Source: an uncultured Bacteriovoracaceae bacterium (lineage in GTDB: Bacteria > Bdellovibrionota > Bacteriovoracia > Bacteriovoracales > Bacteriovoracaceae). From it: a stretch of 64,000 nt of DNA. Below are positions 1 to 64,000 of this stretch, piece after piece. Made by a program: the position numbers and the translations under genes. Numbering within the stretch: position 1 is the first letter of the stretch; every line of letters starts with the position of its first letter. Where the stretch lies: NCBI GenBank assembly GCA_964012805.1, contig CAXGUD010000009.1, positions 49,204 to 113,203 of the forward strand, given 5' to 3'. The notes under the pieces were generated by a model. It did not search any database. It was not told the origin of the DNA and saw only the letters and a program-made list of their open reading frames with translations.

Positions 1-1216
1 CCTCCAAATAAGTTTTCATCTTTTCTTTTTTGTCGGTAAACTTTTCATCAGGAAGAATGACTTCTCTTTCTCTCTCTGTTTTAATAAATTCTTCTTCTTC
101 TTTTTCAATTTTTCTTTTTAGTTTGATCATCTGTGTTTCTTTCAAAAACTCTTCCCTTCTAGAAAAAGTGGTCCCAAACTCTTTAAATGAGTATCTATAT
201 AACTCCTGAAGAACAAGATTATTACGCTTGCTTCTTTCCAAAAACTGGATCATTTCCCTAACAAAGCCTTCATTACTTAATAAATGGGACCAGGCTGAAA
301 AAAGGAAAACAGTCCCCTTTGAAGAAATTTGCTCATTAAAAGTTAAGTCTTTAAATTTTTTATATATAACCTTCGCCATTCTCTCGTTTGTAGGTTTATA
401 TTCTAGAGCATTTAAAATTCTTAGTTTAAGATTTCTACCTTCTTTCTTTTTATCATCGTAGCGAACAAACAAAGTCCGAAAATAACCTCTGTTAAAAATA
501 AAAACCTTTATTTGTCTATATTCGGATCCTTCCTTTTTAGGTAAGATCACAACCCCAAGTTTCCTTTCACTATCATAATAAAAGTCCTCAAACTTTTTAC
601 CAATAACAGTTCTCCTAATTTCTAATAGAAAAAGGTTATAAACATACTCATACATATTTCCTTGAAGAATCCGGTCAATTGTTTTTTTTGAAAAGGTTTT
701 TCCTCTAAAAGGATTTATGTCTTTTAGAAAAATATCTCTCGCTATTTTTTTGTCAGATATTTTTAAAAGATAATTTTTAAAAATAGGTAAATTATATAAT
801 TTTTGATTTTTAAATGGCAGATTCAAAGCAATCTTCTCTCCTGAGAAAAATTGACCAAAAAAAATGCCTTTATTGTTAACAAACTTTGCCCCAGGCTCTT
901 TACTTAATTTCCCATCCATCACAACAGGTATTAAATTATAAACCGGATGATAAACTGGAAAAGGAAGAATGAAATTTTTTAAATGGAAATTCTTCCATTT
1001 ATCCTGGTTAGATTCCAAAATCTTCTGCTCAAATTTCGAAAGGCCAATTTCTTTTCCTTTTAACAATTCTCTTTTTTTTACGATAATAGACACTAAACGA
1101 GAGTGATAACCTTCATCAATAATTTTTTTGTAAAAAAAATAGGGAGTAAAAAGAATGCCACCTAAAAGCAAAAATCCTATTAAGCAAAATATAGTTAAAG
1201 ATAACAAAGTTCTCAT
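1..1216 (-). CDS. Hypothetical protein with N-terminal membrane anchor; 3' end runs off the window
   Basis: Hand-translated from ATG at 1216 (MRTLLSLTIFCLIGFLLLGGILFTPYFFYKK...); appears open to the window edge. Absent from the ORF track because it has no stop in the window. Confidence 0.75.
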   Translation of the reverse strand, partial: MRTLLSLTIFCLIGFLLLGGILFTPYFFYKKIIDEGYHSRLVSIIVKKRELLKGKEIGLSKFEQKILESNQDKWKNFHLKNFILPFPVYHPVYNLIPVVMDGKLSKEPGAKFVNNKGIFFGQFFSGEKIALNLPFKNQKLYNLPIFKNYLLKISDKKIARDIFLKDINPFRGKTFSKKTIDRILQGNMYEYVYNLFLLEIRRTVIGKKFEDFYYDSERKLGVVILPKKEGSEYRQIKVFIFNRGYFRTLFVRYDDKKKEGRNLKLRILNALEYKPTNERMAKVIYKKFKDLTFNEQISSKGTVFLFSAWSHLLSNEGFVREMIQFLERSKRNNLVLQELYRYSFKEFGTTFSRREEFLKETQMIKLKRKIEKEEEEFIKTEREREVILPDEKFTDKKEKMKTYLE

Positions 1217-1375
1217 AACCTTCTTCTCGTCCAAAAGATCAACTAACTGAGTAAATGTAAAATAAACTTACAAATAAAGTCAGAATTAGGAAGGTAAGAA
1301 ACGACAATTAGACGACAACAGCTAAAGTAATTAGAATAGAAAAAGTTAAAACGTTCCTACCTATTTGGATAAAGC

Positions 1376-1933
1376 ATGAAAATAACATTTTTCGTCCTAA
1401 TAAATATTTTCTTAATAGACTTATCACTATGCTATGGAAACCTCAACTTGGAAAAAGCAGGCTGTTTAGAAATAAAAGGAAAAAAAGCGCGTTTTAAGTT
1501 TGAACACAAACTATTAGGGAAATTCTCTATTTGCCAATCTAAAAATGAAGATAAAATAATATTCTTCAAAAGTAAAAAGAGGTTTCTAAACAATAAGTTT
1601 TGTTTTATACCAACTCATGAAAGAATCAATAAATCTTTTTATGTTGGTGAACCAAGGTGTCTTTTTTTAAATGACAGTGAAAAAGTTTTTAGAATTAATT
1701 TCCTTAAAAATAGACCTGGTAATTATGTGGACTTCCCAATAAATGGCACCCTCATTATCCCAGATAAATTTATCAACTTTCCAGACCCTTTTAATAAAGA
1801 AATAAAAATGGGTATTCCAGAGGCTTACCTCAGGTGCATGAAAGAAATAAATAAGAGAGAATCAAATACCTCATTTTGTGAATCATTCAAAAAGGCAAAT
1901 AACTTCATCTATGTCCCTCTTGCAAAGAGATAA
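1376..1933 (+). CDS. Hypothetical secreted, Cys-rich protein
   Basis: 185-aa ORF with signal-peptide-like N-terminus and several Cys; no family recognised. Confidence 0.65.
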   Translation: MKITFFVLINIFLIDLSLCYGNLNLEKAGCLEIKGKKARFKFEHKLLGKFSICQSKNEDKIIFFKSKKRFLNNKFCFIPTHERINKSFYVGEPRCLFLNDSEKVFRINFLKNRPGNYVDFPINGTLIIPDKFINFPDPFNKEIKMGIPEAYLRCMKEINKRESNTSFCESFKKANNFIYVPLAKR

Positions 1934-1935
1934 TA

Positions 1936-2826
1936 TTAACTTTTAAGATTCCCGGATATTAACTTACCCTTCCGGTAACTATTATAAGTGTCACCATCTT
2001 GCGATGGAAAACCAAGGATAGGAAGTATCGTATCACCGGCTTCTTCTATGGAAGGACCTATATTCATACATATCACAAAATAATAAAAGCTTTTTCCATC
2101 TTTTTCATGTGCTTTTATATAAGTAAAAAGATCGTCCCCATCTCGATCCCTTTCAGTATAGACTTCATCTGGACCTTCTAAAGTATCCTCCATAAAGATG
2201 TCGTAACAATAGAAATCCTCATAAGGAATATCTTTACTTGATCGTTGCTCAAGTAAAGAAGCTAAAAATGCGGACTTTTTACTTTCAATTGTTTCAAAAA
2301 CTTCTGAAGATATTTGTCCATCTGAGCCGCTCTCTCCGCCATCATTTTTTAGAAATTCTTCTAGATTCTCTAGTTCTTTTCCAATTCTAAACTCATTTAA
2401 AAGAGAAACTTCCTTGGTTGCAGTGACAAGAAAAATAAAAGAAGGTTTATTTTCAAAAACTAAGCAAAGGGAAGCTAAGTAGAAAGTGCCATCCATTTCT
2501 CCATCAAACTTTGAAATAAAAGAAAAAACCTCTTCTCCAAGAGAGTTTTGATTCCTCCATATTTCATCTGGCTCTGCAAAAAGTTTTTCCAAAAAAGAAG
2601 GATCCGAAATAAAATCACTTAAATTTTCTGTTTCACATTTATATTTCTTTCTTAGATCATCTTCACATTTCTCATAATAATCAACAATGGGTCCGTAAAA
2701 CTCTTTTATACAAATTTCAGAACAGAAGCCGCGGGGGATGACACTCTCAACAAAGTAGAGGCTTTCAGGATCATCCACAATTTTTTTACAATTATTACAA
2801 AAATAGAAGTTTTCTTTTAATTTCAA
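1936..2826 (-). CDS. Hypothetical acidic protein: N-terminal Zn-finger-like motif plus two internal repeats resembling the PBECR2/BECR fold
   Basis: CNNC...FCSEIC; repeats LFAEPDEIW...FRIGK and TLEGPDEVY...YRKGK. Confidence 0.6.
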   Translation of the reverse strand: MKLKENFYFCNNCKKIVDDPESLYFVESVIPRGFCSEICIKEFYGPIVDYYEKCEDDLRKKYKCETENLSDFISDPSFLEKLFAEPDEIWRNQNSLGEEVFSFISKFDGEMDGTFYLASLCLVFENKPSFIFLVTATKEVSLLNEFRIGKELENLEEFLKNDGGESGSDGQISSEVFETIESKKSAFLASLLEQRSSKDIPYEDFYCYDIFMEDTLEGPDEVYTERDRDGDDLFTYIKAHEKDGKSFYYFVICMNIGPSIEEAGDTILPILGFPSQDGDTYNSYRKGKLISGNLKS

Positions 2827-2833
2827 GATTTTC

Positions 2834-3742
2834 TCATATGTTTAAGTTAATCTTTGTAAAAACAGAATTACCATAAAAACCTTGGTGAGACCAAAGCCTC
2901 GCTCTCCTCAATTCCTCTTCCTTACGGACCTTATTTGTTCTAAATACTGCACCCAAAACAAAATCAAACTTTTTAGATAAGTTCAGGAATAACCAAGGAG
3001 ATAGGTGCCCACTCGACACTTTATTTTTCAATGAATCATTACTTTTAGACGTTGGTGAAACCTCGTAATGCACAGCTTCAATTGCAAAGTTAATATCCGG
3101 TGTTACTTTCCAGCCCAAAACACCATAATATTTTCTAATATCGCCAACTGCTAGCTCCCCTTGGTTCTTGGGTCTTCCTGTCATATGGTACTCATGACCT
3201 AATGAGAAAATTAAATTTGAAAAATTCCTCGAGGTTTCAAAACCGATCATCTTATCAGTCCTTGAAGAACCGAAGTTTGAGCTACTTTCTTTCAGACTAA
3301 CTCCAGCAAACAAATCCAGTTTTGAGTTAAAAGAACCATTAGACCAACTCAACCAATTAGCAACTACCCGAAAATCTAAATTGCCCTTTCTAGATTGATT
3401 TTCATTAAGGTTTAATGAATCTGCAAAACCAAAGTAATATCCAAGTTTTAAATAGAGGTCAGATTGTGGCCGATAATAAAGATTCATTTTATAAAAAGAA
3501 GCATTATCATTTTTTGAAAAGCTGTCAACATCAACAGATTCAATGGTGCCTTCGAAAGTCCAGCTGCCAAATCCACTTTTTGTAGTGGCTTTTGAAGAAG
3601 ATCTAGAAGAGTCTGCACGCTTTTCATTTTTTTTTCTTCTTTTCTTTTTAGTAGGAATTTCTTCTGTATAATCTGGAGGAGCCGATAAGAGAGGCACTGA
3701 AAAAAGGGCAAGCAGGAGGATTACTGAAATTTTTTTTTTCAT
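2834..3742 (-). CDS. Putative outer-membrane beta-barrel protein
   Basis: Signal peptide, alternating amphipathic strands with aromatic residues, ends in a beta-strand-like FTKINLNI. Confidence 0.55.
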   Translation of the reverse strand: MKKKISVILLLALFSVPLLSAPPDYTEEIPTKKKRRKKNEKRADSSRSSSKATTKSGFGSWTFEGTIESVDVDSFSKNDNASFYKMNLYYRPQSDLYLKLGYYFGFADSLNLNENQSRKGNLDFRVVANWLSWSNGSFNSKLDLFAGVSLKESSSNFGSSRTDKMIGFETSRNFSNLIFSLGHEYHMTGRPKNQGELAVGDIRKYYGVLGWKVTPDINFAIEAVHYEVSPTSKSNDSLKNKVSSGHLSPWLFLNLSKKFDFVLGAVFRTNKVRKEEELRRARLWSHQGFYGNSVFTKINLNI

Positions 3743-4103
3743 AACAAGCCTCTCCCTTCTCGCATTTTTAATTACAACAAAAGTTACGCTATACGTTCAT
3801 TAGACCAAAGAAAAAAAATTTTTTCAACTAATACTTTAAAAGCAAAAGAGAATGTCCCTTCACGAAAAAAGAGGGAAGGTTCAAAAATCATCTTTCTGAT
3901 TTCAAGAGTGAGAACCTTAGGATGTACTTACTTTTTAGAACCACAAAAGACTCTATGCAATGAGTAATTTCATTTGATGGAGAGCTTCATAGTACTATAG
4001 ATGACCCTTTTAAAACCATATCAAAGGAAAAACCTACCTCTTAGCCTGAGACTCATTAATCATATAAAATTAAATTAAAAAATAGAGCAGGAAGGAGGTT
4101 TTT

Positions 4104-4412
4104 TTGGATTTACAAAAATGGAGAAATAATCCTGAAATAGCTTCACTTGTAGAGATCGGAACAAAAGGATTCTACCCTCTTTTTTATCCCCAATGGCTCC
4201 ATGAAGTTTCCAATCTGCAAAGTAACCCATTTTCAAAACAAGAAGAGGAAAAAGCAAAGAAGATATTAAAGCAGCTTCAAAAGCACAAAAGCTTAGATAG
4301 AAAAAAAACACTCCTGTCTTCTTTAGAAAAAGAGGATCGAATTCTATTTATAAAAACATTCCTAAAAGCGGTTGAAGGAAAAATTCTAGACGAGAAACCA
4401 GAACTTCAATGA
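4104..4412 (+). CDS. Hypothetical protein
   Basis: TTG start after a strong GGAGG RBS; ATGA overlap with the next gene. Confidence 0.7.
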   Translation: MDLQKWRNNPEIASLVEIGTKGFYPLFYPQWLHEVSNLQSNPFSKQEEEKAKKILKQLQKHKSLDRKKTLLSSLEKEDRILFIKTFLKAVEGKILDEKPELQ

Positions 4413-4714
4413 AAAAACTTAATACAATTCTCTTTAATTTTATATTTGGTACTTTTTTTTTATTGCCTATGCAAGCCCAAGCGGAATACAGAGTCTACCA
4501 ATACTTTGTAAAATCTAAATTTAACCTACCTCAAGACAAAGAAGGACATCTTGTAACCTCCACACTAGATCCAGTTAGCTATATAGCTTATCACGGTGGT
4601 CGACAGTCAATTGAAATAGACTTGCTAAGAACATGGGTTTGTAAAGGTCACACAGGGTACTTTAAAAAATTTTGCGATTCCCCGCTCGACAAACTGAAAA
4701 AAACAAAAATCTAA
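4409..4714 (+). CDS. Small secreted hypothetical protein
   Basis: Signal peptide ending AQA-EY; two Cys (TWVCKGHT...FCDSP). Confidence 0.7.
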   Translation: MKKLNTILFNFIFGTFFLLPMQAQAEYRVYQYFVKSKFNLPQDKEGHLVTSTLDPVSYIAYHGGRQSIEIDLLRTWVCKGHTGYFKKFCDSPLDKLKKTKI

Positions 4715-4738
4715 ACTAACATTCGGAGGAATTTTCAA

Positions 4739-5914
4739 TTGAAAATAACTCAAGGTCAAAAAGATTTCGAACAAACCCTAAAATTTATAAAAGAGAAGAG
4801 GAAAAGAGAAATCAAACGAGGCCAACAAGAAGTTAAAAATATAAAAGATTATTACGATAAAGCTGTATCCACAACGAAAACAGATGGAGAAAAACGGTAT
4901 TATGAAGCAAAATTAAAAAATGAAAGTAAATTAGACCAAGCCTATAGAGAAGGTCTAAAAAACTTTGAGGAAAAACAAGGTGTTTTTGAAGGAGATCTTG
5001 AAAAAGTGAAGGATGCTTTTGAAACTAAAAAAAAGCTCTACCAAAATAGACTTAGAGAACTCAACAGAAGATTTAATATCAAGCTTCTAGATAGAAACGA
5101 ATACGCAGAAGACATACTTTCAAAGATAGACGGGGAGCATAGAGAAGCAATTCTAAATTTAGAGGAGGTAAGTTCTAGAGAATTAGCTGAAGCAGAAATG
5201 AGGGCCCTTAAAAGAATAAAGAGTAATCAACTCAGAAATAGAATAAAAATGGAAAGGCAAAAAAATGATTTTATGAAAAAAATGGGAGATGAAGGCTTAT
5301 TACTTGATGAAAAACTAAAAAATGAGAGGTTAAAAAGTAAAAAGAACCTTGATGATCTCGTTAGACTCCAAGATATAAAAAGACAGCAAGCCGTTAAAAG
5401 ACATCACGAAATTCTTGAAACAAAAAAAGACCAACATGCGGAAAAAATTAAATCAGAAGATAAATCTTTTAAGCAAAAATTTAGTATTTTAAAAGAAAAC
5501 CATCAAGAAGTTCTTGATAGAGTTAAAAAGCTATTCGATAAGCAAAAGATGGAGCTTATTAAATCCCACTCGAAAATAAAACAGACTCTAGATAACAAAC
5601 ATGAAGACGATTTCTATCATGTAAAAGTTATTGAGCCCAAACTAATTGATAATGAGAAAGAATACTTACTCTACATCAAAGTTCCACCTCATGAGAAAGA
5701 GACAACACATGTTGCAGCGAGAAACAGAAAAATTAACATCACCGTAGCAAGACGCTTTGAAGATAGAGTTCAAAATGATGACGGAACAATAGATAAATCT
5801 CGTAAATCAGAAATTTTCGGCAAGACAATCTATACGGATGATCTAATGGACCATAATGGAATTACTCAAAAGTATGAAAATGGTCACTTAATTTTTAAAA
5901 TCCTAAAAAAATAA
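4739..5914 (+). CDS. Long coiled-coil protein with C-terminal Hsp20/alpha-crystallin-like domain
   Basis: About 290 aa of charged helical sequence, then DNEKEYLLYIKVP...ITQKYENGHLIFKILKK (Hsp20-like); GGAGG RBS, TTG start. Confidence 0.65.
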   Translation: MKITQGQKDFEQTLKFIKEKRKREIKRGQQEVKNIKDYYDKAVSTTKTDGEKRYYEAKLKNESKLDQAYREGLKNFEEKQGVFEGDLEKVKDAFETKKKLYQNRLRELNRRFNIKLLDRNEYAEDILSKIDGEHREAILNLEEVSSRELAEAEMRALKRIKSNQLRNRIKMERQKNDFMKKMGDEGLLLDEKLKNERLKSKKNLDDLVRLQDIKRQQAVKRHHEILETKKDQHAEKIKSEDKSFKQKFSILKENHQEVLDRVKKLFDKQKMELIKSHSKIKQTLDNKHEDDFYHVKVIEPKLIDNEKEYLLYIKVPPHEKETTHVAARNRKINITVARRFEDRVQNDDGTIDKSRKSEIFGKTIYTDDLMDHNGITQKYENGHLIFKILKK

Positions 5915-5966
5915 GTGATCTCTTTTCTTTCAGAATAAAAAATCTTATAATCTAAAGAAAAGAGTC

Positions 5967-7112
5967 ATGAAAAGACCACAAATAGTTCACTTCATTACAA
6001 TTATATCAGACGACTTTATTAGTCTAAAGGCTGCAGTCGGATTATCGAGGAAACCCAGTATCCTCCAAGAACCCGGTCTAACACCCATATCAAGTTTAGA
6101 AAGTGATATTGCAAGTTTCCCAATTCAATCCTTTAACCTCCTCAACTCCCATGATTTTCAAATCAAAATTATTGGCCTGGATAAAGATCATAAAGTTGTA
6201 TTTGAAAAAGAATATGAAACGGATACTTACGGTAAGTTAAATTTCAAAATCCCCTTAACCAAAGAAACTTTTAAAATAAAGAGTTTTCAACTATACGAAA
6301 CAAGTCGCCTACCTCAGGTCGAACTTCTTCTTGGAAGCTTTATTCCTCTTAAAATCCAAACCCCTAGAAAAATTGTCATTTGCGACTTTGATAAGACCTT
6401 AGTTGATACAAAATACTCCACAACAAAAGAAGTATATGAGTCTTTAACAAAACCCCTTAAGGATTTTCCAAATGTCAAAAAAAGCATAGAGCTTTTGAAA
6501 AGCTATACTAAACAAGGCTTTCATCCTTTTATTCTTTCAGCATCTCCTCACTTTTACGAAAATGCTATTCGAGACTGGTTATATCAAAATAAAATTTTTA
6601 CGGCCGGCATTTTCCTTAAAGATGTTCGTCAAGTTTTTTCTCTTTGGGATGGTGATTTAGGCCCTAGAGATATAACTCATCAGGGTCTCTATAAATTAAA
6701 TCAACTACTAGACATTATAAATATGACTGACATTCCTGACGAACTTGTCCTTATGGGCGACAACTTTGAATCAGATCCCGTGATATATTTATCCTTTTCT
6801 CAAATGATCCAAAATAAGGAGGAGCCATGGGTTATTTGGAAAAACCTCAAAGACCAAAAAGACTTCTCCATTGGAAAAAAACAAAACTCTAAGTTTCTAA
6901 GTAAAATTTTTCAGATTAAAACTCTTCTTAATAACAAAAAGCAAAAAAGTAACAAATTTCAGATTAAATTGAAAATTTTTATTCGAAAAAAACATCCAGA
7001 TGAAGCCTTAAAAATCCCTTCAAACCTAAAAACTGAAGTAACAAGCATTGAAACCTACGCAACAGATACAACACCTAATGAGTTACCATCAAGCAATAAT
7101 CAGCCAGAATAA
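5967..7112 (+). CDS. HAD-superfamily phosphatase, App1/DUF2183 (phosphatidate phosphatase)-like
   Basis: Motif I CDFDKT, motif II LSASP, motif IV MGDNFESD. Confidence 0.7.
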   Translation: MKRPQIVHFITIISDDFISLKAAVGLSRKPSILQEPGLTPISSLESDIASFPIQSFNLLNSHDFQIKIIGLDKDHKVVFEKEYETDTYGKLNFKIPLTKETFKIKSFQLYETSRLPQVELLLGSFIPLKIQTPRKIVICDFDKTLVDTKYSTTKEVYESLTKPLKDFPNVKKSIELLKSYTKQGFHPFILSASPHFYENAIRDWLYQNKIFTAGIFLKDVRQVFSLWDGDLGPRDITHQGLYKLNQLLDIINMTDIPDELVLMGDNFESDPVIYLSFSQMIQNKEEPWVIWKNLKDQKDFSIGKKQNSKFLSKIFQIKTLLNNKKQKSNKFQIKLKIFIRKKHPDEALKIPSNLKTEVTSIETYATDTTPNELPSSNNQPE

Positions 7113-7355
7113 AAGCTCTGTAATAAAGAAAGTTAAGTAACCAATTGCAAGAAAAAGTCCTAGCCGATGAATTCGCTCAGGTTTCACTTTGCTTTCACTG
7201 ATTGAAATTAACATCTTGCCCAAAGGCAACTTACTAAAATTTAGAGGCAAAAACTCCAAAAAAACTCTAAGAAGTGATAGGATCAAAACACAATATTCCG
7301 AATTTTGCTTTAGGAAAAAAGGCATGAAATCAAAACTCCTGACCATAACATTCAC
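7089..7355 (-). CDS. Small hypothetical membrane protein
   Basis: 88-aa ORF with two hydrophobic segments filling the gap between genes; start uncertain. Confidence 0.45.
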   Translation of the reverse strand: MNVMVRSFDFMPFFLKQNSEYCVLILSLLRVFLEFLPLNFSKLPLGKMLISISESKVKPERIHRLGLFLAIGYLTFFITELLFWLIIA

Positions 7356-7378
7356 AATATAAAAAGGCTTATTACCTT

Positions 7379-9061
7379 ATGAACTTTATTCATCTTATCG
7401 GTGATCCAGAGGAAACCTTTTATCAATTAGGGCTAAAGGACAAAACTACCTACAGGCCACTCTATGATCAATTAAGAAAACTCACTCATCTAAACTCGAA
7501 AGTTCTCGATCATTTAATGGATGAAATTTTTAATTGGGGTGGTTATGCCTTAACCTTAAAATCTTCTAACTTTAGAAAAAAAGTTAAAGCCTACAATGAG
7601 GCTATTGGCCTAAAAGAAAGAGAGATGATAACCTCTTTTATTATACCAGAACTTCTTTCTTGCTTATCTAAATGGATTCCTGGTTTACCTCCCCAACTTT
7701 TTGGCTGTTCAAGCTATTTCATGTTGAATGAATTAGGCCAAACACTACATGGAAGAATTTTAGATTTTCCTTTAGTTGGGACATATGAGAATGAAGAGAG
7801 AGCTTTAAGGTGGGACGTGCCAGGTGTTAATAATCAAATTTTTTCCTATTCTTCTTCAGGGCTCCCTTTTTCCTCTTTGACTGCAATGAATTCATACGGA
7901 GTATCAGTTGCTCTCCATCAAAAATACACAGATCACTTCAATATAAAAGGAACACCTATTTTTGAAATTGCAGAAGAAATGCTTCTAAAATGTGGTGACA
8001 AAAAATCTGTCTTAAGCTTTTTAAAAAATAGTGAAAGTTTAACAACATGGGGCCTCTATATTGGTTTTGCTGATGGACAAGTATTAGAAGTAGATCTAAG
8101 AGGTGAAGAGATTTTTATTAATGAGTTCCGACTTGAAGAAAATCAAATCCTATACTTTAACAATATAAATTTAGGGAATCATACAGAAGAAGATGATTCC
8201 TATTTTATGCCTTATGGCGTTCCCTCTTTTTGTCAAATGAGGAAGGACACAGCCGAAGAAGAAATTCAAAGCTTCTTCGAAACCAAAAAAGAAAAGAGCT
8301 CCTTAAATCTATTAAAACTAATGAGTTTCCCCAAAAATCAAAAAACGAATCTAAAAGACTGGAAATTATCCCCTATCACTCAATCAAGCATTTCATGCTC
8401 AACTTTTAATTTAAATGATGAAGAATCTTTATTCATTCCAGGGCCTGCACCAAAGTATATTAGAAAAGAGATTTCTCAATTTAAAAATATTTGGTCTAGA
8501 AAGCCATTGCAAGAAAAGGTTACTTTAAAGTCAGATAAAAAACTCTCTTTTATAACTAATAAATACCACCAAGGTATGAAAGAATTAATCTCAGCACAGA
8601 CTTTTTATGATAAACACGATTTCCACATGGCCTATCACTTCATCCAAGCAAGTATAGAAACCTTAGATAAACTACCTGAGAAATTTATTGCAAAATTCTT
8701 TTTTGCTGTCTTCGAATTTATCCACGAACCACATACTAAAGCAAGAGGACTCATTTTACAGGAATTTAAAGAGCTTAAAGGAAAACTCCCATCCTATTTA
8801 AACGACCATTGCCTGCTATTTATAAACAGACTTCAGGTCTTAATCTCCGGGTACTCTAGCCTCTCACCGATGAGAATTAACCATATTGGTTTAAGAGAGG
8901 TTTTTTATTTTGAAAGAAATATTCCCAGGATCCTATTATACAAGACCATTTCCCCTCTTATGAGGCCAAGAATAGAACTTCTAGATGTTATTTATGGCCA
9001 TATATCTCCCCCCATCAAAATCAGAAAGCCTAAGATTGATGAGGGAAGCCTATCTTTATAA
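7379..9061 (+). CDS. Peptidase C45 / Ntn-hydrolase (acyl-CoA:6-APA acyltransferase-like)
   Basis: Nucleophile context GCSS, LHGRILDFP, TAMNSYGVSV. Confidence 0.75.
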   Translation: MNFIHLIGDPEETFYQLGLKDKTTYRPLYDQLRKLTHLNSKVLDHLMDEIFNWGGYALTLKSSNFRKKVKAYNEAIGLKEREMITSFIIPELLSCLSKWIPGLPPQLFGCSSYFMLNELGQTLHGRILDFPLVGTYENEERALRWDVPGVNNQIFSYSSSGLPFSSLTAMNSYGVSVALHQKYTDHFNIKGTPIFEIAEEMLLKCGDKKSVLSFLKNSESLTTWGLYIGFADGQVLEVDLRGEEIFINEFRLEENQILYFNNINLGNHTEEDDSYFMPYGVPSFCQMRKDTAEEEIQSFFETKKEKSSLNLLKLMSFPKNQKTNLKDWKLSPITQSSISCSTFNLNDEESLFIPGPAPKYIRKEISQFKNIWSRKPLQEKVTLKSDKKLSFITNKYHQGMKELISAQTFYDKHDFHMAYHFIQASIETLDKLPEKFIAKFFFAVFEFIHEPHTKARGLILQEFKELKGKLPSYLNDHCLLFINRLQVLISGYSSLSPMRINHIGLREVFYFERNIPRILLYKTISPLMRPRIELLDVIYGHISPPIKIRKPKIDEGSLSL

Positions 9062-9072
9062 AGTTGCTGAAC

Positions 9073-10800
9073 TTAGTTTTTTATACTATCAATTCGAAGA
9101 GAAGGGTCTCCTAAAAGGTGATACCATTTTAAATTGTCGATAACTTCTTTTTTAGTGGAGTGCTTTTTAAAAAGCTCCATTTGACCATTAAAAAGTAACT
9201 TCCCCAGGTGAGTACTCTTACCCTTTGCTAAAATCTGGTTAATAATAACTGCCATTTTGGCCGGTGGATGCCAAGATATATCTACACTTCCACCATAATA
9301 CGCAACAGCTCCAATCAAAGAGTCATTCCCTTTTGTCTCATTGAGAAACCTCTCACCTAGTCTATTATCAAAAGAGAAACGTCCGTTCTGGCAGGCAACA
9401 TCAATAATAACTGGTTTAACCTTCCCCTTTCCATCTATGTTTTTCACGTCGTTAGAATGATAACTTCTTGAATGGAGGCTAGGCCAAGTGCTCCCTTCAC
9501 CGTGACCAATATAGTTAAGCCAAATAGCTCCCTTATTTAGTACCTTATTAATGTTTTCTGGAGTTGAATTTATTTTTTCCTGCAGAAACTTATAAGGTCG
9601 CAAACCAAAAGCTTTTTCAAGTGGATTTTGCATATTTTTTAAATATTCTACATCAGTAGGATCATACCCTTCGTCAGATGCAATACCAATTTGCCTCTTA
9701 TAACCAGATTTATTAGCATAAGCTCCTTTCTCAAATTGAATCGTTTTAAGAACTTGTACTTCAAGGTCCTGCAAACTATCGACAACAAATCGACCATAAA
9801 AAACGTCAGGAATGTTATCTCTTAGGCCCCCCATAGTAAAATAATCTAAATCAGAAGGAGTTTTGTCATGAGAGTCTGTTTTAACATAATTTGTCGGCAT
9901 GATTTCTTCATGCCCCAAAAGAAGCGCCCAAGAAAAAGCGTCCCTTTTGTATTCAGAACGAAAAAATGATTTTACATCCTTAGCACTTTGACCAAGGCCC
10001 TCTAAAGATATTAATTTAACTTTAAACCCTTGTTCCTCTTTCCACTTCTTCCACGGCTCAAGAGCTTCAAAAAACCTTTCAGGACCCACAACAACAAATT
10101 TTTTATTTGTAACAGAGTCTACTTCCAATAAATCTTTGACTTCATGAGAGGCCACAATATTTTTTGATTTATCAAAGATAGAAAACTCAATTTTAGGATA
10201 GACAAATAATTCTCTATCCATCCCATCATAACGGGAGGGGTACAGCTTAATTCTAGAGATCTCAATACCTCTAAAATCACCTAGGTAGTCAATTTCATAC
10301 AGCTCATTGAATTCATCCTCATAAGTTTCTCTATCAAGTGGTTCAATTTCATCTCCCTCTTTTAAGCATCTACATGGTAACTTCAAGTTTGGTCTGGGAA
10401 GAATATTCGACACCTTCTTGACGGGGCCTTCACGCACATCCACTATAAAATCTGATGGCCTTCCCTCCATAAAAAGGGCCAAATAAGGAAGTCTTGGCTT
10501 ATTAATTTCATCAGTGTTCTTTAGCCTTGGAAATACCAGGTCGGTAAATTTACCGTCTCCAAGAAATTTATTACTTTTAGAGTCCATTAAATTGGCTGAT
10601 TTAAGAGAAAACCTCACTCTTTTTCCCTTCAAACCACGATTTTCTATATTTGCGATGGTCATTCTATTGGCAATACCACCAGTTTCATTAAAATAAATGG
10701 TCTCGGATAAAGCTGGATTAGAAAAAATTATTAAAAAGGTAAAAACTCGCAAAAAAAGCCTTGAATTAAAATTCTCCATTGGAAAATTCTTTTTTTTCAT
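9073..10800 (-). CDS. Peptidase C25 (gingipain) family cysteine protease with propeptide
   Basis: Signal peptide; PSDLDY, PDVFYGRF, catalytic NYIGHG and VACQNG, terminal LLGDPSL. Confidence 0.85.
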   Translation of the reverse strand: MKKKNFPMENFNSRLFLRVFTFLIIFSNPALSETIYFNETGGIANRMTIANIENRGLKGKRVRFSLKSANLMDSKSNKFLGDGKFTDLVFPRLKNTDEINKPRLPYLALFMEGRPSDFIVDVREGPVKKVSNILPRPNLKLPCRCLKEGDEIEPLDRETYEDEFNELYEIDYLGDFRGIEISRIKLYPSRYDGMDRELFVYPKIEFSIFDKSKNIVASHEVKDLLEVDSVTNKKFVVVGPERFFEALEPWKKWKEEQGFKVKLISLEGLGQSAKDVKSFFRSEYKRDAFSWALLLGHEEIMPTNYVKTDSHDKTPSDLDYFTMGGLRDNIPDVFYGRFVVDSLQDLEVQVLKTIQFEKGAYANKSGYKRQIGIASDEGYDPTDVEYLKNMQNPLEKAFGLRPYKFLQEKINSTPENINKVLNKGAIWLNYIGHGEGSTWPSLHSRSYHSNDVKNIDGKGKVKPVIIDVACQNGRFSFDNRLGERFLNETKGNDSLIGAVAYYGGSVDISWHPPAKMAVIINQILAKGKSTHLGKLLFNGQMELFKKHSTKKEVIDNLKWYHLLGDPSLRIDSIKN

Positions 10801-11053
10801 AAATTGCTCCTTATATGTCTTGATAATTTGAAATGGGCCTAAATCTTTAATTAAAGGCCAAAACTGAAGCCTCCATCGATTTATTGGGTAAAAATAATAA
10901 GAAGCTGTGAACTTTTTTCCTGTGGATGAAAATTTTTCCCCTCAAAATAAAAATCCTCCTTTTTCTAAGGTTTATTTCTCTAAAAATTACGGATGTTTTG
11001 ACTTTTTTGGGTATATTTCATAGGAAAAAGGTCTATATGAACTGAGGTATTGA

Positions 11054-11809
11054 ATGAATCCAAAAAACCTTTTTTCCCTAGGGGAAAATACTCACATTCA
11101 AGGTGATGCCACTTCAAAGGAACCTTACTTTCAAGTTTTAGGGGAAAGAAAGGTGAGTCTTATCCTTGCAGATCCTCCCTACTGTCTTCTCACCAGGAGG
11201 AGAAAAGATGGGAGATTACGGGATCCCAAAAGGGCAAAAATCGAGCATGAAGCCGTTAGGCGATTTGAAAACGGAAAGGAATATACAAAGTTCACTTTAT
11301 CTTGGATGGAAAAAGCAATTTCTTATCTTGAAGAAAGCGGACATTTTATAATTTGGACTAACTTTCTGGGAAAAGCTCCTATAATGAAAGTTGCTGAAGA
11401 TATTGGCCTCTTTTTCCATGGGGAATACACATGGGCAAAATGGTCAAAAGGAGGCAGCGGCAATGAGAGGCTGGCAAGGGCATACGAGGTAGCTCTTATC
11501 TTCGGAAAATATCAGGTCAAAGAATTAAAGGATACCGACAGTTGCCCCCCTCGATTTTGCATTAATAATTATGATGAGGAAAAAGAAGGGCTTAAATGGG
11601 GTAATCATCCTAATCACAAATCCTTTTCTGTTCTTGAGCCTCTGATTCGCTTTTACACAACTCCGGGAGATTGTGTTTTAGACCCCTTCACTGGCTCTGG
11701 GTCAACTCCTGCAGCTTGCTTAAAACTAAAGAGGTCAATAGCTGGAATAGAGCTAAGACCACAATGGGCCGAAATGACACAATTAAGACTGAAGAGCTTT
11801 CAAGGATAA
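11054..11809 (+). CDS. Site-specific DNA methyltransferase (N4-C/N6-A, beta class), orphan
   Basis: Catalytic DPPY near the N-terminus, SAM-binding DPFTGSGST near the C-terminus. Confidence 0.85.
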   Translation: MNPKNLFSLGENTHIQGDATSKEPYFQVLGERKVSLILADPPYCLLTRRRKDGRLRDPKRAKIEHEAVRRFENGKEYTKFTLSWMEKAISYLEESGHFIIWTNFLGKAPIMKVAEDIGLFFHGEYTWAKWSKGGSGNERLARAYEVALIFGKYQVKELKDTDSCPPRFCINNYDEEKEGLKWGNHPNHKSFSVLEPLIRFYTTPGDCVLDPFTGSGSTPAACLKLKRSIAGIELRPQWAEMTQLRLKSFQG

Positions 11810-12095
11810 CAATAAAATTTATTGAACTTTCAAAAAGGGTAAAAGAAAATCCCTTAAACCCTGCTCTATTATGAGCTTTTTCCAAAGATTTTGCCTTAAA
11901 GGCCCATAATTATGGCAATTTCATATTGTAAAGGTATGAAAAACAGAGTAACTTCATCCTACCTTTTTGGGGACTGTTTGAGATTTTGGATAAATAGTCT
12001 AGAATCAAGAGTTGATAAAATAAGGGGACTCCTTTTTAGAGTCCTGCATTAAGTGATAATTTATAACTAAAAAAACAATAAAAGGAAGAGAGTAC

Positions 12096-12323
12096 ATGAG
12101 TTCAGAATCAGCTATTAAGGTTGTCATTGATGGAAGCCGTTTTGGTGTAGAAGGGTCTTTAAAGAAGTTTAAAAGGCTCTGTGAAGCTGCTGGAGTACTC
12201 AAAGAGTATAGAAAAAGAAAAGAATTCAAAAAGCCTTCTGTTAGAAAAAAAGAAAAAGTTGAAGCTGCGAACAAAAGAAAAGCCAAAGACAAGGCCAAAG
12301 CAAAAAGAAATACCAAAATTTAA
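12096..12323 (+). CDS. rpsU: 30S ribosomal protein S21
   Basis: LKKFKRLCEAAGVLKEYRKRKEFKKPS motif. Confidence 0.9.
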   Translation: MSSESAIKVVIDGSRFGVEGSLKKFKRLCEAAGVLKEYRKRKEFKKPSVRKKEKVEAANKRKAKDKAKAKRNTKI

Positions 12324-12372
12324 GAATTTCTTAAATAATCAATAAAATAAACGTTTAAAAGGGTTCGAATTA

Positions 12373-12957
12373 ATGGGCCTCCTGTTTGTTATGCCTGTTT
12401 CGGAAAAAGAAACTGATAGAGTTTCGATTTCCGACAACGGGAAATCCTCCTCGAAAATTACACTTAAATCTTATGGGCTTCCTCTGATTTTCTGGGGCTA
12501 CTGTCTCGGAATCTTAGTCACACTCTTTATTATGTACACGGCTGCTTCAAAACCTCTGATTAAACTTGGGAACAATGGGGATATTTACAGCCTTTTAATT
12601 TATTACGCTGTATGGCTAACCTTTTCTGCGATTCCTCTAGTTCTTGTTGTTGCGCTTTTTTATGAAAAGTCCTTTATAAAGTCTGACCTGTCTCTTTCTA
12701 TAAAGCATAAAGTCATGGGGATCCCATTATTTTGGAAAAACATAACCCTAAGAAGCAAAGACTCTTTTATTGTTGAGCATTATATGGACACCCCCAACGT
12801 CGCCAGGAAAAAGCAGGTGGAAAAGCTCAGAGCATTTCAAAATCAAGGCCACTTCGTGCTCAAGGCCCATTTAGAAAATGATAAATTTCTCTTGATTGAT
12901 AGACATAGTAGGAGGGCCGACTTGAAAAAGATCGCGGCCCTTTTGTCAAAGTATTAA
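12373..12957 (+). CDS. Hypothetical membrane protein with 2 TM helices
   Basis: 194-aa ORF with two hydrophobic helices. Confidence 0.7.
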   Translation: MGLLFVMPVSEKETDRVSISDNGKSSSKITLKSYGLPLIFWGYCLGILVTLFIMYTAASKPLIKLGNNGDIYSLLIYYAVWLTFSAIPLVLVVALFYEKSFIKSDLSLSIKHKVMGIPLFWKNITLRSKDSFIVEHYMDTPNVARKKQVEKLRAFQNQGHFVLKAHLENDKFLLIDRHSRRADLKKIAALLSKY

Positions 12958-12988
12958 AAGAAGACAACTCTTTAGGTCTTTTTTCTTT

Positions 12989-13729
12989 TTATTTTTTCTT
13001 TAAAGGCTTGTTGAATTTTTTTGAATCAGAAGGCCGGCTTTTCGAATAACTCTTACCTTGAGAACCATTAATCCTTCTTTGGTTTGAGGTTTTGCGGTCC
13101 CTATTTGTTTCTGTGTGCCTACCACTATCTGGAGTCTCGTTCCTCTTTGGCTCATCGGAACCTTCCAGGTCGTCAGTTTTAAAACCTTTTGGCCTACGGT
13201 ATCCACCAGAAGAAACTTTAGAAAGAAGTGAAACTTCATCTTCTGTTACTTCTTTATTCTCATCCCAAGTTCGAAACCATTTCTTCTTATTCTCAGTTCT
13301 TTTCTGAGCTGACTCTGTTCGTCTCTGCTCCTTAGTCTCGTCTATACTCGTATTTTTTCTAACCCTTGTTGAAGGTTTCTTAAAGCCGCCCTTTTTCATT
13401 TTGTTTCTAAGTGCCTCGTTATCTTTTTTCTTATCATGCTCAGAGAGGTCGAGAATGACGATTTCATCACCACAAATCTTAGTCTGGCAAGAAAGCCTCT
13501 CTTTGGTAATATGAAAGACATTACCTAAAAGCTGCACTTCTTCAAAAGGAGGAGTTGTAAGAGCATCTTCTCCAGCTATCACTTTTACCCGACAATCTGT
13601 ACAACTAGCGACACCTCCACAACTAGACTTTATATACACTCCCTTCTCTTTTAAGGCCTCAAGAATAGATTTATCCTCATCTATTTCAAACTCCTGGCCA
13701 GAAGGCTTCAGCATTACTTTTTTGGTCAT
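12989..13729 (-). CDS. 2Fe-2S ferredoxin domain protein with long basic C-terminal tail
   Basis: SSCGGVASCTDC...RLSCQ; start moved to ATG 13729 (GGGGGA RBS). Confidence 0.8.
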   Translation of the reverse strand: MTKKVMLKPSGQEFEIDEDKSILEALKEKGVYIKSSCGGVASCTDCRVKVIAGEDALTTPPFEEVQLLGNVFHITKERLSCQTKICGDEIVILDLSEHDKKKDNEALRNKMKKGGFKKPSTRVRKNTSIDETKEQRRTESAQKRTENKKKWFRTWDENKEVTEDEVSLLSKVSSGGYRRPKGFKTDDLEGSDEPKRNETPDSGRHTETNRDRKTSNQRRINGSQGKSYSKSRPSDSKKFNKPLKKK

Positions 13730-13774
13730 AGAGTTTCCCCCTAACAATGATATCTTTGATATCTTATTTAAAAA

Positions 13775-14059
13775 CTACAACAAGTTCCTAAGTCCATCTT
13801 CTAGGCCCTTAGAAATCTTTGAACTCAAAGGTTTAAGCAAAAAGGAAAGAGATATTTCAACCACACATCGATCCTCTTGGAAGATAAAAGAAGCTTTAAA
13901 CCCTTTCCCAGTCCCCTCTATAAAACCTTTTTCTTTATCAAACTCAATTTTTATCTTTAGCTTAAATTGGGATAAGAAGCTTGGATCTATTTTTTCTTTA
14001 ACAAGATCAAAAGCCTCATCACCGTTATTTGCGACTTGATAAGGTATCTCCAACTTCAC
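13775..14059 (-). CDS. Polyhydroxyalkanoic acid system (PHA_gran_rgn)-like small protein
   Basis: 94 aa; GTGKGF...VVEISLSFLLKPLSSKI pattern. Confidence 0.6.
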   Translation of the reverse strand: MKLEIPYQVANNGDEAFDLVKEKIDPSFLSQFKLKIKIEFDKEKGFIEGTGKGFKASFIFQEDRCVVEISLSFLLKPLSSKISKGLEDGLRNLL

Positions 14060-14073
14060 TTATTCTCCCATTT

Positions 14074-14541
14074 TTAAAGGTGACCTGTGGAACCAAATCC
14101 TCTCGTACCTCTTTCTGTCTGACTCAATTCACCATCCCACACTTTAAACTCTGCTCTCCAAACAGGCGCGAGAACAATTTGTGCGACTCTTTCACCATGA
14201 GCTATAACTTCTTCATTAGTACCGAGGTTACCCAAAATAACCTTCAGCTCTCCACGATAATCCGAGTCAATCGTCCCAGGTGAGTTTAAAACCATCAGGC
14301 TTGTTTTAAAGGAAAGGCCCGACCTAGGCCTTACTTGAACTTCATAACCCTCTGGAATTTCTAATGATAGACCAGTTGGCAAAAGAGCTTTTTCTCCAGG
14401 TGCTAGAGTCAAAGACTCTTTATCAGGAAAGGAAACTCTCAAATCAGCTCCAGCAGCTTGCAAACTTTCATAAGCCGGAAGACAAAAGCTAGAATCAAAG
14501 TGACTCAGCTTTTTAACTTTTACGACAACTGACCTTTCCAT
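14074..14541 (-). CDS. dut: dUTP diphosphatase
   Basis: AAGADL, QVRPRSGL, GTIDSDYRGE, RGTRGFGSTG; start at ATG 14541 after AAGGAG. Confidence 0.95.
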   Translation of the reverse strand: MERSVVVKVKKLSHFDSSFCLPAYESLQAAGADLRVSFPDKESLTLAPGEKALLPTGLSLEIPEGYEVQVRPRSGLSFKTSLMVLNSPGTIDSDYRGELKVILGNLGTNEEVIAHGERVAQIVLAPVWRAEFKVWDGELSQTERGTRGFGSTGHL

Positions 14542-14566
14542 AAATTGCTTATCTCCTTTAAAATGC

Positions 14567-14597
14567 AAAAAGGCGGCCCTGACAAAGCCGCCTTTTT
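14567..14597 (-). terminator. Rho-independent terminator after pnp
   Basis: AAAAAGGCGGC-CCTGACAAA-GCCGCCTTTTT hairpin with A/T tracts. Confidence 0.75.
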
Positions 14598-14634
14598 ATG
14601 CTCCAATTAAGGAATTTTTCAAACCTATTTTAAT

Positions 14635-16758
14635 TTAGCTTTTTTTACCAAGCGGCTTAACAGCTTTGGCAGAAAGCTTAATTTTTCCCATTCTATCGAC
14701 ATCTAGGACTTTAACCTCTACCTCGTCTCCTTCACTCAAGTATTCATGAATGTCGTTGACTCTTTCATTAGCAACTTCTGAAATATGAACAAGTCCCGAA
14801 ACTCCTGGAACAATATCGACAAAAGCACCATATTCTTTAAGAGTGATAACTTTCCCAAGGTAATCTTTACCGATTTCAGGTCCTTTAATCTGAAGTTCTA
14901 TACAGCTTTGACAATCACTTAAAACATTATCATCTAGCCCAAGAACCTTCACAGTTCCATCCTCTTCGCACTCAAGAGTTACATCAAATTTTTCTTGGAC
15001 TGCTTTAATATTTTTCCCACCAGGTCCAATTAAAGCACCAATTTTATCTTGGGGTATTTTGAAAGAAACCATACGAGGCACGCCATCTTTGAAGTTTGCT
15101 CTGTGCTTGGAAATCGTTTTGGCCATCTCACCCAATATGTGATTTCTTCCATTCTTGGCCTTATCGAGGGCCTCCACGAAAATTTCTTTAGAAATCCCTT
15201 CAATCTTAATATCCATCTGAATCGCAGTGATTCCTTTCGTTGTTCCTGCGACTTTAAAGTCCATATCTCCAAGGTGGTCTTCATCACCTAAGATATCAGT
15301 TAAAACTTTATAATCATCTCCTTCCTTAATAAGCCCCATAGCAATACCACCTACAGGCTCTTTCAGAGGAACACCAGCATCCATAAGGGCCATAGAACCA
15401 GAACATACAGAACCCATAGAAGAAGAACCATTTGACTCTAGAACTTCACAAGCAACTCTCATTGTATAACCAAAGTCGTCTTTGCTAGGTAAAACAGCTT
15501 TTAGAGCTCTTTCGGCAAGGTTTCCATGACCTAGTTCGCGTCTAGAAACGCTAAACTTTCCTCTTGCTTCACCAACTGAAAAAGGAGGGAAATTATAGTG
15601 AAGGTAGAAACGGTCAAAGTTTTGGCCTGAAATCCGATCTGTCATTTGCTCGCCTTTCACCCCCCCAACAGTGACGGTAGAAAGAACTTGAGTTTCACCT
15701 CTAGTAAAGAGGCCAGAGCCGTGAGGAGTCTCCAAAATGTTAACTTCAGTTTCGATTTGACGAACTTCATCTAATCCACGGCCAGCAATCCTTTTTTCTT
15801 CCTTCATGATATCATTTCTCATCATGTGATACAGAAGCTCATCAACAACACTATAGGCTTCTTTACCGAAAGAAGCATCAGCAGAAAGTCCAAAAGACTC
15901 TGGGTCTTTCTCAATAGTTTCTGCGACTTTCTTTTCAAGAACTTTTACAGCTTTTTGTCTTTCAAGCTTTGGAACAATATCTAAAACGCTTCTAGCGTCT
16001 GAAGAAAAGTCTTCTTTTACCTTATTAAAGAAAGTCTCATTAGGTTGAGCCGATACAAACTCTCTCTTAGCTACACCGACTTCTTCTCTCATCTTCTCCA
16101 TAACATCACAAGCAGCTCTGATATGCTCATGAGCAAACTCTATGGCCTCCATCATTTCGCTTTCAGAAATCTCAGTTGCTTCTCCTTCAACCATTAAAAT
16201 TGCATCTTTAGAAGCAGATACGGCTAACTCTAGATCTGATTTCTCCCATTCAGCATGACTTGGATTTAAAACAAGCTTACCGTCAATTCGGCCAACCTTG
16301 GCAGTACTTACAGGGCCACCAAAAGGTATATCTGAAATGCAAAGAGCTGCAGAAGCTCCCATTCCAGCTAAAACCTCAGCATCACCATTTTCACCATAAG
16401 ATAGGACAGTTGCTGCAATAATCGTTTCAAACATATATCCTTTTGGAAACAAAGGCCTTAGGGGTCTATCTATTAAACGAGCATTCAGAGTCTCACCAAC
16501 ACTTGGTTTAGCCTCTCGCTTGATAAAACCACCAAGAAACTTTCCAGCAGCATAAAATTTTTCAACATAGTCTACGGTCAGAGGAAAGAAGTCCTGACCA
16601 TCCTTCATTTCTCTTGAAGAACATGCTGTAACAAGGACTTGAGTCCCATTACAGGAAATAAGAACAGAACCATCAGCCTGTTTTGCTAAACGACCTGTTT
16701 CAATGACAACATTCTTCCCTCCGTAGTCAAACGAGTATTCTTTTTTATTTTCATTCAT
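14635..16758 (-). CDS. pnp: Polyribonucleotide nucleotidyltransferase (PNPase)
   Basis: ETGRLAKQADG, FTRGETQ, DMDFKVAGT, KH and S1 domains. Confidence 0.97.
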   Translation of the reverse strand: MNENKKEYSFDYGGKNVVIETGRLAKQADGSVLISCNGTQVLVTACSSREMKDGQDFFPLTVDYVEKFYAAGKFLGGFIKREAKPSVGETLNARLIDRPLRPLFPKGYMFETIIAATVLSYGENGDAEVLAGMGASAALCISDIPFGGPVSTAKVGRIDGKLVLNPSHAEWEKSDLELAVSASKDAILMVEGEATEISESEMMEAIEFAHEHIRAACDVMEKMREEVGVAKREFVSAQPNETFFNKVKEDFSSDARSVLDIVPKLERQKAVKVLEKKVAETIEKDPESFGLSADASFGKEAYSVVDELLYHMMRNDIMKEEKRIAGRGLDEVRQIETEVNILETPHGSGLFTRGETQVLSTVTVGGVKGEQMTDRISGQNFDRFYLHYNFPPFSVGEARGKFSVSRRELGHGNLAERALKAVLPSKDDFGYTMRVACEVLESNGSSSMGSVCSGSMALMDAGVPLKEPVGGIAMGLIKEGDDYKVLTDILGDEDHLGDMDFKVAGTTKGITAIQMDIKIEGISKEIFVEALDKAKNGRNHILGEMAKTISKHRANFKDGVPRMVSFKIPQDKIGALIGPGGKNIKAVQEKFDVTLECEEDGTVKVLGLDDNVLSDCQSCIELQIKGPEIGKDYLGKVITLKEYGAFVDIVPGVSGLVHISEVANERVNDIHEYLSEGDEVEVKVLDVDRMGKIKLSAKAVKPLGKKS

Positions 16759-16910
16759 AGAAAAAATCTCCACTATTCAAAGTTACAACTCCCTCAATTA
16801 AATTACGTAGACCTAGACCTAGCTATACAAACTAAGAGAGTTTTTTATTTATTAAACTAATTTTCACTTCTAAAAGCGATTCAACAAAATCTGGAAAACC
16901 TAAGATGACC

Positions 16911-17078
16911 TGAGCTTTCTAAGCTTGCAAGAGTTATAAAAGTTCAGAAAGCTGTAGAGAGGAATTTAAAAGATATTTCAAAAAAGCTAGCCACACTACC
17001 ATTTTTTCAAATATCCCTTATATTCTCTCTCCCTACAATTTTTATTAACTCTTAAACTTTTGAAATCTAAAAAACTCA
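16911..17078 (-). promoter_or_regulatory. Long imperfect RNA hairpin in the pnp leader (candidate RNase III site)
   Basis: Nested complementary blocks AAGAGTTA/TAACTCTT, TGTAG/CTACA, GATATTT/AAATATC, A6/T6; G-U pairs favour the minus strand. Confidence 0.6.
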
Positions 17079-17093
17079 AGCCTCACGGCTCCT

Positions 17094-17126
17094 AAAAAAA
17101 AAGGGAGTTCTAAAACTCCCTTTTTT
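17094..17126 (-). terminator. Rho-independent terminator after rpsO
   Basis: AAAAAAGGGAGTT-CTAA-AACTCCCTTTTTT. Confidence 0.8.
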
Positions 17127-17139
17127 ATAATCTCAAATG

Positions 17140-17406
17140 TTATTTTCTCAAACCTAATGCTTTAATTAAGTCGGTATACTCTGCCGGCTTCTTTCTCGAC
17201 AAATAATTGAGGAGCGACTTTCTTTTCCCAATCATCTTAAGCAAACCTCTATTGGAATGATAATCATGGCGGTTTTCCTTAAAGTGAACCTTCAAGTTCT
17301 CAATTCTTCTTGTCAGAATTGCTACCTGAGACTGAACACAACCAGTATCATTCTCATTTTTTCCAAATTGACTAATAATTTCTTTTTTTTCTTCTGCAGT
17401 AATCAT
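17140..17406 (-). CDS. rpsO: 30S ribosomal protein S15
   Basis: NDTG..QVAILT, HDYHSNRGL, LGLRK; 88 aa from ATG 17406; lies upstream of pnp as usual. Confidence 0.95.
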   Translation of the reverse strand: MITAEEKKEIISQFGKNENDTGCVQSQVAILTRRIENLKVHFKENRHDYHSNRGLLKMIGKRKSLLNYLSRKKPAEYTDLIKALGLRK

Positions 17407-17486
17407 CACTGTCCCCTTTAACTTACAAAATCTCCAAGCTCTTACAAAACCCGAAAATATGCGCATATACTAACAATTACCGATTC

Positions 17487-18692
17487 TTATCGAATAAACT
17501 TTGACATGTAAACCCTTAAATTCTTCAAGAGCCTTTCCTCAATTTGGCGGATTCTCTCCCTAGAAACCCCATAGGAGTTGGCAAGGGTCTGCAGGGAAGG
17601 TGGTACTTCCTCAAGTAGCCGTTTTTTAAAGATTTCTAAGTCTCTGGGCTTTAACGTTTCCAAAAAACCCCCCAAATTTTCTTTGAGAAGGTCTACCTCC
17701 TGACTAGCCGCAACAATACTTTCTAAGCCTCCGTCATACTTAGAGTCAACAAGGTTATCTCCTAAAGTTCCCTTTTCTGAGTCTTCAAAAAGAGGCTTAT
17801 CAATACTAACTTCCCCACCTTGCTCACCAAGTCTTTGATCCATAACAACGACGGCTTTTTCGGAAACACCTAGGTTTTCTGAGAGAGTTTTTGTATCAGG
17901 GTCTATCCCCATACTCAAAAGCCGATTCTTTTCTTTCATAAGATTATAAAAAAGCTTTTTTTGTTCGTTTGTTGTTCCAATCTTTATGAGGCGAAAGTTA
18001 TCTAAAATAAACTTAAGGATGTAAGATCGAATCCACCAGCTAGCATAGTAAGACAGTTTTGCACCTTTAGAGCGGTCATATTTTGAAACCGCTTTCATGA
18101 GACCGATATTTCCTTCCTGAATTAAGTCCATTACATTCTGATGAGCAGATCGATACTCCATGGCAATTTTAACAACTAACCTTAAATTGGCCAAAACCAA
18201 TTTTCGTGCTATTTCAATATCACCCGTTTCTTCTAAGGCTTTTGTTAAAGCTTGTTCTTGTTCTAAAGAAAGAAGGTCATAACGGTTAATCTCTCTTATA
18301 TAGACGGTTAGAGGGTCGCTAACCTTATCCGGTTCATAAAGGGTGACTTCTTTAGAGGAAGAGAGGTCCTTTTTAGAGCCCAATTCCTTTAAAGCCTCAT
18401 CTGAACTTTGATGCTTAGAGGGATCAATGACCTCGACTACGACATCATCATTTGACTTCTTTTCCCCTGAAGGGCTATAAATATTTTTTATTGAATCAAC
18501 ATTCGCTTTAAGAACTTTGCTCTTATCATTGGACACTTCAATAATTTTATCAACCTTGGAAGGAGCCTTGGACTTGCCCTTTTTAGCAGAACGAGAATAG
18601 GCTTTCTTTTTACCCTCTGATGAACTTTTAGAATTCTTTTCCCTCATTGATCTTTTGCTTTTCCCATAAATATTTGGATAAACTCTTAGCAT
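17487..18692 (-). CDS. RNA polymerase sigma factor, sigma-70 family, RpoH/sigma-32-like
   Basis: NLRLVVKIAMEY, DLIQEGNIGLMKAV, RpoH-box-like QKKLFYNL, GVSRERIRQIE; start may be 18647. Confidence 0.85.
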   Translation of the reverse strand: MLRVYPNIYGKSKRSMREKNSKSSSEGKKKAYSRSAKKGKSKAPSKVDKIIEVSNDKSKVLKANVDSIKNIYSPSGEKKSNDDVVVEVIDPSKHQSSDEALKELGSKKDLSSSKEVTLYEPDKVSDPLTVYIREINRYDLLSLEQEQALTKALEETGDIEIARKLVLANLRLVVKIAMEYRSAHQNVMDLIQEGNIGLMKAVSKYDRSKGAKLSYYASWWIRSYILKFILDNFRLIKIGTTNEQKKLFYNLMKEKNRLLSMGIDPDTKTLSENLGVSEKAVVVMDQRLGEQGGEVSIDKPLFEDSEKGTLGDNLVDSKYDGGLESIVAASQEVDLLKENLGGFLETLKPRDLEIFKKRLLEEVPPSLQTLANSYGVSRERIRQIEERLLKNLRVYMSKFIR

Positions 18693-18811
18693 TTAAGCCA
18701 TAAAATATAGCCTAATCAGCCCAAGATAACACAATTTTAAAAAAAGAACATCATGAGTGGGAATTTTACACTTCAAAAATATTTTTAAACACTAAACAAT
18801 TTGAAATTGGC

Positions 18812-20467
18812 CTATAAATTCATAAGTGAGATTCTATGCTTATAATGCATGTACCTAAGAGCATAAATACCGTAATAAAAATCTATAGGTAAAGAGAGAA
18901 TTTTGGGTTTATCTGTTTCAAAGAAATTGCCCCTATAGCCTTCCAGTTGCCTTAATAGCTCCCTAGCAATCAAAGCCTCAAGGTTTTTCCGCCACGGAGG
19001 AAGCTTCCAAAGGGTCTTTTTAGATATAACTTGGTCTCTTATGTGAGCGGTAAAAAGCTTTTTCAATGATTTGATCTTTTTCTTATTCCCTAGCCGCCGG
19101 GCTTCGATCAACTCACTTCTCTGCCAACTTAGAAAGCTTTTAGGCAATTTTATGGTAATTGTTGTCTTCAACTTACCAAGCATACTCACAACTCTATCTA
19201 ATTCACCAAGATTAACATCAAGTTTTACGCCAAAGTCTGGGTTTAAGTTGTTAAAATAGAGCTTCTTTCGAACAGGTTCTATAATAAAGGACTCTTCAAA
19301 AAGAATTTCTTCATTAAAGTGGTTATTCTGCTTTTTTGCCCACCTTCTCCACGACCTCTCCATAGAAGCCTTGGTAAATTCTAGTCCATCATTTAATTTT
19401 TTTGCTCCCACTAAGAGATCCGGAATACCAGTTATAAGCGCAATCATTTGAGAGACCATCAAATTATCTTCAATCAAGTCTTTTTTCTCTATTATTCTTT
19501 TCACTCGTGGTTCTTGGTTTTTATAAGTGTACCCAGCTTCAAGAAAATCTTCACAATAGAGGTTTTCAAGATCTCTTTTAAACGTTTTAGACCCTATTGA
19601 TTTCCATCGAAGGTTATTAAACTTCTTGTGTCCCACACGTCTACAAATATACTCTTCACACCAGACTTGAACTGTTTTTAAATTTCTTTTAGGTAGGCTT
19701 TTATTCTGGACTTCGTCCCAAACGAGCCCTTTGTTAGTCAATTGCCTTATTACAAAAGAAATGATGGAAGGGTGCTTTGCTAAAGGAACTAAAAGCCGCA
19801 AGTTTTGAGCATCATTACCCCAAGAGCAAAAAGCTCTAAAAAGCTTAATTGAATACATAAATTCTTGCTCAAGCTTTTCCCTTTCTCCATTAATTTGAAG
19901 AAGACTCCTAGGGAAAAAAGGGTTCTTCTCAATATTTGGGATCTCAAGCTTTTTTCCACTAGAACTAAATTGAAGCTTGAAGTTTTTTTTAAGTTGTCTC
20001 TGGCTAATTATCGTCATATTTTTAGAGCAAAAATTATTCGTTAAATTTTGCACTAGGTTGTTAAAATCACTTTTTTTTAATTCAAGCTCTTTTGAATAAT
20101 CTGAAATGGCCCTCAAGGTCAGGTCAATTCCAATGTACTGAAGAGTTGCTAATAGAGACCTTTTGGTCTCAACCCTTTCTTTATAAGTTGAATATCTAAT
20201 CTTTCTTTCTACCTTACAGTAGTTTTTAAGTTTTTGACCCTCAAGATAGAAACCTCTAAAGTATCCCAATTGTCTTTTTAAATCTTTATAGTCACTTGAT
20301 GAGTTTAAAGGTTCTTCACGTCTGAAAATATACTCAAGGGGATCACTTTTTTCCCTCTTATAAAGAGAAGAGAAGTCTCCTAAAACAAGGCTCTCAACTG
20401 GTACCAGGGAGTATACCTTGGAAATACAAAATAAAAATAAAAGTGATATGGAGGCAATTTTTCTCAC
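18812..20467 (-). CDS. Hypothetical secreted, Cys-rich protein
   Basis: 551-aa ORF, signal peptide, multiple Cys. Confidence 0.75.
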   Translation of the reverse strand: MRKIASISLLFLFCISKVYSLVPVESLVLGDFSSLYKREKSDPLEYIFRREEPLNSSSDYKDLKRQLGYFRGFYLEGQKLKNYCKVERKIRYSTYKERVETKRSLLATLQYIGIDLTLRAISDYSKELELKKSDFNNLVQNLTNNFCSKNMTIISQRQLKKNFKLQFSSSGKKLEIPNIEKNPFFPRSLLQINGEREKLEQEFMYSIKLFRAFCSWGNDAQNLRLLVPLAKHPSIISFVIRQLTNKGLVWDEVQNKSLPKRNLKTVQVWCEEYICRRVGHKKFNNLRWKSIGSKTFKRDLENLYCEDFLEAGYTYKNQEPRVKRIIEKKDLIEDNLMVSQMIALITGIPDLLVGAKKLNDGLEFTKASMERSWRRWAKKQNNHFNEEILFEESFIIEPVRKKLYFNNLNPDFGVKLDVNLGELDRVVSMLGKLKTTITIKLPKSFLSWQRSELIEARRLGNKKKIKSLKKLFTAHIRDQVISKKTLWKLPPWRKNLEALIARELLRQLEGYRGNFFETDKPKILSLPIDFYYGIYALRYMHYKHRISLMNL

Positions 20468-20485
20468 TTCAACACCCTCTCATGT

Positions 20486-20512
20486 TTATCGGGCATTCAA
20501 AAAAATAATTTA
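20486..20512 (-). promoter_or_regulatory. Sigma-28 (FliA)-type promoter
   Basis: TAAA-N15-CCCGATAA versus consensus TAAA-N15-GCCGATAA. Confidence 0.65.
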
Positions 20513-20588
20513 TAATAATTACCCTAAAAAAGACTTTCATCTATTTCGTAATAAATTTACCCATCCTCTATAGTCCTTTGAAACCAAA

Positions 20589-20615
20589 TAAGGTTATCAA
20601 ATCTCCAACCGATGA
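20589..20615 (+). promoter_or_regulatory. Sigma-28 (FliA)-type promoter
   Basis: TAAG-N15-ACCGATGA, 7 nt before ATG 20623. Confidence 0.5.
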
Positions 20616-20622
20616 ATCTTCC

Positions 20623-22041
20623 ATGAAAAGTACTTCTTTTTGTAAAAACATTATGACCATTTTTTTTTCGCTGCTTGTAGTAAACCTCCAACAAGCCATT
20701 GGGGAGGAAAAAATTGCCTGGGAGAAAATGAGCCAGGGAGATGTCCTAGATTATTTTCAAGTTATTAAAGAAAAAAAGAATAAAAAAAATTCCTTTTTTC
20801 TAAAAAAAGCCAAATTTAATATTATTAATGGTAATTTAAAGGCTGCGGAATTCTATTTAAAAAATATCTCTTCAAAGAATAAAGCTATTGTCTATCCAAA
20901 AAAAAGACTCCAATCCCTAATATATTTTCTTAAAGAAGACTATGTTAACTCTCTTAAAATTCTTGAAGACCCTGAGTTTTCATTTTTCTCTTTTTATAAG
21001 GAAACTTGTTTAATCAAAATCCTAAATTTAATGGCCCTTAGCAAAACTGAAAAGCTTTCAAAAGAAACTGAATTATGCCAAGAAGCATCTTTAAAATACT
21101 CTAAAAAAGATCATTTCTGGCTTAAAAATACTGTAAAAGTAAAAAATGGTTATGCTATTCAAATTGGACAAGAGTCTCCCCTTCAACTCAAAAAGCTTTT
21201 TGAAGATAAAGAAATGACTACTTTATGGTTAAAATTAGCAATTTTCCTTAATAAGGAAGAGAATATTGTTTCAAAATTGCCTAAACTTCCAAAAAAGCTT
21301 TATCGATCAAAAAAAATCAGAGAGCTAATCAGCTTTATATACTACAGGCTTAATCAAAAAAGTTTGGCTCTAGACTTTATTGAGGATATTTCGACAGCAA
21401 ACTCAGAGAATATCAAAGGAAATTTGCGGCTAAAAGATAAGGAATTTGAGCTAGCTTACGGACATTTCCAACTCGCATTGAAAAATAAAGTTAATTCAAA
21501 AAATGCACTCGAAAGATCTCTTCCCCTTTCCTGGATACTCAGAAAATGGAAACAAGGTAAAAAACACCTAAGCTCTATTTTAAGCGAAGATATAGACCCT
21601 AGAAAAAAGCGGTCTCTTGACACTGCATTTCTTATCCAAATGGGCCTTTTTAAAAAAGCTCATGAACAATTGAAAAGGCTTAATTATGACTACACTGGTT
21701 TTATCCCCCTAGAGATTAACCTCATGAACAGCTATGTCTCCATCGTCAATAACAATGAAAAAGACCTGGATCGGTTTTCCCATGAAGCTTGCTTAAAGTT
21801 TGATGGTTTAAACTGTTGGGTTCGTTCTCAATTGCTTACTTGGGAACAGTTTCCTCAAACTCTTAAAAGAAAAGACCCCATTTATAAGGACGAACGGCTA
21901 ACGCTTGATTCCTTAATCGAGCTTTCAGTTTTGCGACCTCTAAAAGAAGAGCTTATTGTGGACCAAAAAGACATTGAGGAGTTGGATAGCGCAGAAGTTA
22001 ATTTGCCTAAAAGTCTTCATTACAAGGGCATTTTTGATTAA
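20623..22041 (+). CDS. Secreted TPR-like protein
   Basis: Signal-peptide-like segment and helical TPR-like repeats (IKGNLRLKDKEFELAYGHFQLALK); start uncertain (track gives 20578). Confidence 0.65.
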   Translation: MKSTSFCKNIMTIFFSLLVVNLQQAIGEEKIAWEKMSQGDVLDYFQVIKEKKNKKNSFFLKKAKFNIINGNLKAAEFYLKNISSKNKAIVYPKKRLQSLIYFLKEDYVNSLKILEDPEFSFFSFYKETCLIKILNLMALSKTEKLSKETELCQEASLKYSKKDHFWLKNTVKVKNGYAIQIGQESPLQLKKLFEDKEMTTLWLKLAIFLNKEENIVSKLPKLPKKLYRSKKIRELISFIYYRLNQKSLALDFIEDISTANSENIKGNLRLKDKEFELAYGHFQLALKNKVNSKNALERSLPLSWILRKWKQGKKHLSSILSEDIDPRKKRSLDTAFLIQMGLFKKAHEQLKRLNYDYTGFIPLEINLMNSYVSIVNNNEKDLDRFSHEACLKFDGLNCWVRSQLLTWEQFPQTLKRKDPIYKDERLTLDSLIELSVLRPLKEELIVDQKDIEELDSAEVNLPKSLHYKGIFD

Positions 22042-22045
22042 TTGC

Positions 22046-22080
22046 AAAAAAAAAGCACTCCCAAAGAGAGTGCTTTTTTT
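22046..22080. terminator. Bidirectional terminator between converging genes
   Basis: A-tract-GCACTC-CCAAAGA-GAGTGC-T-tract. Confidence 0.8.
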
Positions 22081-22102
22081 AGATTTCTTTATAAAGGTAT
22101 TC

Positions 22103-22378
22103 TTAAAGAAGATCTTTCCAAGCTTTTCCTGGTCTAAACTTTGGCACATTTTTTGCCTTAATTTTAAGTTTTTCACCAGTCGCTGGGTTAATCCCTGTTC
22201 TAGCTTTTCTTCTTACCTTAGTAAAAGTACCAAAGCCGATCAAAGAAACGTCTTCACCTTTTTTAACAGCTTTCTTGATCACATCTAAAGTTGTGTTCAA
22301 AAAAAGTTCCGCATCTTTTTTTGTCAATTCAAGTCCAGAGTCCTTGGCAACCTTTTCTAATAATTCCTGCCTGTTCAT
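22103..22378 (-). CDS. hup: DNA-binding protein HU
   Basis: VSLIGFGTF, ARTGINPATGE, PKFRPGK. Confidence 0.93.
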   Translation of the reverse strand: MNRQELLEKVAKDSGLELTKKDAELFLNTTLDVIKKAVKKGEDVSLIGFGTFTKVRRKARTGINPATGEKLKIKAKNVPKFRPGKAWKDLL

Positions 22379-22461
22379 AAATTCCCCTTTTTTGGTTCTC
22401 CCGAATTATTTTTTATTATAATTCCGGGGGCAATTAACTAGCCTAAAATTAATATGTAGCT

Positions 22462-22491
22462 ATTGTAATCAGGACATTCCCCTTATTGCAA
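22462..22491 (-). promoter_or_regulatory. Putative sigma-70 promoter of HU
   Basis: TTGCAA-N18-TACAAT. Confidence 0.4.
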
Positions 22492-22761
22492 TACATTTTT
22501 TTTTAAAAAGTTAAAGAGGTCTTAAAGAAAGGGGTTTTCGATCCTTCTTGGAAGATAAAACCTTGAATCGTTTATCAGTAGATCCTCTTAACCAAACCTG
22601 TTAAGTGAAAATTCCAACAAGTTGTCCAAATAAAGGCTTTGCCAATTAAGTTTTAACAAATTATTTTTCTACATTTTCCTGCTTTAAAACCGATAAAGAG
22701 GGTAATTTACGCTTTAGAACGAGCAGGGCAAAAAATAAATTGATTAAATTGGAGATCACTC

Positions 22762-23439
22762 ATGGCCTTTTTTTGGAGAAGAAAGCATTCTTTAGGGAGT
22801 AATTACCGAGAGGAAATAGTTACTGCAGCACGAAGGCTTTACGACAAAAATATTCTTGCTGCTACTGACGGCAATATCAGCTCAAAAGAAAAAGACTCCC
22901 AAATACTTATAACCCCTTCAGGAAAACAAAAAGCTTTTTTGCGTCCAGAAGAAATTATTCTCTACAATATGAAGGATAAAAACCCTAAGCAAAAAGTCTC
23001 AAGTGAGCTTGCTATGCACCTCCAAATATATAAGAGTTGTCCTAAAGCATCTTTTGTCATACATGCTCATCCTCCTTCGGCCATAGCCTGGACTATTGCC
23101 TTCCCAAAGCTAAAAAACCTACCCTACGATATTCTTCCAGAACTTATTCTCGCTGTTGGTAGCATCCCTTTTGTTCCCTACGCACGTCCCGGAACAGAAG
23201 ATATGGCAAAAAATATAATTCCCTACCTACCTCAGCATAAAGCACTTATTTTAACGAGGCATGGAGCCCTTAGCTGGGGAGAAACAATGGAGGAAGCCAT
23301 TAATGGTATGGAAAGAATTGAGCATACCGCCCATATCCTTATGATGGCCAAAAAGCTCAGGGGATTGACAACTCTTCCGCAAGATGAAATTCAATATCTT
23401 CAGGAAAAAAGAAAGCAAATCGGAGATATTAATTTATGA
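22762..23439 (+). CDS. Class II aldolase/adducin family protein (FucA/Ald2/MtnB-like)
   Basis: DGNIS, TPSG, SSELAMH, HAHP, RHG metal motifs. Confidence 0.85.
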   Translation: MAFFWRRKHSLGSNYREEIVTAARRLYDKNILAATDGNISSKEKDSQILITPSGKQKAFLRPEEIILYNMKDKNPKQKVSSELAMHLQIYKSCPKASFVIHAHPPSAIAWTIAFPKLKNLPYDILPELILAVGSIPFVPYARPGTEDMAKNIIPYLPQHKALILTRHGALSWGETMEEAINGMERIEHTAHILMMAKKLRGLTTLPQDEIQYLQEKRKQIGDINL

Positions 23440-24455
23440 AAGACCTCGAATCTATGTCACTCAAAGTTGAAAATGGAAAGTTATTTGTTCTTGACCAGCA
23501 AATGCTCCCTCATCAAGAAGACTGGATCGAATCCAAAACACCTGAAGAAATGTCTAAAATTATTCTTGACTTAAAAACTAGAGGTGCTCCTCTCATAGGA
23601 GTCTCAGCTGTTTTAAGCTTGGCCCTTTATGCAGAAAAAGAACCTCATCCTGAAAAAATCATGGCCAAAGCTGAACTCCTAAGAAGCTCAAGACCAACTG
23701 CTGTAAACCTCATGAATGCGATTGATAGGGTCCTCGAGGTAGGACAAAAGACTCAATGGGATACTCTAGAAATTACGAAGGAAGCTGAAAATATTTTTGA
23801 AGAAGATGTCGAACTTTGCGAGAAAATGGCCTCGATTGGATCTCAACTTATAAAGCCTAATGAAAACGTCCTCACTCATTGCAATACTGGAGGCTTGGCA
23901 ACGGTTGGGAGAGGCACAGCTCTAGGAGTTATTTCTAAAGCTTACGAAAACCAAAAAGGAATTCACGTCTATGTAGACGAAACAAGGCCTCTCCTCCAAG
24001 GTGGAAGGTTAACAACTTGGGAACTTGAATCTCTAGGTATTCCCTACACTCTTATTTGTGACAATATGGCAGGACAACTCATGAGCGTGGGTAAGATAGA
24101 TAGAATTTTTGTTGGCGCAGATAGAATTGCTGCAAACGGCGACTTTGCCAACAAAATAGGAACTTACTCCCTTGCAGTTAATGCAAAATTCCACAAAGTT
24201 CCCTTCTACGTGGTGGCCCCCTTCACAACATTCGACAAAAATTGCCCTAATGGCAAAGAAATCCCTATTGAACAAAGGGAGCCAGATGAAGTGAGGGGCG
24301 TAAAAGGAAGTTTTGGCAAAGTTGTTTGGAGTCCCAAAAATGCAGAAACTTATAACCCGGCCTTTGATGTAACCCCGGAAAGCCTGGTGTCGGGATATGT
24401 CTTAGATAAAGGGCTCTTTAAAGCAAGTGAACTTTCTAAAGCTTTCGAAAATTAG
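23436..24455 (+). CDS. mtnA: S-methyl-5-thioribose-1-phosphate isomerase
   Basis: RGAPLIG, RPTAVNL, THCNTGGLAT, DETRPLLQG, NPAFDVTP. Confidence 0.95.
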   Translation: MKDLESMSLKVENGKLFVLDQQMLPHQEDWIESKTPEEMSKIILDLKTRGAPLIGVSAVLSLALYAEKEPHPEKIMAKAELLRSSRPTAVNLMNAIDRVLEVGQKTQWDTLEITKEAENIFEEDVELCEKMASIGSQLIKPNENVLTHCNTGGLATVGRGTALGVISKAYENQKGIHVYVDETRPLLQGGRLTTWELESLGIPYTLICDNMAGQLMSVGKIDRIFVGADRIAANGDFANKIGTYSLAVNAKFHKVPFYVVAPFTTFDKNCPNGKEIPIEQREPDEVRGVKGSFGKVVWSPKNAETYNPAFDVTPESLVSGYVLDKGLFKASELSKAFEN

Positions 24456-24495
24456 TTTTTAAGATTAATTTTTAAGGTTGACCTTAAAAAGGACC

Positions 24496-25269
24496 TTAAA
24501 AGATAAGGTCCTGCTTCCTCATCCAGCCCTTTTTATTTTTATCAACCTCTATTCTAACCCAGCCTTTTTCGCTTTGATCCTGTAAGTTAACCTCAGCTCC
24601 TTCATGTAGAACAAACAATTTCACATTATCCTTACCAATTCCTGAAAACACAGAAGCCTTCGAAACCTTTACAACCCCAAAATCTCTTTCCCAAAAAGCA
24701 TTATTCAAAAAGGGTATAGCGAATAACAAAACAAAAAAGAAAGATAAATTTCGCACCCATTTAAAAGACTCATATTTAAACAACAATTGGAGAAGAGAGC
24801 CAACCCAAAAGAGCACCCAAAAGCCTATTAATAAAGTTGCCGTTTCTTTTTTGTTAAGAGGAAAAAGGCCTCTTGGATCAAGAAAGGGTTTTGATTCAAC
24901 TTTATCCTTGGTTTTCGATCTCAAATACTCAAGATTGTATTTAACATCTCCATCTCGCGGAAGAACCTCACTAGATTTCTTGAAATGAAATAAAGCTTTC
25001 CCTAGCTCTCCTGCCCTAAAGTAAGCATTGCCTAAATTGAAGTGGACCTCTCCCCAAATTCTCTCATCAGACTCAAGGAGGCTTTTATACTCCTTAATCG
25101 CATCACTATATCGACCTTCATAGTAAAATTTATTGGCCTTTAAAAAATCCCCTCGGACTTTTCGAGCTTCACCGTGAGATTCACTTATCACTGAAAAAAG
25201 AATAAAAAATGAAAAAATAACTGAGGTAAAAGTGATTCTTCCTTTATTATTCATCATTAATCTGTTCAT
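24496..25269 (-). CDS. batE: BatE-like TPR + TM + SH3 protein
   Basis: TPR (FNLGNAYFRAGELGKA), 2 TM, LHEG...GWVRI...GW SH3b; operon context. Confidence 0.8.
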   Translation of the reverse strand: MNRLMMNNKGRITFTSVIFSFFILFSVISESHGEARKVRGDFLKANKFYYEGRYSDAIKEYKSLLESDERIWGEVHFNLGNAYFRAGELGKALFHFKKSSEVLPRDGDVKYNLEYLRSKTKDKVESKPFLDPRGLFPLNKKETATLLIGFWVLFWVGSLLQLLFKYESFKWVRNLSFFFVLLFAIPFLNNAFWERDFGVVKVSKASVFSGIGKDNVKLFVLHEGAEVNLQDQSEKGWVRIEVDKNKKGWMRKQDLIF

Positions 25270-27158
25270 CTTAATTCCTTTTCCATACTCTTTACTATAT
25301 TTTTCATTTTAGTCATCATTTCTCTTGGGCCTTTTTTAGCTTGCCCTCCATATTGAGCACTTTCAAAATCCTGTAGAAGATTCTTTATTTCTTTTAAAGT
25401 TTCAGGGCCTAATTGATGAGGACTTAAAACCCTATCTAAATCAAGAGGAGTTAAGGCCTTGCCATCAACATTAACTTTATCACCAATATAATCCTTAAAG
25501 ACACTAGAAGCTTGTGTTAAAAAATTATTTCCTTCGCCCACACTTTTAAGCCCTTTATTAAATTTCTTTAAAGCCTGTTCCTGCCTTCTTAAGGCGTCAT
25601 TGCCTTTAAGCCGTTCCTTCTTTTTTTGCCAAATAAAGCAGGCAACGAAAAGAAGAGGAGGCATAAAAAAAAGAACCCAAAAGATACTTTTTTCATTTAG
25701 CGAGAGACTGCCCAAAGTTTTCTCAACCTTCCTCTTTATGGGCATGAGGTCCTTTCCTTCAACCTTTATCTTTTTTTTCAATTTGGTTTGCGGTAAACCT
25801 GGAGAGACAAGATTAACTTTTTCTTCATCACCAGACTCTGCCTTTAAAATTTTAACCATAATAGGCCTAGTTGAGGTGGCCTTATAGACTCCACTCAAGG
25901 GATCAAAATAGCTTAAGTTAAAAGCAGGTATCTGTTTCTCCCCTATATCTTGAGGAACCAATGCCATTTTAAAAACACGTTTTCCAAAGACGCCCTTTTT
26001 ACTTCTTTGAATTTTTAAAACTGGTTTATCTTTATAAATTTTGAAACCAGTAATTTCTTTTTCATCTAATTTTGCATCAAAGACATTCCCACTTCCCTGA
26101 ACAGTCAAAGTAAGAGTTGTCGATTCACCTTGCCTAAGAGAGTCTTTATCAACCCTAGAAATGACCTTGAAATCACCAATAAGACCACTAAAGTTTTTAG
26201 GTTTTCCCTCTTGTGGCAAAGGCTTCGCTTCAATTTCTAAATCTTTAGTCCTAAGGCTTACCCTTTTCCTCCGGCCAAAACCTCCCCCGAAGAAAGGATC
26301 ATCAAACATATCAAAAAGGGAACCTGAACCACGCCCTCTTCCAGAACCATCCCTTATGTAAATATCCCCCAAAAAGGTCGATCCAGGAACTGTCACTTTT
26401 CCAGGCTTCGTAGGGAAAAGGGCATAATTGACTTCATACACTTTCCACTCTTTCCCTTTCACAACTTTTCTATACGACCTTCCCTCACCAAGCTCTTCCT
26501 TCCAAAAATCCTTAAATTTAGGCAAACTTATTTTAGGGTTGCTTATTTCAACACGATAATAAAGCCTAAATGTATAGATGATTTGCTCTCCAACAAAAGG
26601 GTCCTTTTTATTAACAAAGCCTTCTATCAAAAAGTTTTTATCTCTTTTCTCCTTAGCAGGCCCCTTGTGGTCATCAACGCTAGAACTTCCTTTTCCCTGA
26701 TTAGGGTTTGAGTTAACAGAAGCTCCGTCTGCAAGCACTTCTAAATTAAGAACGTCACTTTTATATTCTTTTCCATCAATAACAGCGACCACAGGACCAA
26801 CTGTAAAGGATCCTTCTTTTTTAGAATAGAGAGAGTAGTTTATCGTTTTGCTGGTACTAGCTTTACCATTAATTATCTGTACTGATGTTGAAGTTCCTCT
26901 ATTGGAAAGAGAAAACTTATCAGCATTTTCAATCCGAAGGGAATCAATACTCTGGGATCCATCAACACGAATCTGAATAGAAAATTCCTCACCTAAAGAA
27001 ATAGGGTTTTCATCAACAGTCAACCCAACCTCTATCGCTCCAACCAAAGAGGTCTTCGTCCCCAAAAAAAAGATCAGGAAAACCCAGAGGATTGAGAAGC
27101 TTTTCAAGATAGAAGCTTTGCTCGTCCCGCTTTTCAATTCTTTACCAATCTTTTTCAA
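25266..27158 (-). CDS. batD: BatD family protein
   Basis: TSVQIING, PFVGEQIIYTF, FSGLIGDF, SYFDP, C-terminal TM. Confidence 0.85.
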   Translation of the reverse strand: MKKIGKELKSGTSKASILKSFSILWVFLIFFLGTKTSLVGAIEVGLTVDENPISLGEEFSIQIRVDGSQSIDSLRIENADKFSLSNRGTSTSVQIINGKASTSKTINYSLYSKKEGSFTVGPVVAVIDGKEYKSDVLNLEVLADGASVNSNPNQGKGSSSVDDHKGPAKEKRDKNFLIEGFVNKKDPFVGEQIIYTFRLYYRVEISNPKISLPKFKDFWKEELGEGRSYRKVVKGKEWKVYEVNYALFPTKPGKVTVPGSTFLGDIYIRDGSGRGRGSGSLFDMFDDPFFGGGFGRRKRVSLRTKDLEIEAKPLPQEGKPKNFSGLIGDFKVISRVDKDSLRQGESTTLTLTVQGSGNVFDAKLDEKEITGFKIYKDKPVLKIQRSKKGVFGKRVFKMALVPQDIGEKQIPAFNLSYFDPLSGVYKATSTRPIMVKILKAESGDEEKVNLVSPGLPQTKLKKKIKVEGKDLMPIKRKVEKTLGSLSLNEKSIFWVLFFMPPLLFVACFIWQKKKERLKGNDALRRQEQALKKFNKGLKSVGEGNNFLTQASSVFKDYIGDKVNVDGKALTPLDLDRVLSPHQLGPETLKEIKNLLQDFESAQYGGQAKKGPREMMTKMKNIVKSMEKELR

Positions 27159-29073
27159 CTTGATAACTCCTTCTTCCCCGCATTTTGCGTTTTAAGTATT
27201 TTTTTCGTTCATCACTCAAAGAGTTTAGCCACCTTAATGCTTCTGCTTCACTCATTTTTTTACCCTGAGCTCCCTGTTTTGCTTTGGAAGCCTGATTTTG
27301 AATTGAAGAAGCCTGACTCTTCACCTGATCTTCTTTCTTTTTTTCTTTGTCACCTTTTTCTTCACTTTTAGAAGTTTTGGCTATACTTTCAGGCTTTTTC
27401 TCCTTACCTTCCTTACTTTTATTTCCTTCTTTTCCCTGCTCATTTTTGGAAATATTATTTTGATCATCTTTATTGGCCTTGTTTTGGTCACCTGTTTGTT
27501 GATTGTCAGCTTGTTTTCGTCCTTCCTGACCTTGTTGGTTTTTTTGATCCTTTTGACCTTTTTGACCTTTTTGACCCTTTTGATTTTTTTGACCTTTTTG
27601 ACCCTTTTGATTTTTATTACTGGCCTGTCTTTTTCTTTCCTCTTCAATTCTTCTTTTAATTTCTTTTCTGACAAAGTCTAGATTATGCTTGGCATCTTTA
27701 TCATTAGGATTTATCTCCAAAGTTTTTTTATAATATTTAACAGAGTCTTTAAGCCTTCCCATTTTATAAGCAGTATTACCAAGGTTATAATAGGATTTTG
27801 CACTTAAAGCCTTGTCCCCTTTTTTGGCCGTGGACTCGAAAAGTTTAAAGGCCTTATCATATTCCTTCATTTTATAATAAGAATTGCCCGTATTATATTT
27901 TAATTCCAAATCTTTAGGTTCTTTTACTTGAGCCTCAAGGAAACTTTTTAAGGCCTTATTATATTTCTTATTTTGGTAATCATTTTCTCCAATTTGCCTC
28001 TGGGAGTCCCATGGAGCAGCTCTAGTAACCTGTATGGGTAAAGCTGAAAATAAGAGAAAGACCATCACGCCCAAAACGGTTTGCCCTCCTTTTCGTTCCT
28101 TCACAAAGACTTCTAGAATTAGAAGAAAAAGGGCCACAAGAAGAGGCCATTGGAACCTCTCCTCAAACCGTTTTCTTTTCCCACTCACAAGCTCCTTAGA
28201 TTCAACTTTCTTTGTAATGTCATTATAAATTTTTTCTAAATCCAAGTCGCCCGTTATGGAACGGACATAACTTCCTCCTGTATCTAAAGCTATTTTTTGA
28301 AGAGTCGTCTCATCTAATTGGGTCGTTACAACATTACCACGAGAATCTTTTTTAAAGCCTCCCCTTTTTCTGTCGGGAATAGGTGCTCCTTCTTCTTTAC
28401 CAATACCTATCGTATAAATCTTAATCCCTTCTTCATGTGCCTCCTTGGCCATTTTCAATGGTTCTCCGCTATGATCCTCTCCATCGGTAATAAGTATAAG
28501 GACTCGCGACTTCTTATTTTGAGAGTCAAAAGCGCTAATAGATTTTTTTATAGCATCCCCAATAGCGGTTCCAGGTACTGGGATTAGGTCCGTATCCAGT
28601 TCATCCAAGAAAATTCTTACAGCGCCGTAGTCAAGAGTAAGAGGGCTTTGAAGAAAGCTGGTCCCTGAAAAGGCAACCAACCCAACTCTATCTCCTTGCA
28701 TCATATTAAGGAGGTCAATAATTTCACGCTTGGCCCTCTCTAAGCGATTTGGAGAAACGTCTTCGGCCAGCATACTTTCACTAACATCGAGGGCCAGAAT
28801 AATATCAACACCTCTCCGGTTCACTTCCTCCCATTGAAAACCCCATTTGGGCCTTATCAAGGCAAGGATGCAAAAAAAGAAAGCAAAAATGATAAGGAAT
28901 GCTTTGACCTTCTGCCTTTTAGCAGAGAACCCTCTAAGTAACTTGTCCTTTAAATCCTCACTAACAAAAAGCTCTAAAAGTCTTTTTTTCTTCTTAAATG
29001 CCCAAATATAAAACAAAACAAGTAAGGGAATGATGATTAAACACCACAAATATTGAAGATTCGCAAACTTCAA
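27142..29073 (-). CDS. batB: VWA + TPR protein (BatB/BatC fusion)
   Basis: MIDAS DVSESM, ITDGED, TPRs, Q/K-rich linker, terminal EKDW. Confidence 0.85.
   Translation of the reverse strand: MKFANLQYLWCLIIIPLLVLFYIWAFKKKKRLLELFVSEDLKDKLLRGFSAKRQKVKAFLIIFAFFFCILALIRPKWGFQWEEVNRRGVDIILALDVSESMLAEDVSPNRLERAKREIIDLLNMMQGDRVGLVAFSGTSFLQSPLTLDYGAVRIFLDELDTDLIPVPGTAIGDAIKKSISAFDSQNKKSRVLILITDGEDHSGEPLKMAKEAHEEGIKIYTIGIGKEEGAPIPDRKRGGFKKDSRGNVVTTQLDETTLQKIALDTGGSYVRSITGDLDLEKIYNDITKKVESKELVSGKRKRFEERFQWPLLVALFLLILEVFVKERKGGQTVLGVMVFLLFSALPIQVTRAAPWDSQRQIGENDYQNKKYNKALKSFLEAQVKEPKDLELKYNTGNSYYKMKEYDKAFKLFESTAKKGDKALSAKSYYNLGNTAYKMGRLKDSVKYYKKTLEINPNDKDAKHNLDFVRKEIKRRIEEERKRQASNKNQKGQKGQKNQKGQKGQKGQKDQKNQQGQEGRKQADNQQTGDQNKANKDDQNNISKNEQGKEGNKSKEGKEKKPESIAKTSKSEEKGDKEKKKEDQVKSQASSIQNQASKAKQGAQGKKMSEAEALRWLNSLSDERKKYLKRKMRGRRSYQVEKDW
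27538..27609 (-). repeat. 8 x 9-bp coding tandem repeat, (QK[G/N/D])8
   Basis: CAAAA(A/G)GGT-type units encoding QKGQKGQKNQKGQKGQKGQKDQKN. Confidence 0.85.
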
Positions 29074-29097
29074 GGGGTTTCTCCTCGTTCTTTTTTT

Positions 29098-30087
29098 TTA
29101 AGGAATTCTTCTCAACTTTGTTTGCCCTAAAAATATTTCCAAGAGTAAAATAAAGAGTCCTGGAATTAAAAAGTGGGCGAACATTTCATTGTATTCTGTG
29201 TATTTTTTGACCTCAATTTTAGTTTTTTCTAACTTATCAATTAGGCTGTAAATATTTTTAAGTTCGTCAGTGTTAGTAGCTCTAAAGTACCTTGCTCCAG
29301 TCTCAGAGGCGACTTGTTTAAGAGTTGATTCATCTAAGTCCACTTTTTGGTAAATATAGCGTTTTCCAAAAAGAGTATCTGCTAAAAAAGGTGCCTTCCC
29401 CTGGGTCCCAACACCGATGGTATAAACTTTAACTCCGTAATGATCGGCAAGTTTAGAAGCCTGTAAGGGGCTCAAACGCCCAGCAGTATTTCTTCCATCA
29501 GTGAGAGCAATCATTATTTTTGACTTGGACTTTAGGTCCTTCATCCGGTTTACGCCAATACCAATGGCCTGTCCCAAAGCCGTGGCTGATCCGGCCATAC
29601 CTATTTTTATGTTGTCAAGAAAGTCCATGACAATACCGTGGTCAAGAGTCAATGGACATTGTGTGAAAGCTTCCTCACCAAAAACAACGAGCCCAATTCT
29701 GTCATTGGGTCTCTTTTTAATAAAGTCTCTTACCACCTCTTTAACGACTCTCAAACGGTTAACTCTCTTTCCTTCTCTCTTAAAATCTAAGGCCTGCATA
29801 CTTTCGGAAGTATCGAGAACAAGTAATATGTCGACGCCTTCTGAATTCGTTTTTGTAAACTGCCTTCCTGACTGTGGTCTAGCAAGTGCTACAACAAGAA
29901 GAATAATGGCCAGAGACCGTAGAATAAGAAGAATTAATTTGGGATTATTTCTCGCTCTCATATTCATTGATTTCAGGAGGTCAATACTTGAAAAGCGAAT
30001 CTTTCCTCCACTTTTTTGCCCCCAAATAAAAATAGGGACAATAACTAAAAACAAGCATAAAAACCATGGGTAAGCCAGACGGATCAT
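29098..30087 (-). CDS. batA: BatA VWA-domain protein
   Basis: ALARPQ, DTSESM, QCPLTLDH, LTDGRN, YFRAT, terminal RRIP. Confidence 0.88.
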   Translation of the reverse strand: MIRLAYPWFLCLFLVIVPIFIWGQKSGGKIRFSSIDLLKSMNMRARNNPKLILLILRSLAIILLVVALARPQSGRQFTKTNSEGVDILLVLDTSESMQALDFKREGKRVNRLRVVKEVVRDFIKKRPNDRIGLVVFGEEAFTQCPLTLDHGIVMDFLDNIKIGMAGSATALGQAIGIGVNRMKDLKSKSKIMIALTDGRNTAGRLSPLQASKLADHYGVKVYTIGVGTQGKAPFLADTLFGKRYIYQKVDLDESTLKQVASETGARYFRATNTDELKNIYSLIDKLEKTKIEVKKYTEYNEMFAHFLIPGLFILLLEIFLGQTKLRRIP

Positions 30088-31148
30088 AAAACTGAATCCT
30101 CCTCATTTTCATTATCAACTTTTTTAGGCATTGTTTCCAAAACGAATTTTTTTGCGTCTTGCAAAATACCTTCTCCTTCTTCTTCACTTTTTTCGATATT
30201 GGCAAATTTAACAAGGTCAGCCTCTTTCAATATTCCTAAAAAGGCCCTTTGCTGAGAAGGCCCAACCGAATTTAAAAGATCAATATCTCTTTTTATTTCT
30301 TCTTGTGTCCGCTCTTTGGCTGGAAATTTATAACTATCCTCAACATAAGAGCGCACAATATCTGAAAGGGAAAAATAAAAACTTTTCCTCTTAGAATAGT
30401 CTGACAGACAAGAAATACCTTTTTTTAAATTTTCCAATTCTAAAAGGGCCTTTTCATGAGGAGGCGGGAGAGGTATTGCATCTCTTTGCCTTCCCTTTCT
30501 CTTATTAAAAAAGTAAATCAAGAACCCAAAAACACCAAGCACCAATAACGCTCCAACAAAATATGTAAGGGTTTTAGATGGAGCAATAGTCAGAGGCTTA
30601 ATATCCCTTAATCCACTTTCTTTTCCCTTAAAACCTCCTAACTCACTCTGCTTATTTGTTCCTTTAGACGTTTTTGAAACTTCATTTTTCACTTCAACAA
30701 AAATTTCCGGTGAACTTAAAATGATGTCCTTTCCTGCCTTATTTTTAAGAGACAATTTCAAAGAAGGTAAAATGTAAGAACCAGTGAGGTCTGCTTCTAA
30801 CTTATACCACCTCTCAAAAACCCACTCTCCATCTTCTTTAACTGGCCCTTCTTTACCAAAGTCAACAATCCTAAAACCTTGAATTTTGTCACCACTTTCA
30901 GGCAGATAGAGAGGTCCCTCTTTGAGCGAAGAAAAAGCCCGAAGACGAAACGTAAGGGTTTCACCTGGACTTAAAATGGCCTTATCAACCTCTGCCTTCA
31001 AAAAGCTTGTCCTCTTACCTTCATCTGCCAATACGTTTTGAAATAAGGTCAAGTAACTAAAAAAGAGGGTCAAAAAAATTAACAAAGAAGAATGAGCCTC
31101 TTTCAAAAAATCAATGGACCTAGTTCGTGTTTGAGTTCTCATTTCCAC
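30084..31148 (-). CDS. Bat-operon membrane protein (BatD-like Ig domain + TM + DUF4381-like tail)
   Basis: LRDIKP before the TM, PPHEKAL, LSDIVRSY, ADLVKFA. Confidence 0.7.
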   Translation of the reverse strand: MEMRTQTRTRSIDFLKEAHSSLLIFLTLFFSYLTLFQNVLADEGKRTSFLKAEVDKAILSPGETLTFRLRAFSSLKEGPLYLPESGDKIQGFRIVDFGKEGPVKEDGEWVFERWYKLEADLTGSYILPSLKLSLKNKAGKDIILSSPEIFVEVKNEVSKTSKGTNKQSELGGFKGKESGLRDIKPLTIAPSKTLTYFVGALLVLGVFGFLIYFFNKRKGRQRDAIPLPPPHEKALLELENLKKGISCLSDYSKRKSFYFSLSDIVRSYVEDSYKFPAKERTQEEIKRDIDLLNSVGPSQQRAFLGILKEADLVKFANIEKSEEEGEGILQDAKKFVLETMPKKVDNENEEDSVL

Positions 31149-32383
31149 CTTTCGACAAAAAGCTGTACATTTTCGTTCTTGAATGACTCTTGAACAAGTT
31201 TCTTATAGAGGCCTTGGCCCTTTTCTATTTTATAACTCTGCTCAACAACATTTTTAATATCATTGTATGCATATTGTTGGGGAAGCGTTTTTTCCGCTAC
31301 AATATACATTTTATAAGTACCGGAGGTTAAAAAAGGTCCGCTCCATTCGCCCTTATTTTTTTTAAAAAGACCTTTAATTTGAGAAGGATTTAACTTTAAA
31401 TTAGGTGAAGCCAAACCCTTAGTCAGCGTAATTTCCTTTTCAACAGAAGCCGAAGGTAACATTTTTTTGACTTCATTTATAAGGTTTGTGACTTTTTTAT
31501 TTCTTTTTAGGAAAGCTTTTAACTTTTTTGATTGATCTTTTCCTTTAAATTCAATCTTGGTAAGGTTTAAAGTTTCCTTTTGAGAAAATTTCTCCCTATT
31601 TGCTTTGAAATAATTTTTAAGGTCGACTTCATCAACTTTGATCTTTCTTTCTACTTCGTTTTTAAGTAGTTTTTCAACCAGCAACTGTTTTGTAACGTTT
31701 TCAAGTTTCTTAATGAAAGATGGATCCTTTTCCAGCCCCAGTCTTTTCGATTTTTGCCATAGGATTTGATTAATGACATACTTTTGAAGTAGTTCCTGTT
31801 TAACCTTATTGGACTTTAAATTTTCCTGTCCTTTGCCAAATGCATGAAAAGAATCTACGTATTCGTTTAACTGATAATCATAAATGTTTTGCTCTCCCAC
31901 TTTAGCTACAATGGCAGCACCTTTTCTTTTAGTTGCATCCTTATCCGTGGAAAGTGTGGTTTTATCTTTAATAAAGGCTTTAGCAGCACCAAACTTTTTA
32001 AGTTTTTCCAAGAGGGCCACTATCCTCTTGTTAGCTTCCGTTATGTAAGTCGATTTAGGATCCAAAAGCTCTACTTTATAAAACCAGGAGATGGCCTTTT
32101 CCAAATGTCCTTCTTCTTCATACAATTCACCAAGTGAATAAGACATTTTTGCTTTTACTTTCGCATCAACTTTCCCTTTCTCAAGGTATTTCTCGTACTC
32201 TCTGGCAGCTTGATTCAAAAGCCCAGCAGCATGTAGTTTTGATGCAGCATCTTTAAGAACAGTGACCTCTCCTTGATCAGAGTTTTTTCCACTTTCAAAG
32301 TTTTGAAAAACTAAAATACCAAGAAGCCCCCCCAATATACATTGACTAAAAAAAAGAACCATAAACCTTGTATCTTTTTTCAT
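31139..32383 (-). CDS. TPR + SurA/PpiC-like peptidyl-prolyl isomerase/foldase
   Basis: N-terminal TM, TPRs, IVAKVG, LGLEKDP, LKNYFKANREKF, GEWSGPF. Confidence 0.7.
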   Translation of the reverse strand: MKKDTRFMVLFFSQCILGGLLGILVFQNFESGKNSDQGEVTVLKDAASKLHAAGLLNQAAREYEKYLEKGKVDAKVKAKMSYSLGELYEEEGHLEKAISWFYKVELLDPKSTYITEANKRIVALLEKLKKFGAAKAFIKDKTTLSTDKDATKRKGAAIVAKVGEQNIYDYQLNEYVDSFHAFGKGQENLKSNKVKQELLQKYVINQILWQKSKRLGLEKDPSFIKKLENVTKQLLVEKLLKNEVERKIKVDEVDLKNYFKANREKFSQKETLNLTKIEFKGKDQSKKLKAFLKRNKKVTNLINEVKKMLPSASVEKEITLTKGLASPNLKLNPSQIKGLFKKNKGEWSGPFLTSGTYKMYIVAEKTLPQQYAYNDIKNVVEQSYKIEKGQGLYKKLVQESFKNENVQLFVERWK

Positions 32384-33273
32384 CTTTTCCTTTCCCTTTC
32401 TCTAAAGAACTTAATGAGAGTGTCAAAATAAGAACCGTCTGTTCTTACATCTAGAAAATCTATCCCATTTTTTTGGAAAAACCTTTTTTTCTCTCTTAAG
32501 GCAAGTTTTGCTTTTTTTGAAAATGATTGGACACCATTGAGATCACTAGTGTTAATTAAAAGAGATTCACCAGTCTCAGCATCCTCTAACTCAATATAGC
32601 CGATATTGGGGATTTCTATCTCTCTAGGGTCAGTGACAGAAATGGCCACAAGGTCATGCTTTCTCGAAAAGCTCCTTAACTTGTTTTCAAATCCTTCCCC
32701 TTGAAAGTCTGAAATTAAAAACGTAATGGCCTTCTTTTTCATAACCTTGTTCATAAAGTCGATAGGAACTGAAATATCCGTTTTCTTGGCTTTAGATTTA
32801 AAGGAAAGGATATCTCGAATGAGTGACCAAACATGCCCTCTTCCCTTCTTTGGAGGAATGTAATGCTCGACATGGTCAGAGAAAATAATGAGCCCAACCT
32901 TATCATTACTTCTTAAAGCTGTGTAGGCCAGAAGGGCCGTAATTTCAGCAGAGACCTCATTTTTAAACTTTTTCTGAGTTCCAAAATGAGAAGAAGCTGA
33001 AACATCCACAAGAAAAAAAACGACAAGTTCTCTTTCATCCCTAAACGTTTTTATATAAGGTTTTTGGCTTCTTGCAGTTACATTCCAATCAATATTTCTT
33101 ATGTCATCTCCAGGAACGTACTCTCGAACTTCCTCAAATTCCATACCACGGCCTTTAAAAACGCTTAGATACTCCCCTGCAAAAGCGTCGTTGACCATGT
33201 ACTTGGCCTTAAATTGTATCTTTTTTACTTTGGCCAATAACTCGTCATCAAAAAACTGTGTTGGTTCGTTCAT
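32380..33273 (-). CDS. DUF58 domain protein
   Basis: KGRGMEFEEVREY.PGDDIRNIDWNVTAR, LISDF. Confidence 0.92.
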   Translation of the reverse strand: MNEPTQFFDDELLAKVKKIQFKAKYMVNDAFAGEYLSVFKGRGMEFEEVREYVPGDDIRNIDWNVTARSQKPYIKTFRDERELVVFFLVDVSASSHFGTQKKFKNEVSAEITALLAYTALRSNDKVGLIIFSDHVEHYIPPKKGRGHVWSLIRDILSFKSKAKKTDISVPIDFMNKVMKKKAITFLISDFQGEGFENKLRSFSRKHDLVAISVTDPREIEIPNIGYIELEDAETGESLLINTSDLNGVQSFSKKAKLALREKKRFFQKNGIDFLDVRTDGSYFDTLIKFFRERERKR

Positions 33274-33287
33274 TTCATTTCCATGAT

Positions 33288-34277
33288 TTAAGGTACATCA
33301 ATTTTATCAAAAACCTTTTGAATAATATCAGTTGAATTCATATCTTGTGCTTCTGCTTCATACGAAATAAGAATTCTATGCCTTAAAACATCTGGTCCTA
33401 TTGTCTTAATATCTTGAGGAGTCACATAACCTCTTCCATTGAGGAAGGCTTGGGCTTTTGCTGCTTTAATAAGGTTGATAGAAGCTCTTGGTGACCCACC
33501 ATACTCAATCAAATGTTTCATATCTTTGAGACCAAAAAGCTCTGGGTTTCGTGTGGCAAAAACAAGATTCGCAACATAATCATATAATTTATCGTCAACA
33601 AATACTTGAGAGACAAGCTGACGAAGCTCAATAATTTTTTCTGGCGTTAATACTTTTGTAATCGTTGGTTGATGAACACCTTCCATTCTTTTCATAATTG
33701 AAATTTCTTCTTCTTTACTAGGATAATCAACGACAACTTTAAGCATGAAACGGTCTACCTGAGCTTCCGGTAGTGGATAAGTTCCTTCTTGCTCAACAGG
33801 GTTTTGAGTTGCCATAACAAGGAATGTCTCTGGAAGCTTAAACGTTTCGTCACCTATAGTTACTTGCTTTTCTTGCATTGACTCCAAAAGTGCACTTTGT
33901 ACTTTAGCTGGAGCCCTGTTAATTTCATCAGCTAAAACAATATGAGCAAAAAGAGGTCCTTTTTTAACGTGGAAATTCCCCTCCTTAGGAGAATAAATTT
34001 GGGTTCCTATAAGGTCAGCCGGGAGGAGGTCTGGTGTGAACTGAATCCTGCTAAACTCAGCTTGAATAACCTCGGAAAGAGTTTTAATGGCCGTTGTTTT
34101 AGCGAGACCTGGAACACCTTCAACTAAAATATGTCCATCGGAAAGTAGACCTATAAGTAACTTTTCTGTCATATTTCTTTGGCCTACAAGAACTTTACTA
34201 ACTTCCTCACTGACGGCGGCAACAACGGGAAATTCTCTTTCAATTTTTTGAGTTATCTGTTCTACTGACTCACTCAT
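33288..34277 (-). CDS. moxR: MoxR family AAA+ ATPase
   Basis: GVPGLAKT, RIQFTPDLLPAD, DEINRAPAKVQSALLE, EAQVDRF. Confidence 0.95.
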   Translation of the reverse strand: MSESVEQITQKIEREFPVVAAVSEEVSKVLVGQRNMTEKLLIGLLSDGHILVEGVPGLAKTTAIKTLSEVIQAEFSRIQFTPDLLPADLIGTQIYSPKEGNFHVKKGPLFAHIVLADEINRAPAKVQSALLESMQEKQVTIGDETFKLPETFLVMATQNPVEQEGTYPLPEAQVDRFMLKVVVDYPSKEEEISIMKRMEGVHQPTITKVLTPEKIIELRQLVSQVFVDDKLYDYVANLVFATRNPELFGLKDMKHLIEYGGSPRASINLIKAAKAQAFLNGRGYVTPQDIKTIGPDVLRHRILISYEAEAQDMNSTDIIQKVFDKIDVP

Positions 34278-34333
34278 TTATGTCCTCCCTCTTAATTTTT
34301 TTATTTTTAACTATGTTTTTATATTTACTAAAA

Positions 34334-35689
34334 TTAAATGATGTCTTCTTTTTTTACCTCATGCTCTAATCTTTTTTCTAAATAGCGGACTTTCATTTCA
34401 TCCACGGCTTTCCCTCCTCCATATTTGTGGGTTTCAAGCAACGCGTTCTCTTCTTTCCCATCAAGGCCTTTTTCAATTGATAACTTTCTATTAAGCTCAA
34501 TAAGTTTAGAAATATATTCTTTCTGTTTACCTTCCATTTTCATTCTTTGGAGTTCTTCAAAAAGTAGCCCATTAATCCAAGAAAAGTTTTCCTCTCCTGG
34601 ATGAAAAGTTTTCTTCCCTTTTCTCTTATGCCTCCAAAATAAAAACAGTACCGCACAAAATAAAAGAAACACAACAAAAGCGAACTCCATCCAACTAAGT
34701 GCTCCCCATCGACTGGCAACACTCAAAGAAATACCCGGATGCCTTGAAAACCTCTCTGCCCCCCCACTTCTTGGACTATAAGAAAGTTCTATTGGTCCTA
34801 TTTGATAATTACCCTTTTCTTTTAGTTCAAAGGGGTAGTGATATTCTAAAACCGATTGTCCTTCCCTAATACTTGTCGTGGACGTAACGCCTTTAGAGTT
34901 TAAACCTTTTGGAAACCTTACTGTCGGTACCTTTATCAAGTATCTCCGTGAATTACTTGGCCAGGTAATTGATACCTTTAAAGTATGAACTCCTCCCACT
35001 TTAAAAATATTATTTTCAGGTTTCAAGGAGCTCACTTTCATAACAGGCGGAAGCAAGTCTTTTGGAAATGAAAAACGCTCTTTATTTCCTCCGACCTTCT
35101 TTCCTCCATTTAACTCTGATAGCGTTTTATATTGTGAGAGTTTTTTTAATTCCTCAAAAACCTCCTGCGTCTCCCAGCTCTTTCCTCCTCTGAAGACTCC
35201 TGCCAAAAAGCCATCTGGAGAAATTATGTAAACGCTTGGTATAGCGGTAGCTTGATAGATTCGAGAAACTTCTGATTGATCATCATGAAAATTAGGAAAA
35301 GTTATCCCAGTTTCCTTTAGGTACTTTTTAACCAATCTTCTGTTTCCCTGATCAACAGAGACACCAACGACTTGGATATTTGAAGCTTGGAATTCTTGGG
35401 CAGCACTTTCAAGAGTAGGCATCTCCATCCGGCAAGGTCCACACCAAGTTGCCCAAAAATTTAAAAGGACCCACTTACCTCTATAATCACTTAAGCTTCC
35501 TTCAGAACCTTTTATATAAGGGAGTGTAAAGTCTTTGGATTTTATTTGGGTGGGAGTAAATCCTAGCCTTTCTAGAATGTTGTCTTGGGCATTGAGAAGT
35601 TCTGTAAAGGTAGCGGATAATATTAAGCTCAATAATAGGAACTTAAGCTGGTACATACTTACAAGAAACTTTAATTTAGTTTTTAACAT
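34334..35689 (-). CDS. TlpA/ResA-like thiol-disulfide oxidoreductase fused to a BatD-like domain and TM
   Basis: Signal peptide, NFWATWCGPCRMEMP, Ig-like segment (GNYQIGPIELSY), TM followed by a basic patch. Confidence 0.8.
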   Translation of the reverse strand: MLKTKLKFLVSMYQLKFLLLSLILSATFTELLNAQDNILERLGFTPTQIKSKDFTLPYIKGSEGSLSDYRGKWVLLNFWATWCGPCRMEMPTLESAAQEFQASNIQVVGVSVDQGNRRLVKKYLKETGITFPNFHDDQSEVSRIYQATAIPSVYIISPDGFLAGVFRGGKSWETQEVFEELKKLSQYKTLSELNGGKKVGGNKERFSFPKDLLPPVMKVSSLKPENNIFKVGGVHTLKVSITWPSNSRRYLIKVPTVRFPKGLNSKGVTSTTSIREGQSVLEYHYPFELKEKGNYQIGPIELSYSPRSGGAERFSRHPGISLSVASRWGALSWMEFAFVVFLLFCAVLFLFWRHKRKGKKTFHPGEENFSWINGLLFEELQRMKMEGKQKEYISKLIELNRKLSIEKGLDGKEENALLETHKYGGGKAVDEMKVRYLEKRLEHEVKKEDII

Positions 35690-35824
35690 AAACCCAAAAA
35701 CCTTTATTTTGCTTCTATCTCTAAAAGATCAGAGGAGATCTCTTTGGTGCTCTCTGCTTTGATACTCTCTACTTTGATGATTATGCTAAAAGCCCCATCT
35801 CAAATCAAGAAAAAGATGAATAGC

Positions 35825-36628
35825 TTAACTCTTTGCAACTTTTTTAAACACCCTAAAAAGAATGGGAGAAAAATTTCCTACTCCTGGAGGCAGTGCTTCA
35901 TTAAAAAACTCTAAAAATAATGTGTTCTTCCCAACCCCTCCTTTAGGTTTTACTGCGCCAGAAAAGATTCGGCTCAAATAAAAATGAGTCGACAAATAAT
36001 TTGAAGGCCAAAGGCCGTCTATTTCTTCAAGGCCTATTCTATCAAGAACAGAACCTAGTTTATCGCTTAAATAGCGGTTGTGTGGAGAAATAGGAATTTC
36101 CTCCATTAGCATTTCTTTTCTTCCCTTATTAAGTTGCACCCAAGGTGTCCTGAAACTCTCACTCATTAAGTAAAGCCCACCTTCATGAAGCAGATCCGCA
36201 ATGTTAAGGAATGCCTGGAACTGCTCTTCCCAACTTAAAAGGTTTATAATGACCCTCTCAGTTATTATGAGGTCAACTTTGTTAGGCCAAAAGTTCTTTT
36301 CTCGGCAATCACCCTTTTTAACAACTGCTCTTTCCAAGCCGCGGTTTTTAGCTATTTCAAAAAGGTGCGGAGAAAACTCGATGCCTCCAAAGGAGGACTC
36401 AGGGAAAGACTTCTCTAAAACATCTAGCAGGTATCCATTTCCGCACCCGACATCCAAAACTTTCAAAGCTCGCCCATTGAGTTTGCAAAAACGATCTATT
36501 TCTTGAGAGAAGAATCGAATTTCGTTTTGTCTGATGACTTGATCCTGCATTGTACAATGAGGACCTTCTCCAAAACTTTTGGCCAATTTTTCATAGTGGT
36601 TAAGAATTATCTTATCGCCTTTTCCCAT
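35825..36628 (-). CDS. Class I SAM-dependent methyltransferase
   Basis: VLDVGCGNG motif I. Confidence 0.85.
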   Translation of the reverse strand: MGKGDKIILNHYEKLAKSFGEGPHCTMQDQVIRQNEIRFFSQEIDRFCKLNGRALKVLDVGCGNGYLLDVLEKSFPESSFGGIEFSPHLFEIAKNRGLERAVVKKGDCREKNFWPNKVDLIITERVIINLLSWEEQFQAFLNIADLLHEGGLYLMSESFRTPWVQLNKGRKEMLMEEIPISPHNRYLSDKLGSVLDRIGLEEIDGLWPSNYLSTHFYLSRIFSGAVKPKGGVGKNTLFLEFFNEALPPGVGNFSPILFRVFKKVAKS

Positions 36629-36667
36629 GGGCGCTTTCTATCAATTGGAAAACAAAAAGACAATGCG

Positions 36668-37051
36668 TTACTTTAAAGCATCACCAATTGGTCTAGGTTT
36701 CCTATCCTCATCAATGGCCACATAAGTAAAAATTCCTTCTGTAACTTTAAAACGACGAAAGTTTCGGCTTACCCAAGCTTCAACCTTAACACTTAGAGAT
36801 GTATTTCCTGTTTTGATATTTTGAACATAGCAACATAGAATATCTCCAACCAAAACAGGTCTATGAAAAGTCATTCCATCAACTGCTACTGTAACAGTTC
36901 TTCCCCTGGCCAAGGAGCTTGAAAAAACTCCTCCAGCAATATCCATTTGACTAAGGACCCAGCCACCAAAGATATCACCGCTAGGATTTGTATCAGCTGG
37001 CATGGCTTGAGTTCGTATAGATAGTTCACCCTTTGGTTCTTCCTCTGACAT
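36668..37051 (-). CDS. Acyl-CoA thioesterase (YciA/hotdog family)
   Basis: AMPADTNPSGDIFGGWVLSQMDIAG. Confidence 0.9.
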   Translation of the reverse strand: MSEEEPKGELSIRTQAMPADTNPSGDIFGGWVLSQMDIAGGVFSSSLARGRTVTVAVDGMTFHRPVLVGDILCCYVQNIKTGNTSLSVKVEAWVSRNFRRFKVTEGIFTYVAIDEDRKPRPIGDALK

Positions 37052-37120
37052 TTAAGACTCCCTGTTTTTGTAAGTGGCTATTTTATTGTCGAAAAGAAAA
37101 AAAGAAAAGAAAGAAGGTGT

Positions 37121-37732
37121 TTATCTTTGACTCAGTAACTTTCCAAAATCCGTTGACTCCTGCTTTCCTAGCAACACTTGTCCATCAAGAGTATAGCCTG
37201 GGGAAACAAAAATTCCGGACTTATTTGCCAAAACTTCATTTTGCCTAAGCTCCTTTTCCAGAAAAGGTGACTTCAACTCAAGCTTAAATTTGGCAAAATC
37301 CAACCCCAAATCAGTTATAACATTTTTAAGGAAGGCTTCATTTATTTCACCTTTTAGAGTCTGTTCAAAAACTCTTTTGTAAAAAGACTCAGCGAACTTT
37401 TTATTTTGATTTAAAAGCATGTGATAGTATTTACCGGCAATCCATGAAAATCCTTCATCAGAGAAAGCAAGACTTTTCCTTACAATTCGAACACGACTCC
37501 CCACTTTTTCTTTAAAAGAGCTGAGAGACTTTGAACTCTGAGCACTAAGAGGGCAAGAAAAGTCAAAGTATTCGGTAAGAGTCAAAGTTTTTCCTTTCTC
37601 AGCTCTTTTAAACCCTTCCTTCGCTTCGGAAAAAGAAAGTCCAAATGTAAACAAGACGGTAAACAACAGAAAAGTAAATGACTTCCCAAAAACACAGTGA
37701 AAGGAATGACTAAACTTTCTTAACCTTGGCAT
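37121..37732 (-). CDS. DsbA-like thioredoxin-fold protein with CxxS site
   Basis: TEYFDFSCPLS, cis-Pro region GIFVSPGY, N-terminal export signal. Confidence 0.7.
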   Translation of the reverse strand: MPRLRKFSHSFHCVFGKSFTFLLFTVLFTFGLSFSEAKEGFKRAEKGKTLTLTEYFDFSCPLSAQSSKSLSSFKEKVGSRVRIVRKSLAFSDEGFSWIAGKYYHMLLNQNKKFAESFYKRVFEQTLKGEINEAFLKNVITDLGLDFAKFKLELKSPFLEKELRQNEVLANKSGIFVSPGYTLDGQVLLGKQESTDFGKLLSQR

Positions 37733-37834
37733 CAGAATTCCTTTTTTTATAGATTAATTTGTCATAGGGAATAAGAATCATTGTCAGGTATATGCCAAGA
37801 TTAAGTTAGACTACACACCAAAATGTCAAAATCT

Positions 37835-38503
37835 TTATATCGGCTTGAGTCTGTAGCCAATACCTCGCATTGTTTCAATCATGTCTTCTGAAATTTTTTG
37901 TCTTAATTGAAGAACATGAGTATCAACCGTCCTCGTCGAAGGATAGTTTTCAAAGCCCCAAACTTTATTCAAAATTTCTTCCCTCGAAAAAACCCTTCCT
38001 GGAGACTCTGCTAGTAATCTTAAAAGATCATATTCCATTTTTGTAAGCTCTAAAGGCTTATCACCAAAAATGACATCACGCTTCTCCAAGTCAATTTTTA
38101 GAGAATGAACTTCAATAACTTTAATTTCTTTTTCAGAAGTCCCTTTATTTTCTCTTAACTGAACCCTGATTCTTGCTATTAGCTCTCTGGGTTCAAATGG
38201 TTTAGTAATGTAATCATTAGCACCAGACTCCAACCCTAGAACTTTGTCAATGAGTTCTGTTTTTGCAGTAAGCATAATTATCGGCATTTGAGGATGCTCA
38301 CTCCTCATCTCTTTTAAAAAATCAATTCCTTGTCCATCGGGAAGCATCCAATCAAGTATAACTAGAGAAAACTCACCATCTTTCAAAGCTCTGGCATGTT
38401 TTAGGCTTCCGGCCAAAGACACGCTATACCCTTCATCTTCCAGATGTTTTTTGAGTGAAATACCCAAATTTTCATCGTCCTCAACTAGCATCACTCTCGC
38501 CAT
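37835..38503 (-). CDS. OmpR-family response regulator (VxrB-like)
   Basis: LVEDD, LDWMLP, GANDYITKPF, winged helix STRTVDTHV...RGIGY. Confidence 0.92.
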   Translation of the reverse strand: MARVMLVEDDENLGISLKKHLEDEGYSVSLAGSLKHARALKDGEFSLVILDWMLPDGQGIDFLKEMRSEHPQMPIIMLTAKTELIDKVLGLESGANDYITKPFEPRELIARIRVQLRENKGTSEKEIKVIEVHSLKIDLEKRDVIFGDKPLELTKMEYDLLRLLAESPGRVFSREEILNKVWGFENYPSTRTVDTHVLQLRQKISEDMIETMRGIGYRLKPI

Positions 38504-38538
38504 AATTTTTTCCTTTTTTCATATAAGAATCTAAAAAT

Positions 38539-40137
38539 CTATTTTTTCAATCCTTGCGTTCCCACTTTCTTTACTTTCCATGGAATTGACAACTCAAATT
38601 TTGTCGGGTTTTTTGAAAAAGCAAGCTTACCACCCATATCCCTTAAAACTTTTTTAACAATATTAAGGCCCAAACCAGTTCCCGAGCTTTTTTCTCCCTT
38701 TACAAATTCAGAAGTAATTTCTTCTAAAGAAGAAAAGGAACATTCGCCACAGTCTTCAATTGAAACTTTCCAAAAATCTTCACTTGCACAAACCTTAACG
38801 GTGATCGGAGCTCTTCCATGGGCTTTGGCATTTTCCAGGATATTCTTGATGCAAATACTAATCCAATAAGGATCAAAGAAGGCGCCTCTATCATTGTCCA
38901 ACCCTTCGAAACGCCCCTTTTCATCTTGAATATAAATATCAATTTGTTCTTTGATGAATTCATTTAAAGAGGGTACGTCGTCCTCCTGTTTTTGCAAAAG
39001 TCCTTCTGGATTTTCCATTTTTAAATAATGCCGACTAGTCTCAGTTAATCTTTGCAATCTAAAAACATCATTACTCAATCTCAAAAAGGACTCTTGAAGA
39101 TCCTCATTTAGGGTTAAAATATTTTTTTGGACGCGTTCTACCTGGAGGAGCATACTGGCAATTGGAGTTCTGAATTCATGAGTCAAAACCTGAAGCGCAA
39201 GCCTTTTCCTTTGCTCCTCAGTTCTTTGCTGCCGGATTTTATTGAGAAGAATAAAAATCACGAGAGATATAATAAGTAGAGAACCAAGAAAAAAGTTAAT
39301 GGTTGAAAAACTCGTAATTTCCAAAAAATGCCTTACATTATACTCCCAACACAGTTCACCATCTTGAATAAAGCACCTTTTATCCTTACTGTAATTTTTA
39401 ACTACGTAGGGAGAATCTTTAATAAAGTTCTCCAAATCCTTTCTTGTGTAAAGGCCATACTCTAGACCCATAACTTTGCCAAAATGTTTAATTTTTGAAA
39501 AAAGATATTTTTTGCTTAATACAAATTCATTTCCTTTTACCAGAGCATCAAGAGAATTATTCGCAAGTTCAGATAAAATTTCAAAAACACCACCTATCTC
39601 TGATAAATAGGTTTTTAAATGTTTAAACTCAGACACATGAAAATAAAAAAGGTGTTTTTTTACCCATATATCTGAAAAATAAGAAGCCTTTTTAAGCTTG
39701 AAAGCCAAATAGGCATAACTTTTACCACTTGGATGCATAAAAGGCGGGTTTTTAAAGTATTCTTTTGGCAAACGCCTTCGGTCCCCACAACGAAATTCCT
39801 CCCACACCAAAACTTTTTCGTAATTTACAGAATTGAGAATGCTCGAAATATTTGTATAACAATTTTTAGAAGATTCATAAACGTTTAGCTCTTTTAACTT
39901 CTCTTCCCTATTATAAAAGGGGTTCATTAACTGAAAGTGGTCTCTGGAATAATAAATTGAGTTCAGGTTAACTACCATTCGAGGAACATATTGTTTTTTA
40001 AACTCTTGCTTTACCTTCTCTATTTCAACAAGATCTCTTGGGCGAGACTCATAGGGCCTTTGGAGAAAAAGCGCAAAATAGCCCGTTACAAAGGCCATAA
40101 TGACAGCTGTAAAAATTAAAGTATAATATAGCTTCAT
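38539..40137 (-). CDS. Sensor histidine kinase with DUF3404 (VxrA-like) periplasmic domain
   Basis: H-box LTHEFRTP, N-box ENAKAHG, G-box GTGLGL; sensor motifs HPSGKSYA and C...GELCW recalled from VxrA. Confidence 0.8.
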   Translation of the reverse strand: MKLYYTLIFTAVIMAFVTGYFALFLQRPYESRPRDLVEIEKVKQEFKKQYVPRMVVNLNSIYYSRDHFQLMNPFYNREEKLKELNVYESSKNCYTNISSILNSVNYEKVLVWEEFRCGDRRRLPKEYFKNPPFMHPSGKSYAYLAFKLKKASYFSDIWVKKHLFYFHVSEFKHLKTYLSEIGGVFEILSELANNSLDALVKGNEFVLSKKYLFSKIKHFGKVMGLEYGLYTRKDLENFIKDSPYVVKNYSKDKRCFIQDGELCWEYNVRHFLEITSFSTINFFLGSLLIISLVIFILLNKIRQQRTEEQRKRLALQVLTHEFRTPIASMLLQVERVQKNILTLNEDLQESFLRLSNDVFRLQRLTETSRHYLKMENPEGLLQKQEDDVPSLNEFIKEQIDIYIQDEKGRFEGLDNDRGAFFDPYWISICIKNILENAKAHGRAPITVKVCASEDFWKVSIEDCGECSFSSLEEITSEFVKGEKSSGTGLGLNIVKKVLRDMGGKLAFSKNPTKFELSIPWKVKKVGTQGLKK

Positions 40138-40194
40138 ATTCCAATCACTAAATTACTAACAATAGCTCTTATTTCAAATAAAAAACAATTTTTA

Positions 40195-40815
40195 TTAAAC
40201 CTGTTTAAAGGTCTTTTCTAACAAATTTTTAAAAGAAGTATAATCTTCGAACACAAAGTCGGCTTTTTCACTCCAACTCTTAATATCATTGTTTCCGTTA
40301 TTATATAGAAATGTTCGAACGCCAGCACTAATACCTGTCAAAAGATCATGTAAATGATCGCCAATAAAAATTATATCATCCTTATTCGTTTGAAAAAATT
40401 CACTTATAACATCTAACCCCATTGGATCGGGCTTAGGCTTTTCAAGGTTATCCCTATGAAGAACCAGGCCAAAACTCAAATTAAACTTTCCAAGGATCAT
40501 TTGGGTGACTTTTTTAGAGTTTCGAGTCAATAAAGCTCTCTTAAAACCCATTTCATCGCAAAAATCTAAAAACTCTATCACCCCTTCATAAAGTATGGCC
40601 CTATTTGCCCCTTCCACTTCAAAATCATCAAGTTGTTGCCATAATTTTTTTTTCTTTTCAGAGTCAGTCACATCATCCAGTGCCTCCAAAACCGAAGAAT
40701 CCTCAGCAAAGCCCATTTTTTTTTTAAGTTCCTTAAAATCCAAATAAGACTCAATAAGGGTTCCATCCATATCAAAAACGATAACCTTTGGTTTTTTAAG
40801 GACTTCTGGTTTCAT
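40195..40815 (-). CDS. HAD-superfamily hydrolase (phosphoglycolate phosphatase-like)
   Basis: FDMDGTL, LTRN, KPKPDP, IGDHLHD; start at ATG 40815. Confidence 0.88.
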   Translation of the reverse strand: MKPEVLKKPKVIVFDMDGTLIESYLDFKELKKKMGFAEDSSVLEALDDVTDSEKKKKLWQQLDDFEVEGANRAILYEGVIEFLDFCDEMGFKRALLTRNSKKVTQMILGKFNLSFGLVLHRDNLEKPKPDPMGLDVISEFFQTNKDDIIFIGDHLHDLLTGISAGVRTFLYNNGNNDIKSWSEKADFVFEDYTSFKNLLEKTFKQV

Positions 40816-40850
40816 AAATAAACTCCCTTTACTCGATGAATCGTATTTAA

Positions 40851-40878
40851 TTGACGCCAAAAATAATTAGGCTACAAT
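40851..40878 (+). promoter_or_regulatory. Putative sigma-70 promoter
   Basis: TTGACG-N16-TACAAT, 8 nt before ATG 40887. Confidence 0.45.
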
Positions 40879-40886
40879 AACTGACT

Positions 40887-41123
40887 ATGGCACTCAACAT
40901 AAAACCCCTCATGCCTCTTGACCATCCCAGGGCTCCAGAAAAAATCAAAAAAGCCATGGTCAAGAAATGCACGCCTCAAACTATTGAGGTTCAGTCATAC
41001 GACTTTAACGAAAAAGCAAAGAGAAATGAAGAACAGTTTGCAAATTCAAAAAAACAGCTTAAAGAAAGAGAAGTTATTGGAAAGAACCGCTTCCTGATGC
41101 TAAAAAAACTAGATATTATATAA
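40887..41123 (+). CDS. Small hypothetical protein
   Basis: 78-aa ORF filling the gap, with a promoter-like sequence upstream. Confidence 0.55.
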   Translation: MALNIKPLMPLDHPRAPEKIKKAMVKKCTPQTIEVQSYDFNEKAKRNEEQFANSKKQLKEREVIGKNRFLMLKKLDII

Positions 41124-41198
41124 TACTAATAAAAGCACCCCTATTAGTTTTTCTTAGAAATTTATTTTTTAAAAGATTAAAGCCTACTCTGACCTAAT

Positions 41199-41576
41199 TT
41201 ACGATCTTTTCTCTACAATCCTTCTAATTGTTTCTTTCAGCTTATCTTCTTTGAAGGGCTTAAGGAGCCAAGCCATGACAACTCCTACTTTTTTGGCCTC
41301 TAAAATAAGCTTAGGATGGCTTTCAGTAGTACACATAACTGTAGGTATTTGCTTGTATTTTTCATCCTCAGCTTGAACTTTTATAAACTCCATCCCGTTC
41401 ATTTCCGGCATATTCACATCGAGTAATATAAGGTCAAACGTATCCTTTTCCTTAAGCTTTTCCAAAGCATCGTAGCCATCAACAGCTTCAACTATACTAT
41501 GGTCAGCAGCGGTTAAGATGTTTCTGAGAGTTGTTCTTACTGATTCCGAGTCGTCAACAACTAAAATATTGGCCAT
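41199..41576 (-). CDS. Single-domain CheY-like response regulator
   Basis: LVVDD, LDVNMP, KPF; ATG 41576 after AGAGGA. Confidence 0.88.
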   Translation of the reverse strand: MANILVVDDSESVRTTLRNILTAADHSIVEAVDGYDALEKLKEKDTFDLILLDVNMPEMNGMEFIKVQAEDEKYKQIPTVMCTTESHPKLILEAKKVGVVMAWLLKPFKEDKLKETIRRIVEKRS

Positions 41577-41671
41577 AAAATCCTCTACCTTCTTACCAGA
41601 CATTAAGTCTTCTTTAGGTCTATCATAACTCGGAAGAGAACTAATTATGGAATGACGGAAAATTATTCCAA

Positions 41672-41698
41672 GAAAAAGGGCCTACAAGGCCCTTTTTC
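41672..41698 (-). terminator. Terminator after the glutaminase gene
   Basis: AAAAAGGGCCT-ACA-AGGCCCTTTTT. Confidence 0.8.
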
Positions 41699-41714
41699 CA
41701 ATTTAATTCGTTAC

Positions 41715-43280
41715 TTACCTTTTTGAAACAGGTTTCTTTGATCCCTTATACTTCTTTAACAAGTTTTCAACTTCTTTATGCCCTTCCCTTTCAGCATCAG
41801 AAAGTGGAGTTCCACCCCACCGGTCTTTTGCAGTAGGGTCCGCTGAGTGCCCCAGTAGGTATTCAACCATTTCTTTTTTGCCTTCAGAAGAAGCCAAGTG
41901 AAGCGCAGTTCTCCCATCATAATCTGCTTGATTTATATCAAACCCTCTTGCAAGAAAAGCCTGAACTTCCCTTAAAGAGCCCTTTGAAGCCGCCCATAAA
42001 ATTGACTGGATATCGTCACTGTTTGCCAGATTTTGATTAACTCTCGGGTCCATTTTCTTTGAATGCCCGGCAATAAGGCTATCGAAATTGTGAAAGTTGA
42101 AATTCTCTACAAGTCTTTCACAAAAATCAATACCTCGAACAGAGTTGCCCATCGCATCAAGAGGAGGAGACCAAACACAAATTCCCATCAGGTTTGGAAT
42201 AACAATAAGTAGACCACCTCCAACACCACTTTTTGCAGGCAGCCCGATAGTAAAGGCAAACTCTCCAGAAAAGTCATACATGCCACATGAAGACATAAGC
42301 GAAAGGCAGTTTTTGACTGTGTCAGGCGTAAATAGCTTATCTTGGGTAAGGGGGCAGATACCGCTATTAGCAAGAGTTGCAGATACAGTCGCCATTGATT
42401 CAGCTGTTAACTCAATTGAACAGCATTGAAAATAAAACTCTAGTGTCTCTATAAGCTTCGTTTGCTCTGGAAAAGAGTTATTTTCCCTCATAAAATAACC
42501 TAGAGCAAAGTTTCTATCGGCCGTCGCTCTTTCAGATAAATAAACTGCATTATTAAAGGTAGGTTGACTTCCACCAGCAGCCCTTTTCCACATATCTAAA
42601 ACATAATCAAACCTCTCAGCTGGCTCTAGAGTTGGTTTGACCATAGAACTCGTCATAATAGCACCAGCATTGATAAACGGATTATGAGGCCTTTTTTTTG
42701 GATCTAGAGTAATTTCATTAAACCCATGTCCACTAGGTTCGCGACCAACATGAGTATGGACTTTATCTTGGCCAAACTCCTCAAGGGCCAAACAATAGTT
42801 CAACGTTTTCGAAGTTGATTGAATACTAAAATACTGATCGCACTCACCAGTTGAGAAGATCTGACCATCAATCGTACAAATAGACACGCCAAAGTTTTCT
42901 GGGGCCACTCTTTTAAGCTGTGGAATATAGTCCGCAACCTTACCACCATTATTTTTCTTAACTTCATTATATATTTTTTTTATCTCTTCAGAAAAACGAT
43001 TAAACTCTGGAATAATAAGTTGGTTTTGAAAAACTTTGTCAAAAAGCAAAGATTGATCCTGGATCAACTTATCAAATTCTTTAAAAGTAAGTTCATTAAC
43101 TCCGTTCAACTGACCAACTTTTTCGTAAAAACTCTTCAGGCGCGGGTCTTTTTTAGAAAGCCCGCTTTTTTTTAGAACTTCTAAAATCTCACGAAGATTG
43201 ACGCGTCCTTTTCTTTCTTTATCAAGAGACCTAAAAGACTGACCCAGGCTCGCCTGTTCAGCATTCTGATCTTCCAACAT
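41715..43280 (-). CDS. glsA: Glutaminase A with N-terminal EF-hand-like region and C-terminal ankyrin repeats
   Basis: ADYIPQL, catalytic IQSTSK, NPFINAGA, GLPAKSGVGG; ankyrins DYDGRTALHLA and DRWGGTPL. Confidence 0.93.
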   Translation of the reverse strand: MLEDQNAEQASLGQSFRSLDKERKGRVNLREILEVLKKSGLSKKDPRLKSFYEKVGQLNGVNELTFKEFDKLIQDQSLLFDKVFQNQLIIPEFNRFSEEIKKIYNEVKKNNGGKVADYIPQLKRVAPENFGVSICTIDGQIFSTGECDQYFSIQSTSKTLNYCLALEEFGQDKVHTHVGREPSGHGFNEITLDPKKRPHNPFINAGAIMTSSMVKPTLEPAERFDYVLDMWKRAAGGSQPTFNNAVYLSERATADRNFALGYFMRENNSFPEQTKLIETLEFYFQCCSIELTAESMATVSATLANSGICPLTQDKLFTPDTVKNCLSLMSSCGMYDFSGEFAFTIGLPAKSGVGGGLLIVIPNLMGICVWSPPLDAMGNSVRGIDFCERLVENFNFHNFDSLIAGHSKKMDPRVNQNLANSDDIQSILWAASKGSLREVQAFLARGFDINQADYDGRTALHLASSEGKKEMVEYLLGHSADPTAKDRWGGTPLSDAEREGHKEVENLLKKYKGSKKPVSKR

Positions 43281-43377
43281 AACTTCCCCTTAGTTTTATA
43301 TTTTCTTATTCTGAAATTTAATGACTCAAAAACATTTTGCGCTCTTTAATTACTCAAACCTCATGCACTTAGATACT

Positions 43378-43406
43378 AAAAGGGGGGAGCAAGACGGCTC
43401 CCCCCT
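43378..43406 (-). terminator. Terminator after glutamine synthetase
   Basis: AGGGGGGAGC-AAGACG-GCTCCCCCCT with adjacent A-tract. Confidence 0.8.
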
Positions 43407-43432
43407 AATGTATTTGAATCTTTCTTTAAGTA

Positions 43433-44479
43433 TTAAAGATTACAGATTGTTTTCATAAGAAGTTCAGAAACAATATAAGGATCAGAGTTAGCTCCTGGTC
43501 TCCTATCTTCAATATATCCATAACCCTTTCTTGTTGTGGCCATAGGAATTCTTATCGAAGCTCCTCTATCTGAATTACCTGAACGGAATTCATTGATACT
43601 ACAAGTTTCGTGAAGACCTGTTAGCCTATCAGCAAGACCTGAACCGTAGTTTTCAATGTGAAGTTGATGCTTTTCTGCTAGGTTGTTAACAGCAGACTCA
43701 ATCGCTCCCATTCCTTTGGACTTGTCTCTCATATCTCTTGTAGAGAAATTTGTATGCATTCCTGCACCATTCCAGTCTCCCTTGATGGGCTTGTTTTCGA
43801 AAGAAACTGTCACATCATATTTTTCAGAAATTCTTTGAAGTAGAAAACGGGCTAACCAAACATGGTCACTCATTGTAAGAGGATCAGCAGCTTCGCCATC
43901 AAAAGCTCTATAACCGATTTGGAACTCCCACTGACCTGGCATAACTTCAGCATTTGTACCGTAAATATTTAGACCTGCCTCTTCGCAAGCTTTAGCGTGT
44001 TCATCACATATCTCTCTACCAAAAATATTCGAAGCCCCTACACCACAGTAAAATGGTCCTTGTGGAGCAGGATAACCACCTTCAGGCCACCCCAATGGAC
44101 GCCCTGATTTATTGAAAAGTGTGTATTCTTGCTCAAAGCCCACGTAAGCATCTTGCTCATTTCCACCTTTTTCCATAACTTCAACAAGTGAAGCTCTTTT
44201 ATTCGTTGCATGAACTGAACCATCAGCATTGTAAACTTCACAAAGGGCTAAATAGTAACCTTCGCCTCTTAGAGGATCCTTAGCAACTCTGACAGGCTTC
44301 AATTCACAATCTGAATCATTTCCATCGGCCTGATTCGTAGAGGAACCATCAAACCCCCAATCTGGAAGATCAGAAACAGCTGGCTCACTTTCAAATGTGA
44401 CTAACCTAGACTTTGAACGAAGTGCTTGAGTTGGCTCGGCACCATCTAACCAAATGTATTCTACAAATGCTCTTTTCAT
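43433..44479 (-). CDS. glnII: Glutamine synthetase type II
   Basis: 348 aa; EYIWLDG, WGFDGSST, PQGPFYCGVG, NAEVMPGQWEFQIG, DWNGAGMHTNFST, EDRRP. Confidence 0.93.
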   Translation of the reverse strand: MKRAFVEYIWLDGAEPTQALRSKSRLVTFESEPAVSDLPDWGFDGSSTNQADGNDSDCELKPVRVAKDPLRGEGYYLALCEVYNADGSVHATNKRASLVEVMEKGGNEQDAYVGFEQEYTLFNKSGRPLGWPEGGYPAPQGPFYCGVGASNIFGREICDEHAKACEEAGLNIYGTNAEVMPGQWEFQIGYRAFDGEAADPLTMSDHVWLARFLLQRISEKYDVTVSFENKPIKGDWNGAGMHTNFSTRDMRDKSKGMGAIESAVNNLAEKHQLHIENYGSGLADRLTGLHETCSINEFRSGNSDRGASIRIPMATTRKGYGYIEDRRPGANSDPYIVSELLMKTICNL

Positions 44480-44645
44480 TTTAAAACTCCTTTCTTGCCT
44501 AAACTAAATAAAATAACGGGCAAAAATTTATACTGAAAATTAAAAGCAATGTTTCTAACACAAATAAAAAGACAATAATATTTGGGATCTAGCCGACAGC
44601 GCAAGTAGAGCTTAAGTAGGAGTTCGTACTTTTCTTTTTTCATAT

Positions 44646-44663
44646 TGTAAGTCACCACCTACA
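44646..44663. promoter_or_regulatory. Operator-like inverted repeat upstream of glnII
   Basis: TGTAAG-TCACCA-CCTACA; same geometry as 45709-45726. Confidence 0.5.
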
Positions 44664-44802
44664 CACGATATATCAATACTAAGAAAAAAAAAATAAAAAA
44701 CAGAACTTTTAAAAATAGGTAAACCCTTTTTCTGTTGGAAGTGTCAAGGAAAGATTTTTTATAAAAAGTTTATTTTAAAAAGAGGATCGAGGTTATCCCT
44801 TT

Positions 44803-45519
44803 TTATGAATTTTTTAAAATGTTTTCTTTTATTGCAAAAGAAACTATATCAGCATTATTTTTAAGATTGAGTTTTTCTAAAATCCTGTTTCTATAAGTGG
44901 AAATTGTCTTTGAACTTAGTTCTAGGTCATAAGCGATCTCTTTAGTTAAGCGGCCCTGGGCAAGTCCCATAAAGACCTGTCTTTCTCTCTTTGAAAGGAT
45001 CGCCAACTTATTACAATCATCCTTTTTGCCAAGTTTGTCTTCAATGGCATGAAAGCCTTCAAGGCCATTCTTTTCTATAGAAGACTCATCGTGCTCACTA
45101 TTAAAAAATTGTAGAAGAAGATCACCTCCAAAATACCGTCTGCCTGCAAAAACTTCCTGAAGAGCAAAAGCCATTTGATCAATTGAGCTATCTTTGACTA
45201 TATAACCCGATGCTCCCAAACGAACGGCCATCTTCACATAATCTGAATTTGAAAACATTGTAATAAAAATAACAGGCATCTCGGGATAAAGAAGTCTTAC
45301 CCTTTTAAAAATCTCTAAACCGCTTTCCCCAGGAAGAGATATATCCAACAGAAGCATATCGAAATTTGCTCTCTCTAGGTGATCAAAAGTCTCAACACCG
45401 TTGGAACACTCAATCAAGTCAGCATCAATCGGGGAATCATGGATCATTTCAATGATCCCCTTTCTGACAATCTGATGATCATCTGCTATTAAAATCTTCT
45501 TTTTTTTAACAAAGGTCAT
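44803..45519 (-). CDS. NarL/FixJ (UvrY-like) response regulator, no adjacent kinase
   Basis: IADDHQIVRKG, LDISLPG, LuxR HTH LSKRERQV...KTISTYRNRILEKL. Confidence 0.92.
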   Translation of the reverse strand: MTFVKKKKILIADDHQIVRKGIIEMIHDSPIDADLIECSNGVETFDHLERANFDMLLLDISLPGESGLEIFKRVRLLYPEMPVIFITMFSNSDYVKMAVRLGASGYIVKDSSIDQMAFALQEVFAGRRYFGGDLLLQFFNSEHDESSIEKNGLEGFHAIEDKLGKKDDCNKLAILSKRERQVFMGLAQGRLTKEIAYDLELSSKTISTYRNRILEKLNLKNNADIVSFAIKENILKNS

Positions 45520-45708
45520 GCTTACCTAAATATTCATAATCACTGAGTAATCTTAATTTTAGAAGTCGTGGAACATAACTTTTACGATACCTTTTATCAA
45601 TACATTTTCTAAAAAAATAAACAATATTTAATTTATAAATAACTTAATAGTTTTGGCACAAGTTCTTATAGCAAAAAAAACTAATGACTAGTAGGTCTAT
45701 CTTCATCT

Positions 45709-45726
45709 TGTAGATCCCTTCCTACA
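45709..45726. promoter_or_regulatory. Operator-like inverted repeat upstream of the NarL regulator
   Basis: TGTAGA-TCCCTT-CCTACA. Confidence 0.5.
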
Positions 45727-45732
45727 TTTACG

Positions 45733-47141
45733 TCATTCAAACCCTTTTTTTGAACCATGTTTAAAACGCGAATTACCCTTATCAGAAGAAGAATTCTCAC
45801 TTACACGGACATCCAGGGGAGCTGCAATCGATTCGGGTGCAAAACAATAGGCGCTTTCGTAATGCTCTCCCAAATCTAAACCATGCTCCTCTTCCTTTTT
45901 TGAGACTCTGAGTCCAACAAAAAGGTCAATCAGCTTAAAAAGGGCCCATGAAACCCCAAAAGTTACTAAAGCAATAACAAATATTCCTTTTACTTGCGAT
46001 AAGAGCTGCCCAGAAGAGGCTAAAGTTCCAAAAAGGCCCACAGCTAGAGTTCCCCAAATACCACATACCAAATGCACAGAAATCGCCCCAACTGGATCAT
46101 TTATCCTTAATTTATTGAAAAGCTTTATAGAAAAAACTACAAAGACACCTGCTATGAAACCAATAATGAGCGCCTCAACAAAGTTCATTTGATCAGCACC
46201 TGCCGTAATTCCAACAAGACCAGCCAAAGCACCATTAAGCGTCATCCCCAAATCAGGCTTCTTTGAAATACTCCATGAAACAATCATAGAAGCTAAAAGT
46301 CCCGATGCTCCAGCAATAGCTGTTGTCATAAAAACAAGAGAAAGCTTATCAGGCGATGCAGAAAGTACGGAACCTCCATTAAACCCAAACCATCCAAACC
46401 ATAGAAGAAAAACTCCTACCGTTGCCAAAGGATAATTATGGGGTACAAAGCTTTTACCTCCTTCATACCTCCCTAGGCGTGGACCTAAGCAAAGCGCTCC
46501 TGCCAGAGCTGCCCATCCCCCTACAGAATGAACAATACTCGAACCAGCAAAGTCATAAAAAGGTACTTTTAAAGTCTCTTAAAAGCCCCCTCCCCACTTC
46601 CACATGCCAATTACAGGGTAAACAAAGGCGACAAAAAGGGTTGAGAAAATTAAAAATGAAGATAATTTTATCCTCTCACAGACTGCTCCACTCACAATTG
46701 TTGCAGCAGTTGCAGCAAACATCGCCTGGAATATAAAATCTGTGTAATAGGTATAAGAAGGATTGTAGCTTGATGTAAGGCCCCCTGAACCAGGACCTAT
46801 TCCAAAACCTCCGAATCCAAAAAAGCTTCCAGCAAAGTCGGCTCCTGGGTACATTAGGTTGAAACCGCAAAACGCGTAAGTTAAAAGGCCTATCGCCATG
46901 ATGGCCGAATTTTTAAAAAGGATATTAACAGTATTTTTAGACTGGGTCATACCAGTTTCAAGGCAAGCAAACCCAAGGTGCATTATGAAAACCAGGCACG
47001 TAGCCAATAAAATCCAAAGGTTGTGCGTAGTAAATGACAAACTTGCAAGGTCCTTTTAAAGACCCCATGAGTTTGAAAGTGGAACTAAGGCAATAAAAAC
47101 TAGGATTATTTTTTTAAATTTTGATAATTTAATTTTATCAT
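45733..47141 (-). pseudogene. amtB: Ammonium transporter AmtB, disrupted
   Basis: Track ORFs 46579-47040 and 45733-46428 are in one frame and joined by intact Amt sequence (FYDFAGSSIVHSVGGW...LGPR). In-frame TAA at 46579-46581 and 47056-47058. The RBS-preceded ATG at 47141 is out of frame across an A7 tract. Confidence 0.85.
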
Positions 47142-47283
47142 TTATAAAGCTCACCTTGATAAATTCATTTGGAAAACAAATAATGAAATTTATTAGGGAA
47201 CCTTAGTCAATACTACTACCCCACTTCCTACAGCTTTCCAAGGCCATCCGACAGACTTCCTATATAATGTAGACCTTAAAAAC

Positions 47284-49389
47284 CTAATGGACTCCGTTGT
47301 TCATGAATTGCTGAAAAATCTTTAAATCTGATGTAGGGTATTTGCATACTGAGTTCTGACAAACATAAACTGTTGTTTTTCCATCTATCATTTTCTTATT
47401 AACAACAGGTTCAGGGATAAAGTGATTAGATTTTTCTTTATCTGATTCTTTAAAATAAAGAACATTATTTGGTGAAAAGTTTTCCTTAAAATAAGAAAGA
47501 AACTGCTTTGTTAGACTATTGTTCCTCTTTCCAACAATGACAATCTCCTTTGATTTATCTAAAAAATAATTTGAAGCCAGTAAACCTTGAGAGAAGCCTA
47601 AAGGATAGGTCGATGCGCTTTTAGATACCGCCTTTAAAATGCTTTTCGCCTTTTTTAAAAAACCTTCATCATAAGTAAAGCCATAAATTTTCAAAAGGTT
47701 AAGAGCACTGACAGAATTTGAGTTAGGCCTGGCATTATCTGCTAATTCGAAAACCTGAAAAGGAAAATCCTCTTTAACAGTAGAAAAATAATAAACGCCA
47801 AGATTTTTGGACCACAAAAGTTTGTCCTGATCAATTTGCAAATCAATGGCCCACTTTAAAATTTTTGAATCTAGATCAACTTCATAGAGGTGAAGAAGTC
47901 CATCAATTAGGTAAGCATAATCGTCTAAAATTCCAAAATTTTTCTTCTTTTCATTTGTATAGCGCCTATAAAGTTTTCCTTCATCATAAAGGTGCTCCTT
48001 TATAAATAGAGCCGCTTTTTTGGATATTTCTAGAAACTTTGGCTCTTCTAATATCTCTGCTCCTCTCGCTAAAGCACCAATCATTAATCCATTCCAAGCC
48101 GTTAGAAACTTTTTGTCCTTTAAAGGCTTAACTCTTGTATTTCTTTTTTTAAAGATTTTGCCTCTGATGTAATTAAGTTTTGGTTCAAAACGATCCAAAG
48201 AAGTTTTATTTGAAAATAGCATGTTAAGATGGTTTGTTTTATTTTCAAAATTACCATTTGTGGTCGTCATAAAGAAATTTTGAAAATATCTAAATTCTTC
48301 AGGGTTGAGAATTTCTTCTAATTCGCTTTTTTTCCAAACATAGAACTTTCCCTCCTCTCCTTCTGAATCTGCATCCTCAGATGAAAAGAAAGGTCCTTCT
48401 TTAGAAGTCATATCCCTTGAAATATATTCCAGGACCTCTCTTGCTATTTCAGCATAAACAGGTTTTTTGAAAAGTTGAAATGCTTCGAGATAAGTGAGAG
48501 AAAGAAGGGCATTGTCATAAAGCATCTTTTCAAAGTGGGGTATCAACCATTTTTTATCGGTTGAATACCTCGCAAAACCACCCCCTATATGATCATAAAT
48601 CCCGCCCCGGAACATTCCCAACAAAGTTTTCTCGATCATAACCTTTAAATTTTCTTTCTTTTTAGGGTTGGAAAGCCTCTTATAAAGCCTCATGAGAAGC
48701 CTTAGTCTCATCGGTGAAGGAAATTTAGGTGCCGGACCAAAACCACCATATAATTTATCAAATGTTTTTTCGGCAACAACACAGGCCCTTTGAAGAATTT
48801 TTTCATCAACTGGAATTCTTCCAAGCTCTTTTTTACTTAAAGAGTCTAAATAAGTTCCAATTTCCTTTCCGGCTTTTTTGAACTCATCCCCACCTTTGGC
48901 CCACCGATCTTGAAAACCCTTAAGAATTTTAACGAGCTGGTCTTTTGGGAGATAAGTCGCTCCCCAAATAGGCTCTAAGTTGGGTGTCAAAAACATAGTT
49001 AACGGCCAACCCCCTCTTTTTCCAAGAAGGTGAAGCGCATTCATGTATCTTTTATCAACTTCAGGCCTTTCTTCCCTATCTACTTTAACGGCAACAAAAG
49101 ATTTATTTAAAATATCTGCAACCTCAAGCGTTTCAAAGCTTTCTTTCTCCATTACATGGCACCAATGGCAAGTAGAGTAGCCTATTGAGAGAAAAATAAG
49201 CTTGTTATTTTTTTTTGCATACTCAAGGGAGTCTTTACTCCATGGTTGCCACCAAATTGGATTTTGGCCATGTTGAAGTAAGTAAGGACTTCTTTGAGAG
49301 ACAAGGCGATTCGTTTGATAGTTAGGCTGACAAGACCACAAGAGGCTACTTAGGATGAAGATCCAAATCACTCTGTTATCTAATTTCAA
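47284..49389 (-). CDS. YyaL/SSP411 (SPATA20) thioredoxin + (alpha/alpha)6 barrel protein, probable lipoprotein
   Basis: SPYLLQH, GYSTCHWCHVME, KVDREERP, PHFEKMLYDNA; lipobox-like LLWSC. Confidence 0.9.
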   Translation of the reverse strand: MKLDNRVIWIFILSSLLWSCQPNYQTNRLVSQRSPYLLQHGQNPIWWQPWSKDSLEYAKKNNKLIFLSIGYSTCHWCHVMEKESFETLEVADILNKSFVAVKVDREERPEVDKRYMNALHLLGKRGGWPLTMFLTPNLEPIWGATYLPKDQLVKILKGFQDRWAKGGDEFKKAGKEIGTYLDSLSKKELGRIPVDEKILQRACVVAEKTFDKLYGGFGPAPKFPSPMRLRLLMRLYKRLSNPKKKENLKVMIEKTLLGMFRGGIYDHIGGGFARYSTDKKWLIPHFEKMLYDNALLSLTYLEAFQLFKKPVYAEIAREVLEYISRDMTSKEGPFFSSEDADSEGEEGKFYVWKKSELEEILNPEEFRYFQNFFMTTTNGNFENKTNHLNMLFSNKTSLDRFEPKLNYIRGKIFKKRNTRVKPLKDKKFLTAWNGLMIGALARGAEILEEPKFLEISKKAALFIKEHLYDEGKLYRRYTNEKKKNFGILDDYAYLIDGLLHLYEVDLDSKILKWAIDLQIDQDKLLWSKNLGVYYFSTVKEDFPFQVFELADNARPNSNSVSALNLLKIYGFTYDEGFLKKAKSILKAVSKSASTYPLGFSQGLLASNYFLDKSKEIVIVGKRNNSLTKQFLSYFKENFSPNNVLYFKESDKEKSNHFIPEPVVNKKMIDGKTTVYVCQNSVCKYPTSDLKIFQQFMNNGVH

Positions 49390-49391
49390 TT

Positions 49392-49769
49392 TTAAAATCC
49401 TTCGCCGGTCACTTTTTTAAGGACCATCATTAGCTCACTAATTATGATCGGTTTATCAGCAAAGTAGACTTTTTGAAACGTTTCACTCAATTTTTTGGCT
49501 TCAGTCATCTCTTTCGTCACAAATAGAACCGGTACTTCTCGGTTGGGACAGTTTTCATTCCTAACTTCTTTAAGAAACTCTGAGCCTTTCATGACAGGCA
49601 TTTCGAAATCTGTAACAATAACACTAAAGAGGGAGGTTTTTAAAAGACTAACTCCTTTATAGTGACTCTCTGGAAGGACAACTTCAAAAATGTCACTTTC
49701 AGAGAATATATTTGCAACAACTCCACCAGTTCCATCTTCATCATCAAACGCGAGGATTTTTCTTTTCAT
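49392..49769 (-). CDS. Single-domain response regulator receiver
   Basis: AFDDE, TDFEMP, DKP. Confidence 0.8.
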   Translation of the reverse strand: MKRKILAFDDEDGTGGVVANIFSESDIFEVVLPESHYKGVSLLKTSLFSVIVTDFEMPVMKGSEFLKEVRNENCPNREVPVLFVTKEMTEAKKLSETFQKVYFADKPIIISELMMVLKKVTGEGF

Positions 49770-49775
49770 CTAGAA

Positions 49776-49804
49776 ATTATAGGTCTATCCAAAAGCCTTT
49801 TCAA
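49776..49804 (-). promoter_or_regulatory. Near-consensus sigma-70 promoter, leaderless geometry
   Basis: TTGAAA-N17-TATAAT, 6 nt before ATG 49769. Confidence 0.65.
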
Positions 49805-49861
49805 GTTGGGGTAACTTTTCTTTTGTACAATCAAGAAGTAAAAAGCTCTAAGAAAAAAGAT

Positions 49862-50701
49862 TCAAAAAAAGGGTTGATCACTTGAAACCATGGACTGTAA
49901 ATCTTCTAAAAAAGAATTGTGAAAACGCCAAAAAAGACTATTTTCCTCTAGAGGTGATACACCTTCTACTTGATCATGATGGGAACTTGTTTCTTTAACA
50001 AGCGATTCAAGGTAAGTGTAGGTTTTTCCTGGAAGACCGCAAGGGTTAACCAAACTCAATGCCTCAACGACTTTAGGGTCACAATTAATATTAAGGGCCA
50101 TACCATGATAGGTAACAAAGCGGGTGACAGCAATTCCTATAGAGGCCAATTTTTGGTTTTCATACCAAAGCCCTAAAAGCTCTTTTTCGTGAGATAAATT
50201 TTGGATCCCAAAAACTTTTTCAATGGACTGTTTTGACTTTTCCAAAACCCAATTCATAATCTTATAAACATCCGTTTTTGCACTCATAAGATTAACAATA
50301 GGATAAAATACCCATTGGCCTGGGTAGTGAAATGTTAGTCCTCCTCCCCTTTTTATTTCATAAAGAGGAAAAGGCAACCTTCTTTTTAAATGAGGGTCAA
50401 AATCTATAAGCTCCAAATCTTTAGGAATCTTGTGCTTTTGAAGTCCTCTACCCAGAGTAAAACAGTGAGGATGAGTGCAAAAAATAAAAATAATAATACT
50501 TTTATTCTCTTTAACAAATTGAGTTGCTTTCCATTGGAAATCATGGGCCTTTTGATAATCCCAACCCCACTTTTGGATGATCCAAACTTTTTCTGAAAGA
50601 AAGGAGAAATCCTCTTGTGAAAGGTCAAACCGACTGAGAACTTTATCTTCCAAAAAACCTGAAAATGCCTGTGGTCTAGAGTTATTTTGAGGAGTTATCA
50701 C
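49862..50701 (-). CDS. lipB: Octanoyltransferase
   Basis: HPHCFTLGR, RGGGLTFHYPGQ, KLASIG, YHGMALN, NPCG. Confidence 0.9.
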   Translation of the reverse strand: MITPQNNSRPQAFSGFLEDKVLSRFDLSQEDFSFLSEKVWIIQKWGWDYQKAHDFQWKATQFVKENKSIIIFIFCTHPHCFTLGRGLQKHKIPKDLELIDFDPHLKRRLPFPLYEIKRGGGLTFHYPGQWVFYPIVNLMSAKTDVYKIMNWVLEKSKQSIEKVFGIQNLSHEKELLGLWYENQKLASIGIAVTRFVTYHGMALNINCDPKVVEALSLVNPCGLPGKTYTYLESLVKETSSHHDQVEGVSPLEENSLFWRFHNSFLEDLQSMVSSDQPFF

Positions 50702-51585
50702 ACTGAAATACCTTGATCATTTAAAAACTTCAAATAGTCTGCAGCTTTATAAGAACTCCTTACTAGAGGCCCTGAGGCAACGAATTTAAAGCCCTTTTGA
50801 TAAGCAATCCTTTTAAGCTCTTCAAATTCTTCTGGTTTATAATACCGCTCAACCTTCAAATGACGTTGAGTAGGCCTTAAGTATTGTCCAAACGTAATGA
50901 TATCGACTTTAGCTTTTCTTATGTCATCCATAGCTTCAAGAAGCTCATCCCAAGTTTCCCCCAGCCCTACCATTAAAGATGTCTTGGTTGTTATGTGAGG
51001 GTAATGACTTTTATAAAATGCTAGGCAATCTAGAGATTTCTCATACCCTGCCCTTCTATCACGAACTGGGTAGGTAAGCCTTTTCACAGTTTCGACGTTT
51101 TGAGCGATCACAAAGGGCTCACTCTTGGCAAGTGTATGCATATGATCTGGTTCACCATCAAAGTCGGGAATCAACACTTCAACTTTTGTCCTTGGGCTAT
51201 CTTTGCGAATTCTTTCCACAACCTTAGCAAAATGTGAAGCACCAAAATCATCGAGGTCATCTCTATCCACGCTCGTTACAACCATGTAATTAAGCCCCAT
51301 AATTTTTGCCATTTCTGCAGTTTTCTTAGGCTCTTCCAAATCCAGCCATTTTTTGGGGTTTCCTGTCTTCACATTACAAAACTTACATGCCCTGGTACAA
51401 GTACCTCCCAGGATCATAACAGTAGCTGTTTTTGCAGCCCAGCACTCAGATAGGTTAGGGCATGCCGCTTCTTCACAAACGGTATAGAGACCTTTTTCTC
51501 TTAGGCTAGACTTAATCTCAGTGTAATTATCACCCTTTGGAAGGGGAACCTTAAGCCAGGGTGGCTTTCTTTCAAGCTTTGTCAT
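50698..51585 (-). CDS. lipA: Lipoyl synthase
   Basis: CEEAACPNLSECW, CTRACKFC, GPLVRSSY. Confidence 0.96.
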   Translation of the reverse strand: MTKLERKPPWLKVPLPKGDNYTEIKSSLREKGLYTVCEEAACPNLSECWAAKTATVMILGGTCTRACKFCNVKTGNPKKWLDLEEPKKTAEMAKIMGLNYMVVTSVDRDDLDDFGASHFAKVVERIRKDSPRTKVEVLIPDFDGEPDHMHTLAKSEPFVIAQNVETVKRLTYPVRDRRAGYEKSLDCLAFYKSHYPHITTKTSLMVGLGETWDELLEAMDDIRKAKVDIITFGQYLRPTQRHLKVERYYKPEEFEELKRIAYQKGFKFVASGPLVRSSYKAADYLKFLNDQGISV

Positions 51586-51693
51586 TCATGGACCCACTTT
51601 TAAATCTATCTTAATTATAGACCACTTTAGGCGAACTTTTACTTCATATACTTAGGTTTCGTCAAAAACTAGGTGGAAAAAGACGTGAATTTG

Positions 51694-52077
51694 CTACGCA
51701 GCAACAGGGGTTGATTGAAAGAGCTCCCACCTTTCCTGGGCCTTATAAATGGCCTTAATAAGGTGATCTTTTATTTGATCTTTTTCTAAAAAGGCATCAT
51801 ACCTTGGAGCGCTTTCCCATATCATTTCATCTCTCTTTCTACCGCTAATGAGAAGCACTGGATACCGCCCGTTAATAAACTCACAAAAATCAAGACCTCC
51901 CATCCTGGGCATAAAAACATCCACAATCAGGAGGTCAAAACCCCCTTTAGTTGACACTAGCTTCTTAGCGTCAATACCATCAGCAGCTCTTAGGAGTTGA
52001 ATACCTTCCTTTTTTAGAAGGAAGGAGAGCATTTGAAAAACCTGATCATCATCATCAACAAGCAAGACGTTTTTCAT
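51694..52077 (-). CDS. Single-domain response regulator receiver
   Basis: LVDDD, VDVFMP, LISG, LEK. Confidence 0.82.
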   Translation of the reverse strand: MKNVLLVDDDDQVFQMLSFLLKKEGIQLLRAADGIDAKKLVSTKGGFDLLIVDVFMPRMGGLDFCEFINGRYPVLLISGRKRDEMIWESAPRYDAFLEKDQIKDHLIKAIYKAQERWELFQSTPVAA

Positions 52078-52391
52078 AATTTCTAATCCTCCCTATTTTT
52101 AAAATAACAATCACGTTTATAAAATTATAGGTCGGTCCAATAACTCTTATAACCTCAAGATATGCTTAAGATTAAAGTTAATTGAAAATATCAAAAATAA
52201 ACTTATAAATTCTTGTAAATAAACCCTTGAACCCCAAAAAAATAAAATTTGTTCAACCAAAAATCATTCCATGAAAAAGCGAAAAAAAGCCTGCATTAGC
52301 TATTTAAGATCTTTTCTGGCCAAAATAGTTGCAAAGTGTTTGATCCATTTTTTTTTATTTAACCTTTTTTTTTTGGACCGATAAACAAAAT

Positions 52392-53192
52392 ATGAAGGAT
52401 GAGAAAGGCAGTGATTTTTATAAAAAACAAACTCTATTGAGTAGCAAACTTATAGCCTCAGGGCTTCTTTTGCATCTAAGCCCAGCTGCCGCTTCTGAAG
52501 TTTTTTACCAAGTTAAAAAGGGAGATAGCCTCTCCAAAATAGCCAAAAAGGTTCCCTTTTCATATGGAAAACTAGACTCAAAAGAAAAATTTAATCTACT
52601 TTTGAGGGTCAACCCTCAAATTAGAGATATAAACCTCATTTATCCAAAACAAAAGATTAACTTACCTGTAAAAAGTGAAATTGAAGAATTCTACTCAAGA
52701 AAAAAAAGCATAAAGATTGTTAATAAACTAAGTAATCAAGATTCAAATTTCGAGATAGAAAATGAACGTAAGTATATTGTAAAAAGGGGAGATACTCTTT
52801 CTGAAATTGCCCAAAGCCTAATTGGAGACCCCGTTTTCAAAAAAAATAGTGGATCTTTAAAGTTTCTCCTCAGTTATAATCCGCACATATCAAACCCCGA
52901 CAAAATCAAAGTAGGCATGAACATTCAACTTCCTCCAAGGGAAGAAATATCAAACTATTTTACATCAATAAACTTGGGTCCCTCATCAAACAAAAAGGCG
53001 CCTCGTAAAAAAAGAATTCCCACATCAATTTCTCATAATAATACGTCAAACCATTTAGACCTCTGCTCAATAAGCGCAAAGAATAGCTTTTCGAACTTGA
53101 ATTTCGAGAGGGACTTTCCGTTCGCAGAATGGAAAAATGACCTCGAAAAGGATGAGGATGGGAAGCTTTTATTTCATGAAGGCTGCATATAA
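52392..53192 (+). CDS. Secreted protein with two LysM domains
   Basis: YQVKKGDSLSKIA...NLIYPKQKI and YIVKRGDTLSEIA...DKIKVGMNI. Confidence 0.85.
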   Translation: MKDEKGSDFYKKQTLLSSKLIASGLLLHLSPAAASEVFYQVKKGDSLSKIAKKVPFSYGKLDSKEKFNLLLRVNPQIRDINLIYPKQKINLPVKSEIEEFYSRKKSIKIVNKLSNQDSNFEIENERKYIVKRGDTLSEIAQSLIGDPVFKKNSGSLKFLLSYNPHISNPDKIKVGMNIQLPPREEISNYFTSINLGPSSNKKAPRKKRIPTSISHNNTSNHLDLCSISAKNSFSNLNFERDFPFAEWKNDLEKDEDGKLLFHEGCI

Positions 53193-53221
53193 AGTCATCG
53201 AATATTTTTCACTTCACTCTT

Positions 53222-53250
53222 TAGACATCGCTGCGTCCTGGCCCTATAAT
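53222..53250 (+). promoter_or_regulatory. Sigma-70 promoter of mmsA
   Basis: TAGACA-N17-TATAAT. Confidence 0.6.
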
Positions 53251-53279
53251 AAGTGATGAACTTTTGAGGAGGGCATGAG

Positions 53280-54782
53280 TTGAAATTTACAGTCGGAAAC
53301 TTTATAGATAATCAAATGATCCTCCCTGAAAATGGAAAGAAAGCTCCCATATACAATCCAGGAACTGGAAAAATCACAGGAGAAGTCATTCTTTCAAATA
53401 CAGAAGAAACAAAAAGGGCCATCAGCTCAGCTTCAAAAGCCTTCAAAGAATGGTCTGAAACCCCTCCTCTTAAAAGAGCAAGAGTTTTGTTCAAATTCAA
53501 AGAACTTCTCGATCAATACAAGGAAAGACTAGGAACTTTCATAACCAATGAGCACGGTAAAGTTTTAAGTGATGCTGCTGGTGAGATGCAAAGAGGTATT
53601 GAGGTGGTTGAATTTGCTTGCGGTATTCCCCATCTCCAAAAAGGAGAACACTCAAGTAATGTTGGTAGTGGCGTAGATAGTTTTTCACTTATGAAGCCAG
53701 TAGGAATATGCGCTGGTATTACTCCTTTTAATTTTCCTGCAATGGTCCCGTTATGGATGTTTCCTATAGCACTTGCGTGCGGTAATACTTTTATTCTAAA
53801 GCCATCAGAAAAAGACCCTTCAGTATCCATGGAAATGGCCTACCTCCTTAAAGAAGCCGGCCTTCCGGAGGGTGTTTTTAATATCGTCAATGGAGGGAAG
53901 GAAGCCGTAGACACACTTTTATCGGATCCGAGAGTCAAAGCCGTCAGCTTTGTTGGTTCAACACCCATAGCCCAATACATTTACGAGAAGGCAAGTCAAA
54001 ATGGAAAAAGAGTTCAAGCTCTGGGAGGGGCCAAGAACCACATGGTGATTATGCCGGATGCTGATGTTGAACAAGCTGTATCAAGCCTTATGGGAGCAGC
54101 TTATGGGTCTGCAGGAGAACGTTGCATGGCCATTAGTGCAGCTATAAGTGTCGGTCCTGTCGGAGATATAATTATTGAACAGCTAAAAGAAAAAGTTGAG
54201 TCTCTTAAAATAGGCCCAGGATTTAACAAAGACCTTTCTCCAGATATGGGCCCTCTCATAACAAGAGAGCATAAGGAGAAAGTTGAAAGTTATATAGAAA
54301 TTGGGGTTTCGGAAGGAGCTACCCTAGTCACTGATGGAAGAAAATTAGTTCCCAAAGGTCATGAAGAAGGCTTTTTTCTTGGTGGAAGTCTTTTTGACCA
54401 TGTCAAAGCGGGAATGAGAATACACCAGGAAGAAATTTTTGGACCAGTACTTGTTCATTTAAGGGCCTCTAGCTACGAAGAAGCCGTATCAATTATAAAT
54501 AATCATGAATACGGTAATGGTACTGCTATTTTTACAAGAGATGGTGACACTGCAAGAAGGTTTACGGAGGATATCCAAGTAGGAATGATTGGAATTAATG
54601 TTCCAATCCCAGTACCTATGGCCTTTCATTCTTTTGGTGGATGGAAACGCTCTCTTTTTGGACCCCTTCATATCCATGGTGTAGATGGTGTAAGATTTTA
54701 TACCCAAATGAAAACCATTACATCGAGGTGGCCATCAAGCCAGACAATAAATCCAAACTTTAATATGCCTACCATGAAATAA
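53280..54782 (+). CDS. mmsA: CoA-acylating methylmalonate-semialdehyde dehydrogenase
   Basis: ITPFNFPAMVP, LKPSEKDP, GAKNH, AGERCMA, EEIFGPV, INVPIPVP. Confidence 0.93.
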   Translation: MKFTVGNFIDNQMILPENGKKAPIYNPGTGKITGEVILSNTEETKRAISSASKAFKEWSETPPLKRARVLFKFKELLDQYKERLGTFITNEHGKVLSDAAGEMQRGIEVVEFACGIPHLQKGEHSSNVGSGVDSFSLMKPVGICAGITPFNFPAMVPLWMFPIALACGNTFILKPSEKDPSVSMEMAYLLKEAGLPEGVFNIVNGGKEAVDTLLSDPRVKAVSFVGSTPIAQYIYEKASQNGKRVQALGGAKNHMVIMPDADVEQAVSSLMGAAYGSAGERCMAISAAISVGPVGDIIIEQLKEKVESLKIGPGFNKDLSPDMGPLITREHKEKVESYIEIGVSEGATLVTDGRKLVPKGHEEGFFLGGSLFDHVKAGMRIHQEEIFGPVLVHLRASSYEEAVSIINNHEYGNGTAIFTRDGDTARRFTEDIQVGMIGINVPIPVPMAFHSFGGWKRSLFGPLHIHGVDGVRFYTQMKTITSRWPSSQTINPNFNMPTMK

Positions 54783-54801
54783 TTACGGAAATCCTAATCT
54801 A

Positions 54802-56904
54802 ATGAAAAAGAAGGCGAATTTACTTATTAATGAGACCTCTCCCTATCTCCTAAAACATGCCTATAACCCGATTAAATGGCATCCATGGAGTCAATCCGCA
54901 CTAGAAAAAGCAAAGAAAAAAAACCTTCCCATTTTTCTTTCTATAGGCTACCACGCTTGCCACTGGTGTCATGTTATGGGAAATGAATGTTTTAACGACG
55001 AGGAAATAGCAGTTGAGTTAAATAAAGCGTTTGTACCTATCAAGGTGGATAGAGAGGAAAGACCAGATATCGACGACATCTACATGGCATCTCTTGAGGC
55101 CATAACAGGTCAGATTGGATGGCCAATGAACCTTTTCCTTACACCAGAAGGATATCCTTTTTTTGCAGGAACAAACTTTCCAAAGTACGATTCACCTCAA
55201 AGGCCGGGCTTTTTAACAGTTGTAAAAAGCATAGCCAAAGCATGGGAAACAAATCAAAAAAGTTTAATTATTCAAGGTGAAAATATTATTAGTCAAATTA
55301 AAGAGTTATTAAGGGAAAAGCAACCTGTGGTTCCTTTTCCCTTTGAATTTCTCGACTGGTCTTTAGAAGCCCTTGATCAAAACCTAGATTCAAAAGAAGG
55401 AGGGTTTGGAACAGCTCCAAAGTTTCCCGAAACGCTTAAACTTGACCTATACATCGAATACCTCAATCAAAACCCTTACCAAAGGAAAATAAAAAGAATT
55501 AATAACCACCTAGAAACTTCCCTTACAAAAATGGCTCAGGGAGGTATTTATGATCAGCTTGCTGGTGGGTTCCACCGGTACTCAACTGATGAAATATGGA
55601 TGGTTCCCCACTTTGAAAAAATGCTTTATGACAATGCACTTTTGGCAAGGAGCTTTTTTGAAGCATCTCAATTAAAAAATAAAGACTTTTATGAAAAGAT
55701 TGGTAAAGAAGTCTGTGACTTTGTTCTATTAGAAATGACCCATGAAAATGGTGGTTTTTTCTCATCAATATCTGCAGATAGTGAAGGCATTGAAGGAAAG
55801 TACTTTTTATGGGATCAAAACGAAGTTTTACAAACCCTAGGTGAAAAAGATGGGGAAACTTTTTGCCAAATTTTTGACATAATAGATCCTTTAATCAACT
55901 GGAAACAACTTTCTTTTAAAAATGGTTCCCCTCCTCACGATTGGTTTTATGGAAAAATACTTCATCTAAAAAAAGATCTTAAAAAGTCTCTTTTGGAAAT
56001 AAAAAAGACAAAAGAAGATTTTGAAGACTGGAAAAGTAAACTCCTCGAAAGGAGGTTAAAGAGAGCTCCTCCTTCTAAGGATGAAAAGATCATCACTTCT
56101 TGGAATTCCCTAATGTGTGAAGCTATGGTTAAGGCCTACCAAATTACAGGAATAACTAAATATTTAAAGGCTGCTCAAAAGAATAATTCATTTATTTGGA
56201 CTAACCTCCAGACAAATGGCAGAATGAAAACATCCTGGAAAGATGGTAAAACAAAAAATGATGGTAATCTTGAAGATTACTCTTTCTATGCAAAGGCTTG
56301 CCTGGAATTATATAAGGTTACTTCTGACCGTCTTTACTTAGAAAGAGCAGTTATCACCGTTGAAAATGTCTTAAAATTTTTTAAAGACCCGGAAAGTAAT
56401 ATATTTTTCCTTACACCAGTAGATGGAGAAAGCCTTATTTTCAGACCCAAAAGTATTGCCGACAACTCGATTCCAAGTGGCAACTCAATTCTCGCAGGTG
56501 TTTTAGTAAGGTTGGGACATCTAATTAAACAAAATCATTTTTTGGTCAAGGCTAAGAGCATTTTCAATGAACTTTCTTACAAGTCCAAAGAATCTCCGCA
56601 CTTGTTCTCATCTTTAATTAGAGAGCATATTCTTTTTGAAAGTGGACCTAAAGAAGTTATTCTTATGAATGGAAATGAAAGCTTAAAAAGGTTTATTTTG
56701 AAAGGGTTAAAACCACAAGAATATTTTTTGACAGAAAAGAATGAAAATATTCCTTCTCTTAAGGGAAAGCCCAAAAACAGAAATAGAAAGTCCAATTCGC
56801 CCCTTCTTTATGAATGCACTGATGGAGTCTGTTTGAGTCCGAAAAGGGGAGAGAAAGAAATTAGAGAATTTTGGGAGAGAACCAGGCTTTCTGATTCCAA
56901 ATAA
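54802..56904 (+). CDS. Second YyaL/SSP411 (SPATA20) thioredoxin-domain protein, no signal peptide
   Basis: ETSPYLLKH, GYHACHWCHVM, KVDREERPD, PHFEKMLYDNA. Confidence 0.9.
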   Translation: MKKKANLLINETSPYLLKHAYNPIKWHPWSQSALEKAKKKNLPIFLSIGYHACHWCHVMGNECFNDEEIAVELNKAFVPIKVDREERPDIDDIYMASLEAITGQIGWPMNLFLTPEGYPFFAGTNFPKYDSPQRPGFLTVVKSIAKAWETNQKSLIIQGENIISQIKELLREKQPVVPFPFEFLDWSLEALDQNLDSKEGGFGTAPKFPETLKLDLYIEYLNQNPYQRKIKRINNHLETSLTKMAQGGIYDQLAGGFHRYSTDEIWMVPHFEKMLYDNALLARSFFEASQLKNKDFYEKIGKEVCDFVLLEMTHENGGFFSSISADSEGIEGKYFLWDQNEVLQTLGEKDGETFCQIFDIIDPLINWKQLSFKNGSPPHDWFYGKILHLKKDLKKSLLEIKKTKEDFEDWKSKLLERRLKRAPPSKDEKIITSWNSLMCEAMVKAYQITGITKYLKAAQKNNSFIWTNLQTNGRMKTSWKDGKTKNDGNLEDYSFYAKACLELYKVTSDRLYLERAVITVENVLKFFKDPESNIFFLTPVDGESLIFRPKSIADNSIPSGNSILAGVLVRLGHLIKQNHFLVKAKSIFNELSYKSKESPHLFSSLIREHILFESGPKEVILMNGNESLKRFILKGLKPQEYFLTEKNENIPSLKGKPKNRNRKSNSPLLYECTDGVCLSPKRGEKEIREFWERTRLSDSK

Positions 56905-56922
56905 ATTTGAGGAAAAAGTAAA

Positions 56923-59223
56923 ATGGGAAAATTTACATCAACCATTTGGAAAAATTTCTTCTTTTACCTCGGTACAAAAAAGATAAGGTTTAACCTTAAA
57001 AAAAGAGACTTGCCCAAAAACGGCATTAATATTCTTTTGGCAAACCCAAAAAACTCAGTTGAGGAAAAACTTATTGAGTCCGCACTATACCACTCTGGAA
57101 TTCCAATACAATTTTCTAACAAAAAGGTTCTTGGAATTACTAGGCCAGGAGATCTTACAATTTCAGACCTTAAAACAGGTAATTTCCTCCTTCATATAAG
57201 AGATTATAAACACAATGAGTCTGACCATCTACAAGCACTTGAGGATATTTATAATCACGCAGGAAAAGTAAATTCTCCCTTGACCCTAACTCCCATTTTC
57301 TTATGGTGGCATCCTCGAAGAGTTCTAGAATACATAACAATAAAAGTAATTAACCTTACTCAGAGTATTTCCTTTGTTCGAATTCTTGGAGAATCATTCC
57401 GCAAGAAAAATCTTGTTATTAAGATATTGGAAACCTTAACTCTTGATGAAAAACTTATCTCTGAGTTTAATAAAGAAGAGCTAACGGTCTACAGTCAAGA
57501 CTGGATAGACCAATTCTTTGCTCGGCAATCGAGAGAAAAAAAATTAATTTTTGGTGAAAGATCAAAAAGTCCTGAATTCGTTTTGGATTGGATTTTAAAA
57601 CTCCCTGAACTTAAGGACCTATTTAAAAACTTAAACTCATCCCAAGCAAAGAAGATCAAAAAAGATATGGCCAAAATAGTTTCTGAAATAGATGGCCGCC
57701 CGCAACCCTTCATGATTCGGATATTTGTTACAATTCTGGAAAAAGTTCTAAGAATTCTTTTTTCTGATTTCACAATTTCCAAAGATGATCTTTCAAAAAT
57801 AAGTGAACTTTCCAAAAAAAACACGCTCATTTTTGTACCAAATCATCAAAGTAACTTTGATTTTCCCACTATATTCTACCTACTCTATAAAAACCACCTA
57901 GCTACCCCTTTCATTGCAGCAGGAATAAATATGAATTTTTGGCCATTAGGGCCTATATTAAGACGCTGCGGAGCTTTTTTTCTGAGGCGAAAGTTTAGCG
58001 ACGATGATCTCTACCTTCTTATATTCAAAAACTATATTAACTTTTTAGTGACTCATAAATTTAATATAGAGTTTTACTTTGAAGGTGGAAGAAGTAGAAC
58101 CGGTAAACTCCTACCTCCCCGCTTTGGAATGCTTTCATGGATACTAGAATCGTCTCTTTACAAAGGTAAGTATCCCGTCGTTTTTCTTCCTCTTTGCATA
58201 CAATATGAACAGGTTATGGAAGGTGCCCAGTATGTCAGGGAACTTAAAGGTGAAAAAAAAGAAAAAGAAAGTTTTTTCACATTTTTAAAAGCGGCGCGGG
58301 TTTTAAGGAGGAGGTTTGGAAAAGTCTCAGTCAGTCTTGGAGGTGAAATTCACCTCGACCAACATACTGAAAACCTTCTAGATAGAGAAAGTCTTACTAA
58401 ACCAAAAAAAAGGGAAATACTTCAAAAACTAGCGTTTGAAATAGGACACGAAATAAATAAAGTGAGAGGAGTTAATATGGTTTCTCTCATTAGTTTATGC
58501 CTTCTCGATTGTCCTGAAGGGGAGCTTTCTCAAGACGAGTTGGCGGAATATATTAAGAATGAACTAGATTATTTAGAGCATATCCATGCACCCTTTGAAA
58601 AAAAGTTAATAACTCATTTCGAACTCGTTCTCTTAGACTCAATTTATGAATTAACTAAGCTTAAAGTAATTCAGAGAAATTCAAAAAATAATAAGCTATT
58701 TGTCCCTTTTGAAAAAAGAGGAATCGCTACCTACTATAAAAACACAATCCTCCATTTCTTTTGTGTTGATGAAATACTGGAGTTAGGAAAGAGTGGTTAT
58801 CAAAATGCCCTTAACCTTTTTAACCTCCTCAAATATGACTTTTACTTTCACAAAAAAGTGAAAAAGGAAATTACGGGAGAATTAAGTCAAAAAGTAAAAG
58901 AAAGGAAATTGAAAGGAAGATCTGTCTTTTATATTCTAGAGACTTATTACCATGGTCTTTCCATTTTAAATAAAACCGAGTCTCACAATTTACCAAAAGA
59001 GGATAAAGGCTTTCCTTCATTTTTTAAAAAAGAGTTTAATAAAATAGAGTCGGAAGATCTAATTACCTTGCCCGAATCACTATTTATGACTGCCTTTGAG
59101 GGGTTAACAGAAATCGGTAAAGGGTATCGGGATAAAAGTTATACTCATGAACAAATAACTTCTACACTCGACACTCTTCAACCTATAAAAGACAATTACT
59201 CTTTCAAAAGAATTGACGGATAG
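56923..59223 (+). CDS. Glycerol-3-phosphate acyltransferase, PlsB-like
   Basis: NHQSNFD (HxxxxD), AAGINM, GAFFLRR, FEGGRSRTGKLL. Confidence 0.85.
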   Translation: MGKFTSTIWKNFFFYLGTKKIRFNLKKRDLPKNGINILLANPKNSVEEKLIESALYHSGIPIQFSNKKVLGITRPGDLTISDLKTGNFLLHIRDYKHNESDHLQALEDIYNHAGKVNSPLTLTPIFLWWHPRRVLEYITIKVINLTQSISFVRILGESFRKKNLVIKILETLTLDEKLISEFNKEELTVYSQDWIDQFFARQSREKKLIFGERSKSPEFVLDWILKLPELKDLFKNLNSSQAKKIKKDMAKIVSEIDGRPQPFMIRIFVTILEKVLRILFSDFTISKDDLSKISELSKKNTLIFVPNHQSNFDFPTIFYLLYKNHLATPFIAAGINMNFWPLGPILRRCGAFFLRRKFSDDDLYLLIFKNYINFLVTHKFNIEFYFEGGRSRTGKLLPPRFGMLSWILESSLYKGKYPVVFLPLCIQYEQVMEGAQYVRELKGEKKEKESFFTFLKAARVLRRRFGKVSVSLGGEIHLDQHTENLLDRESLTKPKKREILQKLAFEIGHEINKVRGVNMVSLISLCLLDCPEGELSQDELAEYIKNELDYLEHIHAPFEKKLITHFELVLLDSIYELTKLKVIQRNSKNNKLFVPFEKRGIATYYKNTILHFFCVDEILELGKSGYQNALNLFNLLKYDFYFHKKVKKEITGELSQKVKERKLKGRSVFYILETYYHGLSILNKTESHNLPKEDKGFPSFFKKEFNKIESEDLITLPESLFMTAFEGLTEIGKGYRDKSYTHEQITSTLDTLQPIKDNYSFKRIDG

Positions 59224-59897
59224 TCGGTACAAATATAGTCAAACCCCATTTTTTGAAAGGTATTTTTTTCAGAGACAGAGTTTGCATTCCACAAGGTAAG
59301 TTCAACTCCAGCTTGATGGCATTCTTTGGCCAGGTCAGTATCAACAGTTTCATTTGAAATACTTAGTCCATCTGCCTGACAAGCTTTCACAATTTCGACA
59401 GGATTCAAAGGGCGCCCATAGATAAGACAATGTGTCTTAATCTTGGAGTTTAGCTCTTTTATTTTCTTAAGGGGAAGATGGTGAAAGCACTTCACAATAG
59501 ACCGAGATTCCATTTCAGTTTTATTTAATGCATTTATAACTTTTTGCTCACAACCTGGAACTTTTATTTCAACAAAAATAACTGTTCCTTGAAAACTCTT
59601 TACAAGATTAAGGACTTCTTCAAGGGAAGGTATTTTTTCCCCCTTGCCAGCATCAAGTTTCCTAAGATCCTCAAATTTTTTTTCTTTAACGAATCCCTTC
59701 TCTTTTGTTGTCCTCATCAAGGTCGAATCATGAATTACAACAAGTTCACCATCTAAGGAGAGGTGGATATCAATTTCTACACCATCACAGCCTTTTTTTA
59801 ATGCCCACTCAATCGAACCTAAAGTATTCTCAGGGTACTCACCCATTGCACCCCGGTGACCTATAATTTTGGATTTAAAAGCCTCATTCATTGGCAT
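59196..59897 (-). CDS. Glycerophosphodiester phosphodiesterase
   Basis: IGHRGA, PENT, EIDIH, HD, EIK, TDYP. Confidence 0.92.
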   Translation of the reverse strand: MPMNEAFKSKIIGHRGAMGEYPENTLGSIEWALKKGCDGVEIDIHLSLDGELVVIHDSTLMRTTKEKGFVKEKKFEDLRKLDAGKGEKIPSLEEVLNLVKSFQGTVIFVEIKVPGCEQKVINALNKTEMESRSIVKCFHHLPLKKIKELNSKIKTHCLIYGRPLNPVEIVKACQADGLSISNETVDTDLAKECHQAGVELTLWNANSVSEKNTFQKMGFDYICTDYPSILLKE

Positions 59898-60043
59898 AAA
59901 AGATTTCCTTTTTTTAGGTAAAAATGCCTTAATTTTTTTAAAAACTCTAAGAACTTACATTAGATTATTAGTGCATTTTCAATAAAGTAAAATAATAATA
60001 AAAAATAAAGTATTGATAAAGGTTCAATTAAGGATAAAAATAA

Positions 60044-60565
60044 ATGAAAAATTTTTTAGCTCTATTCCTGGTTTTAAATGCATCTCTGGCATGGCCTTCC
60101 TGCTGGGAAAATAAGGAACATATCGGAGAGCGGCAACTCTTTTTCAAAACTTTTCTTGAGAAGCCCAAAGAGGAACTTTTTTTCTGGCTTGTTGACACTT
60201 CAAAGTTAAAAAATTGGCTAGGGCCATTTTCCAATTACAAATCCTCTAAAGAGCCTAAAAGTCCCTTTGGAATAGGCCACGTTAGGCGCGTTAGTGCCCC
60301 TATTTTAAGTTTTAAAATTATCGATGAAGAAATAACCAAATACAGGCCCTATAAGCATATTCAATATAAAGGTTCTCCCTCTCCTTTGATGAAAGATCAT
60401 ATCGGAGATATGTGCCTCAAAACAGTTTCACAATCAAAAACAATGCTTGAATGGCGAATCAGTTTCAATAGTAATTTTTTGACGGCCAAGTTCATTCAAT
60501 TTTATATTAGATTTAGCCTTTGGCGGCTTCATCAGAGTCTACCAAAGAACACAACACAAAATTAA
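60044..60565 (+). CDS. SRPBCC (START/Bet v1) family protein
   Basis: GIGHVRRV, EEITKY, DHIG, LEWRISF; signal-peptide-like N-terminus. Confidence 0.65.
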   Translation: MKNFLALFLVLNASLAWPSCWENKEHIGERQLFFKTFLEKPKEELFFWLVDTSKLKNWLGPFSNYKSSKEPKSPFGIGHVRRVSAPILSFKIIDEEITKYRPYKHIQYKGSPSPLMKDHIGDMCLKTVSQSKTMLEWRISFNSNFLTAKFIQFYIRFSLWRLHQSLPKNTTQN

Positions 60566-60597
60566 AAACATACAATAGCTTAAAAAAGGATATCCTT

Positions 60598-61371
60598 GTG
60601 GCGCGAAGAGTTTTTGTTTTTTGCATGTTAGGCCTCGTAAAAACTATAGGCCATCTCTTTTTTTCATTCGATAAGAAAACAACTGATGGGCAAGAAACTG
60701 ACTGGAATTCTGTCAAAGTCATTGCCTGGATTAATCACACCTCTCTTTTTGACCTTTTTCTTATTTGTGTTTTTCCCTATAAATTTCTTTGGCTGGCATC
60801 AAAAGATTGTATGACTCCTATCGCTGAAAAAACCGTGAAAAGGCCTATTCTTGGACTTCTTTTTAGAAACCTAACTTCCAAAAAAACCTTTGTAAGCCAA
60901 AAGAGGGATGATTCTTGGAGCCAGTTTTTAGGGTCCATTGATAATTCTAGTATTGTTGCCCTTTTTCCCGAAGGACGGATGAAAAGAAAAAATGGTTTGG
61001 ATAAGCAAGGCCGGAAACTCTCCATTAGAGGGGGGATTGCGGATATCCTTCAAAAAAAGAGCGAGGGAAAAATGCTCATTATCTATAGCGGGGGTATGCA
61101 CCATATTCAGGCACCAGGCGAAAAATGGCCAAAACTTTTCCAAACAATTCATGTAAGGCTCGAATCAATTGATATTTTCGAATATAAGAACTCACTTAAG
61201 CTTAAAAAGCCGTTTGGGCCAAACGGCGATTTAATCGAAGCAAAAAGTTCAATGATTTCAAAGGACCTCGACACTGAATCTCTTAAAGCTGAATTCTTCA
61301 AAACTGAAGTCATTAAAGATCTAACAGAAAGACGCTCTAAAAACTTGTCTCTCATGGAAGCCAGCTTCTAA
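60598..61371 (+). CDS. Lysophospholipid acyltransferase (PlsC-like)
   Basis: NHTSLFD, FPEGR; likely GTG start at 60598 after AAGGA. Confidence 0.8.
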   Translation: MARRVFVFCMLGLVKTIGHLFFSFDKKTTDGQETDWNSVKVIAWINHTSLFDLFLICVFPYKFLWLASKDCMTPIAEKTVKRPILGLLFRNLTSKKTFVSQKRDDSWSQFLGSIDNSSIVALFPEGRMKRKNGLDKQGRKLSIRGGIADILQKKSEGKMLIIYSGGMHHIQAPGEKWPKLFQTIHVRLESIDIFEYKNSLKLKKPFGPNGDLIEAKSSMISKDLDTESLKAEFFKTEVIKDLTERRSKNLSLMEASF

Positions 61372-61526
61372 TTTCCATACCACGAAATGCTTTTGCGTCG
61401 TATAATGAGGTTAGACACGTAAACGACTCAAAAGATAAACCCAAAAAAAGAACACCAATCCTTTTCTTTCCGTTCGTGCCTTGGTTATAGTAGTTGCCAA
61501 TAAAAACTTACAAAGGAGTCCTCCTT

Positions 61527-63683
61527 ATGATCTTTCAAGGAAAGGCCATCCAATGCCAAGCTTCCGAGGACGGCATCGCGCTTTTAACTTTTGACCTTAT
61601 TGGGGAAAGCACGAACGTCTTTAATAAACTAACACTTGATGAATTGGGACAATGCTTAGAGTCTATAAAAAAGACCGATGGAATTAAAGGTCTTCTTTTA
61701 AAAAGCCAAAAAGAACATTTTATTCTTGGCGCAGACATTTTTGAATTCCTTGGCCATATGAAAATGAGCGATGAGCAAATGGCTTCATGGCTTACAAACA
61801 CAAATAAAGTCTTTAACGGTTTTGAAGACCTTCCCTACCCAACTGTAACGGCCATCAATGGCTTCGCTTTTGGGGGTGGATTTGAAATTTGCCTAACAAC
61901 GGACTACAGGGTTGGGACTCCCAAAACTAAAGTTGGCCTTTTAGAAACCAAACTAGGAATCATCCCTGGTTGGGGCGGTACGGTGAGGCTTCCTCGCCTA
62001 ACTGGAGCAGACCAGGCCATAGAATGGATAACTTCTGGAAAACAATGGAGACCAGAAGACGCTCTTAAAGTTGGCGCATTAGATGCTGTCGTTGAACCAG
62101 ATTATTTAGAAAATGCTGCCAGAGATATTCTAAAAAGGGCCATCGACGGCAAGCTTGACTGGAAAAAAAGGGCCGAGCTTAAGAAAGCTCCTTTGGGGCT
62201 TAATGAAGTCGAGTCTATGATGACTTTTGAAACGGCTAAAGGATTCGTTGCTCAGATGGCCGGGCCTCACTACCCTGCTCCTGTCACTGCTATTGGGGTT
62301 ATGCAAAAAGCTGCTGGTCTTTTAAGAGATGAGGCCCTAGCAATTGAAACGAAGGCTTTTGTTGGTCTTATTAAGAGTCCTGCAGCTGAAGGTCTAGTCA
62401 CTGTTTTTTTGGGAGACCAATATCTTAAAAAAACAAGTAAGAAAATCACAAAAGAAGCTAAGCCAACAAACAAAGCAGCTGTGCTCGGTGCTGGGATCAT
62501 GGGTGGCGGGATTGCCTACCAAAGTTCCTCAAAAGGAACTCCTATCATCATGAAGGATATCAATGACAAGGCACTTGACCTCGGTTTAAATGAGGCTTCA
62601 GGACTTCTTCAAAAGCAGCTAAAGAGAAAAAAAGTTGATTCTAAAAAAATGGGTCAAATCTTAAATCAGATCTCTCCTACTTTAAGCTATGGAGATTTTA
62701 AAGAGGTTGACCTCGTGGTTGAAGCTGTTGTTGAAAACCCTAAGATAAAAGCAAGCGTTCTCGCTGAAACAGAAGACTCTATTGACTCAGGCGCGGTTCT
62801 TGCGAGTAACACATCGACTATTTCAATCACTCAATTAGCAAGTAACTTAAAAAGGCCTGAGCAGTTTTGTGGGATGCACTTTTTTAATCCTGTTCATAGA
62901 ATGCCCCTAGTTGAAGTCATTAGAGGTGAAAAAACATCGGATGAAACAGTTTCAAGAACGGTGGCCTACGCGCTTAAGATGGGAAAAACACCAATCGTCG
63001 TTAACGATTGCCCAGGCTTTCTCGTCAATAGAATCCTCTTTCCTTACTTCAATGGATTTATCCGTCTTGTAAGGGATGGAGTTGATTTTAAAAGAATTGA
63101 TAAAGTTATGGAAAAATTTGGTTGGCCGATGGGACCTGCCTACCTACTTGACGTCGTGGGTCTCGATACAGGTGTCCACGGTGGAAAAATTATGGCCGAA
63201 GGCTTTCCAGACCGCATGGGAGGTGATGGAGAAGAAACCATTGTTGAAATCATGGTCAAAAATAAGAGACTAGGCCAAAAAAATGGCGTTGGGTTTTATG
63301 AATACAAAAAAGATAAAAAAGGAAAACTTAAAAAGACATTAAACGACAATGTCTACGAAATCCTAAAGACTCATTACAAGCAAGAGATCGAAATAAGTGA
63401 TGATGAAATTGTCGAAAGAATGATGATCCCTATGATTTTTGAAAGTGCAAGGTGCCTTGACGATAAAATTGTCAAAACAGCTTCTGAAGTTGATATGGGT
63501 CTTATTTTGGGACTGGGCTTTCCTCCTTTTAGGGCAGGAGCTTTAAAATACGCAGACAAAATGGGTCTGGACAACCTTCAAAAGCTTGCCAAAAAATACG
63601 AAGCCTTAGGTAAAGCTTACGAGTTGCCACAGTTAATAGAACAAATGATCAAAGAAAATAAACTTTTCTATCCATTAGTGTAA
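61527..63683 (+). CDS. fadB: Fatty acid oxidation complex alpha subunit
   Basis: Enoyl-CoA hydratase + 3-hydroxyacyl-CoA dehydrogenase (GAGIMGGG, MHFFNPV, PGFLVNR); ATG 61527 after AAGGAG. Confidence 0.95.
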   Translation: MIFQGKAIQCQASEDGIALLTFDLIGESTNVFNKLTLDELGQCLESIKKTDGIKGLLLKSQKEHFILGADIFEFLGHMKMSDEQMASWLTNTNKVFNGFEDLPYPTVTAINGFAFGGGFEICLTTDYRVGTPKTKVGLLETKLGIIPGWGGTVRLPRLTGADQAIEWITSGKQWRPEDALKVGALDAVVEPDYLENAARDILKRAIDGKLDWKKRAELKKAPLGLNEVESMMTFETAKGFVAQMAGPHYPAPVTAIGVMQKAAGLLRDEALAIETKAFVGLIKSPAAEGLVTVFLGDQYLKKTSKKITKEAKPTNKAAVLGAGIMGGGIAYQSSSKGTPIIMKDINDKALDLGLNEASGLLQKQLKRKKVDSKKMGQILNQISPTLSYGDFKEVDLVVEAVVENPKIKASVLAETEDSIDSGAVLASNTSTISITQLASNLKRPEQFCGMHFFNPVHRMPLVEVIRGEKTSDETVSRTVAYALKMGKTPIVVNDCPGFLVNRILFPYFNGFIRLVRDGVDFKRIDKVMEKFGWPMGPAYLLDVVGLDTGVHGGKIMAEGFPDRMGGDGEETIVEIMVKNKRLGQKNGVGFYEYKKDKKGKLKKTLNDNVYEILKTHYKQEIEISDDEIVERMMIPMIFESARCLDDKIVKTASEVDMGLILGLGFPPFRAGALKYADKMGLDNLQKLAKKYEALGKAYELPQLIEQMIKENKLFYPLV

Positions 63684-64000
<317 letters not shown>

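Follow-up and report, generated by a model that had tools for sequence, protein, structure and literature searches.

A widespread gene module pairing an animal-type glutaminase with glutamine synthetase and an ammonium channel, and its copy with a broken amt in an uncultured Bacteriovoracaceae bacterium

Introduction

Textbook nitrogen control separates glutamine synthetase (GS) and glutaminase and makes use of PII, GlnD and GlnE. The fast adenylylation switch by which type I GS is shut in enteric bacteria is not known from types II and III. Glutaminase has also received attention outside microbiology, the human enzyme being a cancer drug target. A locus in the genome of an uncultured marine member of the Bacteriovoracaceae raises the question what the two opposing enzymes do side by side: within the stretch of DNA analyzed here (64 kb, hereafter the window), genes for an ammonium channel (amt), a response regulator, a type II GS (glnII) and a glutaminase form one cluster. 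A preliminary description had interpreted them as a dedicated module of glutamine/ammonium cycling, outside GlnK/NtrBC control and plausibly suited to a predatory bacterium.

Materials and Methods

The window belongs to a genome that is 100% complete (G000), and a second genome of the same genus with the same cluster (G001) was used throughout for comparison. Motif counts for sigma-54, sigma-70 and the strict box refer to the window where stated. Recurrence was assessed on the best 80 of 582 animal-type (EF-hand plus ankyrin) glutaminase loci, near-relatives included, with partners counted within 8 kb and 56 plain glutaminases as comparison set. Palindromes were scored against the GacA box consensus (PMC8523701), and 1.13 Mb of module loci were scanned as a check outside G000 and G001, the two genomes from which the palindrome had been read.

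Results

Gene order and surroundings

Open reading frames and domain annotation agree on four minus-strand genes in the order first described, amt, regulator, glnII and glutaminase (Table 1), and the terminators proposed after glnII and after the glutaminase gene were recovered as hairpins. Co-orientation of the four genes says little, because all main open reading frames from about 24.5 to 52 kb of the window lie on the minus strand. Since a strong terminator separates glnII and glutaminase in this genus, both need not be co-expressed; a separately conserved leader also lies between them in G000 and G001. Three contigs of the RNA run X18 (share 0.08) fall on glutaminase and glnII and none on regulator or amt, in data too sparse to be used as evidence and for which DNA is not excluded. 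Synteny across relatives, which had been put forward as a check, did not extend far: the four-gene order is present in just two of 238 genomes of the order and is therefore not a general predator trait, and three other genomes of the order encode the animal-type glutaminase without a partner within 8 kb.

Table 1. Features of the cluster, with positions in the window.
Feature	Position	Strand	Remarks
Terminator-like hairpin after glutaminase	41672-41698	-	-19.7 kcal/mol, z -4.2
Glutaminase, animal (kidney)-type, 521 aa	41715-43280	-	Pfam EF-hand_14, Glutaminase, Ank_2; TIGR03814 over cut-off
Terminator-like hairpin between glnII and glutaminase	43381-43406	-	-24.2 kcal/mol, z -5.2; stem identical in G001
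Glutamine synthetase type II (glnII), 348 aa	43433-44479	-	NF041605; GSII structures
GacA-box-like palindrome	44646-44663	.	167 bp upstream of glnII; 1 mismatch to published box; conserved in G001
NarL/FixJ-family response regulator, REC + LuxR HTH, UvrY/GacA-like	44803-45519	-	domain search
Second, weaker GacA-box-like palindrome	45709-45726	.	190 bp upstream of regulator; 3 mismatches to strict box, 2 in G001
amt pseudogene, GTG start, 473 codons	45733-47154	-	in-frame TAA at 47056-47058 and 46579-46581

Glutaminase and glutamine synthetase

The glutaminase had been described simply as glsA, its animal-type three-domain form being overlooked: one chain comprises an EF-hand-like N-terminal domain, the catalytic domain and C-terminal ankyrin repeats, and human GLS matches it with E 4e-149 over residues 24-514. 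Catalytic and substrate residues are intact in the residue table (S155, K158, Y335, Y118, N204, E250, N257, Y283), and the equivalents of human S286, K289, Y466, Y249, N335, E381 and N388 are invariant in all 83 bacterial copies, that of Y414 in 82 of 83. Human R317 and K320, given in PMC13142944 as phosphate-binding activation-loop residues, are replaced by G186 and E189 in the window protein. None of the 83 bacterial copies has Lys at the K320 position, and the phosphate-activation residues are missing in nearly all of them, which suggests that there is no phosphate gate.

The best NCBIfam family for the GS is GlnII (NF041605; 450 bits against a curated cut-off of 500), and 16 GSII-type structures match it full-length (E 6e-116 to 1e-97), whereas the GSI model reached E 8e-15 only. 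The other PF00120 gene of G000 sits in a gamma-glutamyl-amine catabolic cluster, and glnII is likely the sole true GS of this genome.

An interrupted amt

The four genes had been taken for ordinary ones, but two in-frame TAA codons in amt, overlooked before, make it a pseudogene here. It is intact in contig L188 from the same species (99.7% identical) and in G001. Assembly error was ruled out by contigs of runs other than the possible sources X1 and X2, which repeat both stops (runs X4, X5 and X6, of which the first two seem to be a single data set) or one (X3 carries the inner stop only, and the inner stop, the one that the X7 contig covers, is present there as well). Stop read-through and a deviating genetic code were rejected, given that TAA terminates neighbouring genes and that both positions are sense codons in L188, and long decay was ruled out by a dN/dS of 0.12 against G001, inside the range of ten neighbour genes (0.007-0.16). 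Loss of amt can occur in natural populations of this species, which hold a natural allele series of intact, one-stop and two-stop forms. The Amt of G001 possesses the twin-His, the Phe gate and the S1-site residues; all 40 module Amts have both His and both Phe, and 25 of these 40 also the Trp of the S1 site. An Rh-type channel was unsupported, the G001 protein matching Amt structures and being closest to bacterial ammonium transporters.

Recurrence of the module

Among the best 80 of 582 loci a GS was found in 53, an Amt in 40, both in 36, a NarL-family regulator in 24 and all three in 17, while neither GS nor Amt was present in 23; next to the 56 plain glutaminases, GS was never found, and Amt and regulator once each. 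With a GS near 53 of these 80 genes, the proposed glutamine/ammonium module without GlnK/NtrBC control was supported as a recurring one. An unbiased draw of Bacteroidota yielded partners for one of three animal-type genes, in a genome already among the 80. The nearest partner was co-oriented and at most 500 bp away in 53 of 57 loci, the genes of many copies standing tens of bases apart and on the same strand; in three loci it lay within 500 bp on the opposite strand. A predator-specific role was not supported, as the module occurs in Actinomycetota, Bacteroidota, Myxococcota, Planctomycetota and Margulisbacteria.

Partners were swapped repeatedly. The GS among the best 80 of 582 loci is of type II in 38, of type III in 14 and GS-like in one, and along the glutaminase tree its type switches four times, three of them forced by starred branches, a single GSIII clade being rejected (p-AU 3e-55). 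Module Amts are polyphyletic (p-AU 8e-85), the Amt of locus L156 being sister to that of G001 (support 100/99), and the genes stand in freely differing order from copy to copy. Across the 83 loci, no family of amino-acid transporters was seen four times or more, and the window cluster has no such transporter, which points to internal glutamine as the substrate; likewise, neither a recurring gdh nor a glutamine/glutamate antiporter was found in these 83 loci. A literature search on the module returned no paper.

The regulator and its putative sites

The view of a non-canonical LuxR-HTH regulator stood as far as the REC and LuxR-HTH domains, the lack of an adjacent kinase gene and a palindrome conserved before glnII are concerned, but the protein is nearer to UvrY/GacA than to NarL proper. 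UvrY/SirA/GacA is its third-best NCBIfam match, with 113 bits against a family cut-off of 280. Acidic pocket and phospho-acceptor Asp are present (D13, D14 and D59, read from the sequence), and it is the only LuxR-HTH gene of G000. The proposed genome-wide search for a cognate kinase revealed no HisKA_3 kinase in G000, be it beside the regulator or elsewhere, and no PilJ/N-box kinase; none of 61 HPt matches in G000 could be assigned as its partner. An Amt-HisKA-HATPase fusion is encoded on contig C15, unlinked to the cluster. The module kinases of other copies combine PilJ and HisKA_3 in one protein, 9 of 17 with an exact N-box and 12 of 17 with its core, a nitrate-binding motif (PMC6381276).

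With at most one mismatch to the strict box, the glnII site is the sole one in the 64 kb and one of 11 in the genome. At this threshold the 1.13 Mb of module loci contain two places, of which one lies 96 bp upstream of the L156 operon, the most related module elsewhere, where the palindrome heads a glutaminase-first order of glutaminase, glnII and amt. No palindrome was found in the glutaminase leader of G000. Genome-wide counts for a spacer of six (2 perfect, 21 with one mismatch) do not exceed those of other spacers, and therefore no further regulon targets are claimed. Judged by its sequence, the conserved operator-like palindrome supports a predicted link of the regulator to glnII. Module regulators of different copies do not form one clade and a sister link of the regulator to that of L156 was unsupported by IQ-TREE; a single orthologous regulator across all copies was ruled out by the tree. 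Structured RNA in the leaders was likewise rejected, since these fold no better than shuffles and no Rfam family matched within the window, leaders included.

Standard nitrogen control

That glnK, ntrBC and sigma-54 sites are absent from the cluster was confirmed and, by a genome-wide search, extended: PII (PF00543) had no match in the complete G000, the best NtrC candidate stayed below cut-off (441 of 558.6 bits), and GlnD, GlnE and GltB were not found. The genome has GDH, and in place of the GltB large subunit just a 518-aa stand-alone FMN-domain protein. No sigma-54 site lies upstream of the four genes, the 64 kb holding 15 matches (at most two mismatches) against 19 expected; a sigma-70 scan was at chance level (27 versus 22.8 expected). 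Amt without glnK is common in the family: of 151 genomes, 45 encode an Amt and 14 a PII that passes the cut-off. As GlnE is present in 12 and GltB in 22 of 43 module genomes, the module is not dependent on loss of the standard system; a PII gene is clustered in just 5 of 83 loci.

Discussion

Gene content, recurrence, partner swaps, stop codons, absent control genes and conserved palindromes were observed as described, and we infer from here on all of the physiology of the module. Our preferred explanation, held tentatively and with slightly less than even confidence, is that the cluster represents a widespread module, made up of animal-type glutaminase, GSII or GSIII and Amt, which would act as a glutamine/glutamate buffer without PII/GlnE control, the Amt being broken here. 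Amt and GS would trap ammonium as glutamine at the expense of ATP; on an overshoot of glutamine, the glutaminase would give back glutamate and ammonium, substituting for the adenylylation switch of type I GS. The UvrY/GacA-like regulator would likely bind the palindromes upstream of glnII and of the regulator gene itself, with the C15 fusion as one candidate kinase among many. According to PMC2736657, E. coli without GS adenylylation shows persistent glutamine build-up and slower growth after ammonium upshift; the same paper reports no large glutamate depletion in a glnE mutant, which counts against the buffer reading. The linkage of the two opposing enzymes and the repeated recruitment of differing synthetases and channels suggest an alternative means of keeping glutamine and glutamate levels constant, and with cultured carriers known (Micromonospora, Streptomyces, Nannocystis and Flavobacterium, strain MC2016-06) direct testing is possible. 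A far-reaching version, which we regard as rather unlikely, would see a third mode of nitrogen control in at least six phyla, in which a co-expressed GS-glutaminase-Amt unit is governed by a nitrate-sensing or GacA-like switch and the ankyrin glutaminase replaces the PII/GlnE brake, possibly docked on Amt at the binding place of GlnK. Such a unit would be the bacterial forerunner of the triad of GS, glutaminase and ammonia channel in animal liver and kidney.

The separation of glnII and glutaminase by terminator and own leader in G000 and G001 could instead mean that linkage merely keeps nitrogen functions together in inheritance while the genes serve opposite conditions, Amt and GS under nitrogen scarcity and glutaminase at abundant glutamine, with no cycle at all. 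The glutaminase leader without a palindrome, the free gene order and the three opposite-strand loci agree with this; however, the tight one-strand spacing of many copies, the L156 palindrome in front of an operon in which glnII and amt follow the glutaminase gene, and the near-complete absence of plain glutaminases from such clusters speak against it, and we consider it unlikely.

A triad of GS, glutaminase and ammonia channel occurs in animal kidney and liver, and the module might, like renal ammoniagenesis, split GS-made glutamine and release ammonia through Amt against acid or nitrite stress. The N-boxes of the module kinases and the probable lack of a phosphate gate would suit such a system, which is nevertheless quite improbable: the module has no glutamine/glutamate antiporter, GS consumes as much ammonia as glutaminase frees, and the channels are Amt-type and dispensable in this species. 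Still more doubtful is a replacement of GOGAT by GS, glutaminase and GDH, in which GS would trap dilute ammonium and glutaminase would set it free at a level that low-affinity GDH can use. The presence of GDH without GltB in G000, the failure to find GltB in 21 of the 43 module genomes, and a net stoichiometry that would equal GS/GOGAT are in its favour, but the remaining 22 genomes with GltB weaken it as a general purpose, no gdh recurs, and GS would take the ammonium up again unless it were channelled. That GS and glutaminase reactions sum to ATP hydrolysis, in tightly co-oriented genes, would also fit a deliberate ATP-spilling futile cycle when energy exceeds growth need, a very improbable reading which leaves the intact, repeatedly recruited Amt and the nitrate-type sensor unexplained.

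Compared with known systems, the module resembles amtB-glnK and glnA-ntrBC of E. coli (GlnK-AmtB complex in PMC10433425) in its ammonium-scavenging pair of Amt and GS and its two-component control. It differs in that G000 has no PII, GlnD, GlnE or NtrC above cut-off, in a GS of type II (III elsewhere), in the clustered glutaminase and in a LuxR-HTH regulator that is not sigma-54-dependent. The C15 fusion recalls the ammonium-sensing Amt-histidine kinase Ks-Amt5 (also from PMC10433425), but is unlinked to the cluster. NarX-NarL and McpN-type nitrate sensing (PMC6381276, PMC8199190) are approached by the PilJ-HisKA_3 kinases of other copies, although G000 has no such kinase or N-box and the linked genes concern ammonium and glutamine, not nitrate respiration. 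Likeness to BarA-UvrY and GacS-GacA lies in the UvrY/SirA/GacA model match and the GacA-box-like site before glnII; unlike in these, the score is far below cut-off, nitrogen genes are the predicted targets, and the window contains no Rfam RNA. Bacterial glutaminase-transporter operons are represented by glsA-glnT with GlnK-GlnL in B. subtilis and ybaS-ybaT in E. coli. They share with the module a glutaminase under two-component control, but work on external glutamine by means of a plain glutaminase and an amino-acid transporter, whereas the module has GS and Amt. Human GLS/KGA (5UQE, 8GWR) and GLS2 (8SZL) have the same three domains in identical order and the same catalytic residues; unlike them, the bacterial copy is devoid of R317/K320 and of a mitochondrial leader and is encoded beside GS and Amt, and with this module the bacterial relatives of human glutaminase gain a cellular context.

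Gene content and organization of the cluster

The preliminary description of four co-oriented genes, with terminators behind glnII and the glutaminase gene and no sigma-54 site, agrees with our analysis: the same genes all lie on one strand (see table), strong hairpins were found 3' of both named genes, and no sigma-54 site was detected in the four leaders. The ammonium transporter gene (amt) is likewise there, but its reading frame is broken by two TAA codons, which had been overlooked. All domains of human kidney glutaminase (EF-hand-like, catalytic and ankyrin) were recovered in the window glutaminase (E 4e-149); residue comparison showed invariant catalytic residues and replaced phosphate-activation residues. 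In the tree, the glutaminase of this marine genome (G000) clusters with Bdellovibrionota-titled records (support 99/99).

Coordinates of features in the window and in other loci
Feature	Locus	Position	Strand	Remarks
amt	window		minus	ammonium transporter; in-frame TAA at 47056-47058 and 46579-46581
regulator	window	44803-45519	minus	REC + LuxR-HTH
glnII	window	43433-44479	minus	glutamine synthetase (GS) II
glutaminase	window	41715-43280	minus	521 aa
replaced stretch	window	43184-43319		runs X9, X12
kinase and regulator	window	37835-40137		VxrA-like (DUF3404); OmpR family
receiver-like genes	window	41199-41603, 49392-49769, 51694-52077		flanking the cluster
Amt-HisKA-HATPase fusion	L039 (G000:C15)	7266-9335		689 aa
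second glutaminase	L036 (G000:C36)	8554-9870		animal-type; EF-hand, no ankyrin
GS-like cluster	L040 (G000:C26)	4270-10310
amt-glnII	L053 (G029)	11762-15254		amt-glnII neighbourhood
amt-glnII	L056 (G063)	3923-5016		amt-glnII neighbourhood
~150-aa family	L107	10175-10630
gene ahead of kinase	L156	6797-7741		314 aa, signal-like N-terminus
ankyrin-like ORF	L156	9506-9802		98 aa, separate, between glutaminase and glnII

Both amt stops are present in contigs of sequencing runs X4, X5 and X6; the X7 contig spans and contains the inner stop, and X3 has the inner stop only. Neither occurs in the conspecific contig L188 (473 aa encoded; 19 differences in 6605 bases), and amt is intact in the congener G001 (DNA identity 82%). 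Given these mixed alleles, the intact copies and a dN/dS of 0.12, similar to that of neighbouring genes, the loss of amt is recent and still segregating.

In X9 and X12, ~97% relatives, a stretch including the start and first 32 codons of the glutaminase gene is swapped for 21-23 other letters. The nearby VxrA-like kinase and OmpR-family regulator are conserved at 94-99% in G001, and the first small receiver-like gene, the sole one of three scanned, gave a Response_reg match and 99% identity there.

Distribution of the module

Searching GTDB genomes by alignment gave 582 confirmed relatives, and the best 80 were examined for partners within up to 8 kb. Among these best 80, GS was near 53 (38 type II, 14 type III, one GS-like), Amt near 40 and a NarL-family regulator near 24; GS and Amt coincided at 36 loci and all three partners at 17. 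By title the 36 belong to Myxococcota (13), Actinomycetota (9), Bacteroidota (7), Pseudomonadota (2, at least one title being doubtful because the genome surfaced in a Bacteroidota draw), Bdellovibrionota, Ignavibacteriota, Margulisiibacteriota and Planctomycetota (1 each), and one has no phylum title. The nearest partner was on the same strand and at most 500 bp away in 53/57 loci; large gene overlaps are artefacts, as ORF starts were first-codon calls.

As a control, 8 kb on each side were inspected for glutaminases from even phylum draws (Bacteroidota, 32/33 rows, excluding the centre genome; Actinomycetota, 20/25, excluding the four weakest rows besides the centre genome) and for seven from the own family. 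Near the 56 control glutaminases without EF-hand or ankyrin match lay no GS (type I, sought with one GS-like query only, included), one Amt and one regulator. Because near-relatives occur among the 80 and kinship is also frequent in the control set, these figures and those of the module are plain counts that carry no statistical test. The unbiased Bacteroidota draw gave the full module at one of three animal-type genes, in a genome already within the 80.

A ~150-aa family with conserved motifs W-x-H-E-A-H and G-Y-H-E-T lies near the glutaminase in 6/83 loci (L107, L109, L114, L121, L152, L177); the one member scanned had no Pfam match.

The 40-row glutaminase tree shows four changes of GS type and rejects the grouping of all GSIII-linked copies in one clade. 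Module Amts retain the pore residues and are spread over several subfamilies (31 rows; single clade p-AU 8e-85). Such non-orthologous partner swapping speaks for selection acting on what the gene set does, and against a single invariant interface between the proteins.

The order glsA-glnII-NarL-amtB, for which conservation in relatives had been considered, is identical in G001 and is confined to this one genus: an orthologue of the regulator was found only in G001, animal-type glutaminases occur in 6/238 genomes of the order, those of G117, G109 and G133 have no partner gene within 8 kb, and the G002 contig begins inside the gene. GSII was found in 7/151 family genomes; in G029 and G063 it adjoins amt without regulator or glutaminase. 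There, amt-glnII stands beside STAS and anti-sigma kinase genes (in G029 also a SpoIIE phosphatase) and is possibly under partner-switching control.

Nitrogen control and regulation

Beyond the reported lack of glnK and NtrBC in the cluster, no PII, GlnD, GlnE, GltB or HisKA_3 kinase was found in the whole of G000 (completeness 100%), and NtrC gave nothing above the cut-off, its best match lying outside a nitrogen context. GDH and a stand-alone glutamate-synthase-family protein are present. The cluster regulator, the sole LuxR-HTH gene of G000, has no kinase gene beside it.

Elsewhere in G000, the Amt-HisKA-HATPase fusion (698-aa frame in G002) retains both pore His, has S1 Trp replaced by Leu and is a candidate ammonium sensor. 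The second glutaminase (65% identity; copy in G001) has no GS, Amt or other nitrogen neighbours. The GS-like enzyme resembles part of an ethanolamine or polyamine gamma-glutamylation cluster; its neighbours, assigned by reading their sequences, are an amino-acid permease, an iron-type alcohol dehydrogenase, a likely hydrolase and an aldehyde dehydrogenase. With 61 matches, most of them in proteins 600-1370 aa long, the HPt domain is very strongly expanded.

Kinases of one cluster occur in 17 module loci; all five scanned were HisKA_3-type, two with PilJ sensor. The N-box, a nitrate-binding motif (PMC6381276), is exact in 9/17 and has its core in 12/17; no such kinase was found in G000.

Alignment of G000 and G001 leaders revealed palindromes upstream of glnII and of the regulator; the fit of the relaxed pattern to these sites is no test, as it was read from them. 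The glnII site is one base off the published GacA box (PMC8523701); the window has no other such site, and the 4.47 Mb of G000 have 11 in all. Across 1.13 Mb of module loci, the strict box with up to one mismatch was met at two places: downstream of the genes in L150, and in the Margulisbacteria locus L156, which served as test, 96 bp upstream of a glutaminase-glnII-amt operon. L156 has an Amt that is sister to the one of G001 and a similar regulator recognition helix; the regulators share only one broad clade. The glnII palindrome is a candidate operator, and the window copy combines a pseudogenised channel, no adjacent kinase gene and this candidate.

Possible function

GS types II and III are not known to be adenylylated. 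PII is clustered in 5/83 loci, and no recurring amino-acid transporter was found in the 83. In E. coli without GS adenylylation, glutamine overshoots after ammonium upshift (PMC2736657). Together with the invariant catalytic and unconserved phosphate-activation residues, these points lead us to favour, tentatively, a relief valve, in which Amt and GS would trap ammonium and glutaminase would return surplus glutamine. That the genes are linked and expressed under opposite conditions, which the terminator in the window copy would fit, seems rather unlikely. A pH or ammonia-release system is less likely again, and replacement of GOGAT somewhat less still, as GltB was present in 22/43 module genomes (those of 41/53 GS-bearing loci, G000 and G001); energy spilling is the least probable. 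Full-text searches, with subscription papers outside coverage, brought up no title or abstract beginning that described the gene cluster. The module is real, widespread and made of known parts, and apparently undescribed to date.
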